Source of the DNA: Selaginella moellendorffii
Lineage: Eukaryota > Plantae > Lycopodiophyta
Direction: 5' to 3'
NCBI RefSeq assembly: GCF_000143415.4
Contig: NW_003314297.1
Coordinates: 62,001-126,000, forward strand
DNA length: 64,000 nt
In this document: in pieces, positions 1 to 64,000 of the stretch
Layout of the letters: each line of letters opens with the position of its first letter
Numbering within the stretch: position 1 is the stretch's first letter
Program-made: the position numbers and the translations under genes
Notes under the pieces: generated by a model
What the model saw: only the letters and a program-made list of their open reading frames with translations
Databases searched by the model: none
What the model was told of the DNA's origin: nothing

Positions 1-14
1 CGCTTCTATAACAG

Positions 15-1808
15 GACGTGGAGTCCAAAAGCTGCGAGCTTAGGATTCCTTCGAAGCGAACGGGTTCCGTGTCAAGCGTTCATTCCGCTCCTCTGGTGTT
101 AAAGGCAGACGCAAACAACGCTAGGACTATCTCTGTCAGAAAGTCTTCACCTTCTTCTCAAAAATCAAGCACAACAGTTCGTGCCTCAAGCTCTTCAGGC
201 AGCAAAATACAAAGAAGGTCTGCAGAGAGCTTGCATTTGGAACACGGCAAAGAGAACGCCGACCCCTTATACACAAGTGATCTCGAGGGCCCCCAGAAGT
301 TTAAGTTCTTGGAGCGAAAGAGTAAGGGGCCTCCGTTTATGACGAAGAAAATCGTTGACAACAATCAGCTTAAAGGAGAACCGGGCAAAGCCTCCAAGTC
401 CGACGGTGCAGTTTATCAAAAGAAAGTGCCTCAGACTCGGCAACCATCTGCAAGCAGTTATGTGAAAGGTAAACCAACAGAGGAAGACTCAAAGTCGCAG
501 AAAACCAGTGCCGACAGTTGCTCCGCCAGCAGCGAGATTTTTGAGATGAAGCTCGAGGGCGATGACACGGAGAGTTCATGCTCCTGTTCAGTTGCTGGGA
601 ACGCGACGTCTTTACAGAAAGAGAACTTGGCAGATGATCTAGAACCGGAGGTGACTTTCTTACGAGTGGAGGTGACAGACGTCGAAGCCTGTCCGGACGT
701 GGCCCAGGCAGAAATGCAGGTGAAAGACGAAGCATGCATACCAACTGTGGAAGGTGCTAGTGCTGAGGAAGTCAAGCAGGAGGTTGATAACCGGGAGTTG
801 AAGGGCGGAGAAACAGATGAACATCGTCTCGAGTCCAGTATGAGGGTCGGGAGTCCCGACTCTGATACTGTCGAAGTTGTGCTTGAAACAGCTCCAGACG
901 TGAGCAACGCAGCAGCAGCCAGAGAAGCTCATGCCTCCATTGACATGAGCGTTCTGATTGAAGAGCTTGAGAGGGAGGACGAGCTCTCGGAAGTGAAGAA
1001 AGTCGTCGACGTCGAGATCCCGGAGAAAGCGCCGCCATTCGAGAAAGCCAAGGCAACTCCTCTCTTCGAGCTTGCCGAGCTCGACCAGAAGCAGTTCCCG
1101 GCCGCCTACAAGGTGTATCCGCCGCTGGAGGACTTCAGCAGCACCACGGGAACGCAGTCGGAGGCGTCAGGCGTGTCCAGTGCGATATGCGGCCCTGGCG
1201 ACCCAAAAGTCGAGAGCTTCGGCTCGAGCAAAGACGAGGGAGAAGAGGCGACAGCCATCTACAATCCGGACTCCCCGACGCTCATGGTTGGCTCGTTTCT
1301 CCCGAGGAAAGTCGTGGTGGCCGGACAGACGCAGCCGAAGTGCACGATCTTCCCCGCAGTGGTGGAGACGAGGAAGAGCTCTTCGGACGCTGCGATGGCC
1401 CGATCGTCCAGCGAGCCGGGCTCTCCGACCAGGCAGCCGCTCTTCGATCTCTTGGCCAACGAGCACAACACTCAAAGCAACGCCACCACTTCCAACTCCG
1501 CCACCGCCGCCACCAGCGCCGCTACCATCGGTATCAAGCCTCTCAAGTCCGCGTCTCACAAGCTTCCTCATATGTGCAGGCTGCCATCGCCAGACGCCCG
1601 GGGCCACGCCACCGCACTGCTCGAGAAGAAGAACTCGGCTCCATCGTGCGCAAAGCTCGACTCTTCGTCGACGTCAAAGCCGCTCAGAGGCATCCGGAAG
1701 TTCTTGCGATTTGGAAGGCGGAGCTCGTCAGGATCATCGGCAGCAAACGCAGCGGCGGATCAAACAGGCAGGATCATGTGGCAGAATGGATGGTTCAAGG
1801 GGGAGTGA
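15..1808 (+). CDS. 3' part of a Ser/Glu-rich, probably disordered protein; C-terminal motif resembles the COP1-interacting protein (CIP7-like) family
   Basis: 596-codon open frame with no early ATG, preceded by an AACAG acceptor at 10-14, so probably a large exon of a gene starting before the window. KPLRGIRKFLRFGRRS resembles the KGFRRLLKFGRKS motif recalled for CIP7-related proteins. Confidence 0.5.
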   Translation, partial: DVESKSCELRIPSKRTGSVSSVHSAPLVLKADANNARTISVRKSSPSSQKSSTTVRASSSSGSKIQRRSAESLHLEHGKENADPLYTSDLEGPQKFKFLERKSKGPPFMTKKIVDNNQLKGEPGKASKSDGAVYQKKVPQTRQPSASSYVKGKPTEEDSKSQKTSADSCSASSEIFEMKLEGDDTESSCSCSVAGNATSLQKENLADDLEPEVTFLRVEVTDVEACPDVAQAEMQVKDEACIPTVEGASAEEVKQEVDNRELKGGETDEHRLESSMRVGSPDSDTVEVVLETAPDVSNAAAAREAHASIDMSVLIEELEREDELSEVKKVVDVEIPEKAPPFEKAKATPLFELAELDQKQFPAAYKVYPPLEDFSSTTGTQSEASGVSSAICGPGDPKVESFGSSKDEGEEATAIYNPDSPTLMVGSFLPRKVVVAGQTQPKCTIFPAVVETRKSSSDAAMARSSSEPGSPTRQPLFDLLANEHNTQSNATTSNSATAATSAATIGIKPLKSASHKLPHMCRLPSPDARGHATALLEKKNSAPSCAKLDSSSTSKPLRGIRKFLRFGRRSSSGSSAANAAADQTGRIMWQNGWFKGE

Positions 1809-2513
1809 CACGAAAAAAGAAAATTCCAGGAACGATGGATCATCATATCCTTGGAACTTTGGAACAACTTGTTTCATCATATATTTTGCTATCATCTTTT
1901 GCTACTCATCATACTAATCGACCATACTTTAATTTTAGTGAAGCATATACTAGAATATCCATCCAGTTGCGGGCATCTGACGGTGGGGCGTGGTCCCCTA
2001 TCCGACGGTTGCGGGGGCCCCAATTTTAAAATAACGTTTTCTTAGGTGTTGTGTGTTGACTGTGTGGCGAGTGACGAGCGCCGGACACGGGGAGGTTCCA
2101 TGGTTGTTTAAGCCACATCGAGAGAGAGCGCTTCTAGTTTTGGCCCTTTCCCTCGCATTTTTTTTGGTTGGATCCGGAGAAGCGTGCGAATGGCGCCTTT
2201 AGGATCATCGGTTTTGCTGCCCAAGACAATGGATTTAAGATCATTCGTCTTCTTCTCCTCGCTCATCCGCTTCCTCCTCCTCGTCCTCCTCCACCTCGCC
2301 TCCGCCGCCCTCGCATTCTCATTGCGGCATCGGAATCTGGCGTGAGCGCGGCCGATCGCGCTCGTAATCCGCGGCTTCCGAGATTTCTTGGCCCTAAAGA
2401 AAGGTTCTTGCGCCGTGATGCTCTAGACAGGATCTTGGCGCACAGGCATCCCCATTCAATCGTCCTCGAAATTTGGATCGGAATTCCGTCCTCCCGGCCT
2501 GGGGAATAGGAAC

Positions 2514-2549
2514 CTTCTTCTTCTTCTTCTTCTTCTTCTTCTTCTTCTT
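2514..2549. repeat. (CTT)12 microsatellite upstream of the VQ gene
   Basis: Perfect CTT run read directly; explains the poly-F/poly-E/poly-K ORFs in the track. Confidence 0.95.
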
Positions 2550-2865
2550 GCGCTCTTCTTCCTCGATCGATCGATCGGCGCACGGGCGCCTCCGCGTCAG
2601 CATCGGATTTGCCCCGCAGGTCAGCGATTCGTGGCATTTCCATTTCCTTGTGGCGATAGGACTGTACTCCCACGACATTGCGTACGTGACTCACCACAAA
2701 AGCGAAGCTATGGCGGGCGCTAGGCGGAATCTTTGATCCTTGACCGCACGAAATCGATCCATTCCACATCCGGGAGCTCTATCGTATCGATCGGTCCAAC
2801 CAGGTTTGCGATAATCTGTTTCCTTGCGGCTGGGCCAGGAGATACCGATCTCCCACTCTTCTATC

Positions 2866-3972
2866 ATGGGATGGGAGACCGAGTACCAAGAGAACCTGGC
2901 ATTCAAATCCCAGGCGGGCGAGGCTCTAGAGATGGAGCTCCAATCCCCGGGATCGCTGGTCGTCTCCAAATTGCCGTCATGGAGCAGCAGCAGCGGCCAC
3001 CTCCACGATCACAAATCATCCGACGATCAGAGCTGGGATCCCGTCATGACCTCTCTCTTGAAAGCCGGCAGCAACGTCGCCTCGCAATCGCCCACCTTCG
3101 ATCACGCCTCGAGCAGCTTCCTCCACACGAGCGCTACTACTGGAGCTTTCGCCCCCGGCTTTCCCAAATCATCCAGTGACGAGACAGCGGCGGAGCATCG
3201 CTCGGGCACTGGAATTCTAGTCGCTGGCTCTTCGGTTCTAAACGCTCCCTCCTCGGCCGGCGCGACGTCCACCAAAGTGAGCAAGAAGCGATCCAGAGCG
3301 TCCCGGCGTCCCCCGACCACGGTGCTCGAGGCGGACAGCGCCAACTTTCGATCCATGGTCCAGCACCTGACCGGCATTCCAGCGCCGCCACCCATGCTCG
3401 CCTCGTCCTTCCGCCCAGCCCGGTTCGATTACTTCGGGGCATCGCCGGGGCTCGTCCGGCCACAGCCCACGCGATCAGCTCTCTCGTTCGGCCACCACGG
3501 CGGCGCTCCGGGGGGCTTCTCGATCGATGGTGGCAGCGCCAGTGGGGGATTCCTCCAGACGTACCAGCCGCCATACAGCTTGAGAAGGCTGGAAGAGTTC
3601 CGCGGCTTCTCTTACGTCTCGGGGAGAGGAGGATCGTCGGTGCCGTCGTCTCACGGAAGTTTCATGGATCCGGCATCGCCGGGGGGGATTTACAGCTCCA
3701 TGCAAGCGACGCCAGGCGTCATCAACGCCAGGCCATCACACGGCACGACGCAAGAGGGCGTTTATGTCCCGCACAGCGCCACAAACCCGACCACCACTTC
3801 CTCCTCCTCCTCCGCCCTGGCAATGCCGTCGCTGTGGGAGTGCGAGGCCAGAGAGGGGGATCAGAGCGTAAATGCGAGAATAAAGCGAGAGGCCGGGGGC
3901 CGGGCGGAGGAGGCAACGACGAGGAGTAGTAGTGGCAGACCAATCGCATCGTGGTCAACCGGCAGCATTTAA
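2866..3972 (+). CDS. VQ-motif-containing protein (intronless CDS)
   Basis: KKRSRASRRPPTTVLEADSANFRSMVQHLTG contains the FxxxVQxLTG signature. First ATG of the frame is at 2866. Confidence 0.9.
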   Translation: MGWETEYQENLAFKSQAGEALEMELQSPGSLVVSKLPSWSSSSGHLHDHKSSDDQSWDPVMTSLLKAGSNVASQSPTFDHASSSFLHTSATTGAFAPGFPKSSSDETAAEHRSGTGILVAGSSVLNAPSSAGATSTKVSKKRSRASRRPPTTVLEADSANFRSMVQHLTGIPAPPPMLASSFRPARFDYFGASPGLVRPQPTRSALSFGHHGGAPGGFSIDGGSASGGFLQTYQPPYSLRRLEEFRGFSYVSGRGGSSVPSSHGSFMDPASPGGIYSSMQATPGVINARPSHGTTQEGVYVPHSATNPTTTSSSSSALAMPSLWECEAREGDQSVNARIKREAGGRAEEATTRSSSGRPIASWSTGSI

Positions 3973-4805
3973 GCTCGGGTATTCTTCTTTCTTGCTCGTG
4001 CAAACTTCTCTCACTTCCTCAGGTGTTTTGCTGATCTTCCCGGCTGGCTGGCTGTGTTCCAGGTGAGCAAGGATCATTAAAGGGAGGAAAGAGAGATCGC
4101 TTCGATCGGTGTGTACATAACAAAGACAAAGCAAATCAATCAATCAATCCGAGCGAGGTCGGTTTCCAAACAGCCTGTGAGTGAGGACTCTCTCTTGATT
4201 CCAGAATCGTTTTTTTGGTTGTTTAAGTGCTAATGTTTTCTCGGTAGTGATTCCTTTGATCTTCGTCCCACTAGGACACTACACAGGTAAATGCTTTTGT
4301 CAACAGTGGTGATGTTACATCTCTCACAGAGATTCTTTGTTTGTTTTTTTTTTTTTCCTTCTTCTTACAGGTGTGCAAGAATTTTGAGGCGCTGTGTCTC
4401 CTGCTGTCGTGACCGCTGCTGTGCCTGCCTGGTGGTGGTCACCCAGGAATTTTTGTGAAGCTGCAAAGCTCTCCCTCGATTCATCGATCCATCCGAATTC
4501 ATTCATTCGCGTTGTCTTGTTCCCTGGCAACGCGCTGTACGTATGCCTGGTGTTCTTCAATGCTTGCTCGCGCTTCTTTGTTTTCGCGCTTGGAATCATT
4601 GCCCGCGAGCTGTTCTTCCGAGGCATTTGTTTTTCAAAACAAAGAAAACTCAGTGCCAGAGTTTTGAGAAAGAACACACAGGTAGCCAAAGGTTTTTGAG
4701 AAAAGAACAGCCAAAGTCAAGATGTTCTCAGCTTCTTCGATCGAAAAGATAGTAACTCGTGTTTGATTCAAAGAAACTTTTTTCGAGAACAAGCATTCGT
4801 CTCAC

Positions 4806-5253
4806 TCACTTCCCAGAAGACCTGGAAAGCAAAGCAAAGCAAAGAACGCGCGTGAGCAAAGCGAGAGCGGAAGAACAAAAATGTATAGCTCACCTCATCT
4901 TCCTCAACACGGTGGACATCTCCTCGCGTTTCTTCTTGGCTCTCAGGTGGGTGCCGAGCTTCCGCTTGGCGACCTTGAGCGCGCGCTTGTCTTTGCCCAC
5001 CTTGAGCAGCTCCGTGATCCTCTTCTCGTAGGGAGCGAATCCCACCACCTCGCGGATGAGCTTCCTCACGAACAGCGTCCTCTTCTGGCCTTTCTGCGAA
5101 GAGGAAGACGAGAGATTTTCGAGAATTTCTTGATTAATCGCGAGATCTTACCCCTTTCATGTCGATCGGCCGCTTGGCCGGCGTCCTCTTGGTGACGGCA
5201 TGGCCCTTGTTGAGGCCGATGGCAATGCCGCTGCTCGCTACGTTGGGCGCCAT
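4806..5253 (-). CDS. RPL36: 60S ribosomal protein L36 (eL36), 3 exons (5253-5152, 5093-4894, 4821-4806)
   Basis: Spliced translation [23 protein letters not shown]...[63 protein letters not shown] with GT-AG introns; not in the ORF track. Confidence 0.95.
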
Positions 5254-5345
5254 CGCGCAGTCCCTAAACCCTAAACTCTTTTGCCCTAATGCGGTGAGGT
5301 CTCGGGTTCGAATCCTGAGAAGTGTCGAGATTTTCTCGTCTGGCT
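5254..5345. promoter_or_regulatory. Bidirectional promoter between RPL36 and the DUF3598-like gene, with a telo-box
   Basis: 92 bp between divergent ATGs; AAACCCTAA at ~5266-5274. Confidence 0.6.
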
Positions 5346-6297
5346 ATGGCGGTGGTGGAGGCGCGCAAGCTCGATCCTGAAGAGCTGTGGAAATGGATGG
5401 ACGATTTCCACTGGCAGAACTTCCACGGCATCTGGGTCAACTGGCGCATCGATGGGAGCTCTGCCTGCGACCCCGCCAAGGTGTATCGCAGCATCAGGTC
5501 ATTCCAGTCCCATGCCGACGATCGCTCGGTCGTCTTGCACAAGAACGATTGGTACGACCCCAGGGGCGGCGACAGGGATTGGATGCTTGGCCCGTGGCTC
5601 ATCAATCGCCAGGATCACTGCGCCGCCGATGGGATCATCCATCCCGCGGTTCCATCGTCGCGGACGCTCATCTTTCCAAACGGAGACCTTGGCTGGCTGC
5701 CGCTGGAGATTGATTTCCCCCGCAAGCCCGTGCCATCCGAGGTCCATTTCATGCTTCCAGGCGAGCTCTCTATCTAGCTCCATTCTTCTCTCTTGTCTTA
5801 GATCACTTCTTCGACCAGGCAAGGAGGGGAGAGCGGCGATCATCTTTAGCTACAGTACCGATGGATCGGTTTCAGCATCTCAGATTCTCGAGGAGTCCAG
5901 AGATTCGGGCGAGCGCCCGGGAGATTCATGGCACGGGAGCGTCTGGAAGCACGAACTCGCCACCGTTCCTCTGGAGCCGAGCCGGGAGGAGCCGCGCGGG
6001 GAATTCGTAGGCCAGGAGATGACGTTGTTTCCCTGCGATTTGACGCTGGAGACAAGAGGAGGAGTAGCCTGGGGAGGATTCAAGAGCGCTTGCGACGAAG
6101 AACAAGCCTTCATGGTCCATATGCCCTATGGATTCACGGCTTGCGTGCCAAGAAACGTGAATCCTGGCCAAGAATTCGCGTGCGTGGTGAATTGGGTGGT
6201 GAGCGCGGATGAAGTGAGGAGGATCTCGTGGAAGTATTCGGCGGAAGGGAAGCTCGATCACATCAAATCGGCAAGCTTCCACTCTGTGAAGACCTAA
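5346..6297 (+). CDS. DUF3598-like (calycin beta-barrel) protein, 2 exons joined by a probable GC-AG intron 5761-5818
   Basis: ORFs 5322-5777 and 5452-6297 join in frame via CAG|GCGAGC...CCAG|GC. C-terminus HMPYGFTACVPRNVNPGQEFACVVNWVVSADEVRRISWKYSAEGKL resembles the recalled DUF3598 pattern (LP.G....P......F...V.W......R....Y...G). Confidence 0.55.
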
Positions 6298-6389
6298 AAC
6301 AGAGTATTTTAAAATTTTAAAATTTTAAAATTTGCGGGAAAAGAGGATTAGGGTAAACCCTAGGGCTCCTCTCCTTGTTTGCCCGGGCG

Positions 6390-7150
6390 ATGCGCATTCT
6401 CCGGCAAGCGCGGGCGCTAAGCACCGGCGCTAGGGCTGCGCTTCACGATCTGCCGCAGCTGGAGCGGTCTTTCGATTCCATCAAGCGCAGGCTGCTGATG
6501 CCGCAGGAGGTGGAGACGCGCCGGATCCCGTCCATGAGCTTGGAGACGGTCAGTGTGGCGACCATGATGAAGAAGGCCAAAGGCGATCCTGACCGGCTCA
6601 AATCCGTGCTGCGGACCTCCGTTTCTAGGCTGCTGAGGGAGGAGCTCATGTCGCTCTTCTGGGTCTTCGTCAGGGCCAAGGAGATGGATCTTGCGGAATT
6701 GGTAAGAGAGCTGGGATTCCTTATCAAAATGTCGTGTTTTTCCACTGGACTTGGCAGATTTTTGGCTTGATCCGGAAGGAAAGCTGGTACAAGCCACAGG
6801 CATCGCTCTACTTGCATCTCATCACTGCCTACAGCGAGAGATTGGATTCCAAGGCGATGGAGAGGATTTTCCAGCTGCTGGATGAATCGGAGGAGGAGGG
6901 GCTCATTCCAAATGTTTTCTCGTTCCAGACTCCTATCCAAGCGTGCGTGAGCAGCACCGACTTCGATGCGTGCATGACGCTCTACGACCGGATGCATGCC
7001 TCGACGTGCCGGAAGGACGTCCGCTTCTACATGTACCTGACCAGGAAGTTCGAGGAGGCTGGGCTCCTAGACGAGGCGCAGAAGGTTTACGAGCATTATC
7101 TGGAGCTACGAAACACACAGGGATTGCGGACTTTGGTAGAAGAAGAGTGA
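6390..7150 (+). CDS. THA8-like short P-type PPR protein, copy 1 (exons 6390-6701, 6758-7150)
   Basis: Arg-rich transit-peptide-like N-terminus; SRLLREELM...LAEL|IFGLIRKESWYKPQASLY matches THA8/THA8L (RLLKxD...FExIRKxxWYKP). Confidence 0.75.
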
Positions 7151-7322
7151 GGAAAATCCATCGAGGTTGGCCAAGCGCTCCTCTCTCTCGCGGTACGTTA
7201 ACTGTGTTGATTCAAACTTTTCTCATTCTTTTCCTTTGTTTTCCTGTTCAGAAGCTCTTCCAGGATGGAATTCCACTTAGAAACAACTTGGTTTATCAAC
7301 ACACAAACCTTACAGGCTTTGC

Positions 7323-8894
7323 TTACGCTGGCTTTGGAAAGCAGAACGCCAGCAAGCTCTGTACGTCTTCAGCAATAGGCATGAAAGGCATGTTGACGAT
7401 GAGATCATTGGCATCTCTCAGGTGGCCCGCACGAGCTAGAAGGTCGATGATGCAGCTAAATTGCAACTTGGTTGGCTCCAGCCCATAATCGACCAGCATG
7501 GAAGCGAAGAGCTTGCACGCTTGGGTAGCATCACCCCTGTGGCTGCATCCAAACAGTAAGCTCGTAAAGCACATCTCGTCCGGATTCTCACCTTGGACAT
7601 TCAGGTCTTCAAACACGTCTTTCTGGAAGCCATCGACGTTGCGGGCGTGGTTGGACAAGGCTGTCCTCCAGGAAGTGAGATCACGATCAGGCATGGCTTG
7701 AAACAACTCCTGGGCTTGCCGGACACGTCCGTTCTGTGCGTATGCAGCGAGCATGGAATTCCACGACACCAAGTCACGAGACGGCATACAAGAGAAGAAC
7801 GCCTCGATCTCGCCCAAGCTTCCATTGACGGACAGGACCGAGTTTAGCGACACAAGGTCCATCTCCGGCATCGCCTGTGACAAAATCTTCACCTGGTCGA
7901 CATGGCCTCCAACTGAGTAGGCCCAGAGAATGGAGTTCCAGGAGAAGATGTCCACCACAGGCATGCTTTCAAAGAAGCAAATGGCTTGCTCGATATGTCC
8001 GTTCCGGGCATAGGCCGCGAGCATGGAGTTCCAGGAGACAAGATCCCATTCCGGCATGTCGTCAAACAAGAGCTTCGCTTCGCTGATACTTTGATTTTGT
8101 GTGTATGCTGTTATCATGGCTGTGAAAGTCACCAGAGTGTACGCAGGCAGCGATCTATACAAAATCCGAGCCCTTCCGAAGTAGCAAGTGTGGTTTGAGT
8201 ACGCAGTTAGCATGGAAGTGAGCGAGACAAGGTTGTGACAAGGCATAGCACGGAAGACATTGTTTAGTGTTTCCATATGCCCTGACTGGGCATATGCAGA
8301 TAGCAGAGTGTTCCATGAGATCATATCCCACAGTGGCATCTTCTTGAAAGTCTCCACTAGATTGTGCAGCTTTCCAGCACGCGAAAACCCATCCAGCATG
8401 CAGTTCCACGATGTTAAGTTCGGTCTTGGGTTTGATTCGAAGCATCGAGCTGCGGCAACAACATGCCCGTGAAGGGTATATGCCGCCAACATCGCATTCC
8501 ACGCAACATCATCTCTTTCGGGCATAGAGAGAAATAAGATCTCGGCCTGAGCTATTTGCCCCTGCTGTGAATAAGCCGCCAGCATGATTGTCCATGAAAC
8601 GGTGGTCCTGAACTCCATGGCATCAAACAGTTTCTGCGCCTCGCGGAGGCAGCCATCCTGGGCAAATGCTGTGAGCATCAGATTCCAGCAGAAAACGTCT
8701 CTGTGCTCCATGAGGTCGAAGATGTTCTTGGCAGGAGCTGTGCAGGAGCAGCGCACGTACATCCGTATGAGAAGCTTGCTCAAGTAGAGAAAAGTGTCCT
8801 GAGATATGTGCTCTCTGTGCTCCTCCACAAGCTTGTGGATTTGCCTGGCTTGGTTGGAGTCTTTGCATGATTTTATCGACTCAGCTAACTTCAT
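7323..8894 (-). CDS. PLS-class PPR protein A (31-aa SS repeats, truncated E domain, no DYW)
   Basis: Repeated DLVSWNSMLAAYAQNG...A..LF..MP units; ends FSCIIDLLARAGHLRDANDLIVNMPFMP and stops soon after. Confidence 0.9.
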   Translation of the reverse strand: MKLAESIKSCKDSNQARQIHKLVEEHREHISQDTFLYLSKLLIRMYVRCSCTAPAKNIFDLMEHRDVFCWNLMLTAFAQDGCLREAQKLFDAMEFRTTVSWTIMLAAYSQQGQIAQAEILFLSMPERDDVAWNAMLAAYTLHGHVVAAARCFESNPRPNLTSWNCMLDGFSRAGKLHNLVETFKKMPLWDMISWNTLLSAYAQSGHMETLNNVFRAMPCHNLVSLTSMLTAYSNHTCYFGRARILYRSLPAYTLVTFTAMITAYTQNQSISEAKLLFDDMPEWDLVSWNSMLAAYARNGHIEQAICFFESMPVVDIFSWNSILWAYSVGGHVDQVKILSQAMPEMDLVSLNSVLSVNGSLGEIEAFFSCMPSRDLVSWNSMLAAYAQNGRVRQAQELFQAMPDRDLTSWRTALSNHARNVDGFQKDVFEDLNVQGENPDEMCFTSLLFGCSHRGDATQACKLFASMLVDYGLEPTKLQFSCIIDLLARAGHLRDANDLIVNMPFMPIAEDVQSLLAFCFPKPA

Positions 8895-8977
8895 AGATTA
8901 TGGGACCATAGTAATTTACATCAGATTCTCTGCGAGTTGGGACATAGTTTCTCTCAATTCCTACCAAAGTTCTATCG

Positions 8978-10407
8978 CTAATCTTCGACAAAAAAGACTC
9001 TCTCCCTCTTCTCCAATCTGGAGGGAGCTTGTTCCGCCGGAGCATCCGCAAAGATCTGGAAGGACTTCTCCTTGAGCCCAGCCCTGCTAAAGCTCTTGGC
9101 CAGGTAGGCGTAGAGGCCGCGATGAACTTGGCACCCCGACGAGCGCATGAGCCTGTAAAACTGGAGGCACGTATCGAAGTCTGCCTGGAGGATGCAGCAG
9201 CGCATGGGCTCCGTGAGCATGGCCTCCGACAGGGCGACGCCCTCGCCCTGTGCCGTGTTGAGAAGCTCCAGGATTGGTCTCATTGGTTTCTTCCTCTCGT
9301 CGGCGCGGCAGTAGAAGCTGACAAGCCGCATGTAGGTTGATTCGCTCGGCTTGTACCAGCTCTCCTTTCGAATCAGCTCGAAAATCTGCAAAACAGATAC
9401 TTAGATCCAAGGACATGAAATGCCGTTCGCGAGAACAAGCAGATGGACTTCCAGGAGACGAAACCTTGCGAGGAGACAAGGAGGAGACATGATTTCCACA
9501 CACACACACACGTAGGAAAACATGAGAGATAACAACACAAACGTAGAAAGAACAAACAACGTTGGGGATGAGATAACAAAACCCTGGCAAGATCAAGGAC
9601 ATGCAATGGAGAGAAAACCACGAGTAAACGAAGGCAAGAACCAGAGCTCGCGAGAACAAGAAGATGGACTTCCAATCATAGAAAACATGGAGTATGGTTT
9701 GTTCTTTCTACGTTTGAAGATCCGGGACGAGATAACAAAACCTTGGCAAGTTCAAGAACACGAACAAAGACGCAAGGCAGCATGGAGAGAAAATACAACC
9801 TTAAGATCCATGAAACTTCCAATCGCCAGACTTCCAAACAGACAAGTGGAATCTAAACGTGATAGATCTTCCAACAACACTAGGAAGAACAAACAACGAG
9901 ACAAGGAAACTTGGAAAAAATCTGGAGAGAAAACGACGAGAAAGCAAAGCTTACGAGTAGAAAGCATGGATCTCCACGAACACGAACGTAGTAGAACGAA
10001 CAAACGAGGACGAGAATGCTACCACGTACCTTGAAAGCCAGGTCTATGTCGTTCTCCTGGTTCTTGAGGAACACATTTAAGACGTACTGGAGATCCTTGC
10101 AAAGGAGCCGCGAAGCGTGGCTGCCCAGGTACGCATCGAGCTTGGCCGGGGATTTCTTGGCGCTCCTCAGCAGCTGGATGACCGTGGCGGATTCGCGGCT
10201 GGCCCGCAGTGTCTTGGGCGGCGCCGCGTCCCTGATCTTCTTGCTCGGGAAGAGCTCCACAAATCTGCCAATGTCGACATCGTCGCACTCGTAATCCCCT
10301 TCCCTGTCCCAGCGATTGGCGCCGAATCGCCTGATCGAGGAGGCAGCAAGAGCAGCGCGATCCAAGAGCTTGATCTTACTCTTGGCGAGCGCTATGCCTA
10401 GCAGCAT
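8978..10407 (-). CDS. THA8-like PPR protein, copy 2 (exons 10407-10030, 9385-8978; 644-nt intron)
   Basis: HASRLLCKDLQYVL...DLAFK|IFELIRKESWYKP; the intron is at the same position as in copies 1, 3 and 4. Confidence 0.75.
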
Positions 10408-10470
10408 TCCCGCACTAGCGAATGGAAGAACCCTAAATTCCCGCGTGGAAGAAAATGCGCTACACAGGAG

Positions 10471-12372
10471 ATGGATCTCCAGGGCCTCGCGCGGCGCATC
10501 AGATCGTGCCGGAGCTTCGCCGAGGCGCGGGAGATCTACGCGCAGGCGCGCGCCAGCAGCGATGGATCTGCCCACTACTCCATCTCGAATCTCCTCGTCC
10601 AGATGTTTGCGAGTTGCGGCAGCGTGGAGTTCGCGAGGAGCGTTTTCGATTCGATGGCTGTCAAAGACATTGGCGCCTGGAACACGATGCTGGGTGTCTA
10701 CGTCCACGCCGGAGATCTCCACAGCGCCACACTTCTCTTCGACGACATGCCCGATAGAAATGAGATCTCGTGGACTTGCCTGCTCACTGGATTCTCGCGA
10801 AGCGGCGATCTCGATCGCGCCACCAAGCTTTTCCATGCGATGCCACAACGGGATCTAGTTTCGTGGAACGTGATGCTTTCTGCATTTGCCAAGTCTGGGC
10901 ATTTTTTAGAAGCTTTGGATCTCTTCCGATCATTTCCAGAACGTAACATTGTTACATGGAACACACTATTTTCAGCGTTTGAAAGCGCAAATCTCATAAA
11001 TCATGTCCTGGAAGCTTTTCACGCAATGCCCGAAAGAAACACACTGTCGTGGAATGCAGTTCTTGCAGCATTTGCCCAATCAGGGCATATTGAAAGTGCA
11101 AAGCAATTATTTGATGCGATGCCGGATCGCGATATGGTTTCATGGACCACACTACTTTGCGGTTTCTCCCGCGTTGGAGACGTTAAATCTGCCGAGGAGT
11201 GCTTCAAGGGGATGCCATTTCGGAACTTGGTCTCGTGGAACGCGATGCTTTCGGTGTATGTTCAAGCTGGAGAGATCACCAAAGCGGAGATCATGTTTGA
11301 GGAGATGCTCCCGGAGAGAGGAGTGGTCGCCTGGACTGTCATGCTGGGCTTGTACATTGAGCACCAGGGAGAGGATTCCACCTTTAAGGATAACTTCCTT
11401 TCGCGAATGCCGGTGAAGAACATTGTGTCGTGGAACTTGGTGCTCGTCGATCTTGCTCAGAAGAGAAAGCTCCACGAAGCCAATTGCGTCTTTGATTCCA
11501 TGCCCGAGTGGAACCTCGTGGCCTGGAATGCAATGCTCATGGCCTTCTCCCAAGAAGGCGATAGCGGGAACTTGGAAAACGCCACCATTCTCTTCCGAGC
11601 AATGCCGTGCAGGAGCTTGATCTCGTGTACGACAATGCTGGTGGGCTTCGTCCAGCACAGGAAACTCGAGCAAGCCAAGTGCCTGTTCGATCATGGCATG
11701 CCATACCACGATGCTGTTTCGTGGAATGCCATGCTTGCTGCGTATAACCAGGGCCAAGAGAGGAGAAATCTGCTGGAACTCACTGCCTTGTTCGTGGCTA
11801 TGCCAGAGAAAGACATGGTTTCCTGGACGCAAATGGTGGTGGCGTATGGACAGAAGGGATGCCTCGCAAGTTCTCTAGTACTGTTCCAGCAGATGCCGGA
11901 GAAGAAAGACTCTACTGCGTGGAATGCAATGCTTACACTGAATGCCCAAGCCGGGAACTTTGAGCAAACTTTCGGGATTTACAACGAGATGGCGATGGAT
12001 GGTTCTCGCCCTGACGAGGTCTCCTTCTCTGGAATACTTCTTGCCTGCAGCCACTGTGGCGATCTTAAAGTCGCCAAGCTTTACTTCGCTTCGATGCTGC
12101 GCGACCATTGCTTGGTGGCTACCAAAGAGCAATACGGTTGCTTGGTTGATCTTCTCAGTCGAGCTGGGCATTTAGGAGATGCTCGAGACCTCATTGCAAG
12201 CATGCCATTCGTTCCAGAGAGTGGATTCTTGACGAGCTTTGTCCGTGCTTGCCAAGGCTTGAGCGACGTGGAAGCGGGAAACCAGATTGCCGAGAAGGCC
12301 ATTCTCGGGGATCCAGGGAGTGACGCTCCTTATGTTTTGAAAGCGAGCATATTTCAGTCGAAAGGTGGCTGA
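10471..12372 (+). CDS. PLS-class PPR protein B (SS repeats, E domain, no DYW)
   Basis: 633-aa intronless ORF with 31-aa repeats, ILLACSHCG, YGCLVDLLSRAG, MPFVP and APYVLKASIF. Confidence 0.92.
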   Translation: MDLQGLARRIRSCRSFAEAREIYAQARASSDGSAHYSISNLLVQMFASCGSVEFARSVFDSMAVKDIGAWNTMLGVYVHAGDLHSATLLFDDMPDRNEISWTCLLTGFSRSGDLDRATKLFHAMPQRDLVSWNVMLSAFAKSGHFLEALDLFRSFPERNIVTWNTLFSAFESANLINHVLEAFHAMPERNTLSWNAVLAAFAQSGHIESAKQLFDAMPDRDMVSWTTLLCGFSRVGDVKSAEECFKGMPFRNLVSWNAMLSVYVQAGEITKAEIMFEEMLPERGVVAWTVMLGLYIEHQGEDSTFKDNFLSRMPVKNIVSWNLVLVDLAQKRKLHEANCVFDSMPEWNLVAWNAMLMAFSQEGDSGNLENATILFRAMPCRSLISCTTMLVGFVQHRKLEQAKCLFDHGMPYHDAVSWNAMLAAYNQGQERRNLLELTALFVAMPEKDMVSWTQMVVAYGQKGCLASSLVLFQQMPEKKDSTAWNAMLTLNAQAGNFEQTFGIYNEMAMDGSRPDEVSFSGILLACSHCGDLKVAKLYFASMLRDHCLVATKEQYGCLVDLLSRAGHLGDARDLIASMPFVPESGFLTSFVRACQGLSDVEAGNQIAEKAILGDPGSDAPYVLKASIFQSKGG

Positions 12373-12779
12373 GAAGCAGTCTTTCACTTTCTATTTCTTG
12401 TAGGAAAGCTTTGACGAGCTTTGGCATGAGTGGGCGGAAGCTTTGCAGCGATGTCGAGCTCCTGAAACTGCCTTGATCTATAGAACAAACCAAGTGCTCG
12501 AAGAAGGCCTTGTATTGTTACTTGTTAACGTTTCCATCACAGAGCTTTCCCGCTCCAGGACCTGTCTGTTATCATACAACAAAGGGCAAAAGCGAGCGAC
12601 TTTCCAACTCGAGGGAAGGTTTGGGAGAACCAGGATTGAAGCCCCAGAAGATCTGGTTTCCACAAGATCGGTGATCGGCCCTTCCACAAGATCGGGGACC
12701 GCACGAAGCGAGTAAGAGGCTCATCGAAACGAGTAAGAAGGGTGAATTTTAATGAAAGCACGTTTCCCTATATTTATCC

Positions 12780-13100
12780 AGAGATCTTATCGGCATTAAC
12801 CCTACCTGCGATGTTCCTTACGTTCTGAAAGCAAGCTCCTTTTTCTCGAAAATGGCTGCCAAACTTGTAAGCTGATACCGAACAAAAGGTTTACGTAAAA
12901 CACAGCATTGTTGCAAACGTTTTCCTTACAAGACGTTCGCCTCGTTCCAAGAGACGATGCTGCAAATGCCTAGCCTCGAGCATGAAAATCAAGCAAGCGG
13001 CCATACTCTTGCTTGCCTGACTCCACGCCGTGATCCAAGACGATCGACTTGAAGTGCCTCACACCTCTGTCCAAGTCCGGAGTGATTCCTTTGATCTTCA
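12780..13100. pseudogene. Mosaic of PPR 3'-end fragments
   Basis: 12970-13100 (-) encodes KGITPD/LDRGVRHFKSIVLDHGVE..K.EYG.LLD, nearly identical to PPR-C at ~28400-28585 with a deletion. ~12810-12860 (+) resembles the PPR-B tail (VPYVLKAS). Confidence 0.7.
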
Positions 13101-14679
13101 ACTTTGGGCGGTGATATCCCTGAGTCCAAGACAACCCCAGATTGGATTCTCCCAGTCTTTCTACATTTACATTTAATGTGTAATTATTTAGGGTCAAAAT
13201 GCTCATGTCTAGATGTGAAGTATATGCATAAATTTGTGTTGCTATGCAATTGCAAGTTTTCTTTCTCTTTTAATCTGTTTTTGAAGATGAGTTATAAATC
13301 AAATTTAAAGGGAGTGTTCATCAGTAAAAATATGACAGTTAAAACATTGACAACAATAAACTTCATACAATGTAAATACTTTGCTGTGGCTTCCATGCAG
13401 CAATGCTTAGTTTGTGTGTTTCACCTATTTATTAATCCAATTGATCAAATGGAAATTTATAATTTATAAATATAAGGATAATCTTATTTCGTAAGATTAA
13501 ACTAGAATATATTAACAAGTGTTTAGGAAAGTTTATAAATTATAAGCGTGTTTATAAATTAGAAAAAAAGATTAATCTAAATGAATACTAACCATTAGAT
13601 TCTAGAATATCCCAGAATATCCAAACATGTTCTAATTACCATACAGTTTTGCTTAAGCAAACCAAAAACCTACATGATGAAATTTAAAACAAGTTCTTGT
13701 AGCAAATAATTTTTAATTATTATTAGCACAATATGAATAAAATATTACAGACTTTAGTCAACAATATTAAATTATATATGTGGCTTGTTTCTGCAATAGA
13801 TTGGTGGAAGTCTCTTTTTCTTATATGCATTTTGATCAAATTTAGAATGAATCAAATCTTAACTGGTATAGAGGTATAATATAACAATTAACCCTTACAA
13901 CAATTTCTATACATAATTAAATCTTTCAAAAATATAAAAACCATTAAGAAATATTGCAATAACCAGGTGAAATCATAACTTCAATATCATTGACACACAA
14001 TATAGTATGAATTTTATTAGTTTTATTTGTCAATATTTAATTTCTCTCTAGATACCCCTCATTGATAAACTTACAGGTATGCCAGAGTGTGTAGCAAACT
14101 TGATACATTGTACTTTTGCTATTACAGGGGTGTTGTTTCATTTGGCGTTAAGCACATAGTGCTCCCAGCTACATACGCACACCTTACCTCTTGTATGTAC
14201 TGGGCTTGTGGTATAGTTCAGGTTTCCTTTCGATAGTCTATTCTATTTTATATTCTGTTTTGGCAGTCTTGCAGTGCCCAACAAAAAGCATGAGACTGTG
14301 CAAACAAGTTTGTAAGTTTGTTGTGGAAGTCTTCTCTCTCCCTCCATTCCCATGCTCACGTTCCTCCATCTCCCCGCGCACACCACTCTGAGGTCCTTGT
14401 CCCACCACGCTCTTGCTGAAAACTGCAGGGAAAAATTTCTTAATTTTCTATCGAAGTTCAAGTTGATTGTCAGTGTGGTTTTCATTGGACTTGACACAGC
14501 TGAAAATCTAAAGCAAATGAAAATAAAAAGAGTGGACACCTGATGGAAAAGTGCTACTTTATGTGTGTTTGGATAATACTTGCAATCCATATAACACGAT
14601 CACACCTCAGTCATATCATTCTGTTGCTTAGAACCACGTTACAAAAATTCAACTATAAATTATTTATATAATAAGACAC

Positions 14680-14853
14680 TGTGAGTGCATGGAATATGGA
14701 AAGGGAATACAGAAATGTGCATATCAATTAGCCCAAAAACCCTATCTTATATACAGGAGTGAGTGGTCCGGATTGAAACCAATCCGACAGCTACCAAAAT
14801 CCACTACGCTAATATTAGTATACGGCATCGTAGCCGTACACTTGGCCCTCACA
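14680..14853 (-). repeat. 3' LTR (TGTGAG...CTCACA), with polypurine tract at 14854-14868
   Basis: 6-bp terminal inverted repeat; GAGAGGAGGGGATGA directly precedes it on the minus strand. Confidence 0.9.
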
Positions 14854-14885
14854 TCATCCCCTCCTCTCGGAATAATGGAAGGCCG

Positions 14886-17800
14886 TCAGGGTTCTCTTGT
14901 AGATGGGCCAGGATCTGGAGGAACGTCAGGAGGAGGCATTGGCGGATCTGTAGACGGTATTAACTGCTCCTGATCCCTTTGTATGAAGCGTTTTAACCAC
15001 TGCACATGCACAATCTCCGGAGGATCGGCCTGCTGAACGTCATGCCGAACCTCATAAACTTGCAGTCTAACTTGCCGCAACACCTGATACGGTCCTTTCC
15101 ACTGCGCAAGGAGCCCCTTAGATAAACCACGTACCGTAAGATGGGGAAAACGGACTAACACCAAATCATCCACTTTGTACTCCGCAGGTGGATGATGATG
15201 GGAGTTGTAGCGCCGTTGTTGTCCCACTTGTACGCGGCCTAAGTGTTCGGCAGACTCTGCTCGGACAAGTGGAAGAATGCTTGTCAAATACTGATCCCAT
15301 GACCTAGCATCAGGAGCTCGTGGCAATCACGAAGGTAAACCCAACTCTGTTGGTAATATTGGATCATGACCATATAGAAGTTTATATGGTGAAGCACCAA
15401 TAGAACTCTGCACCCCTGTGACATAGGCATACGGAAGAGACGGCAAATAACCATCCCAATCCGAATGCTGAAAGTTCACATACTTCGAAATCATCCCTTT
15501 GAATGTCCGAACGAGCCGTTCCACCAGACCGTCTGATTGTGGATGATAAGCACTCGTAAAAGTGTGGCGTATCCCCAACCAAGATGTCAAAATATGAAAT
15601 ACCTCAACCATAAATGCAAGACCATTATCCGAAAGAATCCGCTCTAGACAAGAATGCTGGAACACCACTCGATTGAGGAGGAAGTATCCAACAGCAGTTG
15701 CAGAGGCACTAGCAAGAGCACCAACTTCCACCCAACGAGTCAAGTAGTCAGAAGCAATAATAACATACTCATTGCCAACAGTCGATCGTGGAAAAGGTCC
15801 CATAAGATCAAACGCCACAAACTCAAACGGACGGGAAACTGCAATTGACTCCAACCATCCTTCCGCAGCACAAGGGGGAGTATTACGAGCTTGGCACCAA
15901 ACGCAGCTACGCACATATCGGATAATATCACGTCGCATCTCCGGCCAATAGAAAGACCTGTGCAGCTTCTCGGTGACATGACGGTGTCCCATATGCCCAC
16001 CTAGAACAGGAGAATCATGGTAGGCATAGAGAAACCGCGGAATAAACACCGAAGGTACCACCAGTCGTAAATGATCATCAGGATCCGTCCCCACAAAATA
16101 AAGAAGGCCATCTTCAAGGCGATATTGAGAATGTAAATGCCGGAAAGGCAAGTCATTAGCAAGTGATGCAGGATTCTCAAACCCATCTCGAAGCCTTCGA
16201 ATCCACGGCTCAATCTTTTGAGCCTCGCGAACCTCCTCAAGAGAAGGCAGACCTTGCTCTGCACCCTGTGGACACTGAACGTCAAGGACAGCAACCGCCG
16301 ACGGCACAGAATCCTCATCTAGAAACTCCATAGATGCTGGAACAACAGGTTCGTCAGAATGATGAGAAGTGAGTGGAGAAGGAAGAGGAGCTCGAGAAAG
16401 GGCATCAACATCAGCCATAGAACTCCCTGGGCGATGAAAAACATCGAAATCATATATCTGAAGCTTCAAAGCCCATCGAGTCGTACGACCAACCAGGTTC
16501 TTCCGCTTCAATAATGAAGTAACAGCAGCATGGTCACCTTCAAGTAACGTCCGAGAACCATGTAGATATGCATGAAGTTTCTCGAAACCCCAGACTGCTA
16601 CTAAACACTCCTTCTCCGTCGTGGAGTAGTTCATCTCCGCTGGTTGTAATGTACGGCTTATGTATGCAATGGGATGGCACTGACCAGGCACACTCGAGCT
16701 CTCTTGCATCAACACACCTCCAAGACCAATGTCAGAAGCATCCACGCGCAAAATAAAAGGTCGAGTGTAGTTAGGATATGCCAAAACCGGAGGAGTTGTC
16801 AATAGCTCTTTGAGATCCACGAACGCCCGCTCACAATCCGGAGACCAGATGAAAGATGACGTTGATGACTTCAGCAATGCTTGCAATGGTGTAGTGCGAT
16901 CGGAAAGATGATCCACAAAACGACCAAGATACTGCACCTTACCCAAAAAGCGCTGCACATCATTCACACACTTCGGAGTAGAGAACTTTAGAACAACCAC
17001 AAGTTTGTCAGGATCAACTTGCAAACCCTCACGAGAAATACGGTACCCAAGATAAGTTGTATCCTTGGACCCAAACACGCACTTCGACCGCTTCAGCTTT
17101 AAACCAACATCGCGTAGCCGATCCAACACTTTACAAACATTACGAACGTGCTCCTCCCACATCCCCTCCGAGTGGATCAAGACATCATCAATGAAGTCAG
17201 CAGTCACCTCTGGCATATCGCAAAGAACCTCGTCCATCATCCGCTGGAAAGTTGCTGGAGCATTGTTCAAACCAAACGGCATCACCAAGAACTCGTACAA
17301 ACCAAATGGTGTACGAAAAGCAGTCTTAGGAATATCTTCTTCAGCCATTGGTACTTGCCAATACCCAGAAGCAATATCTAGCTTGGTGAACCAATGACTT
17401 TGCCTCAGACGATCCAAGAGATCAGCAATGTGAGGAAGAGGATACACATATGGGATCGTCACTTCGTTTAACGGACGATAGTTGATGCAGAAACGAATAC
17501 TCCCATCAGGCTTTGTCACAAGATGAGGTTCACATGCCCAAGGACTCCGCGACTTTCGAATAACACCCTTTTCCAGCATTTCCTTGACGTTTGCTCGTAA
17601 AATTTTGATCTCCTTAGGTGACCGACGACGAACAGGAACCTTGATTGGACGAGCATCCCCGGTGGGAATTGGATGACGTGTGGCAATCTTGGCCCCAGAT
17701 GATAGGTCAAATTCAAAGAGATCAGAATACTCCTTCATGAGCCGGTCAACTGCTGCAACACAAAGATCGTCGGAGGGATCGAAAAAGGGAAAAGCAGAAC

Positions 17801-18374
17801 AAGATGGAAAGACAGAAGGAAAGAGTGGGGAAACAAAAGTAATGGAAGCAGAGGTAGAAGTAAAGGGATGAAGAGGTATGGAAGTGAGAGGAATGGATGA
17901 AACATAAGGAAGTATGAGACAAAGGGGAGAAGCCTCAAAGTCACACTTGGCATGATTGCGCTGCAATCAATCCATACCAAGAATGAGGTCAAAAGCTTGA
18001 CTCGGCACCACCCGCAATGACTGCAACTCAAGCTCGAGATTGCCCACACGCACAACCAGGTCCACCTCATCCCGTGCACATGCATGTGTACGGCCATTGC
18101 CATAAAGAATGAAAACTGGTTCTGCCGCACGACGCAAGTGTAGACGACAACGTGTGGCAACAGGTCGAGCAATAGAAGATAAACTCGAACCTTTATCAAC
18201 CAACACGGAGAGAATAATAGAAGACTTTTTGTTATAAAAACGAGCTTGGAAAGTAAATACTGGATGAACTGGTGCCGAATGAACCCCTTGATGATACTCC
18301 CGAAAGAAAGATGGAGGGGTCACTGATTTATTCGCGCAAGGTCCCTCTGTTGCTCGCACGACTCCTCGTTTCCC
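14886..18374 (-). pseudogene. pol: pol polyprotein (protease, RT, RNase H, integrase) with premature stops
   Basis: LVDKGSS protease site (DTG altered), RT LDIASGYWQ/PFGLNNAPATFQ/FIDD, RNase H DASDIGLGGVL, integrase HHCC, SDNG, YHPQSDGLVER and GPY motifs. Confidence 0.9.
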
Positions 18375-18460
18375 GGATGCATCTCGGTGTCCAAACCTTC
18401 CACTGCAGCAGCACCCAGGGGACGTTGCTGACGCCAAGGTCTCCACCCAGGAAATGGAGG

Positions 18461-19282
18461 TCACCAATCCAGAAAACGACGGCAACGCCGATAAATATGA
18501 CCAACTTCATCACACGCCCAGCAGCGAATATCACGGCCACGACCACGTCCTCGCACTTGTCCTTGGACTCGAGCAGCAGCAGCATCAACCTCCATTGGAA
18601 CAGGACCATCACCCATAGGAAGTGGAGCGGAAGGACGTGCAGCGAGAAGTGGAAGAGGCGACGTCTCATAACGTTGTGCCAAGTGAAGAGCATTGTCAAG
18701 GGTGGCAGGAGCAAGTGCATGCACAAGTCCGACAAGATCTTGACGAAGTGCTGGCCACAACATTCCTAGCTTGATCCGCTCCGACATATTTGGCTCCGCA
18801 CGAAGCAAAAGACTTCGGAAACGAACGCCAAATTGCATCACCAACTCCGATGGCCCTTGGCGAAGACGATGCAATTGTTGGAAAGCATCATCACAATCAT
18901 CGGCATGTCCGAAGGCTCGTTTGAAAACGTCCGGGAGAACACTCCAATCCCCACGAGTAGCTGCGCTCAAACCATTGTACCACTGCAACGCCGTCCCTTG
19001 GAGACACGTGGGAAACTCACGCAACTGTCGAGCATCATCCCAAGAATGATATGTGGCAATTACCGTAAAGTGATCGAACCAATGGTACACATCATCCCCA
19101 GGATTCCCGCGAAAGAACTCCGGCCGAACGCGAGGATTGGCACCAAGAGCAGGAGGAGTTGTACCACGTGCCGTGAACGCCGCTATCAACTGAGTTTGGT
19201 TGTTCAATTGCAAGCGCATAGCATCAAGCAATTGAACCAACTGTTGCTCTAGAGTCAAAGGAGGAGATTGCGGATCGGCCAT
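18461..19282 (-). CDS. gag: Retrotransposon Gag (ends at a probably mutational TGA)
   Basis: F.G.PGDDV..W, LQGTALQWY, LRQGPSE, GPVPMEVD and CWACDEVGHIYRRC zinc knuckle. Confidence 0.85.
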   Translation of the reverse strand: MADPQSPPLTLEQQLVQLLDAMRLQLNNQTQLIAAFTARGTTPPALGANPRVRPEFFRGNPGDDVYHWFDHFTVIATYHSWDDARQLREFPTCLQGTALQWYNGLSAATRGDWSVLPDVFKRAFGHADDCDDAFQQLHRLRQGPSELVMQFGVRFRSLLLRAEPNMSERIKLGMLWPALRQDLVGLVHALAPATLDNALHLAQRYETSPLPLLAARPSAPLPMGDGPVPMEVDAAAARVQGQVRGRGRGRDIRCWACDEVGHIYRRCRRFLDW

Positions 19283-19474
19283 GAAAATGAACGAAAAAGA
19301 AAGAGCAAAAGAAGAGAAATGACAAAAAAGCTGGAAAGAAATGGTAGATCTAGACAATGCAAAAAGCTAGATCGAAACCAAAATCCTGAAAGGAAAGAAC
19401 AAAAGAAAGGAAATGGAAAAAGCTAGATCTAAACCAAAATCCCAAATCTAAGCACTCCCCAGGGACAATCAAAG

Positions 19475-19493
19475 GTGCCCCTCACCTCCACCA
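19475..19493 (-). other. Primer-binding site, tRNA-Ala-like (TGGTGGAGGTGAGGGGCAC)
   Basis: Starts 1 nt after the 5' LTR on the minus strand; resembles the complement of the tRNA-Ala 3' end (TGGTGGAGATGCGGGG). Confidence 0.7.
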
Positions 19494-19494
19494 A

Positions 19495-19667
19495 TGTGAG
19501 TGCATGGAATATGGAAAAAGAATACAAAAATGTGCATATCAATTAGCCCAAAAACCCTAGTTTATATACAAGAGCAAGTGGTCCGGATTGAAACCAATCC
19601 GACGGCTACCAAAATCCACTACGCTAATATTAGTATACGGCATCGTAGCCGTACACTTGGCCCTCAC
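19495..19667 (-). repeat. 5' LTR
   Basis: Direct repeat of 14680-14853 with about 9-10 mismatches counted by eye; the terminal A is missing. Confidence 0.9.
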
Positions 19668-19889
19668 CTGTTAACGAAAATTTCTCTTATTCCCTCCCAG
19701 ATTGTTAAACTTTATGACCTTCTAGGCAGCACACAGTCGGATTGTTAATCTTTTACAACCTTCTAGGCAGCACACAGTCGGTCAAGGGAGCAAATTTCGT
19801 ATGTGTCCATACATGCTTATCACATTAAGATCCTTGTGAGCAAAAAATCGTGAGATGAGAAAAAATTGGTGCCTATGACTACCCAAGGC

Positions 19890-21070
19890 TCAAGCCACAT
19901 AGACATTCTTCCCGGAGAAGTGCTCCGTGTACACCTCGTGCATGTAGTCCCTGTAAGTCCTGCTGCGGTACTTTTCCGGACTCTCCTGGCTCACCAGCTC
20001 TGGAATCGGGCTGATCTCCGCATCTAGTGATGGCCCCAAGAACGCCCCAACGGACAGCCTCGAGCTCTTCGAGTTCACCATCACCCTGTGCAATATGCTC
20101 TTGTATCTCCCATTGCTCAGCTTCTGATACAAGACAATCAACCAAGACAAAGATCAATCCACAGTTTCTCAAAACGTTTTCGACTGCTCGTACCTCTAGC
20201 TGATCGCCCATGTTAACCACCAGCATTCCCTCGAGTGGCCTCACATTGTACCAATCCTCGCCTTGCTTGAGCTGCAATCCCCCGACTCCATCCTGGAGCA
20301 CAAACGTGAGGCCGCCGCTGTCAGTGTGGCCTTCCATCCCCAAGGCCTGCCTCGGGTTCGGGCAAGCCGGATAGAAGTTGGCTCTCGTCAGAAGAACCAT
20401 GTCTTCGAATGCTTCCAGAAGACGGTTTGAGCGGAGGCCAAGTCCCTCGGACATGACCAACAGCATCCTCTTCCCGAGCTTGAAGATGTTTCTGGCGTAC
20501 TCGGATCCAACGTCTCTGTTGCATATAGACCATCAGCAATCTAGAGCAATACCATAATCAAGGAGCGAGATACTGACTTATAGCTGGCTGGGAACGCGGG
20601 CCAGGGGTGCGCTCCGAGGGACTCTTCCTTGAGCCACATCTGGAGGTGGTCGTGCCACTCGAGCTTCTCTTCTTTCGAAGGCATCATGCTGGTGCAGTAG
20701 CGGACGGGTGTGAAGATCTCCTCGGTGTAGTACCGCATCTTGTCCTCGCTGGGCGAGTTGAAGAACTCGAGAGCGCACCTCATCACATCCTCGGTGTGAA
20801 TGCCGTGGTTCTTGAGCTGAACAAGAAATACATCCACTTAGCAAACATGTAGTACAGGAAAAAAGTCACTTCTTGAAATCTTACATAGAACATTCCGTAC
20901 TTTGAGCAAGCGTCAACGAGATCCCTCTCGAAGCTCTCGCTCGCCACATCGACTATCGGCAGCACCGCGTACCGGGAGACATCGGCAGCTCCATTCGGCA
21001 TCATGTATCTGTCTGGAACGCTGTCCAGCGTCCCGTTGCAGCTGTCAACAAATGCCTTGATCCCAGCCAT
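19890..21070 (-). CDS. 2-oxoglutarate/Fe(II)-dependent dioxygenase (plant DOXC class), copy 1; exons 21070-20885, 20816-20578, 20515-20194, 20123-19890
   Basis: LPIVD, ACSKYGMFY|LKNHGI, NFYPACPNP, HTD, LHRV and RLS motifs (HxD...H, RxS); all introns GT-AG and in frame. Confidence 0.93.
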
Positions 21071-21514
21071 GGATGGGACTGTGAAGGCAAGAAAGCTTGA
21101 AATGGAAATCGAATGCTTGGATGCTAGGCTTTCTCAACTTTGAGATGCGGGTAGTGTCCTCCCAGTGCCCTGCTTATATAGTTGCAAAAAATAAGATTTT
21201 CAAGTGGGCAGCACGAAAATGCTAAGAACGTTACCATTGCGCCGATTCCGGATCCGCCCCCGCTCAAGACCATTTTGTGGACTTTTCCGTATCCGTGATC
21301 TGACCAGCGTCCACATGTTGCCTGCCTCGGATCCACATCAAGCGTCAAAGCTCAACTTAGTTGACCCACCACCTAGAAAAATCCATGAACCTTCGCAATT
21401 GTCACGTTTTCTAGTGTGTTTTGAGAAACGAAAAGATCGTCCACGCAAGCGACGGCTACTGCAATACGAACAAGACAAAGGCATAAAAAACGATTATTAC
21501 CTGCGAAGTCGGCA

Positions 21515-22092
21515 ATGGCTCTAGCAATGGCGAGGGAGCTCTTCTCCATCGCCAGCAATCGCTGGGTCATCGCAATGTCGGGCTTCTACCTGATAGCATG
21601 CACCGGAGGCACGCTCACCAGCTTCAGCTTGTCAACGCAGGAGCTCAAAATCTCTCTGTGTTACAAGCAGGAGTCCATCAGCTTCTTCAAGGATCTCGGT
21701 ACCAGCATGGCTTTCCTGGCCATTCGCGGTTGTGTTCCAGACTTTCTTCCAGTTCCACGTCAGCTCCTTTCTGCTCCTCCTTGGGCTTCTACCAACGTTC
21801 CTGTATCTACTGCTTAGCCTCTTCCTCGGGCCCGGGCCTGTCGTCCAGAAGTCCAGCGACAAGTACATTCTCAGCTCGTTCCTCTACCCCACCTTTGCCT
21901 TATCTCATCGTTGTCACAGTCATCGAGGGGAGCATACCGAGCAGGCTTCCAGCCTCGGTGCCTTTGGTGTTCTTTGGTTTGATGCTGCTCATCGTACTAC
22001 TTCTGGTTGTTCTGGTTGTCCAAGCTGAGCTTCGATCACATTCGAACGGTGCTGGTGTTGTCGATCAACTCCGAAGCATCCAGACACCACGA
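21515..22092 (+). pseudogene. Nodulin-like/NFD4-type MFS transporter, 5' fragment (copy 1)
   Basis: NRWVIAMSGFYLIACTGG...LCYKQES...FFKDLG N-terminus; deletions and frameshifts; paralogous to 54905-55474. Confidence 0.75.
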
Positions 22093-22993
22093 GTAATTCC
22101 TACATGCCCTACAACGTCGTCTTGGATGGCCATGTCTTCTCTGATCTCGGTAAAGATCATACGATCAATCCAAGCTATTTTCATGACTAAAGCTCTGTGT
22201 CAATTGGCTCTGACGATGCTACCGTGGATACATTCGGAGAGATGCTTCGCGAGATGGCGCACGATTTATATCCCGGCTTGGTCAGCTTCTACCGCCTAGA
22301 CGAATTCTTGCTGGACCACCACAGCGACGAGAGCATAGCGGAGCTCGTTTCCGGCATCGAGCTGGAGCATCCCATCGCCACCGACCCCACCTCCAACGCC
22401 GAGACCGCGAGACGAGCTCTCATCCGCTTGTTTGGAAGCGACGAGTAGGCCGTGCACAGGGACATCAAGGAGGACCCGGAGACGCGCAATTTGTACCGCG
22501 GCTTCTCCAGGTTCATGCTTGAGGATCTCTACGAGCACAAGAGTTGCAAGAGTCTCCCATCCAAGTCGGCCAAGAAGAAGCTGTGCAGCCAAGTCGGCTT
22601 CCTCATATCGCGCCTACTCGGCGATGGTGGAGTGGCTCTTTCCACTGCAACTCCGCGTCTCCATAAATCCGCATCCCAACCAAACTACGGCATCAACGTG
22701 ATCCACTCCTCGCTCGTGGCGGTGCAGCGCTCCTCCGAGGAGAGGAACTTCCACATACCGACTCAACAAGAACTTGCCATCGGACAGCATAACGTAATCG
22801 TGGAGCTGTCCGATGGCAAGTTCTTGTTGCTCCACTTCACGATCATCCGGGGATGAGGATCGGGTGTGGGAGATTTGGCTTGCGAGGAGCTCGAGCATGA
22901 GATGCTGCTCAAGCGTGACGGGTTCGAGATGACGTGTGAGGTATCCAGATGGGAGGCCCAGCCACTACAGGCAAGTGAGTGTGTGCTAGATTA
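22093..22993 (+). pseudogene. Isocyanide synthase (Dit1/PvcA family, fungal CrmA/XanB-like), 3' fragment
   Basis: NVVLDGHVFSDL|54-nt intron|VGSDDATVDTFGEMLREM...HPIAT...LYRGFSRFMLEDL...SKSAKKKL...AYSAMVEWLFP..LRVSINPHPN..YGI...HIPT..HNVIVELSDG. Stop at 22446, frameshifts, acceptor mutated to AA at 22202-22203. Confidence 0.8.
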
Positions 22994-23759
22994 GAACAAG
23001 CGAGGCTCTAGAGCTCCAAAACAATTTTCGGCACCACGAGGACTCAGATTCCCTGGTCAATTCGGACGAATTTTGGCTTTGCGTGATTGAAGGAATTCAA
23101 AAATTTTAAGAGAATCTAAACTGGGATTGCTATTGGCGCTTGTCAAGAATGTCGACTCCTGCTTAGCTTAAGAAAGCTGTCCGTTTGATCCAACTCCAGT
23201 CAAAGTTTGCTGAGAAATATTTTCGCTCGGCACTCCTGGTTCCATGCTATCACTTTCTAGGATTTGAAATTCGGCTTCATTGTCTTTCTTGAAGTCCCTG
23301 TTTATAAAAAATCTGGCTGTTTGAAATCGTGTTAGAACATCTAGGTCATATTCTGGCCTTCAGAGCAACCAAGTAAGTTAGCACTCCCTGTAATCTATGT
23401 CGGAGATGGTTGATAGAAAATGTAGCAAATGGAGAAGGAATGAACTCTCATTCGACATTCAGATATATCCCAAAGCGCCATTATACTGCCATCACGAGTG
23501 CATTCTTCTCACGGCATGCTTGAAACACTATAAATCAGGGAAGCATGGGGAAAGCAGTGTTGAGGAAAGTATATAAGGTATGAGCCAGTCATGCATGATA
23601 TTAGACACATCTAAATCAGGTTCATTAGCAAAATCACTGTTTATATTGTATCACTAGAGAAACTGCCGAGAAGGACAGACAACCACACGATAACCTGGGA
23701 CCATTTAAACAGTTAAATGCATTAAATGAAATGTATTATATAGTGATCTTGGTAGTTTT

Positions 23760-24330
23760 TGCTGTACTAGACTATTTGAATTCAACCACTTAAACCGAGT
23801 ATCTAAGATGCACGCGCAGCTCACTTGCCAGCACTGTCATGGGCTTGCAAGGTCCAACTCATAAGTGCCAGATACATTGTGCTGTTAAGACTGCTGCTTG
23901 TGCACGAGACCTCTGTACGATGGTTGCTCCCATGCTGTACGGCGTCCTGATCTTAGACGGTTTCTGGTACCCTCTGTTTCCCTCGAGTTAAGGTTCCATA
24001 AAACAGAGCCAGATTCTTGTTGGGGTCACCAATGGAGGCCAAGGCCCTGGACAGTGTAGACAGATGATCAGTGTCCTGAAGAACTTGTAGATATCAAGGA
24101 ACGGAGGGAAAGGCTGGTAAGCAGGCTTGTCGATATACGCTACACAAATAGGACAGCACCACAACTGATAAGTCCATACTTCATGACCTCAATGAGAGGA
24201 TGCATGAAATGATAGAAATAGCATAGTTAACTGCAAAATCATATATCTCCCCATTGACCATGAGTTGATCTCCATTTCTCTCCAGGCATTTCCTTCAAAT
24301 CTGCAACAACTTCAATGCAGCATATGGCCA
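23760..24330 (-). repeat. Degenerate unidentified sequence paralogous (inverted) to 63285-64000
   Basis: 24035-24140 matches the reverse complement of ~63895-64000; 24240-24330 matches 63285-63410. Confidence 0.65.
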
Positions 24331-24489
24331 TTGCACAACCGTAGCCCTTCCAGATTGTCACGTGAAACATGTTTAAACTATTCTAGTGGAAAACAAGTAT
24401 TTCATGCCTGGGACTGCCTTGATTCCTGCCACTTTGGTTTCCATATAGTTTTTTAGTCACATGTTGATATTTCAAATGCCCAGAAGAGT

Positions 24490-27123
24490 CATGATAGAAA
24501 GTGTGAAATAAATCTTGAAGGTACCATTATCTGTAAGTGATCATCAAGATTAGTCTCAACAAAATAAAGAAGGTTGTCCTTAAGGCAATATTGAAAATAT
24601 AAACTACCGAAATGGTAATTCAATAGCAAATGATGTAAGATTTTCAAAGTTCTCATAAAGCCTTTAAATTCACAACCCAACCTTTTGAGCCCTATGAATT
24701 TATATTTTGCATTAAGATATTCTAAGATTGATATTTAAAACATTTATATGCAAAATTTCAACCACTATCCCCATTATATATTTGAAACAGGAACAATTAT
24801 GAAAACTTACTAAATATGGAATAGTGCTAGATTACAAATCTAGAAGCAAAAATAACACCATTGTATTCAGGACAATCTTTATATGCTATAAATATGCTTA
24901 ACTAGTAGATCTAAATACATTTTTAAAATAACAAATGGGACTAGAATGGGACTAACACAAGGGGGATGATAGTGAGAGTGTTTGGTAGATGCGATAACTT
25001 ATTATCTAACAATATTGAGGGACCAAGTTTAATATTACGGGGATTCCTAACACTAGTAAGTGCAAGTTAGCAAATAAGTTTCTCTAACCTGGTCAAGTAT
25101 GACTAATAACATTTAGGAATTCTATCTTTATACTCATTTAGTCAAGTGCACATATGATGATTAGTTTCTTAATTAGCTTGAGTGGAGACTATAAAAGGAA
25201 CTAATAGTATTGACCTCCTGCTATAATGGTACGAAGGAGCAAGTGTCTGTAAAAATTGGCAAATAAGTATCCTTTGATATCCGAAGTCACATTTGTAACA
25301 ATGAGTTAGTCAACTACTATAACACAAAGATCATTTAATGGACATGAAAGTGAATAAAAGAGCAAAATGGAAATATAGGAAAAATTAATGGGAAATCAAA
25401 AGTAATAGAAGCAAAAGTAAAAGCACAAAAAAGAAGAACAAAAGTGAAAGGAATGGAATAAATATGAGTAAATATAAAACAAAAGGAAGAATATCACAGT
25501 CATACTTGATATAATTGTGCCACAACTAATCTATACCAAGCATGAAGTCAAAAGTTTAACTCAACACCACTTGTAATGATTAAAACATAAATTCAAGGTT
25601 GTCTAAATGCACAATTAAGTTTGCCTCATTGTGTGCACATACATATGCATGGCCGTTGCTATAAAGAATGAAAACTAATTTTGATGCACGACGGCAAATA
25701 TAGACTATAACATATAGCCGAGAAATAGAAGATAAACCCAAAATTGTATCAACTAACATAGAGAGAATAATAAAATATTTCTTATTATAAAAATGAATTT
25801 AGAAAGTAAATATTGAACTAACTAGTGTTGAATGAACCTTTTAGTGATACTTTTGAAAACAGGATGAAGGGGTCACTAATTTATTTTCACAAATACCCTT
25901 TATTGCTTACATAACTCTTTATTTCCCAAAACAATCTCGATATCCACACTTTTTATTGCAACAACACCACTAGGACATTGTTAATGCTAAATCCTCCATC
26001 TAGGAAATAAAGGACACTAATTTAGAAAATGCCAAAACCATTAATATGTGTGGTTAACCTCATCATATGCCTAATAATGGATATCATGGCCATGATCACG
26101 TCTTTGCCTTTATCTTTGCAACAGCAGCATCAACCTTCATCAGAACCATCTCCCATAGGAATTGGAGTTAAATAACATCTAGCAAAAAGTGGAAGATGTG
26201 ATGTTTCATAATATTGCACGAATCAAAGAGTATTGTTAAGGGCGGTTGGAGCAAGTGCATATACAAATTCTACAATATCTTGACAAAGTGTTAACCACAA
26301 CATTCCAACTTGATATACTCTTATATATTTAACTCTATATAAAGTAAAAGTCTCCAAAAGTGAATGCCAAATTGCATTATTGATTTAAATGGTCTTTGAT
26401 AAAGAAGATGTAATTATTAAAAAGCATCCTTTTAATTGTTAGCATGTCCAAATGCAAGGTTGAAGACGTCCAGGAAAATGTTATAATCCATATGAATAGT
26501 TGCACTTAAACCATTATACCACTATAACACCATCCTTTATAGGTACGGAAACTTATGAAAACATCAAATATCATCCCAAGTATGATAAGTACTAGTCACT
26601 GTAAAGTGATTAAATCAATGGTACATATCATCCCTAAAATTCCCATAAAATAACTTTGGGCAGACATGAAGATTGACAGTAATAAGAGGAGGAATTGTAC
26701 CACTGTGCTATGAATATCATTATCAAGTCTGATTGTTCAATAGCAACCACATAATATCAAGCACCAAGTGCTACTTCAGAGTTAGGAGGAAAAGGCTATT
26801 ATTTTGCCATGAAGATGAATGAAAAGGAGAAAAAACAAAAGAGAAAAAATTGAAAAAGCTAAAAAGAAAGTGAAATCTAGATAATATAAAAATTAAATCT
26901 AAACCAAAATCCCAAATTGAAGCACTCCTTAAAAATAATTAAAGTTGGCCCTCACTTCCACTAATGTGAGTGCATACAATATAGAAAGGGAATAGGAATA
27001 TATACATCCATTAGCCTAAAAACCCTAGTTTATATATATGATTGAAATCAATCTAATAATTATCAAAACCCTATTATATTAATCTTAGTATATAACATTA
27101 TAGTTGTACACTTGGACCTCATA
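24490..27123 (-). mobile_element. Highly degenerate, AT-shifted relative of the gypsy element (5' LTR 26965-27123, gag-protease, a pol remnant)
   Basis: ~25300-27123 is colinear with ~17740-19667, and 24490-24690 with 16020-16225. LTR reads TGTGAG...CTCATA; most differences are C>T or G>A. Confidence 0.85.
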
Positions 27124-28182
27124 AAAATATTCATCTATTTAAATTAATTTGTTTTCTATTTTAAAAGATTTAGACTAAGGTATAACAATTATAATATATT
27201 TTTCTTTCTTTTGTCTTATACAAATGTTTAAAGTTTTTAAATCTATTTTTTAATAAACTATATTTTCAATATATATTAATTTAATATAATAATAAAAAAT
27301 ATAAAATAAAATAGAATGAAAATACTTAATAAATTAGGGCATAGCTATATAGTGAGAAAATCACAAAAGTTAGTAAAACTTAATGTATAAATTTTTAAAA
27401 CTAAAGGTAGTTAAACTTTTTTTTATAAAGGTAGAGTGGAAGATAAGTTATTTCCTAGTTTTTTAATTGAATCAATTGAGATTGTATTAATTAGTTTTTT
27501 AATTCAAAGTAGTTATTATAACCATAATATCATCCTCGTCACTAGGTAATCAAGCTGAGTGAAAGTTTATTTTAGTTTTTATTTTTTTGGTTGTAAGTTA
27601 TATTGTGATGTTATATAAATTAATTATGATCAAAGCACCATAACCATATAAAATTTTAGCCATTAATTATTTTATGAATAATTTGAAAATTAAAAAAATA
27701 GAAATTATTTTTGAAATAGAAGTTCATTGTAATTTAAAACATTGAATACTGTAATTAATTATACACTAATGAAAACTTACATTGATTTGATATGAAAAAT
27801 ATTTTGAAACTTGTTAAAATTTGATAATTAATCTATAGAAAAATGCAAAGAAGGTAGAACTAGAAAAATTACTTTTCCTCTTTAGGCTTCACAATAAAAT
27901 TTTAGCAGTTATGTTAGACACGGATGTTGTTCTTGGCAATAAAAGCAAATGCTTTGAAAATGTCATCAGTTTAGTGCGAACAACATTTTAAAATATTTAG
28001 TAACAATTTTGATAGTAAATATGTTTTAGTTTTAAAAATTTGATAGAATAAATTATTTATACTATACAAATTAAAAAATTGTTTTAGCACAACATCTAAA
28101 TCAAAATGAAAAAGGAACTAAAAATGCAATTTACTTTTAAAATCTCATAAGCTATAAAAGTAAAACTGAAAAACAACCATCT

Positions 28183-30249
28183 TTACATTCTGAAACCAAC
28201 CTTTTGCTCGGAAGTTGGAGTGCAAAGGTTTGTTAGCAACACATAAGGCACAGAGCTGCGTGAGTCCAGCTCCAGTGATGATTTGGATGCAGTGGACGCT
28301 GTTTTGAGATCGTCGAGACTCTTGCAAGATGCAAGGAAACTCTTCCAATCGTCCACATCCGGCTCGAACGGCATGTTGGCAACGAGATCGAAAGCATCCC
28401 GCAAATGCCCAGCTCGGGCAAGAAGATCAAGCAAGCAGCCATACTCGCGCTTGCTCGGCTCCACGCCATGATCCAAGGCAATCGACTTAAAGTGGTGCAC
28501 ACCTCTGTCCAAATCTCCAGCGTGGCTGCAACTAAAGATGAGACACACAAAAGCAATCTCGTCCGGAGTGATTCCTTCGATCTTCAGGGAAGTGTAGAGC
28601 TCTGCCACGAGATGAAGTTCCAAGCTCCGGACATGCATTGCTAGAATGGTGCTCCAAGAAAAAAGATCTTTCCCCGGCATCGTCTCAAACGTTTTCATTG
28701 CAAGACGGTCGTGACCAGCCACGGCGTAAGCCTCCAAGATAGAGTTCCAAGAGACAAGATCGCGTTCGGGCATTTCATGGAAGAAGTTGGCCGCTTTGTC
28801 AAGGCAATCGTTTCGGGAGTAAGCCGCGAGCATGGCGTTCCATGCGACGACATCATGCTTTGGCAAAGCATCAAAGATGGATTTGGCTTCTTCAAGGTGG
28901 CTGCGAGATGCGTAAGCCGCGAGCATGGTAGTCAACGCGACTAAGTCCCGGTCGGGCATCTCATCAAACAAAACCTTCGCTCGATCAAGACTTCCATTCG
29001 CTTTGTCTGCAAAGCCGGAGAGAAGTGTCGTCCAGGAAACCAAGCTCCTCTCGAGCATTCCACGGAAGAAGAGCTCCTTCGCTTCTTCCAGATGACCGCT
29101 TTGGATATATGCAGCAAGCATGGAGTTGCACACGACGATTCCTCTTGCTGGCAGCGTTTTGAAGAATGTTTTTGCTTGATCCAGGTTTCCAGCCTGAATC
29201 AGAGCAGCCAGCATCGCGGAGAGGGAGACGAGGTCGTGCTCTGGCATGGAATCGAACACCATCTTCGCTTGGACGACATCCGCCCTCTCGGCATAGGCAG
29301 TGAGCATCAGGTTCCACGAGACTCTGTTCTTCACCGGCATCGTCTCAAAGAAGAACTTCCTCGCTCGATCGAGATTCTCCGAGTGGATGTAAGCCTGGCA
29401 CATCGACGTCCACGACACCACATTCCACTCGGGCATTGCAAAGAACACTCGTTTGGAGCTCTCAACATCTCCGACTTGCGAGAAAGCCGAGAGAAAGGCG
29501 TTCCAGGACACGAGATTCCTCATTGGCATCGCGTGGAAAATCTCCATTGACGCTTTAAGATGCCCGTTCTGGGAATATGCTGCTAGCAGCGCCGTCCACG
29601 CAATGAGATCCCTTTGTGGGATCTCGTCAAACAAATGCCGGGCCTCAAGCATATGCCCTGCCTGGGCATATGCTGCAATGAGAATATTCCAGGATTGAGC
29701 TGACCTATGGGGCATCTTTTGGAATAACTCACTGGCCTCTTCAAGACGATGTGTTCGTGCCAAAAGGGCTATCAAACAGTTCCAAGCAATCACATCTTTC
29801 TCTGGCATTGAAAGAAAAAGATGCTTTGCAAGATCAAGATGCCCTAACCGGGCATATGCATTTAAGAGGACATTCCAGGTGAATACGTCTCGGCAGGGCA
29901 TGCGATCGAATAGCTCTTCGCCGTCGGTGATCCGGCCATGGTCGAGGAAGCCACTGAGCATTGCGGTCCAGGAAACTAGGCCTCGATCGGGCATTTCGTC
30001 GAATAATCTCTTCGCGGTGCCAATATCGTTGTTCTGGGAATAGGCCGTGATCATGGAGTTCCAGGAGAGGACGGTCTTGGACGGCATGGAATCGAAGATC
30101 TGTGCCGCCATGGCGACATTGCCAAGCCTGCCATACATTTGGATCAGGAGCTCGGCGATCGGGATGGAAGGCGGGCATGGGATGGAATCGTGAATCTCTT
30201 TGGCTTGGGAGAGGTTGGGGCAAGATTTGATTAGCTCGGCCACATTCAT
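28183..30249 (-). CDS. PLS-class PPR protein C (SS repeats, E domain, no DYW)
   Basis: 688-aa intronless ORF ending YGCLLDLLARAG...MPFEPD...W.SFLASC...VPYVLLTNL. Confidence 0.92.
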   Translation of the reverse strand: MNVAELIKSCPNLSQAKEIHDSIPCPPSIPIAELLIQMYGRLGNVAMAAQIFDSMPSKTVLSWNSMITAYSQNNDIGTAKRLFDEMPDRGLVSWTAMLSGFLDHGRITDGEELFDRMPCRDVFTWNVLLNAYARLGHLDLAKHLFLSMPEKDVIAWNCLIALLARTHRLEEASELFQKMPHRSAQSWNILIAAYAQAGHMLEARHLFDEIPQRDLIAWTALLAAYSQNGHLKASMEIFHAMPMRNLVSWNAFLSAFSQVGDVESSKRVFFAMPEWNVVSWTSMCQAYIHSENLDRARKFFFETMPVKNRVSWNLMLTAYAERADVVQAKMVFDSMPEHDLVSLSAMLAALIQAGNLDQAKTFFKTLPARGIVVCNSMLAAYIQSGHLEEAKELFFRGMLERSLVSWTTLLSGFADKANGSLDRAKVLFDEMPDRDLVALTTMLAAYASRSHLEEAKSIFDALPKHDVVAWNAMLAAYSRNDCLDKAANFFHEMPERDLVSWNSILEAYAVAGHDRLAMKTFETMPGKDLFSWSTILAMHVRSLELHLVAELYTSLKIEGITPDEIAFVCLIFSCSHAGDLDRGVHHFKSIALDHGVEPSKREYGCLLDLLARAGHLRDAFDLVANMPFEPDVDDWKSFLASCKSLDDLKTASTASKSSLELDSRSSVPYVLLTNLCTPTSEQKVGFRM

Positions 30250-30331
30250 CCTTCTTGTTCTAGGGTACCGCCATTCTGTCTTCGATCGGCCGCAGCGATG
30301 GCGCGCAGGGACTGAGATCGAGCTGGAGGCG

Positions 30332-31123
30332 ATGGCGCAAGCGCGCGTTGCGAAGCGTAAGATTTCCTGCTAGAACATATATCATGTCATTGGATCTGGA
30401 TGTTGTGGCACAGGCACGCTGGGATTTTCGAGGATTGCGGCCCAGACGAGGAGCTTCGTCAAGAGTCGCCATGCCGTGTCGTCGGAGCTTCTGAGCGCTA
30501 GAGAGATCGACTGGAGGCCGGAGGGGAAGAGAATGTTTCCCAGCAAGGAAGCTCTGGCGCTGGTGACCGAGATCAAGCGAGCTGCCAGGGGCAAGAAGGA
30601 CGTGGAGCGGCTGCTCAAGGATCGCTCTGCCAGAATGATGCGCTACGATTACTTGATCGTTCTTCTCACACTCAAAGACCAGGACCAAGTCGATAGAGTT
30701 CTCGAGGTGAGCTCCATCTTTTCTTTCTTCTCTATTTCTTCTGGACGCTCTCTTTCTTCCTAGATATTCGATGTCATACGAGAAGAGATGTGGTACAAAC
30801 CAAGCGCGCAGCTCTTTCAATCGATCATGGAGTTCGTGATCAAACACGACAGGATCGAAGACTGGAAGAGGCTGCTCAAGAACTTACACGACGAGAAGCT
30901 CGAGCCTTCGGAGGAGATGCTCGTTTTTCCAGTGAGGAAGTTTGCAAGCCTGGCGAACTTTGCCAAGTGCATGGAGATCTACGAGGCGATCAAGGCAATC
31001 GGGTGTAAGGTTTGCCCGAATTTCTACGCGTTTCTCATCGCCAAGCTCACCAGCGCCGGGGAGCTCGAGCGAGCCGAGATTCTTTTCAAGGACCTCGACA
31101 AAGGTTTAGGGTTCTTAAGATGA
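30332..31123 (+). CDS. THA8-like PPR protein, copy 3 (exons 30332-30356, 30414-30706, 30764-31123)
   Basis: Spliced MAQARVAKRTLGFSRIAAQTRSF...SARMMRYDYL...VLE|IFDVIREEMWYKP; GT-AG introns keep the frame. Confidence 0.72.
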
Positions 31124-32012
31124 TTTCTCGGAGAGGTGCGTTCTCATCTCTTTTTGTTGGAGTGAAAGCTGATATTCAAATGCAGGATGTGGGTCGCTCG
31201 CCCGGAGAGCTCTCGAAGCACAGCTCCAAAAGATACGTCTTTTCCACCGAGCAGCTCCTCTTCTAGGATCGAGGGAGAAGAACGTTGGATTCTTTTGGGC
31301 CGACACTCCAGATCCAAGGCCTTCCAAGTCGAAGGTGTTTCGACCCGAGAAGATCCCCAAGGAGTTCCTGCGTCTCCGGGAGTTCACCCAAGAAGCAATG
31401 CAGACCGTGACGGCTCTCAGGCATCGCAAGAACGATCCAGACAAGGTGGACTCGTATCTAGAAACAAACGCGCCGAGGATGCTCAAGAAAGACATGCTGT
31501 GCGTCCTCACCATCCTTCGCAAGCACCGAGAAGAAGAAATAGCTTTGAAGGTAAAACTTCGTCCTCCAGGAGCTCTTCCTCACGGTTTGCGTCTCCAGGT
31601 CTTCCGGATCATCGAGAAGGAGTCGTGGTACGAGCCAAACAGCTACCTCTACCGCGAACTCATCCTCATCCTCACCAATCTACGAAGATTTGACGAGCTG
31701 TGGACGACCATGGACGAAATGGACGCCAACGAGATGCATCCCAACCGGCATATGTTCGTCCCGGTGATGAGCGCGTGCTTCGATCTCTTCGACTTCCAAA
31801 ACCTGGAGAGGTTCTACAGCCGGATGCTCAAAACTCCAGGCTTGCACCTCCATCACCTCGTCTACCGGGGCCTCATCAAGAAGCTCCAGGCCGCCGAGCA
31901 GGAGGAGTTCGCGCAGCGCGTGTCAAACGATCTCGCGGACTACATCAAGCTCCAGAAGAAAAGAGGCGTGCCACTGATCGAGCACTACGATGATTTCTGG
32001 CGAGACAACTAG
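31120..32012 (+). CDS. THA8-like PPR protein, copy 4 (exons 31120-31135, 31186-31550, 31599-32012)
   Basis: Spliced MISRRGCGSLARRALEAQLQKIRLF...APRMLKKDML...IALK|VFRIIEKESWYEP. The first exon is inferred; the second intron is 48 nt and stop-free. Confidence 0.72.
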
Positions 32013-32062
32013 TTTCTACAAAGAAGTTCTACGAGGAAGAACTTAGAAGGAAGATATGTCTC

Positions 32063-34246
32063 ATGGGTGACTTCCACAAGAGTGTCGAGCTTATCAAGTC
32101 CTGCAACGCACTGTCCGACGCACGAGATGTGGAGCGGTCCACTCGGCTCGTCTATTCGGATCCACTGCCCGCTTACCTCTCGAATCTCCTCATCCAAATG
32201 TACAGCCGGTGTGGAAGCATCCACCACGCGAAAGAGATCTTCGATGGCATCCAGGAGAAAGATCGCTACTCCTGGAACTTCATGCTCACAGCTTATGCCC
32301 GGCACAGCTACGTCAGGGACGCTGAACGGCTCTTTAATACCATGCAGTGGCGGGACCAGGTGGCGTGGACTTCCATGCTCACGGCATATGCCCAGACCGG
32401 GCATGTTGCCCAGGCCAAGGGTCTGTTTGACCAGATGCCGGACAGGGGATTGGTCGCGTGGACTGCCATGTTGACTGGATTTGCGCAGAACGGACACATT
32501 GACGGCGCAAAGGACATGTTTGACCGGATGCCGTACAGGGACATTGTGACGTGGAATGCCATGCTGGTGACGTATGCCCAGAACGGGCATGTGGACGCTG
32601 CAAGGGACGTCTTTGACTCCATGCCGTACAACGACCTGGCGTCGTGGAACGGGCTGCTGCAGGCGTACGCGAGGGTGGAGCGTACGGAGGAGTGCGACCG
32701 CGTGGTCAAATCAATGCCCATGGTCAACCTGATGACGTGGACGACGTTGCTGGCCGTGCATGCCCAGGCCGGGCATCTGGAGAGGGCCCAGGAGGTGTTT
32801 AATGGCATCCCGGAGTGGAATCTTATCTCCTGGACTGCGATAATGGCGGCATATTCCAGGCACGGTGAGCTAGAGCAGCTCAATCGGATGTTTCGCAAGG
32901 TTGACGAGAGAGAGAAGGACGTGGTTTTGTGGAACACCGTGTTTGTGGCTTACGCGCAGAATGGGAATTTGGAGATGGCCAGAGCGCTCTTTGATCAGAT
33001 GCCAAAACGTAACATTGTCTCGTGGACTGCGATGCTCTCGGCTTACATGCAGTGGGATTGCTTTGAGGAATCGAAGCTCCTGTTTGATCGGATGCCCGAG
33101 TGGAATCTTGTGGCACACAATGCAACGCTCGCGGCGTATGCGCAAATTGGTGACACGGCCTCGGTGAAGAGAATGTTCGATGCCTTGGCCGAGAGAGACT
33201 TGTTCTCGTGGACAGCTATAATATCGGCATATGCCCAGGCTGGGAATCTGGATGAATCTTTGCGACTGTTTTCTAGGATACAACAGTGTAATTTGGTTTT
33301 GTGTAATGCAATGCTTAGTGCGCATGCCTCAAATGGAGATTTGGAGGGGGCAAAAAGGTTTTTGTCACAAAACATGGCTGTGTGGGATGTTTTCTCGTGG
33401 AACACTATGCTCACTGGATATGCGCAAAGTGGACAAGTGGAGGAGGCCAAAGAAATATTTGACACGATGCCCGGCAGAGATTCTGTGACGTGGAATGCCA
33501 TGCTTGCGGCATATGCCCAGAATGGGTATCTCGAGGAGGCCAAGATTCTCTTTGATGGCATGTACGAGCAAAATCTTGTCTCTTGCATCTCCCTGCTGGA
33601 TGCATATTCCCAAAACCGGTATCTGGAGGATGCGAAGCGCATATTCTATGGTATACCGGATAAAAATCTGGTGACTTGGAACTCCATGCTAACTGCATAT
33701 GCCCAAAACGGTCATTTGGAGACGGCAAGTGTTGTTTTCAACCGGATGGTGATTAGAAATCTAGTGACCTGGAACACCATGCTAGCAATGTATGCCCACT
33801 GTGGACATTATCAACTTGTTCTGGATATTTTCAAGGAGATGATATCTCAAGGAATTAAACCTGACGAGAGCTCGTTTGTTTTGGTTTTGGTTGCTTGCAG
33901 CCACGGGGGTGATGCTCATGTGGGTATTAATTTTTTCAGATCTTTTATTGTTGATTATGGTACCTTGGATCCTTCAAAGGTTCTTTACGGTTGCATTGTG
34001 GATCTACTTGCACGGGGAGGGTATCTTGTTCACGCAGAAGACCTCATCTTGCATATGCCCTTTTTGCCAGACTCAAGGGATTGGAACTGCTTACTTAGCT
34101 CTTTTGCTAACTTTAACAGGCAGCTTAGTAAAAATCCCGAGAAATCTCTGTTTCCAGGTAGACAAAGATCTGGGCTTGATCTAGATCTGAAAAGTGCTGC
34201 CCCTTATGTTCTCTTGTCTAACATGTTTAAGGCTGTTAGGTTGTGA
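32063..34246 (+). CDS. PLS-class PPR protein D (SS repeats, E domain, no DYW)
   Basis: 727-aa intronless ORF ending YGCIVDLLARGG...MPFLPD...APYVLLSNMF. Confidence 0.92.
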   Translation: MGDFHKSVELIKSCNALSDARDVERSTRLVYSDPLPAYLSNLLIQMYSRCGSIHHAKEIFDGIQEKDRYSWNFMLTAYARHSYVRDAERLFNTMQWRDQVAWTSMLTAYAQTGHVAQAKGLFDQMPDRGLVAWTAMLTGFAQNGHIDGAKDMFDRMPYRDIVTWNAMLVTYAQNGHVDAARDVFDSMPYNDLASWNGLLQAYARVERTEECDRVVKSMPMVNLMTWTTLLAVHAQAGHLERAQEVFNGIPEWNLISWTAIMAAYSRHGELEQLNRMFRKVDEREKDVVLWNTVFVAYAQNGNLEMARALFDQMPKRNIVSWTAMLSAYMQWDCFEESKLLFDRMPEWNLVAHNATLAAYAQIGDTASVKRMFDALAERDLFSWTAIISAYAQAGNLDESLRLFSRIQQCNLVLCNAMLSAHASNGDLEGAKRFLSQNMAVWDVFSWNTMLTGYAQSGQVEEAKEIFDTMPGRDSVTWNAMLAAYAQNGYLEEAKILFDGMYEQNLVSCISLLDAYSQNRYLEDAKRIFYGIPDKNLVTWNSMLTAYAQNGHLETASVVFNRMVIRNLVTWNTMLAMYAHCGHYQLVLDIFKEMISQGIKPDESSFVLVLVACSHGGDAHVGINFFRSFIVDYGTLDPSKVLYGCIVDLLARGGYLVHAEDLILHMPFLPDSRDWNCLLSSFANFNRQLSKNPEKSLFPGRQRSGLDLDLKSAAPYVLLSNMFKAVRL

Positions 34247-34516
34247 CTATTTCCACCAGACCCCGCAAGAATCTATAAACAATATATTCAAAAGTGAAAT
34301 ACACTCGATATACAGAAAGATTAGTGTCAGGCCGCCATTACTATGCTTGTACATACATTTGACAGTATATAATGAGTAGAAAATGTGTTTCACATGCTGA
34401 GATATTCTAAGAATATGTCCATTTTTTTGTTTAACAATGGGAAAAAATTCCGCGATAAATGGAACGAAAAGCCAACACGCACGTTCCTTGACTTTCAATG
34501 TTCAAACTCAACCTAC

Positions 34517-34641
34517 GCTCCAGAAAACTACAAAAAAAAAAAAAAAAGAAGTGGGGGTTCAAGCAAGAAAATTTCTTTTGTGCTCCAGAAAACTACCAAA
34601 AAAAAAAAAAAAACATGTGGGTTCAAGCAAGAAAATTTCTT
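34517..34641. repeat. Tandem duplication of a ~63-bp unit containing a poly-A run
   Basis: GCTCCAGAAAACTAC(A)n...GGGTTCAAGCAAGAAAATTTCTT occurs twice. Confidence 0.85.
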
Positions 34642-34691
34642 CTGTTTTGTGTGTCACGGGAAAGGAATTCTCTACTCTTCTTTGGTGAGGC

Positions 34692-35520
34692 CTAGGAGAA
34701 GCACCAGCACCCAGAAAATCTTCGTCTTCCTGCCGGCGACCCGAGCCATCGATTCCAGGACGGCCTGGAATTGCTGCGGATGGAGATGGGGTTGTGAAAA
34801 ACAAAGAAAGTGAGAAGCTTACTGATTTGTGACGAAAGGATCTTCCCGGCCCCGGCTCTCAATGAACTCCGCGACTCTTGAGTTTAAAAAACAGTTCCAT
34901 TGTCAACGAAATTCGTAGAGATCTCTCGATGAATACGTACTCTTTGCAAGTGATGGAGACCCTGGGTGCCTGCTTGGCTTGGCTAATTTCCTCCTGACGT
35001 CCATGGAGGAGAAAAGTGAATCGAAAGTTCCAAGATCCACAAACGAGGAAGGAATGCAGCTAAGCTAGCCAGTCAACCAAGAACACACGAGGCATTGATG
35101 GAAAAAAAAATTAAAAAAAAACCAGGAGGGAGCGAGAGAGAGAGACTAAATCTTCATAGAAGTGGAGGATTTCAAATGCAAAGAGATCGAGAACTCCAGA
35201 GACGAAAAGATGAAAAGAACTTCACAGAGATCGATTTGAGGGAGAAGATCATCCATCCAAAGCCAAGGAAAGCTGAGAACACTTACATTCAAGGTAGCTG
35301 CCTGTTTCTCCAGCCTAAAGAGCTTTTGGAGGCGCCTCTTCTCCGAGTTGCGGCTGGTCCGTGGCGTGCGCGGCTCGGGCAGGGGCACCGCCACTCCGCT
35401 CCATCGGTTGAATGAGGGCAGCGGCGCCGGGACGTGGTGCCTGGCGCCGCTGCTCTCGCCCACCTCCCAACCCTTCCTCTCCCTGCTGCCCTTGCCGCCC
35501 CCGGGGACCGGGCGATCCAT
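34692..35520 (-). CDS. Heterotrimeric G-protein gamma subunit (exons 35520-35287, 34993-34941, 34876-34823, 34773-34692; ~140 aa)
   Basis: Spliced ...EKRRLQKLFRLEKQAATLN|EEISQAKQAPRVSITCKE|VAEFIESRGREDPFVTNH|NSRPSWNRWLGSPAGRRRFSGCWCFS*: coiled coil, S..CKE...F...DP motif and W.RW...C.C tail as in plant G-gamma. Confidence 0.8.
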
Positions 35521-35900
35521 CCAGCGCTGCGATGCCACAGCTTCCCGCTAGCTAATCCCTCTCCCCCGCTGCATTGCTGCCCCGGATTTCGATTTGGCGA
35601 GGGCGATGACGACCGACGAGGACGAGGACGAGGACGCGCTCGCCAGGCGCCGGGCACGAATCTAGGCAGCGCTGCTTCCAGGCATCCGGGAGGATCGCCG
35701 GGAATTCCCTGGAGCTGGAATTCAACTAAGACTGCGCCAAGGGGAGCCGCCGCCGGAGTGGAAGAGCCATTCTCTCAAAACTAAAACATGTGGTATATTC
35801 CCCGCCAACCGGAGGAATATACAGTCTGACATGCTGGCTTGGCAGAATATGCTGGGAACAGAATATGCTTGGACCGTTAGCGATATATTCTAATAAACCC

Positions 35901-38900
35901 ATGTGGGTATGGAGGACGGGCGCTCGCAGCATTGCCGCTCGGCATTACCGGCGATTCCTTTGCTCCGGTACGCAGGTCTTGGATCTCTCGCAGCTCGGTG
36001 CCGGTGCCACTGCGGGGGGGGAGGCACCGGCGCTGGATGTCTTCAAGATTCTAGGGCTCTTCCGGGACAAGAAGGAGCGGGAATGCGTGGATGCGGTGGG
36101 CATCGTCGCTGTTCTGCGCGATTCTTCCGACTGGCAGGGCAGGCTGGAGGAGATTTTCAGGCAGCAGCCGCTGAATTCGTCCCTGGTTGAGGATGTGGTG
36201 AGGAGCTGCGACGATCCGGACACGGCGGTGGGCTTCTTTCGATGGTCCGTGAGGCAGGATTCGTGCGTGAGCACGCTGCATTCTTACAATTGCATCATCC
36301 GCAAGCTCGTGGAGGCCGATCTGGTCGCCCAGGCGGAAGCGATCGTGGAGGAGATGAAGTATGCCGGTTTTTCTCCTGACGTCCAGTCCCACTGCCTCTT
36401 GATACGTGGTTTCTTCAAGAGTGGGAGTTTTCAGAGGGGGTGCTCGCAGCTGGATAGAATGCTCGAGGCTGGATTGTTTCCAAACGCGATTCTCTACAAC
36501 AATCTCATCAGCTGCCTCTGCAAGGCCGGGATGCTGGCCGAGGCGGAGAGCTACTTGAAAAGAATGCCGCAGCACTGCGCTCCCAACGTGGTCTCCTACA
36601 ACATCATCATCGATGGCTACTGCAAAGCTCGCAACATCGAGAAGGCCTTGGCGTTCCTGAGGGAGATGGAGGAGCTCGGGCATCCTCCGACTCCTCACGC
36701 GTACAGCAGCATCGTCCAGAGCTTTTGCAAGACGGGAAACGTGAGCAAGGCTATGGATGTTTTCGCCGAGATGCCAGCGAAAGGATGCGAGCCGGACATT
36801 GTCAACTTCAACGTGCTGCTGTCCGGGCTGTGGAGAGCGCGCAAGATTCACGAGGCGAGGGAGCTGTTTAGGAGCATGAACAGCCGAGGATGCAAACCGG
36901 ATGTTGTCACGTACAACACGATGATCGCGGGGCTTTGCAAGTGGAAGAAGCTTGACGAGGCCGTGTTCTTGCTGGAGAGGATGAAACAGGAGGACGTCTC
37001 GCCCACTTTCGTCACTTACACGACGCTGATCGACCACCTTTGCAAGTTTACGAGACTCCAGCAGGCATACGAGGTGTTTGAGAAGATGGCCGAAGGTCCT
37101 TGCGCTTGTACCGAGCCTGCATACAGTGTCCTGTTTAACAAGCTCCAGCGAGCAGGGAAGCTGGTGGAGGCCTCTCGGGTGTACAGCGATATGTGCCGGA
37201 AGAACGTTTGCATGACGGACAACACTTACAGCCTCGTTGTTCTAGGCTTGTCCAAGATGGATGGAGGAAATGTGGAAGCGGCGAAGCTCGTCACGGAGAT
37301 GATGGGCAAGAAGATCGCTGTACACCCGGTTGCTTTCAACGTCTTCCTCAACAAGCTGTGCATCGAAGGTGGGATCGACGAAGCTATCAGGCTGTTCAGA
37401 CAGATGTGTGGGACAGAGCTCTACAAGCCGGACTTTTACGCGTACAGCATACTTATCAACGGGCTTTGCAAGGCAAGGCGACCCGGAGAAGCCAAGGAAA
37501 TGTTTCAGGAGATGAGAGGCAGGGGGATTAGTCCGACAGTGGTGACTTACAACACTTTGCTCGAAGGACTGCTCAGCACTGCTAAATTGCAAGATGCAAT
37601 GGAGCTCACGTACTTCATGCTGGATCAAGGTGTAGCTCCGAGGATTGCTACACTCACCAAGCTGCTCTATGCTTTGGTGTGGAAGAAGCGGATGGACGAG
37701 GCACTTAAGCTCTACGAAGCAGTGACAAACGAAGGAGTTATGGTGGCGGAAGATGGAGAGAGTTTGGACTTGGTGGTCTTTCCTTACAGTCGTAAGAGTG
37801 GCGAAGGCCCCAGCGAGCTCTTCGACGCCACAGTTGCCAAAGGCCTCGTCCCGAGCACAGGCTCTTGCAACGTCATTCTCGACCGGATGATCAAGGAGCA
37901 CAGGTTTGAGGAAGCGAAAAAACTCTTCTCGGACATGAAGACAAAGAGGCTACCCGATACGTGCTCTTACAATCTCATGATCCGAGGCTTTTGCGCCAAC
38001 GGAGATACAAATGAAGCCTACTGCCTGTTCCAAGACATGATCAAAGATGGTATCGTTCTCAACACCTGGACTTACAACTTCATGATCGTCGGGTTCATCA
38101 AAGATGAGGCCTGGAGCTCCGCGTGGATGCTGTTCAAAAGGATGCAGTCCGGAAAGAATGACAAAGTTCCAGCTCCCAACATGTTCACGTACGAGATCCT
38201 CATCTCCAGCCTGTGCAAGACGGATCAGGTGGAAGAGGCCTTCAAGCTCCTGAGCGCGATGCGTGACAAAGGATTCGTCCCGAGCTTGAAGATCTGGGAG
38301 GTGCTACTCTCGCGGCTGGCCAGAGCCGGAAGACTGGACGACGCGTTCGAGCTCTACAAAGAGATGTCGAGGATAAACTGCCAGCAGCTTGTGGGATCGA
38401 GCAACATTCTCCTGGACGGGATCCTCCGGCGAGGCAGCGTGGACGAAGCCAAGGATTTCCTCAAGCAGATGACCGACACCGGCATCGTTCCAGACAAGTT
38501 CACGTATGACAAGCTGGTGGTGGGACTCTGCTGGCAAGGAAAGGCGGATCAAGCTCGAAAGCTGGTGGAAGAACTCGTGAGAGATGGGAAGCGGCCAGAG
38601 AACCAGGGACTCCGGCAGCTCCTGGGAGCCTTGTGTGCGCAGGGAGACTTCCAGGGAGCCTACGAGTTCTACTGCTGGCTGCCGAGCGTCGGCGTCGAAG
38701 TGACGCTGGGAATGCACAACACGCTGGTGACTTCGTGCTGCCTGGCCAGGAAGCTCGACTATCTCGACATGATCGAGCAGCGCGAGGGCGTTCCAGACGT
38801 GATCGTGGAGAGGATCGAGAAGTTTAGAGCCGAGCTCTTCCGGGAGGAGGAAGTGAAGATTTACGAGGAGACGCGTGACCGGAAGATCAGGAGGACGATG

Positions 38901-38969
38901 GCGTATAGCGAGCCGAGAAGACCAAAGATCGCGAGCTTTAGAGCTATGGATCTCCACTATGGTCAGTAA
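35901..38969 (+). CDS. Large P-class PPR protein (35-aa repeats), probably organelle-targeted
   Basis: Many PDVVTYNTMIAGLCK-type repeats. The frame is open from 35790; MWVWRTGARSIAARHYRRFLCS at 35901 looks like a mitochondrial presequence, so the start is uncertain. Confidence 0.9.
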   Translation: MWVWRTGARSIAARHYRRFLCSGTQVLDLSQLGAGATAGGEAPALDVFKILGLFRDKKERECVDAVGIVAVLRDSSDWQGRLEEIFRQQPLNSSLVEDVVRSCDDPDTAVGFFRWSVRQDSCVSTLHSYNCIIRKLVEADLVAQAEAIVEEMKYAGFSPDVQSHCLLIRGFFKSGSFQRGCSQLDRMLEAGLFPNAILYNNLISCLCKAGMLAEAESYLKRMPQHCAPNVVSYNIIIDGYCKARNIEKALAFLREMEELGHPPTPHAYSSIVQSFCKTGNVSKAMDVFAEMPAKGCEPDIVNFNVLLSGLWRARKIHEARELFRSMNSRGCKPDVVTYNTMIAGLCKWKKLDEAVFLLERMKQEDVSPTFVTYTTLIDHLCKFTRLQQAYEVFEKMAEGPCACTEPAYSVLFNKLQRAGKLVEASRVYSDMCRKNVCMTDNTYSLVVLGLSKMDGGNVEAAKLVTEMMGKKIAVHPVAFNVFLNKLCIEGGIDEAIRLFRQMCGTELYKPDFYAYSILINGLCKARRPGEAKEMFQEMRGRGISPTVVTYNTLLEGLLSTAKLQDAMELTYFMLDQGVAPRIATLTKLLYALVWKKRMDEALKLYEAVTNEGVMVAEDGESLDLVVFPYSRKSGEGPSELFDATVAKGLVPSTGSCNVILDRMIKEHRFEEAKKLFSDMKTKRLPDTCSYNLMIRGFCANGDTNEAYCLFQDMIKDGIVLNTWTYNFMIVGFIKDEAWSSAWMLFKRMQSGKNDKVPAPNMFTYEILISSLCKTDQVEEAFKLLSAMRDKGFVPSLKIWEVLLSRLARAGRLDDAFELYKEMSRINCQQLVGSSNILLDGILRRGSVDEAKDFLKQMTDTGIVPDKFTYDKLVVGLCWQGKADQARKLVEELVRDGKRPENQGLRQLLGALCAQGDFQGAYEFYCWLPSVGVEVTLGMHNTLVTSCCLARKLDYLDMIEQREGVPDVIVERIEKFRAELFREEEVKIYEETRDRKIRRTMAYSEPRRPKIASFRAMDLHYGQ

Positions 38970-39080
38970 AACTCTACTCGTAGCTCGCGAACTTTAGAAC
39001 TATGGATCTTCACTATGGTCAGTCAGTAAAACTCTACTCGTTGGAGCTCGCGAACTGAAGAGCTATGGATCTTCACTAGT
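38930..39080. repeat. ~2.5 tandem copies of a ~55-65-bp unit spanning the PPR stop codon
   Basis: CTATGGATCT(C/T)CACTA occurs three times and GTAAAACTCTACTCGT twice. Confidence 0.8.
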
Positions 39081-39147
39081 AATAAAGAAATGATGACATT
39101 TCGCCAAGGTTTTAGGGTTTAAGCGATAGATAGATGCCCGGGAAGGA

Positions 39148-41418
39148 ATGAGAATGGCATTCCTTTGCCGGCAGCTCTATCCCTCCGTGGCTGCGCTTAG
39201 ATCGCCTCTCGCGCGCAAGCCGCCACTGTGCCGGAGGCTGAGCGTCGCGAGCGGGCCGCTCCGGGCGGCGCAGAGGGGCGGGAATTCGTCGGCAGCGCTA
39301 GCGGATGAGGATAATCTCCTCGACAGGCTTCGATCGAGGCGGTCCAAGGAGGGATGGAGCGGCATTGCCCGGGAAGAAGAGGAAGGTAGGAGATGGAGGA
39401 GGGGCAAAGGCGAGAAGCTGGATTACGAGGATTCTCTGGCGGAGGTTTCTACGCAGTCGTTCGACGAGCTCGGGCTGGCGGAGGAGCTGCGCGGCGCCAT
39501 CGAGGAGCTGGATTTGAAGGAGCCGACCGAGGTCCAGAGAATGGCGATTCCAGCGATTCTAGACGGTGAGAATGTGGTGGTGGCGTCTCACACTGGCTCC
39601 GGAAAAACGCTCGCTTACATGCTACCGCTTGTCCAGGTTTATTTCATTCCTTGGTGTGCTTATCATTTTCTCACTTCTCTTCTTTCTTGTTGCGCAGAGC
39701 TTACGAAAGGATGAAATCGAGAGTGGAAGAACCGTGCGAGCTAGAAAGCCCCGAGCTCTTGTTCTTTGTCCGACCAGAGAGTTGACAGAACAGGTACTAA
39801 TTTTCTTTTATTCCAGAAGCTTGCAAAAACACTCTTTTTGGTTTGTAAACTTTGTCCAGGTTTTACAAGTCGCCAAGTCGTTAAGTCACCATGCTCGCTT
39901 TCGTTCTGCCATGATCAGTGGGGGATTTCGTCCCAGGCCCCAGGCTGACGCGCTCAATGGAGCTCTCGACATGGTAGTCGGGACTCCGGGGAGGCTGCTG
40001 ATGCATGTCGAAGAAGGGAACCTGGCGTTTGGAGATATCAAGTATGTGGTGAGGCAGCTAAGTTCTTTTGGTTTTCTTCTTTTGCGTAAACTCGGATTTT
40101 TTCCCCTCTTCTGTAGGTAATCGACGAGGCCGACACCATGTTTGATCGTGGATTTGGGCCTGAGCTGAAAAAGATAATCGATCCTCTTCGCAACCGTGCC
40201 TTGCGAAATGGCTCGGATTTTCAGACCATTCTTGTGACCGCGACGATTACAAAGGTGAACTGCAAACTCTCTCTCGCGTCCTTTTGGTCTAACTTTTGAC
40301 CTGTGTAGTCCGTGCAAAAGCTCCTTGATACTGAGTTCCCAGGCATTCGGCACATTTTCACGTCCACCCTACACAAAAAGGTCGATACGTCCCGGCATTT
40401 CTTCCAAAAAGTTCCTGGCAACATTAACAAGCTCGAGGCTTTGGTTCAAGTATGCTTTTAACTTCTTGAATGCTTCATTTGCACGACTTACGTGACACTT
40501 ATGTGACTTTCCAGGTTCTTGAGCCCGCGCTTGCCAAAGGAAGTCGTTGTATGGTCTTTTGCAGATCAGTTGATTCCTGCCGGGCTGTTGATCACTACCT
40601 GAATGAAATGGATGTCCATTGTGTAAATTATCATGGCGAGGTCCCTGCAGAAGATCGGTACGCATGTTTCTAAGTTCGTGATTGTTTTTAACTGCTTATT
40701 CTTTACTATCGCAGGATAAAGAACCTTGCAAAGTTTAAGATTGAAGATGGAGAGGGTCCAGTTCCTGCGCTAATCTGTACTGATTTGGCTGCTCGGGGCC
40801 TTGATCTTCAAGTCGACCATGTTATCAACTTTGATTTCCCTTCGACTTCGGTAAAGTTATCTATTTCGTTGAATGAAACTTTAGCTCATGAACTAAACTT
40901 GTTCCAGATTGATTACTTGCATCGGAGTGGACGGACTGCTCGCATGGGCTTAAAAGGTCTGTTTTTTTTTTTTTTTTTTTTTTTTCTTGATCGTAGAAAC
41001 TTACGAGTAACTTTCCTTTCTTTTTTTTCCAGGACGAGTGACCAGCCTTGTTACCAAGCGCGAGCTGGCTCTAGCAAATCGGCTCGAGGACGCAATGCGG
41101 CGAAACGAGACCTTAGAAGGCGTGTCTCTCGAAAGAGAACGAGTGCTGGGGGCCAGGATGCGAGCGCTAAAGTCCCGTTACAAAGAAGCTTTCGATCGAG
41201 CCGCGGCCAAGGGAGTGAACTTGGAGAAGGTTGGCACGCGAGCTCTGGCCATGGCCAAGGCCAAGGCGAGAAGGATCTGGGAGAAGGAATGCCGCAAGAA
41301 GTTTGCGTCCAAGGTGACCAAAACTGGGCTCTCCAAGACGAGAGGAAGAACCAAAGCTTTGATAAGAGCCGAGAGGAGGAGAAAATTCATGGCCAAAGAA
41401 GCGTCCTCTCCAGTTTAA
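39148..41418 (+). CDS. RH39: DEAD-box RNA helicase, RH39-like, organellar, multi-exon
   Basis: Q motif FDELGL...[54 protein letters not shown] and HRSGRTAR; transit-peptide-like N-terminus. Confidence 0.88.
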
Positions 41419-41502
41419 TCGATGATAGATATGTACCTTTAAAGAGCTTCCATGGTTTGAAAGCTATAGTATAGAACTTGGAAATTTTGTAGGGTTTTGA
41501 TT

Positions 41503-44500
41503 ATGGAGCAGCAGCCAGAGCTGGATCCTCGCCTCAAGGCGCTGCCGTTCAAGGTGCGCGCATCGTCGCGCGAATCGGCGTCGCAGAAGGCGGCGTATGT
41601 CCTCGATCCAGATCTCCGGACGCATTGGTCGACTGGGACGAATGCTAAGGAGTGGATCATTCTCGAGCTGGAGGTCAGTGTCGCGAGTAGTGAGTCCTTT
41701 GAGCTTCTATAGTGAAGATTTTGCGCAGGAGGCGTGTCTATTGTCTCACATTCGCGCGCACAACAAATCGGTGCTGGAATGGGAGATTGCCGCCGGGCTC
41801 AAGTTTAAGGTGTGGCATTGTTATCTCTTTCTCTGTATTTTTAAGCTCGGTTTGTGTGATTTCTCAGCCGGAAAGTTTTGTGAAAGTAAGGCCACGCTGT
41901 GAAGCTCCCAGGCGAGACATGACGTACTATGCGGGCTACACACCATGCCGATTCATTCGGATTTCTTGTCTTCGTGGAAACCCGATCGCCATTTTCTACG
42001 TCCAGGTCGGAACTAGTCTTTGTTTTCGTTTTCTATACTTCAACTGACATAGTGATGTTTTTCTCTTTCTTTGCAGTTGATGGGCATTCAAGTTCCTGGT
42101 CTAGAACCAGAACTCCAGCCTGTTGTTGACTACTTGCTCCCACGGATTATTTCCCACAAGCACGAGCTACATGCCGTCTACCTTAAGGTATGAGTGAGTT
42201 ATCATTTTTTCTGTGTAGAAGTTAACATGGAGCTGCAGCTTCTCCAAGACATTGCGAGCCGGCTATCGCCGTTCTTGATTCAGCTCGAGGTGAGAATAGT
42301 TCCATTTCAGCTGTTTCTCTGATGCTCATTCTGTAGAGCGACTTGGCGGTTAGCAGTGAAGCTATGGAATCAACTGTTAAGCTCCTGGCGATGCTTGTAG
42401 GTCCATTCTATCCAATTCTAGCGTCAGCTGGTGGAAGGTTAGATTCTTTAATAAGGCTAATACTGCGTTTTCACGCACTGTAGTCATACAGGGAAGCCGA
42501 GAAGACTGGTATAGATGAAACAGCTCGAACTCAAACTTCCGTATTTTCGGTCTCTTCGAATTTTCAGGTTGCATGCCGTAAGCTTTACATTCTCGTAGTT
42601 TATATGTTTCTCTCTTGTCTCAGGCACCTCCAAAACGAGGAAAGGGCTCTGGAGTTTCCCAGAAACCCGTGGGTCTACTTTTGGCCTATAGATTTGATGT
42701 CATTCTGTTGCTCTTGAAGGTGGCCAATAAAAACAGTGCTCTTTCAAGGATTTGTAAAAAGGTTTGAGTTCTCTCCGTTTGTTCCTCTAACAAAAGATAA
42801 TTTCCTTTCCAGGTTGCTGTAATATATACGAAGCTAGCGGGTACAATTACTCACGACGCTGACTCGCTTGAAGCGCCCGTTTCTGATGCTTCAGCTGCTG
42901 CTGGTTCTGATTATTCGGAGATTTTTGGAGAAGAGTACAGAATTGTTGAAGAAACAACTGACATAACGAATGCTGGAATATTAGAAATCTCGTTGATTGA
43001 AGAGGGTCTTTTGCACGTTCTTTACTGCTTAGCTTCCCAGGTAACTCTCTTTTTTTCTCGGATTTTGAATAATTATGATTGGTGTATGTTGTAGCCTGTA
43101 CTTTGTAGAAGGCTAGCCGATTCGGAAGCCGACTTGGTGCCAGTATTGCCGTTCGTTCAGGCTACTGTTGGAGGTGCTGGTCCTAATTTTGTTCCTAGTT
43201 ACTTGTAGTTTTAATATTTCATTATCATCTTCTCTTTCAGCAATCCGTCCTTCTTCCACCTTGCTAACAGGCGCTGAAATAATTGATGAAACATTTTGGC
43301 CGTGGCAAGTTCCTCAAGTTCATGGCGTTGTGTCACACGTAAGAAATATCTTTCTTTTTATGTTTCTCATGCAAGCGGATTCTTTCAGGTGGTATCTTTG
43401 TCGATCTCGTTGGCGTATCGCCCACTTCTGGACGCTTGTTCCGGATACCTTGCATCATTTTCTGCGGCGCATGTATGATAAACTTTTTTTTCGCTTTAAT
43501 CGTACTTATCAGAACTTGTGATTTTCTCTAAAGGAGAAAGCGGCCTGTTTGCTGATCGACTTATGTACCGGCCCTCTTTCAGCGTGGTTATCCATGGTTA
43601 TTTGCAAGGTCAGATGCTTCTTGTAAGTTTTTCTTTCGTTTTTGTATTTCTGGTTTTGTACCTGGGATTCAACGATTTTCATTAGTGCAGGTGGATTTGG
43701 CTATCGAGCTCCTTGAAGATGTAGCCGGCGTCATTCAGGTATAATAATCTCATCAGCTCTATTTCGTCTGAAATTATTTGCTGCAGGCTGGCCATAAAAG
43801 TGTGAACAAAGCGCGTGCAGCTTTGCTCTACGTAATGCTGGGACTTTCTGGTTATGTGGACGAACTACTAGAGCAGTACAAGGTGAAGCACTTGTCTCAT
43901 TCACTCTTGTGACGCTATTTTCTTATCTCTAGGACGTGAAAACCAACATTTTGTTTCTTATCGAGATTTTAGAACCTTATCTGATGCCAGCATTGACATT
44001 TACCGAAAGTACAATTACATTTGGCGATATGTCTACAATGCTATATGAAAAGCGAGACCAAAATTGCGCCTTGGCACTTGATTTTATCTGCGCCGCGGTC
44101 AAAAGGTTCTCAGTTCTGCCTGCTTTAGAAGTGGAATGGCGACAAGGACGTATAGCACCAAGGTACTTTTTTCTTCGTTGTTTCTTTCTGATGTAGCTTC
44201 TTTCAACGGCAGTGTATTGCTTTCTATTCTTGCTCCACACTTGGCAATTCCTACTGGTTTACCGAGTCAGGATGATAATACCGTCGCTGATTATAAGTTT
44301 GGAGTTGTTGGCGAGGGAAACGATAGTATCGCTGCTGCTGATGAGTCAAACTTATTCTTCATTTCTCCAGAACTTAAGGGGATGATGTTGGCTGCTGACC
44401 GGAAAGCAGTGGATTCGGATGGAACAGCAACGATTGTAGCCGATGAAAAATCTCCACTGGATCAAAGGGCCGTAGATCAGTATTTTGATTTGCAGAAGGA

Positions 44501-47500
44501 CTATCTGCAATTGATAAGCCAGGCGGAACGTGAGTTACAAGCGTCCGAGTTTATCCGTTTTGCGGTCGAGCTGCACTCTCAAACAGAACAAAGTCCCGAA
44601 AGTCACCAGGCTGCGATCGATTCCTTACTTCTAGCTGCGGAGTGCCATCTGAATCCCGTTTTCATGGATTCACGCAGCGACGATCGGCAGATACTCTCCA
44701 AGGTTGGTTCAGGGAAGGACTTGGCAGCGGCAGAATCCATTATCGAATTGGAGGAAGAAAGAGACAAGGCTGTTCTGAGGATTCTCTTGCAAGCGTCAAA
44801 ATGGGACTGCGACCTGGCACAAAGCGTGGGAGACGTTGGCAGTGCCGAGTTTTCCAACAGTCTATCGGTGGATGCCGAAGACGAGAGACTCCAAGATGCC
44901 GCCACTATTGTCCGCCAGCACCAAAGTCAGCTATGCATGTTCTTCGTTCGGCAGCTCCAGAGGGACATGCACAACTTGTACGACGTTTTACTACAGGGCC
45001 TCCTGTTCGTTTTGGAGACGAGCACTGGGCCGCTGGTGCCGCCTGGGGATCTAGTTGGGGTTATTCTCAAAAGTGCGGAGCGGCTTAACAAGTCAGTGGT
45101 TTTGGAGCACACCCGCGCAAAAGATGGATACTCACAGCGACGCATAGCTAATGCTTTTGCGATACGACGCCAGTGGGCTTTGCTCAGCCGGATGGTCTAT
45201 GTCGCTGCTGGAAGGCCTTTCAGAGGGAGCGATATTTTCGACGGGGGATCAGCACACAAGGAGCTGGTTCCAGCCTCTTCGTGGCTTCAAGAAATACCGA
45301 GGTTTGCCTTGTCAACTTTTCCTCTTGTTCGCTACATCGGCTGGATGTCGTTATCGATCTACGCTCAGACATATCAAGAAGCCGGTCTTCTTCTGGCTTC
45401 GTCACTTGAACAGCTTACTGGCGCCCTTCTCATTTTCTCCGACGAGCTCACGGCCTTTGGTCCCGCCAACCGATCATCAAGTAATGAAACTTCTGAGGAG
45501 TTTGATGCGCAGATTAAAGCACCGGGTGCAATGGCAAAGCTTGATATCGTGAACTCTATCGACACTCAAGAGTCGGCTGCTTCGGTACTCTATCCAGAGT
45601 TCGACTCATTCTTTCCCAAGATGAGAACACATTTCCAAAGATACGCGGACATACTACTGGAATCAGTTCGCTCTCAAATCAAGTCTCTTGCTCCTGCTAG
45701 TGTACCCGATCTGCTGGGATGGTTTGCGGAGGTCTGTTCAGATCCGTTTCCTCAACACAAGGATGGTAGCAGTTACTCCGTGAAAGGATTTGCGGCAGCC
45801 AACGTGAAACGCATTGTTCTCCAGCTGCTAGAGGTTATTGTGCTAGAGCATATGGAGGCCATCGTACCAGAGATGCCAAGAGTCATCCGTATGCTCCTCA
45901 AGCTGTGCTCGAGCTCGTACTGCGACATGTTCATGCTGGAATCCGTGATGAGCGCTTTGCAGCCGCTCGTTGCGTATGCTGCGGCAGCCGGAGGATCAAG
46001 TTATGGCGAAGAGCTTCGCGAGTCTTTCAGCGTTATATGCTTCGGTGCTTTGCTGGATGCGCTAAAGAGAGGACCTCAAGACAAGCAACAATCTGTCGAA
46101 GGACCGCTCGTAATCTACTTATGCGGCTATCTTCTTCCAGACATCTCTCCGGGTATGCGACCGGGCTTTTATTCTTCTCTTTTGAGCTGGGTGGAGTCGA
46201 CAAAATCCTGTCCTCCCGCTGCTTGTGGGAAATACGTTCTCGCCTTCGACAAGATCCTGGTAGCACTTTGCTCGCTTATGGAGAACAGCCTTGGGGACGG
46301 GGAGCTTTCAGTTTATCGTGGCATGCATTCCATGCAACCGCTGAAGCAGGCTCACCCCGACTCATCTGGTGCGGAGCAAGAAACAGACTTTGTCGAAGTT
46401 GGGAATGCCGTGACTGATGACGACGGCGTGCTGAGTGAAGGTGACAGCCTTGAAGGCAGATATGCCGAGCCGCCATCAAGCTGCAGCCCAGACTTACTGG
46501 ATGACAACGTGGAGAAGTTCCTGCAGGCACTCGGTCCCGAACTTGAGGCCGCATGGAAGCTCCATCCTAAACTTGCTGCGACGGCCGCAAGTACGAGAGC
46601 GAGATGTTTACTACTGGCAAGTTATCTCCGCCGGCGGCACCAACACGATGGTCAGCAAGATTTTTGGCACTATGCTCTGATATCCTTGACGGACTCGGTG
46701 GCTATGCTGCAAAAGGGTCACTGCTGGCAAGTCGCTGCGGCAACAATGGACTACTTCCTGGCGCTACCATCGTCACTGCACGTACACATGGTGCTTGCTG
46801 AAGTTTGCTCCATCCTGCAGTATCAGTGGTCGCGTGCTCCCAGACTGAGCTGGAGGTTATGGACTGTCAAGTGGATGCCACGGGCTCTTCAGCATGTAGG
46901 CTTGGAGATCTGGAAGCCAGCAGCATCCAGTTCGCTTGCTCCTCTTCTGGCAGCGATGCTCGAGCATCCCGAGCCAGAGCTGCGGTCAGGGGCATTGCAG
47001 CAGCTGAGGGAGCTTTTAAGGAGGAATGAGAACGTCTCAAACTTGGACGTTCAAGTCGCAAGCCAGAGATACTCGTATGATAAGTTTGTGCGCAAGCTTG
47101 TTTCTGTTACCTGGGACAAAGTCACATTCTCGGCTGCGTCGGACTCTCTTTTGGGACTTAGACAGCAAGCAATGGAGTTGCTGCTGAAGTTCATTCCTAT
47201 GGCAGAACCACATCAGCTAAAGACGTTTCTCAGCACAATCGACTCGTTGGTTCCTGGCACGACGTCCTTGCATTTTATGAGATCGGGCCCATACACGAAC
47301 CTCGCGCTATCTCTACTAGCACGGGCATGCATCTATGCCTCACCAGAGGATGTCACGTCTATTCCTGCTAAGGTTTGGAGAGTTATGGAAGAACAAACAA
47401 AAACGAAACCAGGTAAGCAACCAAGTTTGTTCTTCAAGATTTTGACACAAGTTTTCTGAATGGTACAGGAACGACGTGTATGGAAGCTGGACGACGTCTC

Positions 47501-48919
47501 TGCCAGGTCTTACTGGAGTTTAGGACCCAAGGGAATGTCGTGAAAGAGGTAGAATCTTTTTATGAAAAATTGAGAGCTCTCACAGTTTTTTACTTCCAGA
47601 ATCTAGAGCAAGCACTACTGGGTGAAGACATCAAACGTCCAAATGATCCAGGATATTTGGCTGTCAGGGACTCAGTACTAGAGGTAAGATACTTAGTTCT
47701 TTGCTTTTCTCTCACCAAATGAACACTTCTTCAGGTCTTTGCTCGCCTTTCAGTTCTGCGTGATAGCCCAGACGCGCGTGATGCAGCCGCAGCAGAAGCA
47801 GCCAAGGTAATGAAATTTTGGTCTCTCTAACAAAGATCATGCGGGATTTTATAGGAGCTGGAGGAAGTAAAACTGGAGCTGGAGATGCTGGAAGGAAAGC
47901 GTCAGCCACAAAGTTCCGCAAATGACCTCGAACAACTTAAAGAAAAAATTCTTCAAGAGTAAGCAGTAGAAAGTTCATTGTCGTAAAACTTCAGAGTGCT
48001 TGTAGGCAACGTGAAGAATCACGACAACAAGTTGCGATCAGAAGAGAGCGTCAGCGAATGGCAGAGCGGGATCGTCAGATTGCGTTGGATGAAGCGGCAC
48101 ACCGGGAGATTGTAATCCTGCAAGAACTTGATAGGTGGGCCTCTAAGAGATTTCCATGAGTCATTTATACATCTTTTGATTACAGGGAGCGAGCAGCAGA
48201 AGCTGAACGGGAGATTGAAAGGCAAAAGGCTTTGGAGAAAGAACGCGAAAAGACGAGAGAGCTGAGGCATGTAGTAGAACTGGAAATGGAGAAACGCTCA
48301 CAGGTAAACTCTTGCCAGTTTCGTTTCTTACTTACACTCGAGAACACAGAGAGACTACCAAAGAGAACTTGAGCAAGGAAGCGCGCGGAGCTCGCGGAGA
48401 GACTACAGTGCCTCGACCACCTCTGGCAGCAGGTGACTTAAAACTTCTTCTCCGCTTCTTCCCAATCCATGTATCTTCTATCCCAAATGTTAACACGCAT
48501 CTTCTAGTAGACCAAGAGATCGCGATCGCTACCGCGAGGGCGCGCGAGAAAGTAACAGCAGCTCGAGGCCGGATCGCGAGAACGCAGTGACTCCACCTCC
48601 AACGCCACCCCCAGGAGCCGCGGCAGCGTCGGTGAGCCCGACCAACGTCCATCTAGCAGCAGTGGCAACGACAACAGCATCGACTCCAGTGCTCATGACG
48701 AACAGCCGCGGCTATCCAAATCCAAACGCTCCAAGCTTCCAGCACCAGGACAGGGCCTACGAGGAGCTCCTGGGAAACGGCGGTGGCATCAGCGAGTACG
48801 GGGAGATGGTCGACGAGAGGCAAGCGAGGAACTCCTCGCGGCCTCGCATGATAATGGAGCGCGCGAGCAAAGAGAGGAGCGATGGAAGACGCGAAGGGAA
48901 ATGGGAGAGGAAGCAATAG
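41503..48919 (+). CDS. Large conserved plant protein: N-terminal galactose-binding-like domain, ARM-like body, coiled-coil C-terminus; many exons, largest ~44211-47412
   Basis: N-terminus LPFKVRASSRESASQKA..VLDPDLRTHWSTGTNAKEWIILEL...KVRPRCEAPRRD...CLRGNPIAIF and C-terminus RREGKWERK match a recalled uncharacterised land-plant family. Confidence 0.8.
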
Positions 48920-49039
48920 CAAATGATAGCAAATGCCCTCTTGAGGTATTCCATACTGGAATTTGAATTTGAAAATTTGAAATTTGAATTCTCGCGGGAA
49001 ATCTATAAGGCCGGCCTGTTTAGGGCTCACGATAAGAAT

Positions 49040-52000
49040 ATGCTATATGCTAGGGTTTTACAGAGGTCTAGTCGTGTAGGGCGTGGCTGCGCGAGCAGCG
49101 CTATGAGCGAGGCAATGGAGGCATCTGTGGAGCTCTTCTGCCGAATCGGTATCGAGGAGACCACTGCGCAGAACATTATGGTGAATCCGAAGGTCAGAAG
49201 CAGTGTCCTGGCTGTGATCAAGGAGGTAATTGCATGCGATTTCGTGTTTCTTCCAGAGATTCTCATTGTCGAAATTCAGGCTGGTGTGCAAAATGGCTGT
49301 AACAAATCGGTTGGAAACGTGCTGTACACGGTAAGCTATCGAATTTTTCCTCCTCGCTTCTGAATGGTTTGTGGCAGATTGCAACCAAGTACCCGGCAAA
49401 CCGTGCGAACGCTCTTCGTCATCGGCCAAAGTTTTTGAGCTACGTTACTTCTGGAAAGGTCTTGAGATGTTTTTGGATTTGATTCTCTGTGAGCTAAGAC
49501 GTTATGGGATGTGGCAGATTAAGAGCCATCAGTTGGATGCAGCCTTTCGCTATTTTTCTTCCGATCCAGAAGAATTCCTGGTGGAAGATTTTGAGAGAGT
49601 CTGTGGTGTCGGTGAGTTCTAGTTCCGTTAGCTTTCGGTCACTGACTTCTTTCTGGGTGAAAGGTGTGGTTGTCTCTCCAGAGGACGCGGAGCTTGCTGT
49701 CGAGAAAGTGCTGGAAAAGAACAAAGCGAAACTACTCGATGAGCGCTACAAATTTAATGGTTTGCCCTTTAGTACATTCAGTGATCTTATTCTAATCTGG
49801 AGACTTTACAGTTGGGATTCTACTGGCACAAGTCAGGGAGTTACAGCCGTTTGCGGACTTCACATATGTCAAGGTATTGCTCGGGTAGCCTGATATATGT
49901 TTTTAAAACGTGTTTGTGTTTGCTTGTAGAAAGTGATAGACAAGAAAATGCATGAACTCCTGGGTGAGAGAACTGCAGAGGACGACGTGAAAACCAAGAA
50001 GAAAAAGCCAAAGCCTGAGGTGCTTATTGTCAGTTTTTAACGCGCTTAATCTTGGTACCAATGTAGGAAGTCAAGAAGGAAGAAATTCTCCCTGTCGAGG
50101 AAGTAAGCCCCTATTCAATATTCCCAAAACCGGAAGACAATATCGGAGTTCACGTGGAAATAAGATTCAGCGACGGAACAGTACTGAACCCAGCGAATAC
50201 GAGAGCTATGCTTGAAAAGCATCTGAAGGCAACCGGTGGAAGAGTCTATACCCGTTTTCCTCCTGAACCAAATGGTTACTTACACATTGGACATGCTAAG
50301 GTAAGTGTCTTTTGTGTCATTAGTGTCTTGATTCTGTTTGGCAGGCCATGTTTGTCGATTTTGGATTTGCATGCGATGCAAATGGCTACTGCTACCTGAG
50401 GTAATCATTGAATTCCACTAGCAGGTTCTTATGTCTTTTCTACGGCAGGTTTGACGATACGAATCCAGATGCCGAAAAAGAAGAATATATTGAACACATA
50501 AAAGAGATTGTAGAGTGGATGGGTTGGAAACCGTTCAAGGTCTTTAAACATTTAATTCCTGATAGGAGTTTTTAACGTCGGTTCTTGCAGATTACCTACA
50601 GTAGTGATTACTTTCAGGAGCTTTACGAGCTTGCTGTAGAGCTGATAAAATCTGGTCACGCCTATGTTGATCATCAGGTAAGAAATATGGCGCGCTTTAT
50701 TTAACTGATTGTTTCTATAGACGGCAGATGAGATAAAAGAATACCGTGAAAACTTCAAGGAAAGCCCATGGAGGAACCGGCCTGTAGAAGAATCTCTGGA
50801 TCTTTTCGAAAAGATGAAGGCTGGGTTGATTGAGGAAGGGCAAGCTACACTGCGAATGAAGCAAGATATGAAAAACGAGAACTACAATATGCTGGACCTT
50901 ATTGCTTATCGAGTAAAGGTACAGGCATGCTGTTTATGTTTTATTTCTGAAATAGTCACTTACAGAAAGCATCACACCCTCGCACAAAAGACAAATGGTG
51001 CATTTATCCAAGCTACGACTTTACACACTGCATCGTCGATTCATTGGAAAATATATCCCATTCGGTACGTAGAGAATGTTTTTTTTGTTTTGTTTGTTCT
51101 GAATTGGTTCTTTTGTTTGTAGCTGTGTACTTTGGAGTTTGAGTCCCGCAGGGTATCGTATTACTGGCTGCTAGACAGATTGAATCTATATCTACCGTAT
51201 GTATGGGAATATTCACGGCTGAACATGACGAATAATGTGCTGTCTAAGCGGAAGGTAATTTTTTTTCCCTACTGTGCGCGCTTTGACCTCCTCATCCTTG
51301 CAGCTAAACCGATTAGTAACAGAAAAATATGTGGATGGATGGGACGATCCTCGGCTTTTGACATTGGCTGGTTTACGTCGACGAGGAATGCCGGCTACTG
51401 CTATCAATGCTTTCTGTCGGTCTATAGGCATCACGAGGAGGTAGATTGATGTAAACTTCTCGAAGGTTTTAACGCTTCGTATTTCCAGTGACAATCTTAT
51501 AAGAATGGATAAGTTGGAACATTTTGTTCGGGATGAATTGAACAAAACTGCTCCAAGAACTATGGTGGTTCTCCATCCACTGAAGGTACGAGTAAAAACT
51601 TCGTGAGGTTAGAGTCACTTTATTTCCTCCTTAGGTTGTTATTGAGAATCTGGAAGCTACTGAAGAAGTGGAAGGCAAGAGGCTGCCCGATGACCCGTCG
51701 GCTACGTACAAGGTTTTCTGTGGATTGATTCCTTGATGGTTTTTTATTTTTTTCCTTTGCATGTTGTAGATGCCATTTACAAGAGTTGTATATATTGAGC
51801 GCTCCGACTTTCGGACGAAGGATTCCAAGGATTTCTACGGGCTAGCCAAAGGAAAATCAGCCTTGTTGAGGTACGCTTTCTTGAAGTTGGAACAATCACC
51901 TTAGAGCATTCGAGTGCAGATATGCGTACCCCATCACGTGTGTCGACTATGTGTGCGATAAGGATGGCGAAGTCATTGAAATAAGAGCCACGTACGACGC

Positions 52001-52495
52001 CAAGAAAAGCATCAAGCCCAAGGTCTACTCTGTGCACTAAATCTTGTGCTTACTAATCGTTTTATATGTTCCTTGGCAGGGCGTTCTCCACTGGGTTCCC
52101 GAACCTGCTGAAGGAGCGCGCCCTCTCGAAGTTGAAGTGAGACTCTTCGACAGATTGTTCCTGTCAGAGGTATGAGAACGTGTTAAAGCGGTGATAACTC
52201 TCTAGTTTGATCATGGCTGTGTAGGATCCTGCGGAACTCAAAGACACTTGGCTAGAGGACCTCAATCCCCATTCAAAGCAAGTCATACACGGGGCATTCG
52301 CTTTGGATAATCTGCGGACGGCGAAGCCGGGGGATAGGTTCCAGTTCGAGCGAACAGGTACTTAACTTCCTTTGGCTCAAATCGTCAAATCGTGACAATT
52401 CGGATTATGCAGGATATTTTTGCGTTGATCCCGACTCCTCGGCGGAGAAACTAGTTTTCAATCGTACAGTTACACTGAAAACATCGTATCCATAG
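49040..52495 (+). CDS. GlnRS: Glutaminyl-tRNA synthetase (eukaryotic cytosolic type), ~20 exons; in-frame ATGs at 49040, 49103 and 49115
   Basis: [65 protein letters not shown] and FNRTVTLK. Confidence 0.93.
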
Positions 52496-52639
52496 CCATT
52501 ATAAGTTGATCAAATTGTTATCTCGTGCTAAGTCCATGTTGCAAAGAATATACAGAACAGAGAGAGAGTCCCTATCTACATGCATTATTCCGTCCCTCAA
52601 AAGATTGTTTGGACATCCTTTATCATTTCTATCTTGGCA

Positions 52640-53738
52640 ATTGCTTCATCAAAGTTTGGAGCCCTCCCATTCCACTAAATTGCTTCACCATGTTTGCCAG
52701 CAGCATCTTACTCTTTCTGCCCCTTTCTTGTTGAGCTTCAGGCCTTTCATCTGTTTGGACATTGTTTTTACATTATCAACGCTAGTCCCCGAGCCCTTAG
52801 CGATTCAGAGTATACGAGATCCCAACAAACTCATTCTGCAATTCAATACCTTAGTTTTGCATTCAAATCAAAGCCAGAGTTTGAGAGTCAGCTTCGTTTC
52901 TCGTAGAGTTTTCTTAACTGTTGAGTGTCAAAACTATGCACATTTACGTTGTTGAATCCTGGAATCATGGACATGAGCTGCGCACACAATCAGAAAAAAT
53001 AGTGGTTCTCGAGATAGTAAGATCCTTAGAGATCCCATGCTAGTAATGTTCTCGATTTGATCGCACAAGAATTTAAAACTGATGTTTCCATCCACCAAGT
53101 TTACACCAACTCTGGCTGCAATTCACTTGGAACAACCTCTTTGATTTTCTCAGCAAAACCAGCTATATCTCCCATGTCTGGAGAGACATGTGGAGTCGAA
53201 TCAGAAGTTACCGACAAAAGCTTTTTCTCTACTGGAAAACCAAAACCTTGGCAATTGTCAAGGTTTAAAGGAATAGTTACGCACTAAGAGCTCCGCCACC
53301 TTTTGCATGGCCATCCATCTTGGTGATTATAACAGCACCGACCTTAGCGCTCTCTATAAAGGCCAGTGTTTGATCATTCGCAGCTTGCCATATGCTGCTA
53401 TCCATGACGAAAATGATCAAATCGGGGTTCTGTAAAGTTCGAGAGCAAATGCTAAGTATCCTCAAGAAAAAGACTCTAGCAGCGGCAAGCTCCTCATTCT
53501 CTTGTTTGTGTCTTCCACTTGTGTCAAGAATGATCAAATCGTGCTTCGCATCGGCGAACTTCCTGACGCCCTCTTGGGCAATCACCACCGGGTCTATCTC
53601 CGAGGGGATCTTCACCTTCGTGGCGTTCTGCTTTAGCGGATCGAATGCTCCAGCCCGGACGGTGTCCGCACAGGCTCTTCCCACACCCACGATCATGACG
53701 ACGTGGTTCTTCCGGCCGGAGTTCATGGAAAACAGCAC
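52640..53738 (-). pseudogene. SRP54: Cytosolic SRP54 pseudogene
   Basis: [52 protein letters not shown] and LMSMIPGF remnants. The P-loop is deleted and there are stops and frameshifts. Confidence 0.85.
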
Positions 53739-54049
53739 ACGATATTAGATTAGATTAGATTAGGAATGCAATTAAATACTAAATCAAAAGGACAAAAAAG
53801 CCCTAAAAGGGCATGTGGCGATCATCCTGCATTATAGATCGACCGAGGCGCTGGATGATAGCATTCTTCCCTCCGATTGAAATGCACGGCCCTCCAGTGG
53901 AATGCGAAAGAAATAAAGCATTTGGTCGCCCTCCGGAAGTTCTTGCGAGTTCTCTATTTTTAAAACGCATTCATCCTATTCTATTCTTGTTTTTCTTTGG
54001 TTCTGGGTGCTAATTTCAAGTCTTTGGTTCTTGTATAGCTTGGAACCAA

Positions 54050-55474
54050 AAAAAAAAGGAAGATGAGAGCTCTGCTATCATCGTCAGTAGCAGCAACTTT
54101 TCTCATCAACCTGGGCCTCACCTCCGGCGATGGCGCACCCAAACAAACAGGTGGCGGCCATGACGAAGAAGGTTTCGCTGTAGCACTTGGCACCGTGGCA
54201 CAAGAGCCCGGTCTCCAGCGTGTCAGGGCCCCGATATCTCCTGGCTTGTCGATCGTAGAACACACCCGCAACTTCCACCGACAGGACGAACGTCCCAATC
54301 CCCTTTGCGATGTTTGGGAAGCTCTGGAGAACTCCATAGTGTTTGAGCCCGAAGATCTCCGCGATGATGGTCGATAGCAACCGCCCACTGTCCTCCGGTG
54401 GCGAGGCCGATGATGATGGAGCCGATGTACAGCGCACCGGGAAGGCCCAAGGCGATGAGCAAGTTGCCGAGCACTAGAAAGCCAACCACAGCAGCGAAGA
54501 CGAACGGCCGTCCAATGCCAAACTTGTGAGGAATATCTCGGACACGAAGCCGCAGCCGACTGCTCCCAGGAAGTCCCAGATGTTGAGGAGAGCCACGAAG
54601 ATGTTCATCCTCGCGGTGGAGTCGCTCAGCTGGCCCAAGTTGCTGTAGAAGGTAGACACGGTTCCCAGGCCGCAGGAAGTTGCGATCACCATGAGCCACG
54701 TGTCGATGCTCAGCAAGGCGTGGACCAGCCTGTAGTCCTTCCCTCTCACCGGAACTTGGAACCATCTGTAGATGCAAGCGCTGGAAGCTTGAGAAGGAGA
54801 ATGTCGACGACTTGCAGAGCACTACGGGTGGAATTCATATCCGCGATCTGAGTTTCAGACTTGTCAGTTGGCGGTGGTGTCTGGATGCTTTCAAGTTGAT
54901 CGACAGACTCTCGTGGTGTCTGGATGCTTCGGAGTTGATCGACAACACCAGCACCGTTCGAATGTGATCAAAGCTCAGCTTGGACAACCAGAACAACCAG
55001 AAGTAGTACGATGACCAACATCGAGGCTGGAAGCCTGCTCGGTATGCTCCCCTCAATGACTGTGACGACGATGAGATAGGCCCTTAAGGCAAAGGTGGGG
55101 TAGAGGAACGAGCTGAGAATGGACTTGTCGCTGGACTTCTCGACGACAGGCCCAGGCCCGAGGAAGAGGCCAAGCAGTAGATACAGGAACGTTGGTAGAA
55201 GCCCAAGGAGGAGCAGAAAGGAGCTGACATGGAACTGGAAGAAAGTCTGGAACACAACCGCGAATGGCCAGGAAAACCATGCTGGTACCGAGATCCTTGA
55301 AGAAGCTGATGGTATTGACGGACTCTTGCTTGTAACACAGGGAGATTTTGAGCGCCTGCGAGAACAAGCTGAAGCTGGGCCTCCGGTGCATGCTATCAGG
55401 TAGAAGCCCGACACTGCGATGACCCAGCGATTGCTGGCGATGGAGAAGAGCTCCCTCGCCATTGCTAGAGCCAT
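54050..55474 (-). pseudogene. Nodulin-like/NFD4-type MFS transporter (copy 2, longest; frameshifted, internal deletions)
   Basis: DYRLVHALLSIDTWL...CGLGT...SNLGQL...IFVALLNIWDFLG, LYIGSIIIG, IIAEIFGLKHYG and C.GAKCYSETF are spread over several frames. Confidence 0.82.
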
Positions 55475-55932
55475 TGCCGACTTTGCAGGTAATAATCGTT
55501 TCTTATGCCTTTGTCTTGTTCGTATTGCAGTCCATGTGACGCCCCGACTGCAGCCGTCGCTTGCGTGGACGATCTTTTCGTTTCTCAGTGCACACTAGAA
55601 AACGTGACAATTGCGAAGGTTCATGGATTTTTCTGGTGGGTCAACTAAGTTGAGCTTTGACGCTTGATGTGGATCCGAGGCAGGCCACATGTGGACGCTG
55701 GTCAGATCACGGATACGGAAAAGTCCACAAAATGGTCTTGAGCGGGGGCGGATCCGGAATCGGCACAATGGTAACGTTCTTAGCATCTTCGTGCTGCCCA
55801 CTTGAAAATCTTATTTTTTGCAACTATATAAACAGAGCACTGGGTGGACACTGATATCCGCATCTCAAAGTTGAGAAAGCCTAGCATCCAAGCATATTTC
55901 GATTTCCATCTTTGAAGCTTTCTTTCCCATCC

Positions 55933-57111
55933 ATGGCTGGCATCAAGGCATTTGTTGACAGCTGCAACGGGACGCTGGACAGCGTTCCGGACAGATACAT
56001 GATGCCGAATGGAGCTGCCGATGTCTCCCGGTACGCGGTGCTGCCGATAGTCGATGTGGCGAGCAAGAGCTTCGAGAGGGATCTCGTTGACGCTTGCGCA
56101 AAGTACGGAATGTTCTACGTAAGTTTTCAAGAAGTGTCTTTTCCTGTAGTACATGTTTGCTAAGTGGGTGTATTTCTTGTTCAGCTCAAGAACCATGGCA
56201 TTCACACCGAGGATGTGATGAGGTGCGCTCTCGAGTTCTTCAACTCGCCCAGCGAGGACAAGATGCGGTACTACACCGAGGAGATCTTCACGCCCGTCCG
56301 CTACTGCACCAGCATGATGCCTTCGAAGGAAGAGAAGCTCGAGTGGCACGACCACCTCCAGATGTGGCTCAAGGAAGAGTCCCTCGGAGCGCACCCCTGG
56401 CCCGCGTTCCCAGCCAGCTACAAGTCAGTATCTCGCTCCTTGATTATGGTATTGCTCTAGATTGCTGATGCTCTATATGCAACAGGGACGTTGGATCTGA
56501 GTACGCCAGAAACATCTTCAAGCTCGGAAAGAGGATGCTGTTGGTCATGTCTGAGGGACTTGGCCTCCGCACAAGCCGTCTTCTGGAAGCATTCGAAGAC
56601 ATGGTTCTTCTGACGAGAGCCAACTTCTATCCGGCTTGCCCGAATCCGAGGCAAGCCTTGGGGATGGAAGGCCACACCGACAGTGGTGGCCTCACGTTTG
56701 TGCTCCAGGATGGAGTCGGGGGATTGCAGCTCAAGCAAGGCGAGGATTGGTACAATGTGAGGCCACTCGAGGGAATGCTGGTGGTTAACATGGGCGATCA
56801 GCTAGAGGTACGAGCAGTTGAAAACTTTTTGAGAAACTGTGGATTGATCTTACTCTTGGTTGGTTGTCTTATATCAGAAGCTGAGCAATGGGAGATACAA
56901 GAGCATACTGCACAGGGTGATGGTGAACTCGAAGAGCTCGAGGCTGTCCGTTGGGGCGTTTCTTGGGCCGTCACTAGATGCGGAGATCAGCCCGATTCCA
57001 GAGCTGGTGAGCCAGGAGAGTCCGGCAAAGTACCGCAGCAGGACTTACAGGGACTACATGCACGAGGTGTACACGGAGCACTTCTCCGGGAAGAATGTCT
57101 ATGTGGCTTGA
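55933..57111 (+). CDS. 2OG/Fe(II) dioxygenase, copy 2 (4 exons, intact)
   Basis: Near-identical to copy 1; HTD/H/RLS motifs; TATA box CTATATAAA at ~55824. Confidence 0.93.
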
Positions 57112-57213
57112 GCCTTGGATAGTCATAGGCACCAATTTTTTTCTCATCTCACAGATTTTTGCTCACAAGGATCTTAATGTGATAAGCCACATACGAAATT
57201 TGCTCCCTTGACC

Positions 57214-57335
57214 GACTGTGTGCTGCCTAGAAGGTCGTAAAAGGTTAACAATCAGACTGTGTGCTGCCTAGAAGGTCGTAAAAGATTAACAATCCGACTG
57301 TGTGCTGCCTAGAAGGTCATCAAGTTTAACAATCT
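57214..57335. repeat. Three tandem copies of a 41-bp unit downstream of dioxygenase copy 2
   Basis: GACTGTGTGCTGCCTAGAAGGTC starts at 57214, 57255 and 57296. Confidence 0.9.
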
Positions 57336-58409
57336 GGGAAGGAATAAGAGAAATTTTTGTTAACAGGTGTCTCATTATATAAATAATTTATAGTTGAATT
57401 TTGTAACGTGGTCCTAAGCGCCAGAATTATATGACAGGTGTGGATTGAAAGTACTATCCAAACACACAAAAAGCAGCACTTTCCCATCAGGTGTCCACTC
57501 TTTTTATTTTCATTGGCTTTAGATTGTTAGCTGTGTCAAGTCCAGTGAAAACCACACCGACAATCAACTATAGAAAATTAAGTGAGCTGGGCTGGGAGAT
57601 GGAGGAACGTGAGCGTGGGAATGGAGGGAGAGAGAAGACTTCCACAACAAACTTGCAAACTTGTTTGCTCAGTCTCATGCTTTTTGTTGGGCACTACGAA
57701 ACTGCCAAAACAGAATATAGAATAAAATAGATTATCCAAAGGAAACCTGAAATATACCACATACAAGAGGTAAGGTGTGAGTACAAACCGACCGCAGATA
57801 GCTGGGAGCACTATGTGCTTAACGCCCTCCCTGCAAGCAAATGAAACAACGCCCCTGTAATAGCAAAAGCACAATGTATCAAGTGTGCTACACACTCCGG
57901 CATACCTGTAACTTTATGAAAAGGAAGACAGAACAGATTTTTTTTCTTATTCGTTGGCACATTACAAGCTCGTTTGCGGATTGAAAGTGTACAATGGACA
58001 CAAGTGCATCAATCCGAGTGGTGAAAACGCTTGTATACGTAAACTGCTTGGTAAAGAGAACTTGGACGAGTCAGCCTCTCGTCCTTCCTATATTAACACA
58101 TACCCAGCACTCTGATGTTCCCACCAGATCCTGCAACTCGTCATTCATCCTGCAAAAGAACCACCGATGTTTCTAAAAAGTACGCTGTACATATCTTACT
58201 TTGAGAATGCGAGCTCCAGAGCTCTCGGTGTACCACACTCCAGAGATGCTCGAATGCGATCCATGGGTCGAGATCGGCGTAACTTGAGAAGTTCGAGTTG
58301 TGGTGCACATCTGTTACCTTCGGAAGAGCTGCATGGAAAATTACTACAACTCGCCTCCATCTTCACTGCTGGTGTGCACCTGGAAATCTCTCAAACATTA
58401 GGAATTTTG

Positions 58410-58993
58410 ATGTGGATGTGGGAGTACGATTGTGTCGAGCGCCCTTTTTGGAGGGTGGAGCGATCGCGCGTGGGCAATGCAGTGCCTAACACCAGCGAGG
58501 ATTCAAGATTATATGAGCAGGTTCGTGAATCTTCCCGAGGAGCAGCGGCAATGGGCGGAGAGTGTCTACTCGAATGGGGAAGGATTGGAGCTTTTCCTTT
58601 TCCAGGTGAACGCCATCGAAGGCGAGGGCTTTGAGTTGTATAAAGAGACCCTGGAGGCGATTGCCGCAGGCGCGCTGCTGGATGGCTCTCAAGATATGAG
58701 CCAAGAGGCTGAAGCCCTGCGTTGCCTCCACAGGGCATTTGCACACCAGCTCCAAGGAAGCAATCCAAACTTGGCACCGAGGCTGAGCGCTTCTGGCATT
58801 CTGGATGCGCACAGGTGCCTGATGGGCTCGAGCAAGCCAGACATCGCCAGGAGGCTGAGGCGCGAAGACGAGATTGCCTTCACCATGACGACACTGAGCT
58901 TGCCGCATGTTTTCATGTGGCCTTCGGACGTGGAGGGAGCTCTTCACAGGCTCGTGGATGCGGAGCTAGATGAGCTCTTCGCGAGAGATTGTC
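58410..58993 (+). pseudogene. Fic-domain gene, 5' half (copy 1)
   Basis: Closely matches 62213-62810; 11-nt deletion near 58498; breaks before the Fic motif. Confidence 0.85.
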
Positions 58994-59068
58994 AAGACAC
59001 TCTTTTAAAACTATTTATTGTAAACACCAATGTTGCCTATTTCTAGAGGAGATAGAGGATAGAACACC

Positions 59069-59332
59069 GAGGGGAGCATACCGAGCAGGCTTCCAGCCTC
59101 GGTGCCTTTCGTTTGATGCTGGTCATCGTACTACTTGTGGTTGTTCTGGTTGTCCAAGCTGAGCTTCGATCACATTCGAACGGTGCTGGTGTTGTCGATC
59201 AACTCCGAAGCATGCAGACACCACGAGTAATTCCTACATGCACTACAACGTCGTCTCAGATGGCCATGTCTTCTCTGATCTCGGTAAAGATCACACGATC
59301 GATCCACGCTCTTTTCATGACTAAAGTGTCAG
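59069..59332 (+). pseudogene. MFS/isocyanide-synthase junction fragment (second ICS remnant)
   Basis: Paralog of ~21925-22203; reads NVVSDGHVFSDL|GTAAAG...TGTCAG with the intact SDG motif. Confidence 0.75.
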
Positions 59333-59575
59333 CACGCCACCTTCCTCGCTACGATCGAACTCCTGCTCTTTTCGAAGCATTCCCGGTAGTCATCCCCGTC
59401 CACAAAAGGAGGGTCCTGCTTCATACTTTCCACCAACAAGGTATTCGGGAACGGCGCAAGTGACTGCAATAGCTTTGCGAGCAGTACTCCCCCGATCCTC
59501 CCATTCCCGTCCTTGAAAGGATGTCAAACTCGAGGAAGAACCGTGCCCCGAGCTTGAGAAGTATCTCAGTCCGAT
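59333..59575 (-). pseudogene. Fic-domain gene, 3' fragment (inverted)
   Basis: Reverse complement of ~62815-63075 (LLKLGARFFLEF...) with small deletions through the HPF motif. Confidence 0.85.
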
Positions 59576-59973
59576 GACTGTGACAACGATGAGATAGGCC
59601 CTTAAGGCGGCAAAGGTGGGGAACGAGCTGAGAATGGACTTGTCGCTGGACTTCTTGACGACAGGCCCGGGCCAGAGGAAGAGGCCAAACAGTAGATACA
59701 GGAAGGTTGGTAGGAGCCCAAGGAGGAGCAGAAAGGAGCTGACGTGGAACTGGAAGAAAGTCTGGAACACAACCGCGAATGGGCGGGAAAGCCATGCTGG
59801 TACCGAGATGATGTTATTGACGGACTCTTGCCTGTAACACAGGGAGATTTTGAGCGCCTGCGAGAACAAGCTGAAGCTGGTGAGCGTGCCTCCGGTGCAT
59901 GCTATCAGGTAGAAGCCCTGACCCAGCGATTGCTGGCGATGGAGAAGAGCTCCCTCGCCATTGCTAGAGCCAT
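59576..59973 (-). pseudogene. Nodulin-like MFS 5' fragment (copy 3)
   Basis: Paralog of 55060-55474 with additional deletions. Confidence 0.78.
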
Positions 59974-60421
59974 TGCCGAATAATCGTTTCTTATGCCTTT
60001 GTCTTGTTCGTATTGCAGTCCATGTGACGCCCCGACTGCAGCCGTCGCTTGCGTGGACGATCTTTTCGTTTCTCAAAGCACACTAGAAAACGTGACAATT
60101 GCGAAGGTTCATGGATTTTTCTGGTGGGTCAACTAAGTTGAGCTTTGACGCCTGATGTGGATCCGAGGCAGGCCGCATGTGGACGCTGGTCAGATCACGG
60201 ATACGGAAAAGTCCACAAAATGGTCTTGAGCGGGGGCGGATCCGGAATCGGCGCAATGGTAACGTTCTTAGCATTTTCGTGCTGCCCACTTGAAAATCTT
60301 ATTTTTTGCAACTATATAAGCAGGGCACTGGGGGGACACTGATATCCGCATCTCAAAGTTGAGAAAGCCTTACATTTCCATCTTTCATCTTTGAAGCTTT
60401 CTTGCTTACACAGTTTCATCC

Positions 60422-61601
60422 ATGGCTGGCATCAAGGCATTTGTCGACAGCTGCAACGGGACGCTGGACAGCGTTCCGGACAGATACATGATGCCGAATG
60501 GAGCTGCCGATGTCTCCCGGTACGCGGTGCTGCCGATAGTCGATGTGGCGAGCGAGAGCTTCGAGAGGGATCTCGTTGACGCTTGCTCAAAGTACGGAAT
60601 GTTCTACGTAAGTTTTCAAGAAGTGTCTTTTTCCTGTAGTACATGTTCGCTAAGTGGATGTATTTCTTGTTCAGCTCAAGAACCACGGCATTCACACCGA
60701 GGATGTGATGAGGTGCGCTCTCGAGTTCTTCAACTCGCCCAGCGAGGACAAGATGCGGTACTACACCGAGGAGATCTTCACGCCCGTCCGCTACTGCACC
60801 AGCATGATGCCCTCGAAGGAAGAGAAGCTCGAGTGGCACGACCACCTCCAGATGTGGCTCAAGGAAGAGTCCCTCGGAGCGCACCCCTGGCCCGCGTTCC
60901 CAGCCAGCTACAAGTCAGTATCTCGCTCCGTGATTATGGTATTGCTCTAGATTGCTGATGTTCTATATGCAACAGGGACGTTGGATCCGAGTACGCCAGA
61001 AACATCTTCAAGCTCGGGAAGAGGATGCTGTTGGTCATGTCTGAGGGACTTGGCCTCCGCACAAATCGTCTTCTGGAAGCATTCGAAGACATGGTTCTTC
61101 TGACGAGAGCCAACTTCTATCCGGCTTGCCCGAATCCGAGGCAAGCATTGGGGATGGAAGGCCACACCGACAGTGGTGGCCTCACGTTTGTGCTCCAGGA
61201 TGGAGTCGGGGGATTGCAGCTCAAGCAAGGCGAGGATTGGTACAATGTGAGGCCACTCGAGGGAATGCTGGTGGTTAACATGGGCGATCAGCTAGAGGTA
61301 CGAGCAGTCGAAAACTTTTTGAGAAACTGTGGATTGATCTTTGTCTTGGTTGGTTGTCTTGTATCAGAAGCTCAGCAATGGGAGATACAAGAGCATACTG
61401 CACAGGGTGATGGTGAACTCGAAGAGCTCGAGGCTGTCCGTTGGGGCGTTTCTTGGGCCGTCACTAGATGCGGAGATCAGCCCGATTCCAGAGCTGGTGA
61501 GCCAGCAGAGTCCGGCAAAGTACCGCAGCAGGACTTACAGGGACTACATGCACGAGGTGTACACGGAGCACTTCTCCGGGAAGAACGTCTATGTGGCTTG
61601 A
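60422..61601 (+). CDS. 2OG/Fe(II) dioxygenase, copy 3 (4 exons, intact)
   Basis: Near-identical to copies 1 and 2; TATA box CTATATAA at ~60312. Confidence 0.93.
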
Positions 61602-62319
61602 GCCTTGGATAGTCTTAGGCACCAATTTTTTTCTCATCTCACAGATTTTTGCTCACAAGGATCTTAATGTGATAAGCCACATACGAAATTTGCTCCCTTG
61701 ACCGACTGTGTGCTGCCTAGAAGGTCGTAAAGTTTAACAATCTGGGAGGGAATAACAATCATTAACAGGATTTTTGTAAGGTCAGATGAGGTGTGATCGT
61801 GTGATATGGATTGAAACTACTATCCAAACACATGAAAAACAGCGCTTTTCCATCAGGTGTCCACTCTTTTTATTTTCATTTTCTTTAGATTTTCAGCTGC
61901 GTCAAGTCCAATGAAAACCACACCGACAATCAGCTTGAACTTCGATAGAAAATTAAAAAACTTTTCCCTGCAGTCTTCAGCAAGAGCGAGCAAGGACCTC
62001 AGAGTGGCCTGGGCGAACGTGGGCGTGGGAATGGAAGGAGAGAGAAGACCACAACAATTTTGGAAACTTGTTTGCACATGCTCGAATGCGATCCATGAGT
62101 CGAGATCGACATAACTCGAGATGTTCGAGTTGTGGTGCACCTTCGGAAGAGCTGCATGGAAAATTACTACAACTCGCCTCCATCGCCCCTGGTGTGGAAA
62201 TCTAGGGTTTTGATGTGGGAGTACGATTGGGTGGAGCGCCACTTTTGGAGGTGGAGCGATCGCGCGTGGGCGATGTAGTGCCCAACACCAGCGAAATTCT
62301 CGCCAGGATTCAAGAGAAT

Positions 62320-63261
62320 ATGAGCAGGTTTGTGAATCTTCTCGAGGAGCAGCGGCAATGGGCGGAGGGTGTCTACTCGAATGGGGAAGGATTGGAGCTT
62401 TTCCTTTTCCAGGTGAACGCCATCGAAGGCGAGGGGTTTGAGTTGTATAAAGAGACCCAGGAGGCGATTGCCGCAGGCGCGCTGCTGGATGGCTCTCAAG
62501 ATATGAGCCAAGAGGCTGAAGCCATGCGTTGCCTCCACAGGGCATTTGCACACCAGCTCCAAGGAAGCAATGCAAACTTGGCACCGAGGTTGAGCGTTTC
62601 TGGCATTCTGGATGCGCACAGGTGCCTGATGAGCTCGAGCAAGCCAGGCATCGCCGGGAGGCTGAGGCGCGAGGACGAGGTTGCCTTCACCGTGACGACA
62701 CTGAACTTGCCGCATGTTTTCATGTGGCCTTCGGACGTGGAGGGAGCTCTTCACAGGCTCGTGGATGAAACCAATGCGGAGCTCGAGGAGCTCTTCGCGA
62801 GAGATTGTCACGACCGGACTGAGAGACTTCTCAAGCTCGGGGCACGGTTCTTCCTCGAGTTTGAGAACATCCATCCTTTCAAGGATGGGAATGGGAGGAT
62901 CGGGAGAGTACTGCTTGCAAAGCTATTGGAGTCACTTGCGCCGTTCCCGAATACCTTGTTGGTGGAAAGTATGAAGCAGGACCCTCCGTTTGTGGACGGG
63001 GATGACTACCGAGAATGCTTCGAAAGGGCCCAGGCAGAGCAGGAGTTCGATCGTAGCGAGGAAGGTGGCGCGCTGAGGTTGACGAGAGAGGGCGCAGTGA
63101 GCAAAACTTCTCCTCCAGAGGATCTGGCGGCTTTGGTGGTGGAAGGCTTGTACGTGGGGTGGAAGCGCCTGTTTAAGGCTCTTCATGAAGTGGAAGTTCC
63201 AGTGACAAGGGCATGGAAACCAAAGTGGTGGGAATCACGGCAGTCCCTGGTCCAGGCATGA
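62320..63261 (+). CDS. Fic/DOC-family protein (putative AMPylase), intronless
   Basis: Canonical HPFKDGNGRIGR motif, ILDAHRCLM and AGRLR elements, and N-terminal VNAIEG resembling the (S/T)xxxE(G/N) inhibitory helix. First in-frame ATG is 62320; the ancestral start is probably 62213. Confidence 0.85.
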   Translation: MSRFVNLLEEQRQWAEGVYSNGEGLELFLFQVNAIEGEGFELYKETQEAIAAGALLDGSQDMSQEAEAMRCLHRAFAHQLQGSNANLAPRLSVSGILDAHRCLMSSSKPGIAGRLRREDEVAFTVTTLNLPHVFMWPSDVEGALHRLVDETNAELEELFARDCHDRTERLLKLGARFFLEFENIHPFKDGNGRIGRVLLAKLLESLAPFPNTLLVESMKQDPPFVDGDDYRECFERAQAEQEFDRSEEGGALRLTREGAVSKTSPPEDLAALVVEGLYVGWKRLFKALHEVEVPVTRAWKPKWWESRQSLVQA

Positions 63262-64000
63262 AATACTTGTTTTCCACTAGAATAGATGGCCATATAGTGC
63301 CAATATGCCGCATCCACGTCTCACAGCCGCTGAAGTTGTGAAAAAAATGCATGAGAGAAATGGAGATGAACTCACGCCTAATTTTCTCCTGGGGAGAGAT
63401 ACGATTTTGTCAGGGGTACGAACATACAGGATGCATGAAATGATAGAAAAAGGAAGGAAGAAGGTTGGTTTAACATCGGCATCATTTTGCTCTTGATCTG
63501 ATATAGCTTTTCGTCAGATCTTGGATTTGTGCTAGCTATCCTTTTGTTTTTTATCTCTCCCGGCTATATAACAGTCTTCAAAGTCCCAAGACTCAAAATA
63601 TTGCCCAAACTCGGCTTCCCGTTCTGCTCATCTCCATGACGTTGCTCACTACCTCCCAGTCGCTTGTCTTGGCTCTTACCTCTTGAGGGCGTGGAGCTCA
63701 AGTTTACATATTCGAACAGGGGCCACAGCATGCGGATATCAAGGTTGAGGCTTAGAGAATGGATTACCATTGCCATACTAGTGGAACAGTTGGGAGCAGA
63801 GACTCTCGTTGAGGTCGTGAAGTACTCATATTGTCGTGCTGTCCTATTCTGGTGATCGAGTTGGCCAGACCACATATACGAGTTCGGGGAGCTGCAACAT
63901 ACATCGACAAGCCTGCTTACCAGTTTCACTCCGTTCCTTGTTATCTACAAGTTCTTCAGGACTCTGACCATGTCCCTACACTGTCCAGGGCCTTGGCCTC

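What the first reader, a model, noticed from the sequence alone, without database searches (positions are those of the whole stretch)
19890..22993. Candidate plant isocyanide biosynthetic cluster: 2OG dioxygenase, MFS transporter, isocyanide synthase
Seen: an intact dioxygenase shares a ~440-bp divergent promoter with an MFS gene whose 5' half is fused directly (at ~22092) to the 3' half of an isocyanide synthase. The same junction recurs at ~59227, and the dioxygenase-MFS pair occurs three times (19.9-22.1, 54.0-57.1, 59.6-61.6 kb). Inference: a deletion collapsed an ancestral order dioxygenase <- -> MFS -> ICS. Established: microbial isocyanide clusters (pvcAB, isnAB, fungal xan/crm) combine ICS with Fe/2OG oxygenase activity and often transporters, although those oxygenases are TauD-type and this one is plant DOXC-type. 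I know of no described plant isocyanide pathway. Here only the dioxygenases remain intact.
Basis: partly seen in the sequence, partly recalled or inferred. Interest (0 to 1): 0.85.

Follow-up and report, generated by a model that had tools for sequence, protein, structure and literature searches.

The report
Duplication scar beside Selaginella isocyanide synthase
In the spikemoss Selaginella moellendorffii, the transporter gene fused to an isocyanide synthase gene is a dead, unexpressed scar of a local DNA duplication; an intact isocyanide synthase gene does sit 3.7 kb from a working dioxygenase gene, but nothing tested here shows the two work together.

Summary
The window is S. moellendorffii scaffold GL377601.1.

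**What is there**
- Three intact, spliced, transcribed DOXC-type 2OG dioxygenase genes (dN/dS 0.04-0.12). Each lies head to head with a nodulin-like/NFD4 MFS gene.
- All three MFS copies are dead, sharing a 91-codon deletion.
- In unit A the MFS stops near residue 289. An 11-nt filler then joins it to codons 239-515 of a DIT1/PvcA isocyanide synthase (ICS) pseudogene.
- The same joint recurs at about 59.2 kb and on the other haplotype, so it arose once.

- An intact ICS (SELMODRAFT_417826) lies 1.3 kb beyond the window's right end and 3.7 kb from dioxygenase C.
- The layout is long MFS at the left and intact ICS at the right, with ICS-3'|MFS-5' joints. That is the signature of a tandem duplication with breakpoints inside both genes.
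- The order MFS->ICS is therefore an artefact.

**Against a functional cluster**
- The dioxygenase-MFS cassette comes from another locus with intact MFS and no ICS.
- Five other intact ICS loci lack both genes.
- No RNA reads were laid on the chimera.

Other windows of this scan had already noted the ICS family and the cassette, and a 2018 paper lists the ICS genes.

The parts
19890..21070 (-). Dioxygenase A. An intact plant DOXC-type Fe(II)/2OG dioxygenase of 326 aa. Exons: 21070-20885, 20816-20578, 20515-20194, 20123-19890.
   Evidence: Pfam DIOX_N and 2OG-FeII_Oxy. Canonical GT-AG gene model. H205-x-D207, H261 and R271-x-S273 are present. RNA reads cross all three introns, with RNA on the minus strand. 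Annotated as EFJ20802.1.
21071..21514 (.). The 444-bp head-to-head spacer between the start codons of the dioxygenase and the MFS.
   Evidence: Sequence read. The dioxygenase 5' UTR reads reach about 21075-21150.
21515..22093 (+). Remnant of a Nodulin-like/NFD4 MFS gene. It holds residues 1-72 and 164 to about 289 of a 567-aa protein, lacks residues 73-163, and has a frameshift near 21905.
   Evidence: Pfam PF06813. tblastn with the intact MFS L011:7757-9460(-). Almost no RNA reads; the few at 21721-21752 continue into unlike sequence.
22094..22104 (.). An 11-nt filler (TAATTCCTACA) at the non-homologous joint.
   Evidence: It matches neither the MFS in unit B nor the intact ICS gene. The identical filler is in piece J, L002 and L004.
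22105..22986 (+). Pseudogene fragment of a DIT1/PvcA isocyanide synthase, codons 239-515 plus the natural stop. It keeps the 57-nt intron at about 22150-22203. Lesions: TAG stop at 22446-22448, deletions of 11 nt (22607), 7 nt (22683) and 2 nt (22935), and an 18-nt insertion at 22765.
   Evidence: Pfam PF05141 on the separate pieces. 71% amino-acid identity and 92.5% DNA identity to P0018 and its gene. Annotated as a 190-aa model, SELMODRAFT_417821. No RNA reads at 97% identity or above.
22764..22829 (.). A 66-nt palindrome made by the 18-nt templated insertion. It replaces the conserved P-W of the motif TPWH.
   Evidence: Self-match 22764-22829. Indel list. Comparison with P0010.
22987..24444 (+). 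Flank downstream of the ICS that was copied together with it, ending in a short piece of the 3' end of the Fic ORF.
   Evidence: Collinear with L003 11605-13032 and with window 64000-63213 in inverted orientation.
14677..19667 (-). A Ty3/gypsy LTR retrotransposon inserted into the far flank of unit A after the duplication.
   Evidence: RVT_1, RNase H and integrase domains. LTR pair 14677-14852 and 19492-19667, 94% identical. The other haplotype joins 14679 directly to 19665.
52616..53738 (-). An SRP54 gene fragment that travelled with the MFS-dioxygenase cassette.
   Evidence: Pfam SRP54. Collinear with the complete SRP54 gene at L010 5599-6948.
54074..55474 (-). MFS B, the longest MFS copy. 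It reaches the C-terminus but lacks residues 73-163 and carries frameshifts and a stop.
   Evidence: tblastn with the intact MFS. Pfam PF06813 and a weak NFD4_C match.
55933..57111 (+). Dioxygenase B, intact. Its product is identical to RefSeq XP_024538906.1.
58246..58998 (+). X1, a decayed copy of the 5' part of the Fic ORF and the sequence upstream of it. It belongs to the first tandem unit.
   Evidence: 88% identical to 62078-62814. The ORFs here have no Pfam match.
59065..59326 (+). Piece J, a second copy of the MFS|filler|ICS joint (joint at about 59227-59238) with only about 90 nt of ICS. It is inverted relative to unit C in this haplotype.
   Evidence: 92% identical to 21921-22192. In L002 the same block lies in line with unit C.
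59329..59573 (-). Y, an inverted copy of Fic ORF positions 62815-63076. It marks a secondary deletion from the Fic ORF into the ICS.
59572..59973 (-). MFS C remnant, residues 1 to about 233, with the same 91-codon deletion.
60422..61601 (+). Dioxygenase C, intact.
62215..63261 (+). A 348-aa ORF with a Fic/DOC domain. It lies between dioxygenase C and the intact ICS, which sits off-window at the equivalent of 65327-66931 on the minus strand (L003:10001-11605).
   Evidence: Pfam PF02661, E = 3.8e-14. Position of the ICS. The ORF is not in the v1 gene list.

Best explanation
The MFS-ICS fusion is a rearrangement scar, not a gene and not a collapsed operon-like cluster.

**History. The steps are inferred; each layout they rest on is shown.**
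1. A block holding SRP54, a nodulin-like MFS gene and a DOXC dioxygenase gene head to head was copied from a parent locus, where such cassettes form a tandem array. The copy landed a few kb from a resident ICS gene of fungal type.
2. The copied MFS lost 91 codons and died.
3. A tandem duplication followed, with one breakpoint in mid-MFS and the other in mid-ICS. It was sealed by end-joining with an 11-nt filler.
   - This produced ICS-3'|MFS-5'.
   - One long MFS was left at the left end and the intact ICS at the right end.
4. The joint-bearing unit was copied once more, in inverted orientation, to give unit A.
5. Later a deletion and a 509-bp inversion trimmed the joint between units B and C.

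**Function.** The dioxygenases stayed functional throughout: they are under purifying selection, spliced and transcribed. Their nearness to the ICS is most likely incidental.
For: **Identity of the window**
- It is 100% identical to GL377601.1.

**The joint**
- It has an 11-nt filler and is identical in four places, so it arose in a single event.
- The ICS fragment keeps its intron, and its downstream flank runs collinear with the flank of the intact ICS as far as the Fic ORF. It is therefore a DNA-level segmental copy.

**The layout**
- Order along the window: long MFS B, dioxygenase B, Fic piece, ICS-3'|MFS-5', dioxygenase C, Fic ORF, intact ICS.
- This is exactly the novel joint a tandem duplication predicts.

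**Parent locus**
- L010/L011 carry a complete SRP54, an intact 567-aa MFS, 326-aa dioxygenases and no ICS.
- Window 52616-57253 is collinear with L010 at 78-88% identity.

**State of the genes**
- All three window MFS copies share the loss of residues 73-163.
- Dioxygenase dN/dS is 0.04-0.12, with spliced, stranded RNA reads.
- No reads were laid on the chimera at 97% identity or above.

**Other ICS loci**
- L005, L006/7, L008, L009 and L012 have no dioxygenase or MFS within 10 kb.
Against: - An intact ICS and two intact, expressed dioxygenase copies do lie within 3.7-9 kb of each other, and the same arrangement appears on the other haplotype (neighbouring accessions D8R584, D8R586 and D8R587).
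- Microbial ICS pathways do pair the synthase with an Fe/2OG dioxygenase. MFS genes are the most common accessory gene in fungal ICS clusters, present in about 60% (PMC10153163).
- Co-expression was not tested, so a recruited, nascent cluster is not excluded.
- A deletion from a tandem [..ICS][MFS..] array would give the same joint as a direct duplication breakpoint.
Confidence: 0.75

Rival explanations
1. This is a relic or nascent plant isocyanide gene cluster. The intact ICS next door makes an isonitrile or N-formyl amino acid, which the neighbouring DOXC dioxygenases modify. The plant enzyme would take the role of the TauD-type PvcB/IsnB, and the MFS once exported the product.
For: - The intact ICS lies 3.7 kb from dioxygenase C.
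- The dioxygenases are conserved and expressed.
- Known ICS pathways combine the ICS with Fe/2OG oxygenases, and fungal ICS clusters are rich in MFS genes (PMC5974471, PMC10153163).
Against: - The same dioxygenase, at 97% amino-acid identity or more, sits with an intact MFS at another locus that has no ICS. Its function therefore does not depend on the ICS.
- None of five other intact ICS loci has these neighbours.
- The MFS is dead in all local copies.
- The dioxygenase is of a different family (PF14226/PF03171) from the TauD-type PF02668 partner.
- By my rough estimate, one ICS-DOXC adjacency among about six loci has a chance probability near 0.1. That figure uses gene numbers from memory and was not computed here.
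Confidence: 0.1
2. An ancestral order dioxygenase<- ->MFS->ICS, with complete genes, was collapsed by a deletion running from mid-MFS to mid-ICS.
For: - The joint has the right polarity, MFS 5' part followed by ICS 3' part on one strand.
- A tandem array of [MFS-dioxygenase-Fic-ICS] units would place a complete ICS next to a complete MFS, and a deletion there gives the same joint.
Against: - It needs two events, a whole-unit duplication and then a deletion, where one duplication with breakpoints inside the genes is enough.
- No complete MFS->ICS adjacency was seen in either haplotype.
- The MFS already carried its 91-codon deletion in all copies.
Confidence: 0.15
3. A transposable element (Pack-MULE, Helitron or retroelement) captured the ICS fragment at random, or the fragment is a retrocopy.
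For: - Gypsy elements flank unit A at 14.7-19.7 kb and at about 24.5-27.3 kb.
- Other ICS fragments are scattered in chimeric gene models P0011, P0012 and P0013.
Against: - The fragment keeps its intron, so it is not a retrocopy.
- About 1.4 kb of its native downstream flank came with it.
- The left gypsy element is a later insertion that is absent at that site in the other haplotype.
- The only inverted repeat seen near the fragment is its internal 66-nt palindrome; no repeat pair brackets it.
Confidence: 0.03
4. This is an assembly artefact. The two haplotypes of the v1 assembly were stacked as false duplicates.
For: The v1 assembly holds both haplotypes, and the region differs strongly between them.
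Against: - Units A, B and C are only 92-94% identical, well below the 98.6% seen between the two haplotypes in the adjacent flank.
- The other haplotype scaffold also carries several units and the same joint.
- The RNA reads show several distinct dioxygenase variants.
Confidence: 0.02

Closest known systems
Fungal dit cluster: DIT1 (an ICS-family enzyme) with DIT2 (a P450), in yeast also the MFS transporter DTR1. Chytrid DIT1-like proteins are the nearest non-plant relatives.
   Same: - The ICS here belongs to PF05141.
- After Selaginella paralogues, its best matches are chytrid 'dityrosine synthesis' proteins at 37-44% identity.
- NCBI names the intact paralogues 'spore wall maturation protein DIT1'.
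   Different: - No P450 lies next to any Selaginella ICS locus examined.
- The fragment in the window is a dead 3' piece.
- DTR1 as the MFS partner is from my own knowledge, not from a tool.
Bacterial pvcAB and isnAB, and fungal XanB (ICS plus a TauD-type Fe/2OG dioxygenase, PF02668)
   Same: An ICS lies near an Fe(II)/2OG-dependent oxygenase.
   Different: - The oxygenase here is the plant DOXC class (PF14226 and PF03171). Its nearest solved structures are JOX2 (6lsv), F6'H1 (4xae) and ANS.
- It also occurs with its MFS partner at a locus without an ICS.
The head-to-head DOXC dioxygenase and nodulin-like/NFD4 MFS cassette of S. moellendorffii (GL377569.1 and GL377663.1)
   Same: Same two genes, same divergent layout, and dioxygenases 97% or more identical in protein. 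Window unit B is collinear with it, including the SRP54 neighbour.
   Different: At the parent locus the MFS is intact (567 aa) and SRP54 is complete. In the window the MFS copies are deleted, frameshifted or truncated, and SRP54 is a fragment.
Chimeric pseudogenes at tandem-duplication breakpoints, sealed by end-joining with filler DNA
   Same: - Two unrelated genes are joined head to tail in mid-coding sequence with a short filler.
- One intact copy of each gene survives at the outer ends of the duplicated block.
   Different: Nothing unusual, apart from later copying of the joint to an inverted site and a small palindromic insertion.

Membership tests
DIT1/PvcA isocyanide synthase family (PF05141), for the fragment at 22105-22986 | Significant similarity to the family profile and to members | tested here: met
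   - The separate pieces score 25.4 and 32.2 bits, and the annotated 190-aa model scores 34.1 bits against a cut-off of 26.4.
- It is 92.5% identical in DNA to the gene of P0018, which is on record with PF05141. Paralogue P0010 matches the profile at 277 bits.
DIT1/PvcA isocyanide synthase family (PF05141), for the fragment at 22105-22986 | Complete domain in an open reading frame | tested here: not met
   It starts at codon 239 of 515, so the first part of the domain is missing. It has one TAG stop, three frameshifting deletions and an 18-nt insertion that removes a conserved P-W.
Plant DOXC-class Fe(II)/2OG dioxygenase | DIOX_N and 2OG-FeII_Oxy domains with the HxD...H iron triad and the RxS 2OG-binding motif | tested here: met
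   Pfam matches. H205, D207, H261, R271 and S273 are present. The nearest solved structures are JOX2, F6'H1 and ANS.
Nodulin-like/NFD4 MFS transporter | Complete 12-helix protein: Nodulin-like N-terminal domain plus NFD4_C | tested here: not met
   All three copies lack residues 73-163 of the intact 567-aa paralogue. Copies A and C are truncated, and copy B has frameshifts and a stop.
Biosynthetic gene cluster for an isocyanide | The backbone ICS is physically linked to a tailoring enzyme | tested here: met
   Intact ICS P0018 lies 3.7 kb from dioxygenase C and about 8 kb from dioxygenase B.
Biosynthetic gene cluster for an isocyanide | The linkage recurs at other ICS loci or is conserved | tested here: not met
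   - None of five other intact ICS loci has a DOXC or MFS gene within 10 kb.
- The cassette's parent locus has no ICS.
- No ICS from another plant appeared in the search, so synteny across species cannot be tested.
Biosynthetic gene cluster for an isocyanide | The member genes are co-expressed | not tested
   The one read-laying run covered unit A only. The intact ICS lies outside the window, in a locus type that the reads tool refuses.
Biosynthetic gene cluster for an isocyanide | A shared pathway or product | not testable with these tools
   This needs heterologous expression and chemistry.
pvcAB/isnAB-type ICS-dioxygenase pair | The partner oxygenase is TauD-type (PF02668) | tested here: not met
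   The partner is PF14226 and PF03171. No PF02668 was listed at any ICS locus.

The most novel reading that the evidence does not exclude
A cluster born in the plant. After a fungal-type ICS gene settled in the spikemoss genome, a native dioxygenase cassette was recruited beside it and then amplified. The DOXC enzymes would now modify an ICS product, a tyrosine-type isonitrile or N-formyl amino acid. That would be a convergent replacement of the TauD-type partner used by microbes, and the first isonitrile pathway of a land plant.
Probability: 0.08. Interest if true: 0.85.

Novelty: new member of a known kind. Interest (0 to 1): 0.3.

Why it matters
As it stands, this is an ordinary duplication scar. 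It shows how gene fragments joined at rearrangement breakpoints can mimic a collapsed gene cluster.

Three results are worth keeping:
- One intact Selaginella ICS gene does have conserved, expressed 2OG dioxygenases as near neighbours. That gives a cheap, specific co-expression and co-expression-in-host test for anyone studying what these horizontally acquired ICS genes do in a plant.
- The dioxygenase-MFS pair is an independent, older two-gene module. It should not be read as part of an ICS pathway.
- The region is a hotspot of structural change and differs strongly between the two haplotypes.

Tried and rejected
**Ideas tested and dropped**
- *Retrocopy origin of the ICS piece.* Rejected: it keeps the 57-nt intron and its native flank.
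- *Transposon capture.* Rejected: no repeat pair brackets the fragment, and the left gypsy element is a later insertion.
- *Five dioxygenase units.* I first misread L003 as lying beyond the window and counted five. L003 overlaps window 55327-64000, so there are three.
- *A conserved partner upstream of the ICS.* I checked whether the roughly 575-aa genes upstream of the ICS in L003 and L009 were such a partner. They are unrelated proteins.

**Searches that fell short**
- The 83-aa ICS piece, run against 1.8 billion representative proteins, found only five Selaginella proteins. The full-length paralogue P0010 was needed to reach the fungi.
- Paper searches for Selaginella with isocyanide synthase, PF05141 or dityrosine found nothing. 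The one DIT1 hit was the chloroplast transporter of the same name.
- The look-up of the allelic ICS P0149 returned nothing.

**Could not be done**
- A full-length MFS relative could not be reached from the short stop-free window pieces. The intact MFS came from the parent locus instead.
Full report
**Where the window comes from.** Exon 3 of the dioxygenase matches '2-oxoglutarate-iron(II)-dependent oxygenase [Selaginella moellendorffii]' at 100% identity. The locus fetched for that protein equals window 9890-31570 at 100%. The window is therefore GL377601.1 of assembly GCA_000143415.2, with record coordinate = window coordinate + 62000. The rest of the window holds PPR genes, a VQ gene, a Ty3/gypsy element and a Fic-domain ORF.

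**Checking the observation.**
- Dioxygenase A (19890-21070, minus strand) has four exons with canonical GT-AG introns. It encodes 326 aa with DIOX_N and 2OG-FeII_Oxy domains and the H205/D207/H261 and R271/S273 motifs.
- Its start codon lies 444 bp from that of a Nodulin-like MFS gene on the other strand.
- Homology to the MFS ends at 22093. An 11-nt filler follows, and ICS sequence starts at 22105.
- The three dioxygenase-MFS units are A (19700-22093), B (57294-54910, with its MFS continuing to about 54074) and C (61742-59572). They are 92-94% identical.
- The joint, filler included, recurs at about 59227-59238 and in both loci of the other haplotype, L002 and L004. It therefore arose once.

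**State of the genes.**
- *Dioxygenases.* All three copies are intact, with pairwise dN/dS of 0.04-0.12. Copy B encodes exactly RefSeq XP_024538906.1.
  - Two stranded RNA-seq runs and two contig sets show reads across all three introns, with RNA on the minus strand. The reads are a mixture of copies.
- *MFS.* Compared with an intact 567-aa paralogue, all three window copies lack residues 73-163.
  - Copy A stops near residue 289 and copy C near residue 233.
  - Copy B reaches the C-terminus but has frameshifts and a stop.
  - The transporter was therefore dead before the units split.
- *ICS piece (22105-22986).* It covers codons 239-515.
  - It keeps the gene's 57-nt intron.
  - It carries one TAG stop, deletions of 11, 7 and 2 nt, and an 18-nt palindromic insertion.
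- *Chimera.* No RNA reads at 97% identity or above lie on it. Only about 12% of each of two runs was read.

**What lies just outside the window.**
- The best intact relative of the fragment is P0018 (SELMODRAFT_417826, 515 aa), with 71% protein identity and 92.5% DNA identity.
- Its locus, L003, overlaps the window: L003 12932-21605 equals window 64000-55327.
- The gene therefore lies at the equivalent of window 65327-66931 on the minus strand. That is 1.3 kb past the window's end and 3.7 kb from the 3' end of dioxygenase C, with a Fic-domain ORF between them.
- The flank downstream of the ICS fragment in unit A (22987-24444) is collinear with the flank of this intact gene, back to the end of the Fic ORF.

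**How the joint arose.**
- In window orientation the order is: SRP54 fragment; MFS B (long, minus strand); dioxygenase B; Fic 5' copy (X1); [ICS 3' piece | MFS 5' part]; dioxygenase C; Fic ORF; flank; intact ICS (minus strand).
- This is what a tandem duplication of the segment from mid-MFS to mid-ICS predicts: one novel joint, ICS-3'|MFS-5'. The only full-length MFS stays at the left end and the only intact ICS at the right end.
- Between units B and C a later deletion from the Fic ORF (63076) into the ICS left only about 90 nt of ICS. In this haplotype a 509-bp block (59065-59573) is inverted, while in L002 it lies in line.
- Unit A is an inverted copy made before that deletion, because it keeps about 880 nt of ICS and 1.4 kb of flank.
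- The filler and the lack of homology at the joint point to end-joining.
I rate it the less likely structural history.

**Is it a biosynthetic cluster?**
- *The cassette has its own home.* On GL377569.1 (L010) and GL377663.1 (L011) a complete SRP54 gene is followed by repeated [MFS 567-590 aa <- -> dioxygenase 326 aa] pairs. No ICS is detectable there.
  - Window 52616-57253 is collinear with L010 at 78-88% identity, including the SRP54 piece.
  - The dioxygenase proteins of the two loci are at least 97% identical.
  - The window locus is therefore the derived copy, and the enzyme's function does not depend on an ICS.
- *Other ICS loci lack it.* Five other intact ICS loci (L005, L006/7, L008, L009, L012) have neither gene within 10 kb.
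- *The ICS paralogues are old.* They share only coding sequence, at 75-78% DNA identity, with no flank homology. P0018 is therefore an old resident that the cassette landed beside.
- *Weight of the evidence.* One adjacency among about six loci is weak evidence. My rough chance estimate is near 0.1, from remembered gene counts, not computed.
- *Still open.* Co-expression of the intact ICS with the dioxygenases could not be tested here.

**Comparison with what is known.**
- *The ICS family.* It is fungal-type. After Selaginella paralogues, the best matches are chytrid DIT1-like proteins at 37-44% identity, and no other plant appears.
- *Lim et al. 2018 (PMC5974471).* They report ICS proteins in 'one species of moss'. 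Their supplementary table lists about 40 S. moellendorffii entries, including SELMODRAFT_417826.
- *Known ICS pathways.* They pair the synthase with a TauD-type PF02668 dioxygenase (PvcB, IsnB, the XanB fusion) or a P450 (Dit2). About 60% of fungal ICS clusters contain an MFS gene (PMC5974471, PMC10153163).
- *The oxygenase here.* It is a plant DOXC enzyme, nearest to JOX2, F6'H1 and ANS among solved structures. It fails that membership test, although a convergent role is not excluded.
- *Literature.* I found no paper describing a plant isocyanide pathway.

**Earlier notes of this scan.** They had already reported the Selaginella ICS family and, in other windows, the amplified dioxygenase-MFS cassette. 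My tests agree with both. A follow-up on this same stretch exists but was withheld.

**Verdict.**

Noticed in passing
L005:6346-8027 and L009:5858-7239 (other ICS loci, outside the window): Two of the six intact ICS loci examined have a PF02458 'Transferase' (BAHD-type) gene within 2-3 kb of the ICS. The two transferases are only distantly related (25-40% identity in patches), so they were not copied together with the ICS. In fungi PF02458 is a domain of the ICS-NRPS-like enzyme CrmA (PMC5974471). This recurrence may be a better cluster lead than the dioxygenase.
   Followed up: partly
window 62215-63261 (+): A 348-aa single-exon ORF with a Fic/DOC domain (E = 3.8e-14) lies between dioxygenase C and the intact ICS. 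It is not in the v1 gene list. Pieces of it were duplicated at 58246-58998 and 59329-59573.
   Followed up: partly
window 14677-19667, compared with L004: This Ty3/gypsy element has LTRs only 94% identical. In the other haplotype it is absent from this site (14679 joins 19665) but lies about 4 kb away in inverted orientation (L004 17636-21412, 96.7% identical). The two haplotypes differ here by large rearrangements.
   Followed up: partly
window 44136-47459 (+) and 18-1808 (+): Long ORFs of 1107 aa and 596 aa have no Pfam match. The first corresponds to part of a 2031-aa annotated gene without domains on the other haplotype (L002:17365-21180).
   Followed up: no
window 7323-12372 and 28183-38969: Five large PPR genes are spread across the window. 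A low-GC block (26-33% GC) at about 24-28 kb holds a second, older gypsy-like element.
   Followed up: no
proteins P0011, P0012, P0013 (other scaffolds): Three further annotated S. moellendorffii 'proteins' are chimeras of ICS fragments with unrelated sequence; P0013, for example, has an LRR-like N-terminus. Decayed ICS pieces are thus scattered through the genome.
   Followed up: no
window 21721-21752: In two RNA runs, 18 reads match only these roughly 32 nt of the MFS remnant and continue into about 117 nt of unlike sequence. They probably come from a transcribed paralogue or an unrelated abundant transcript.
   Followed up: no
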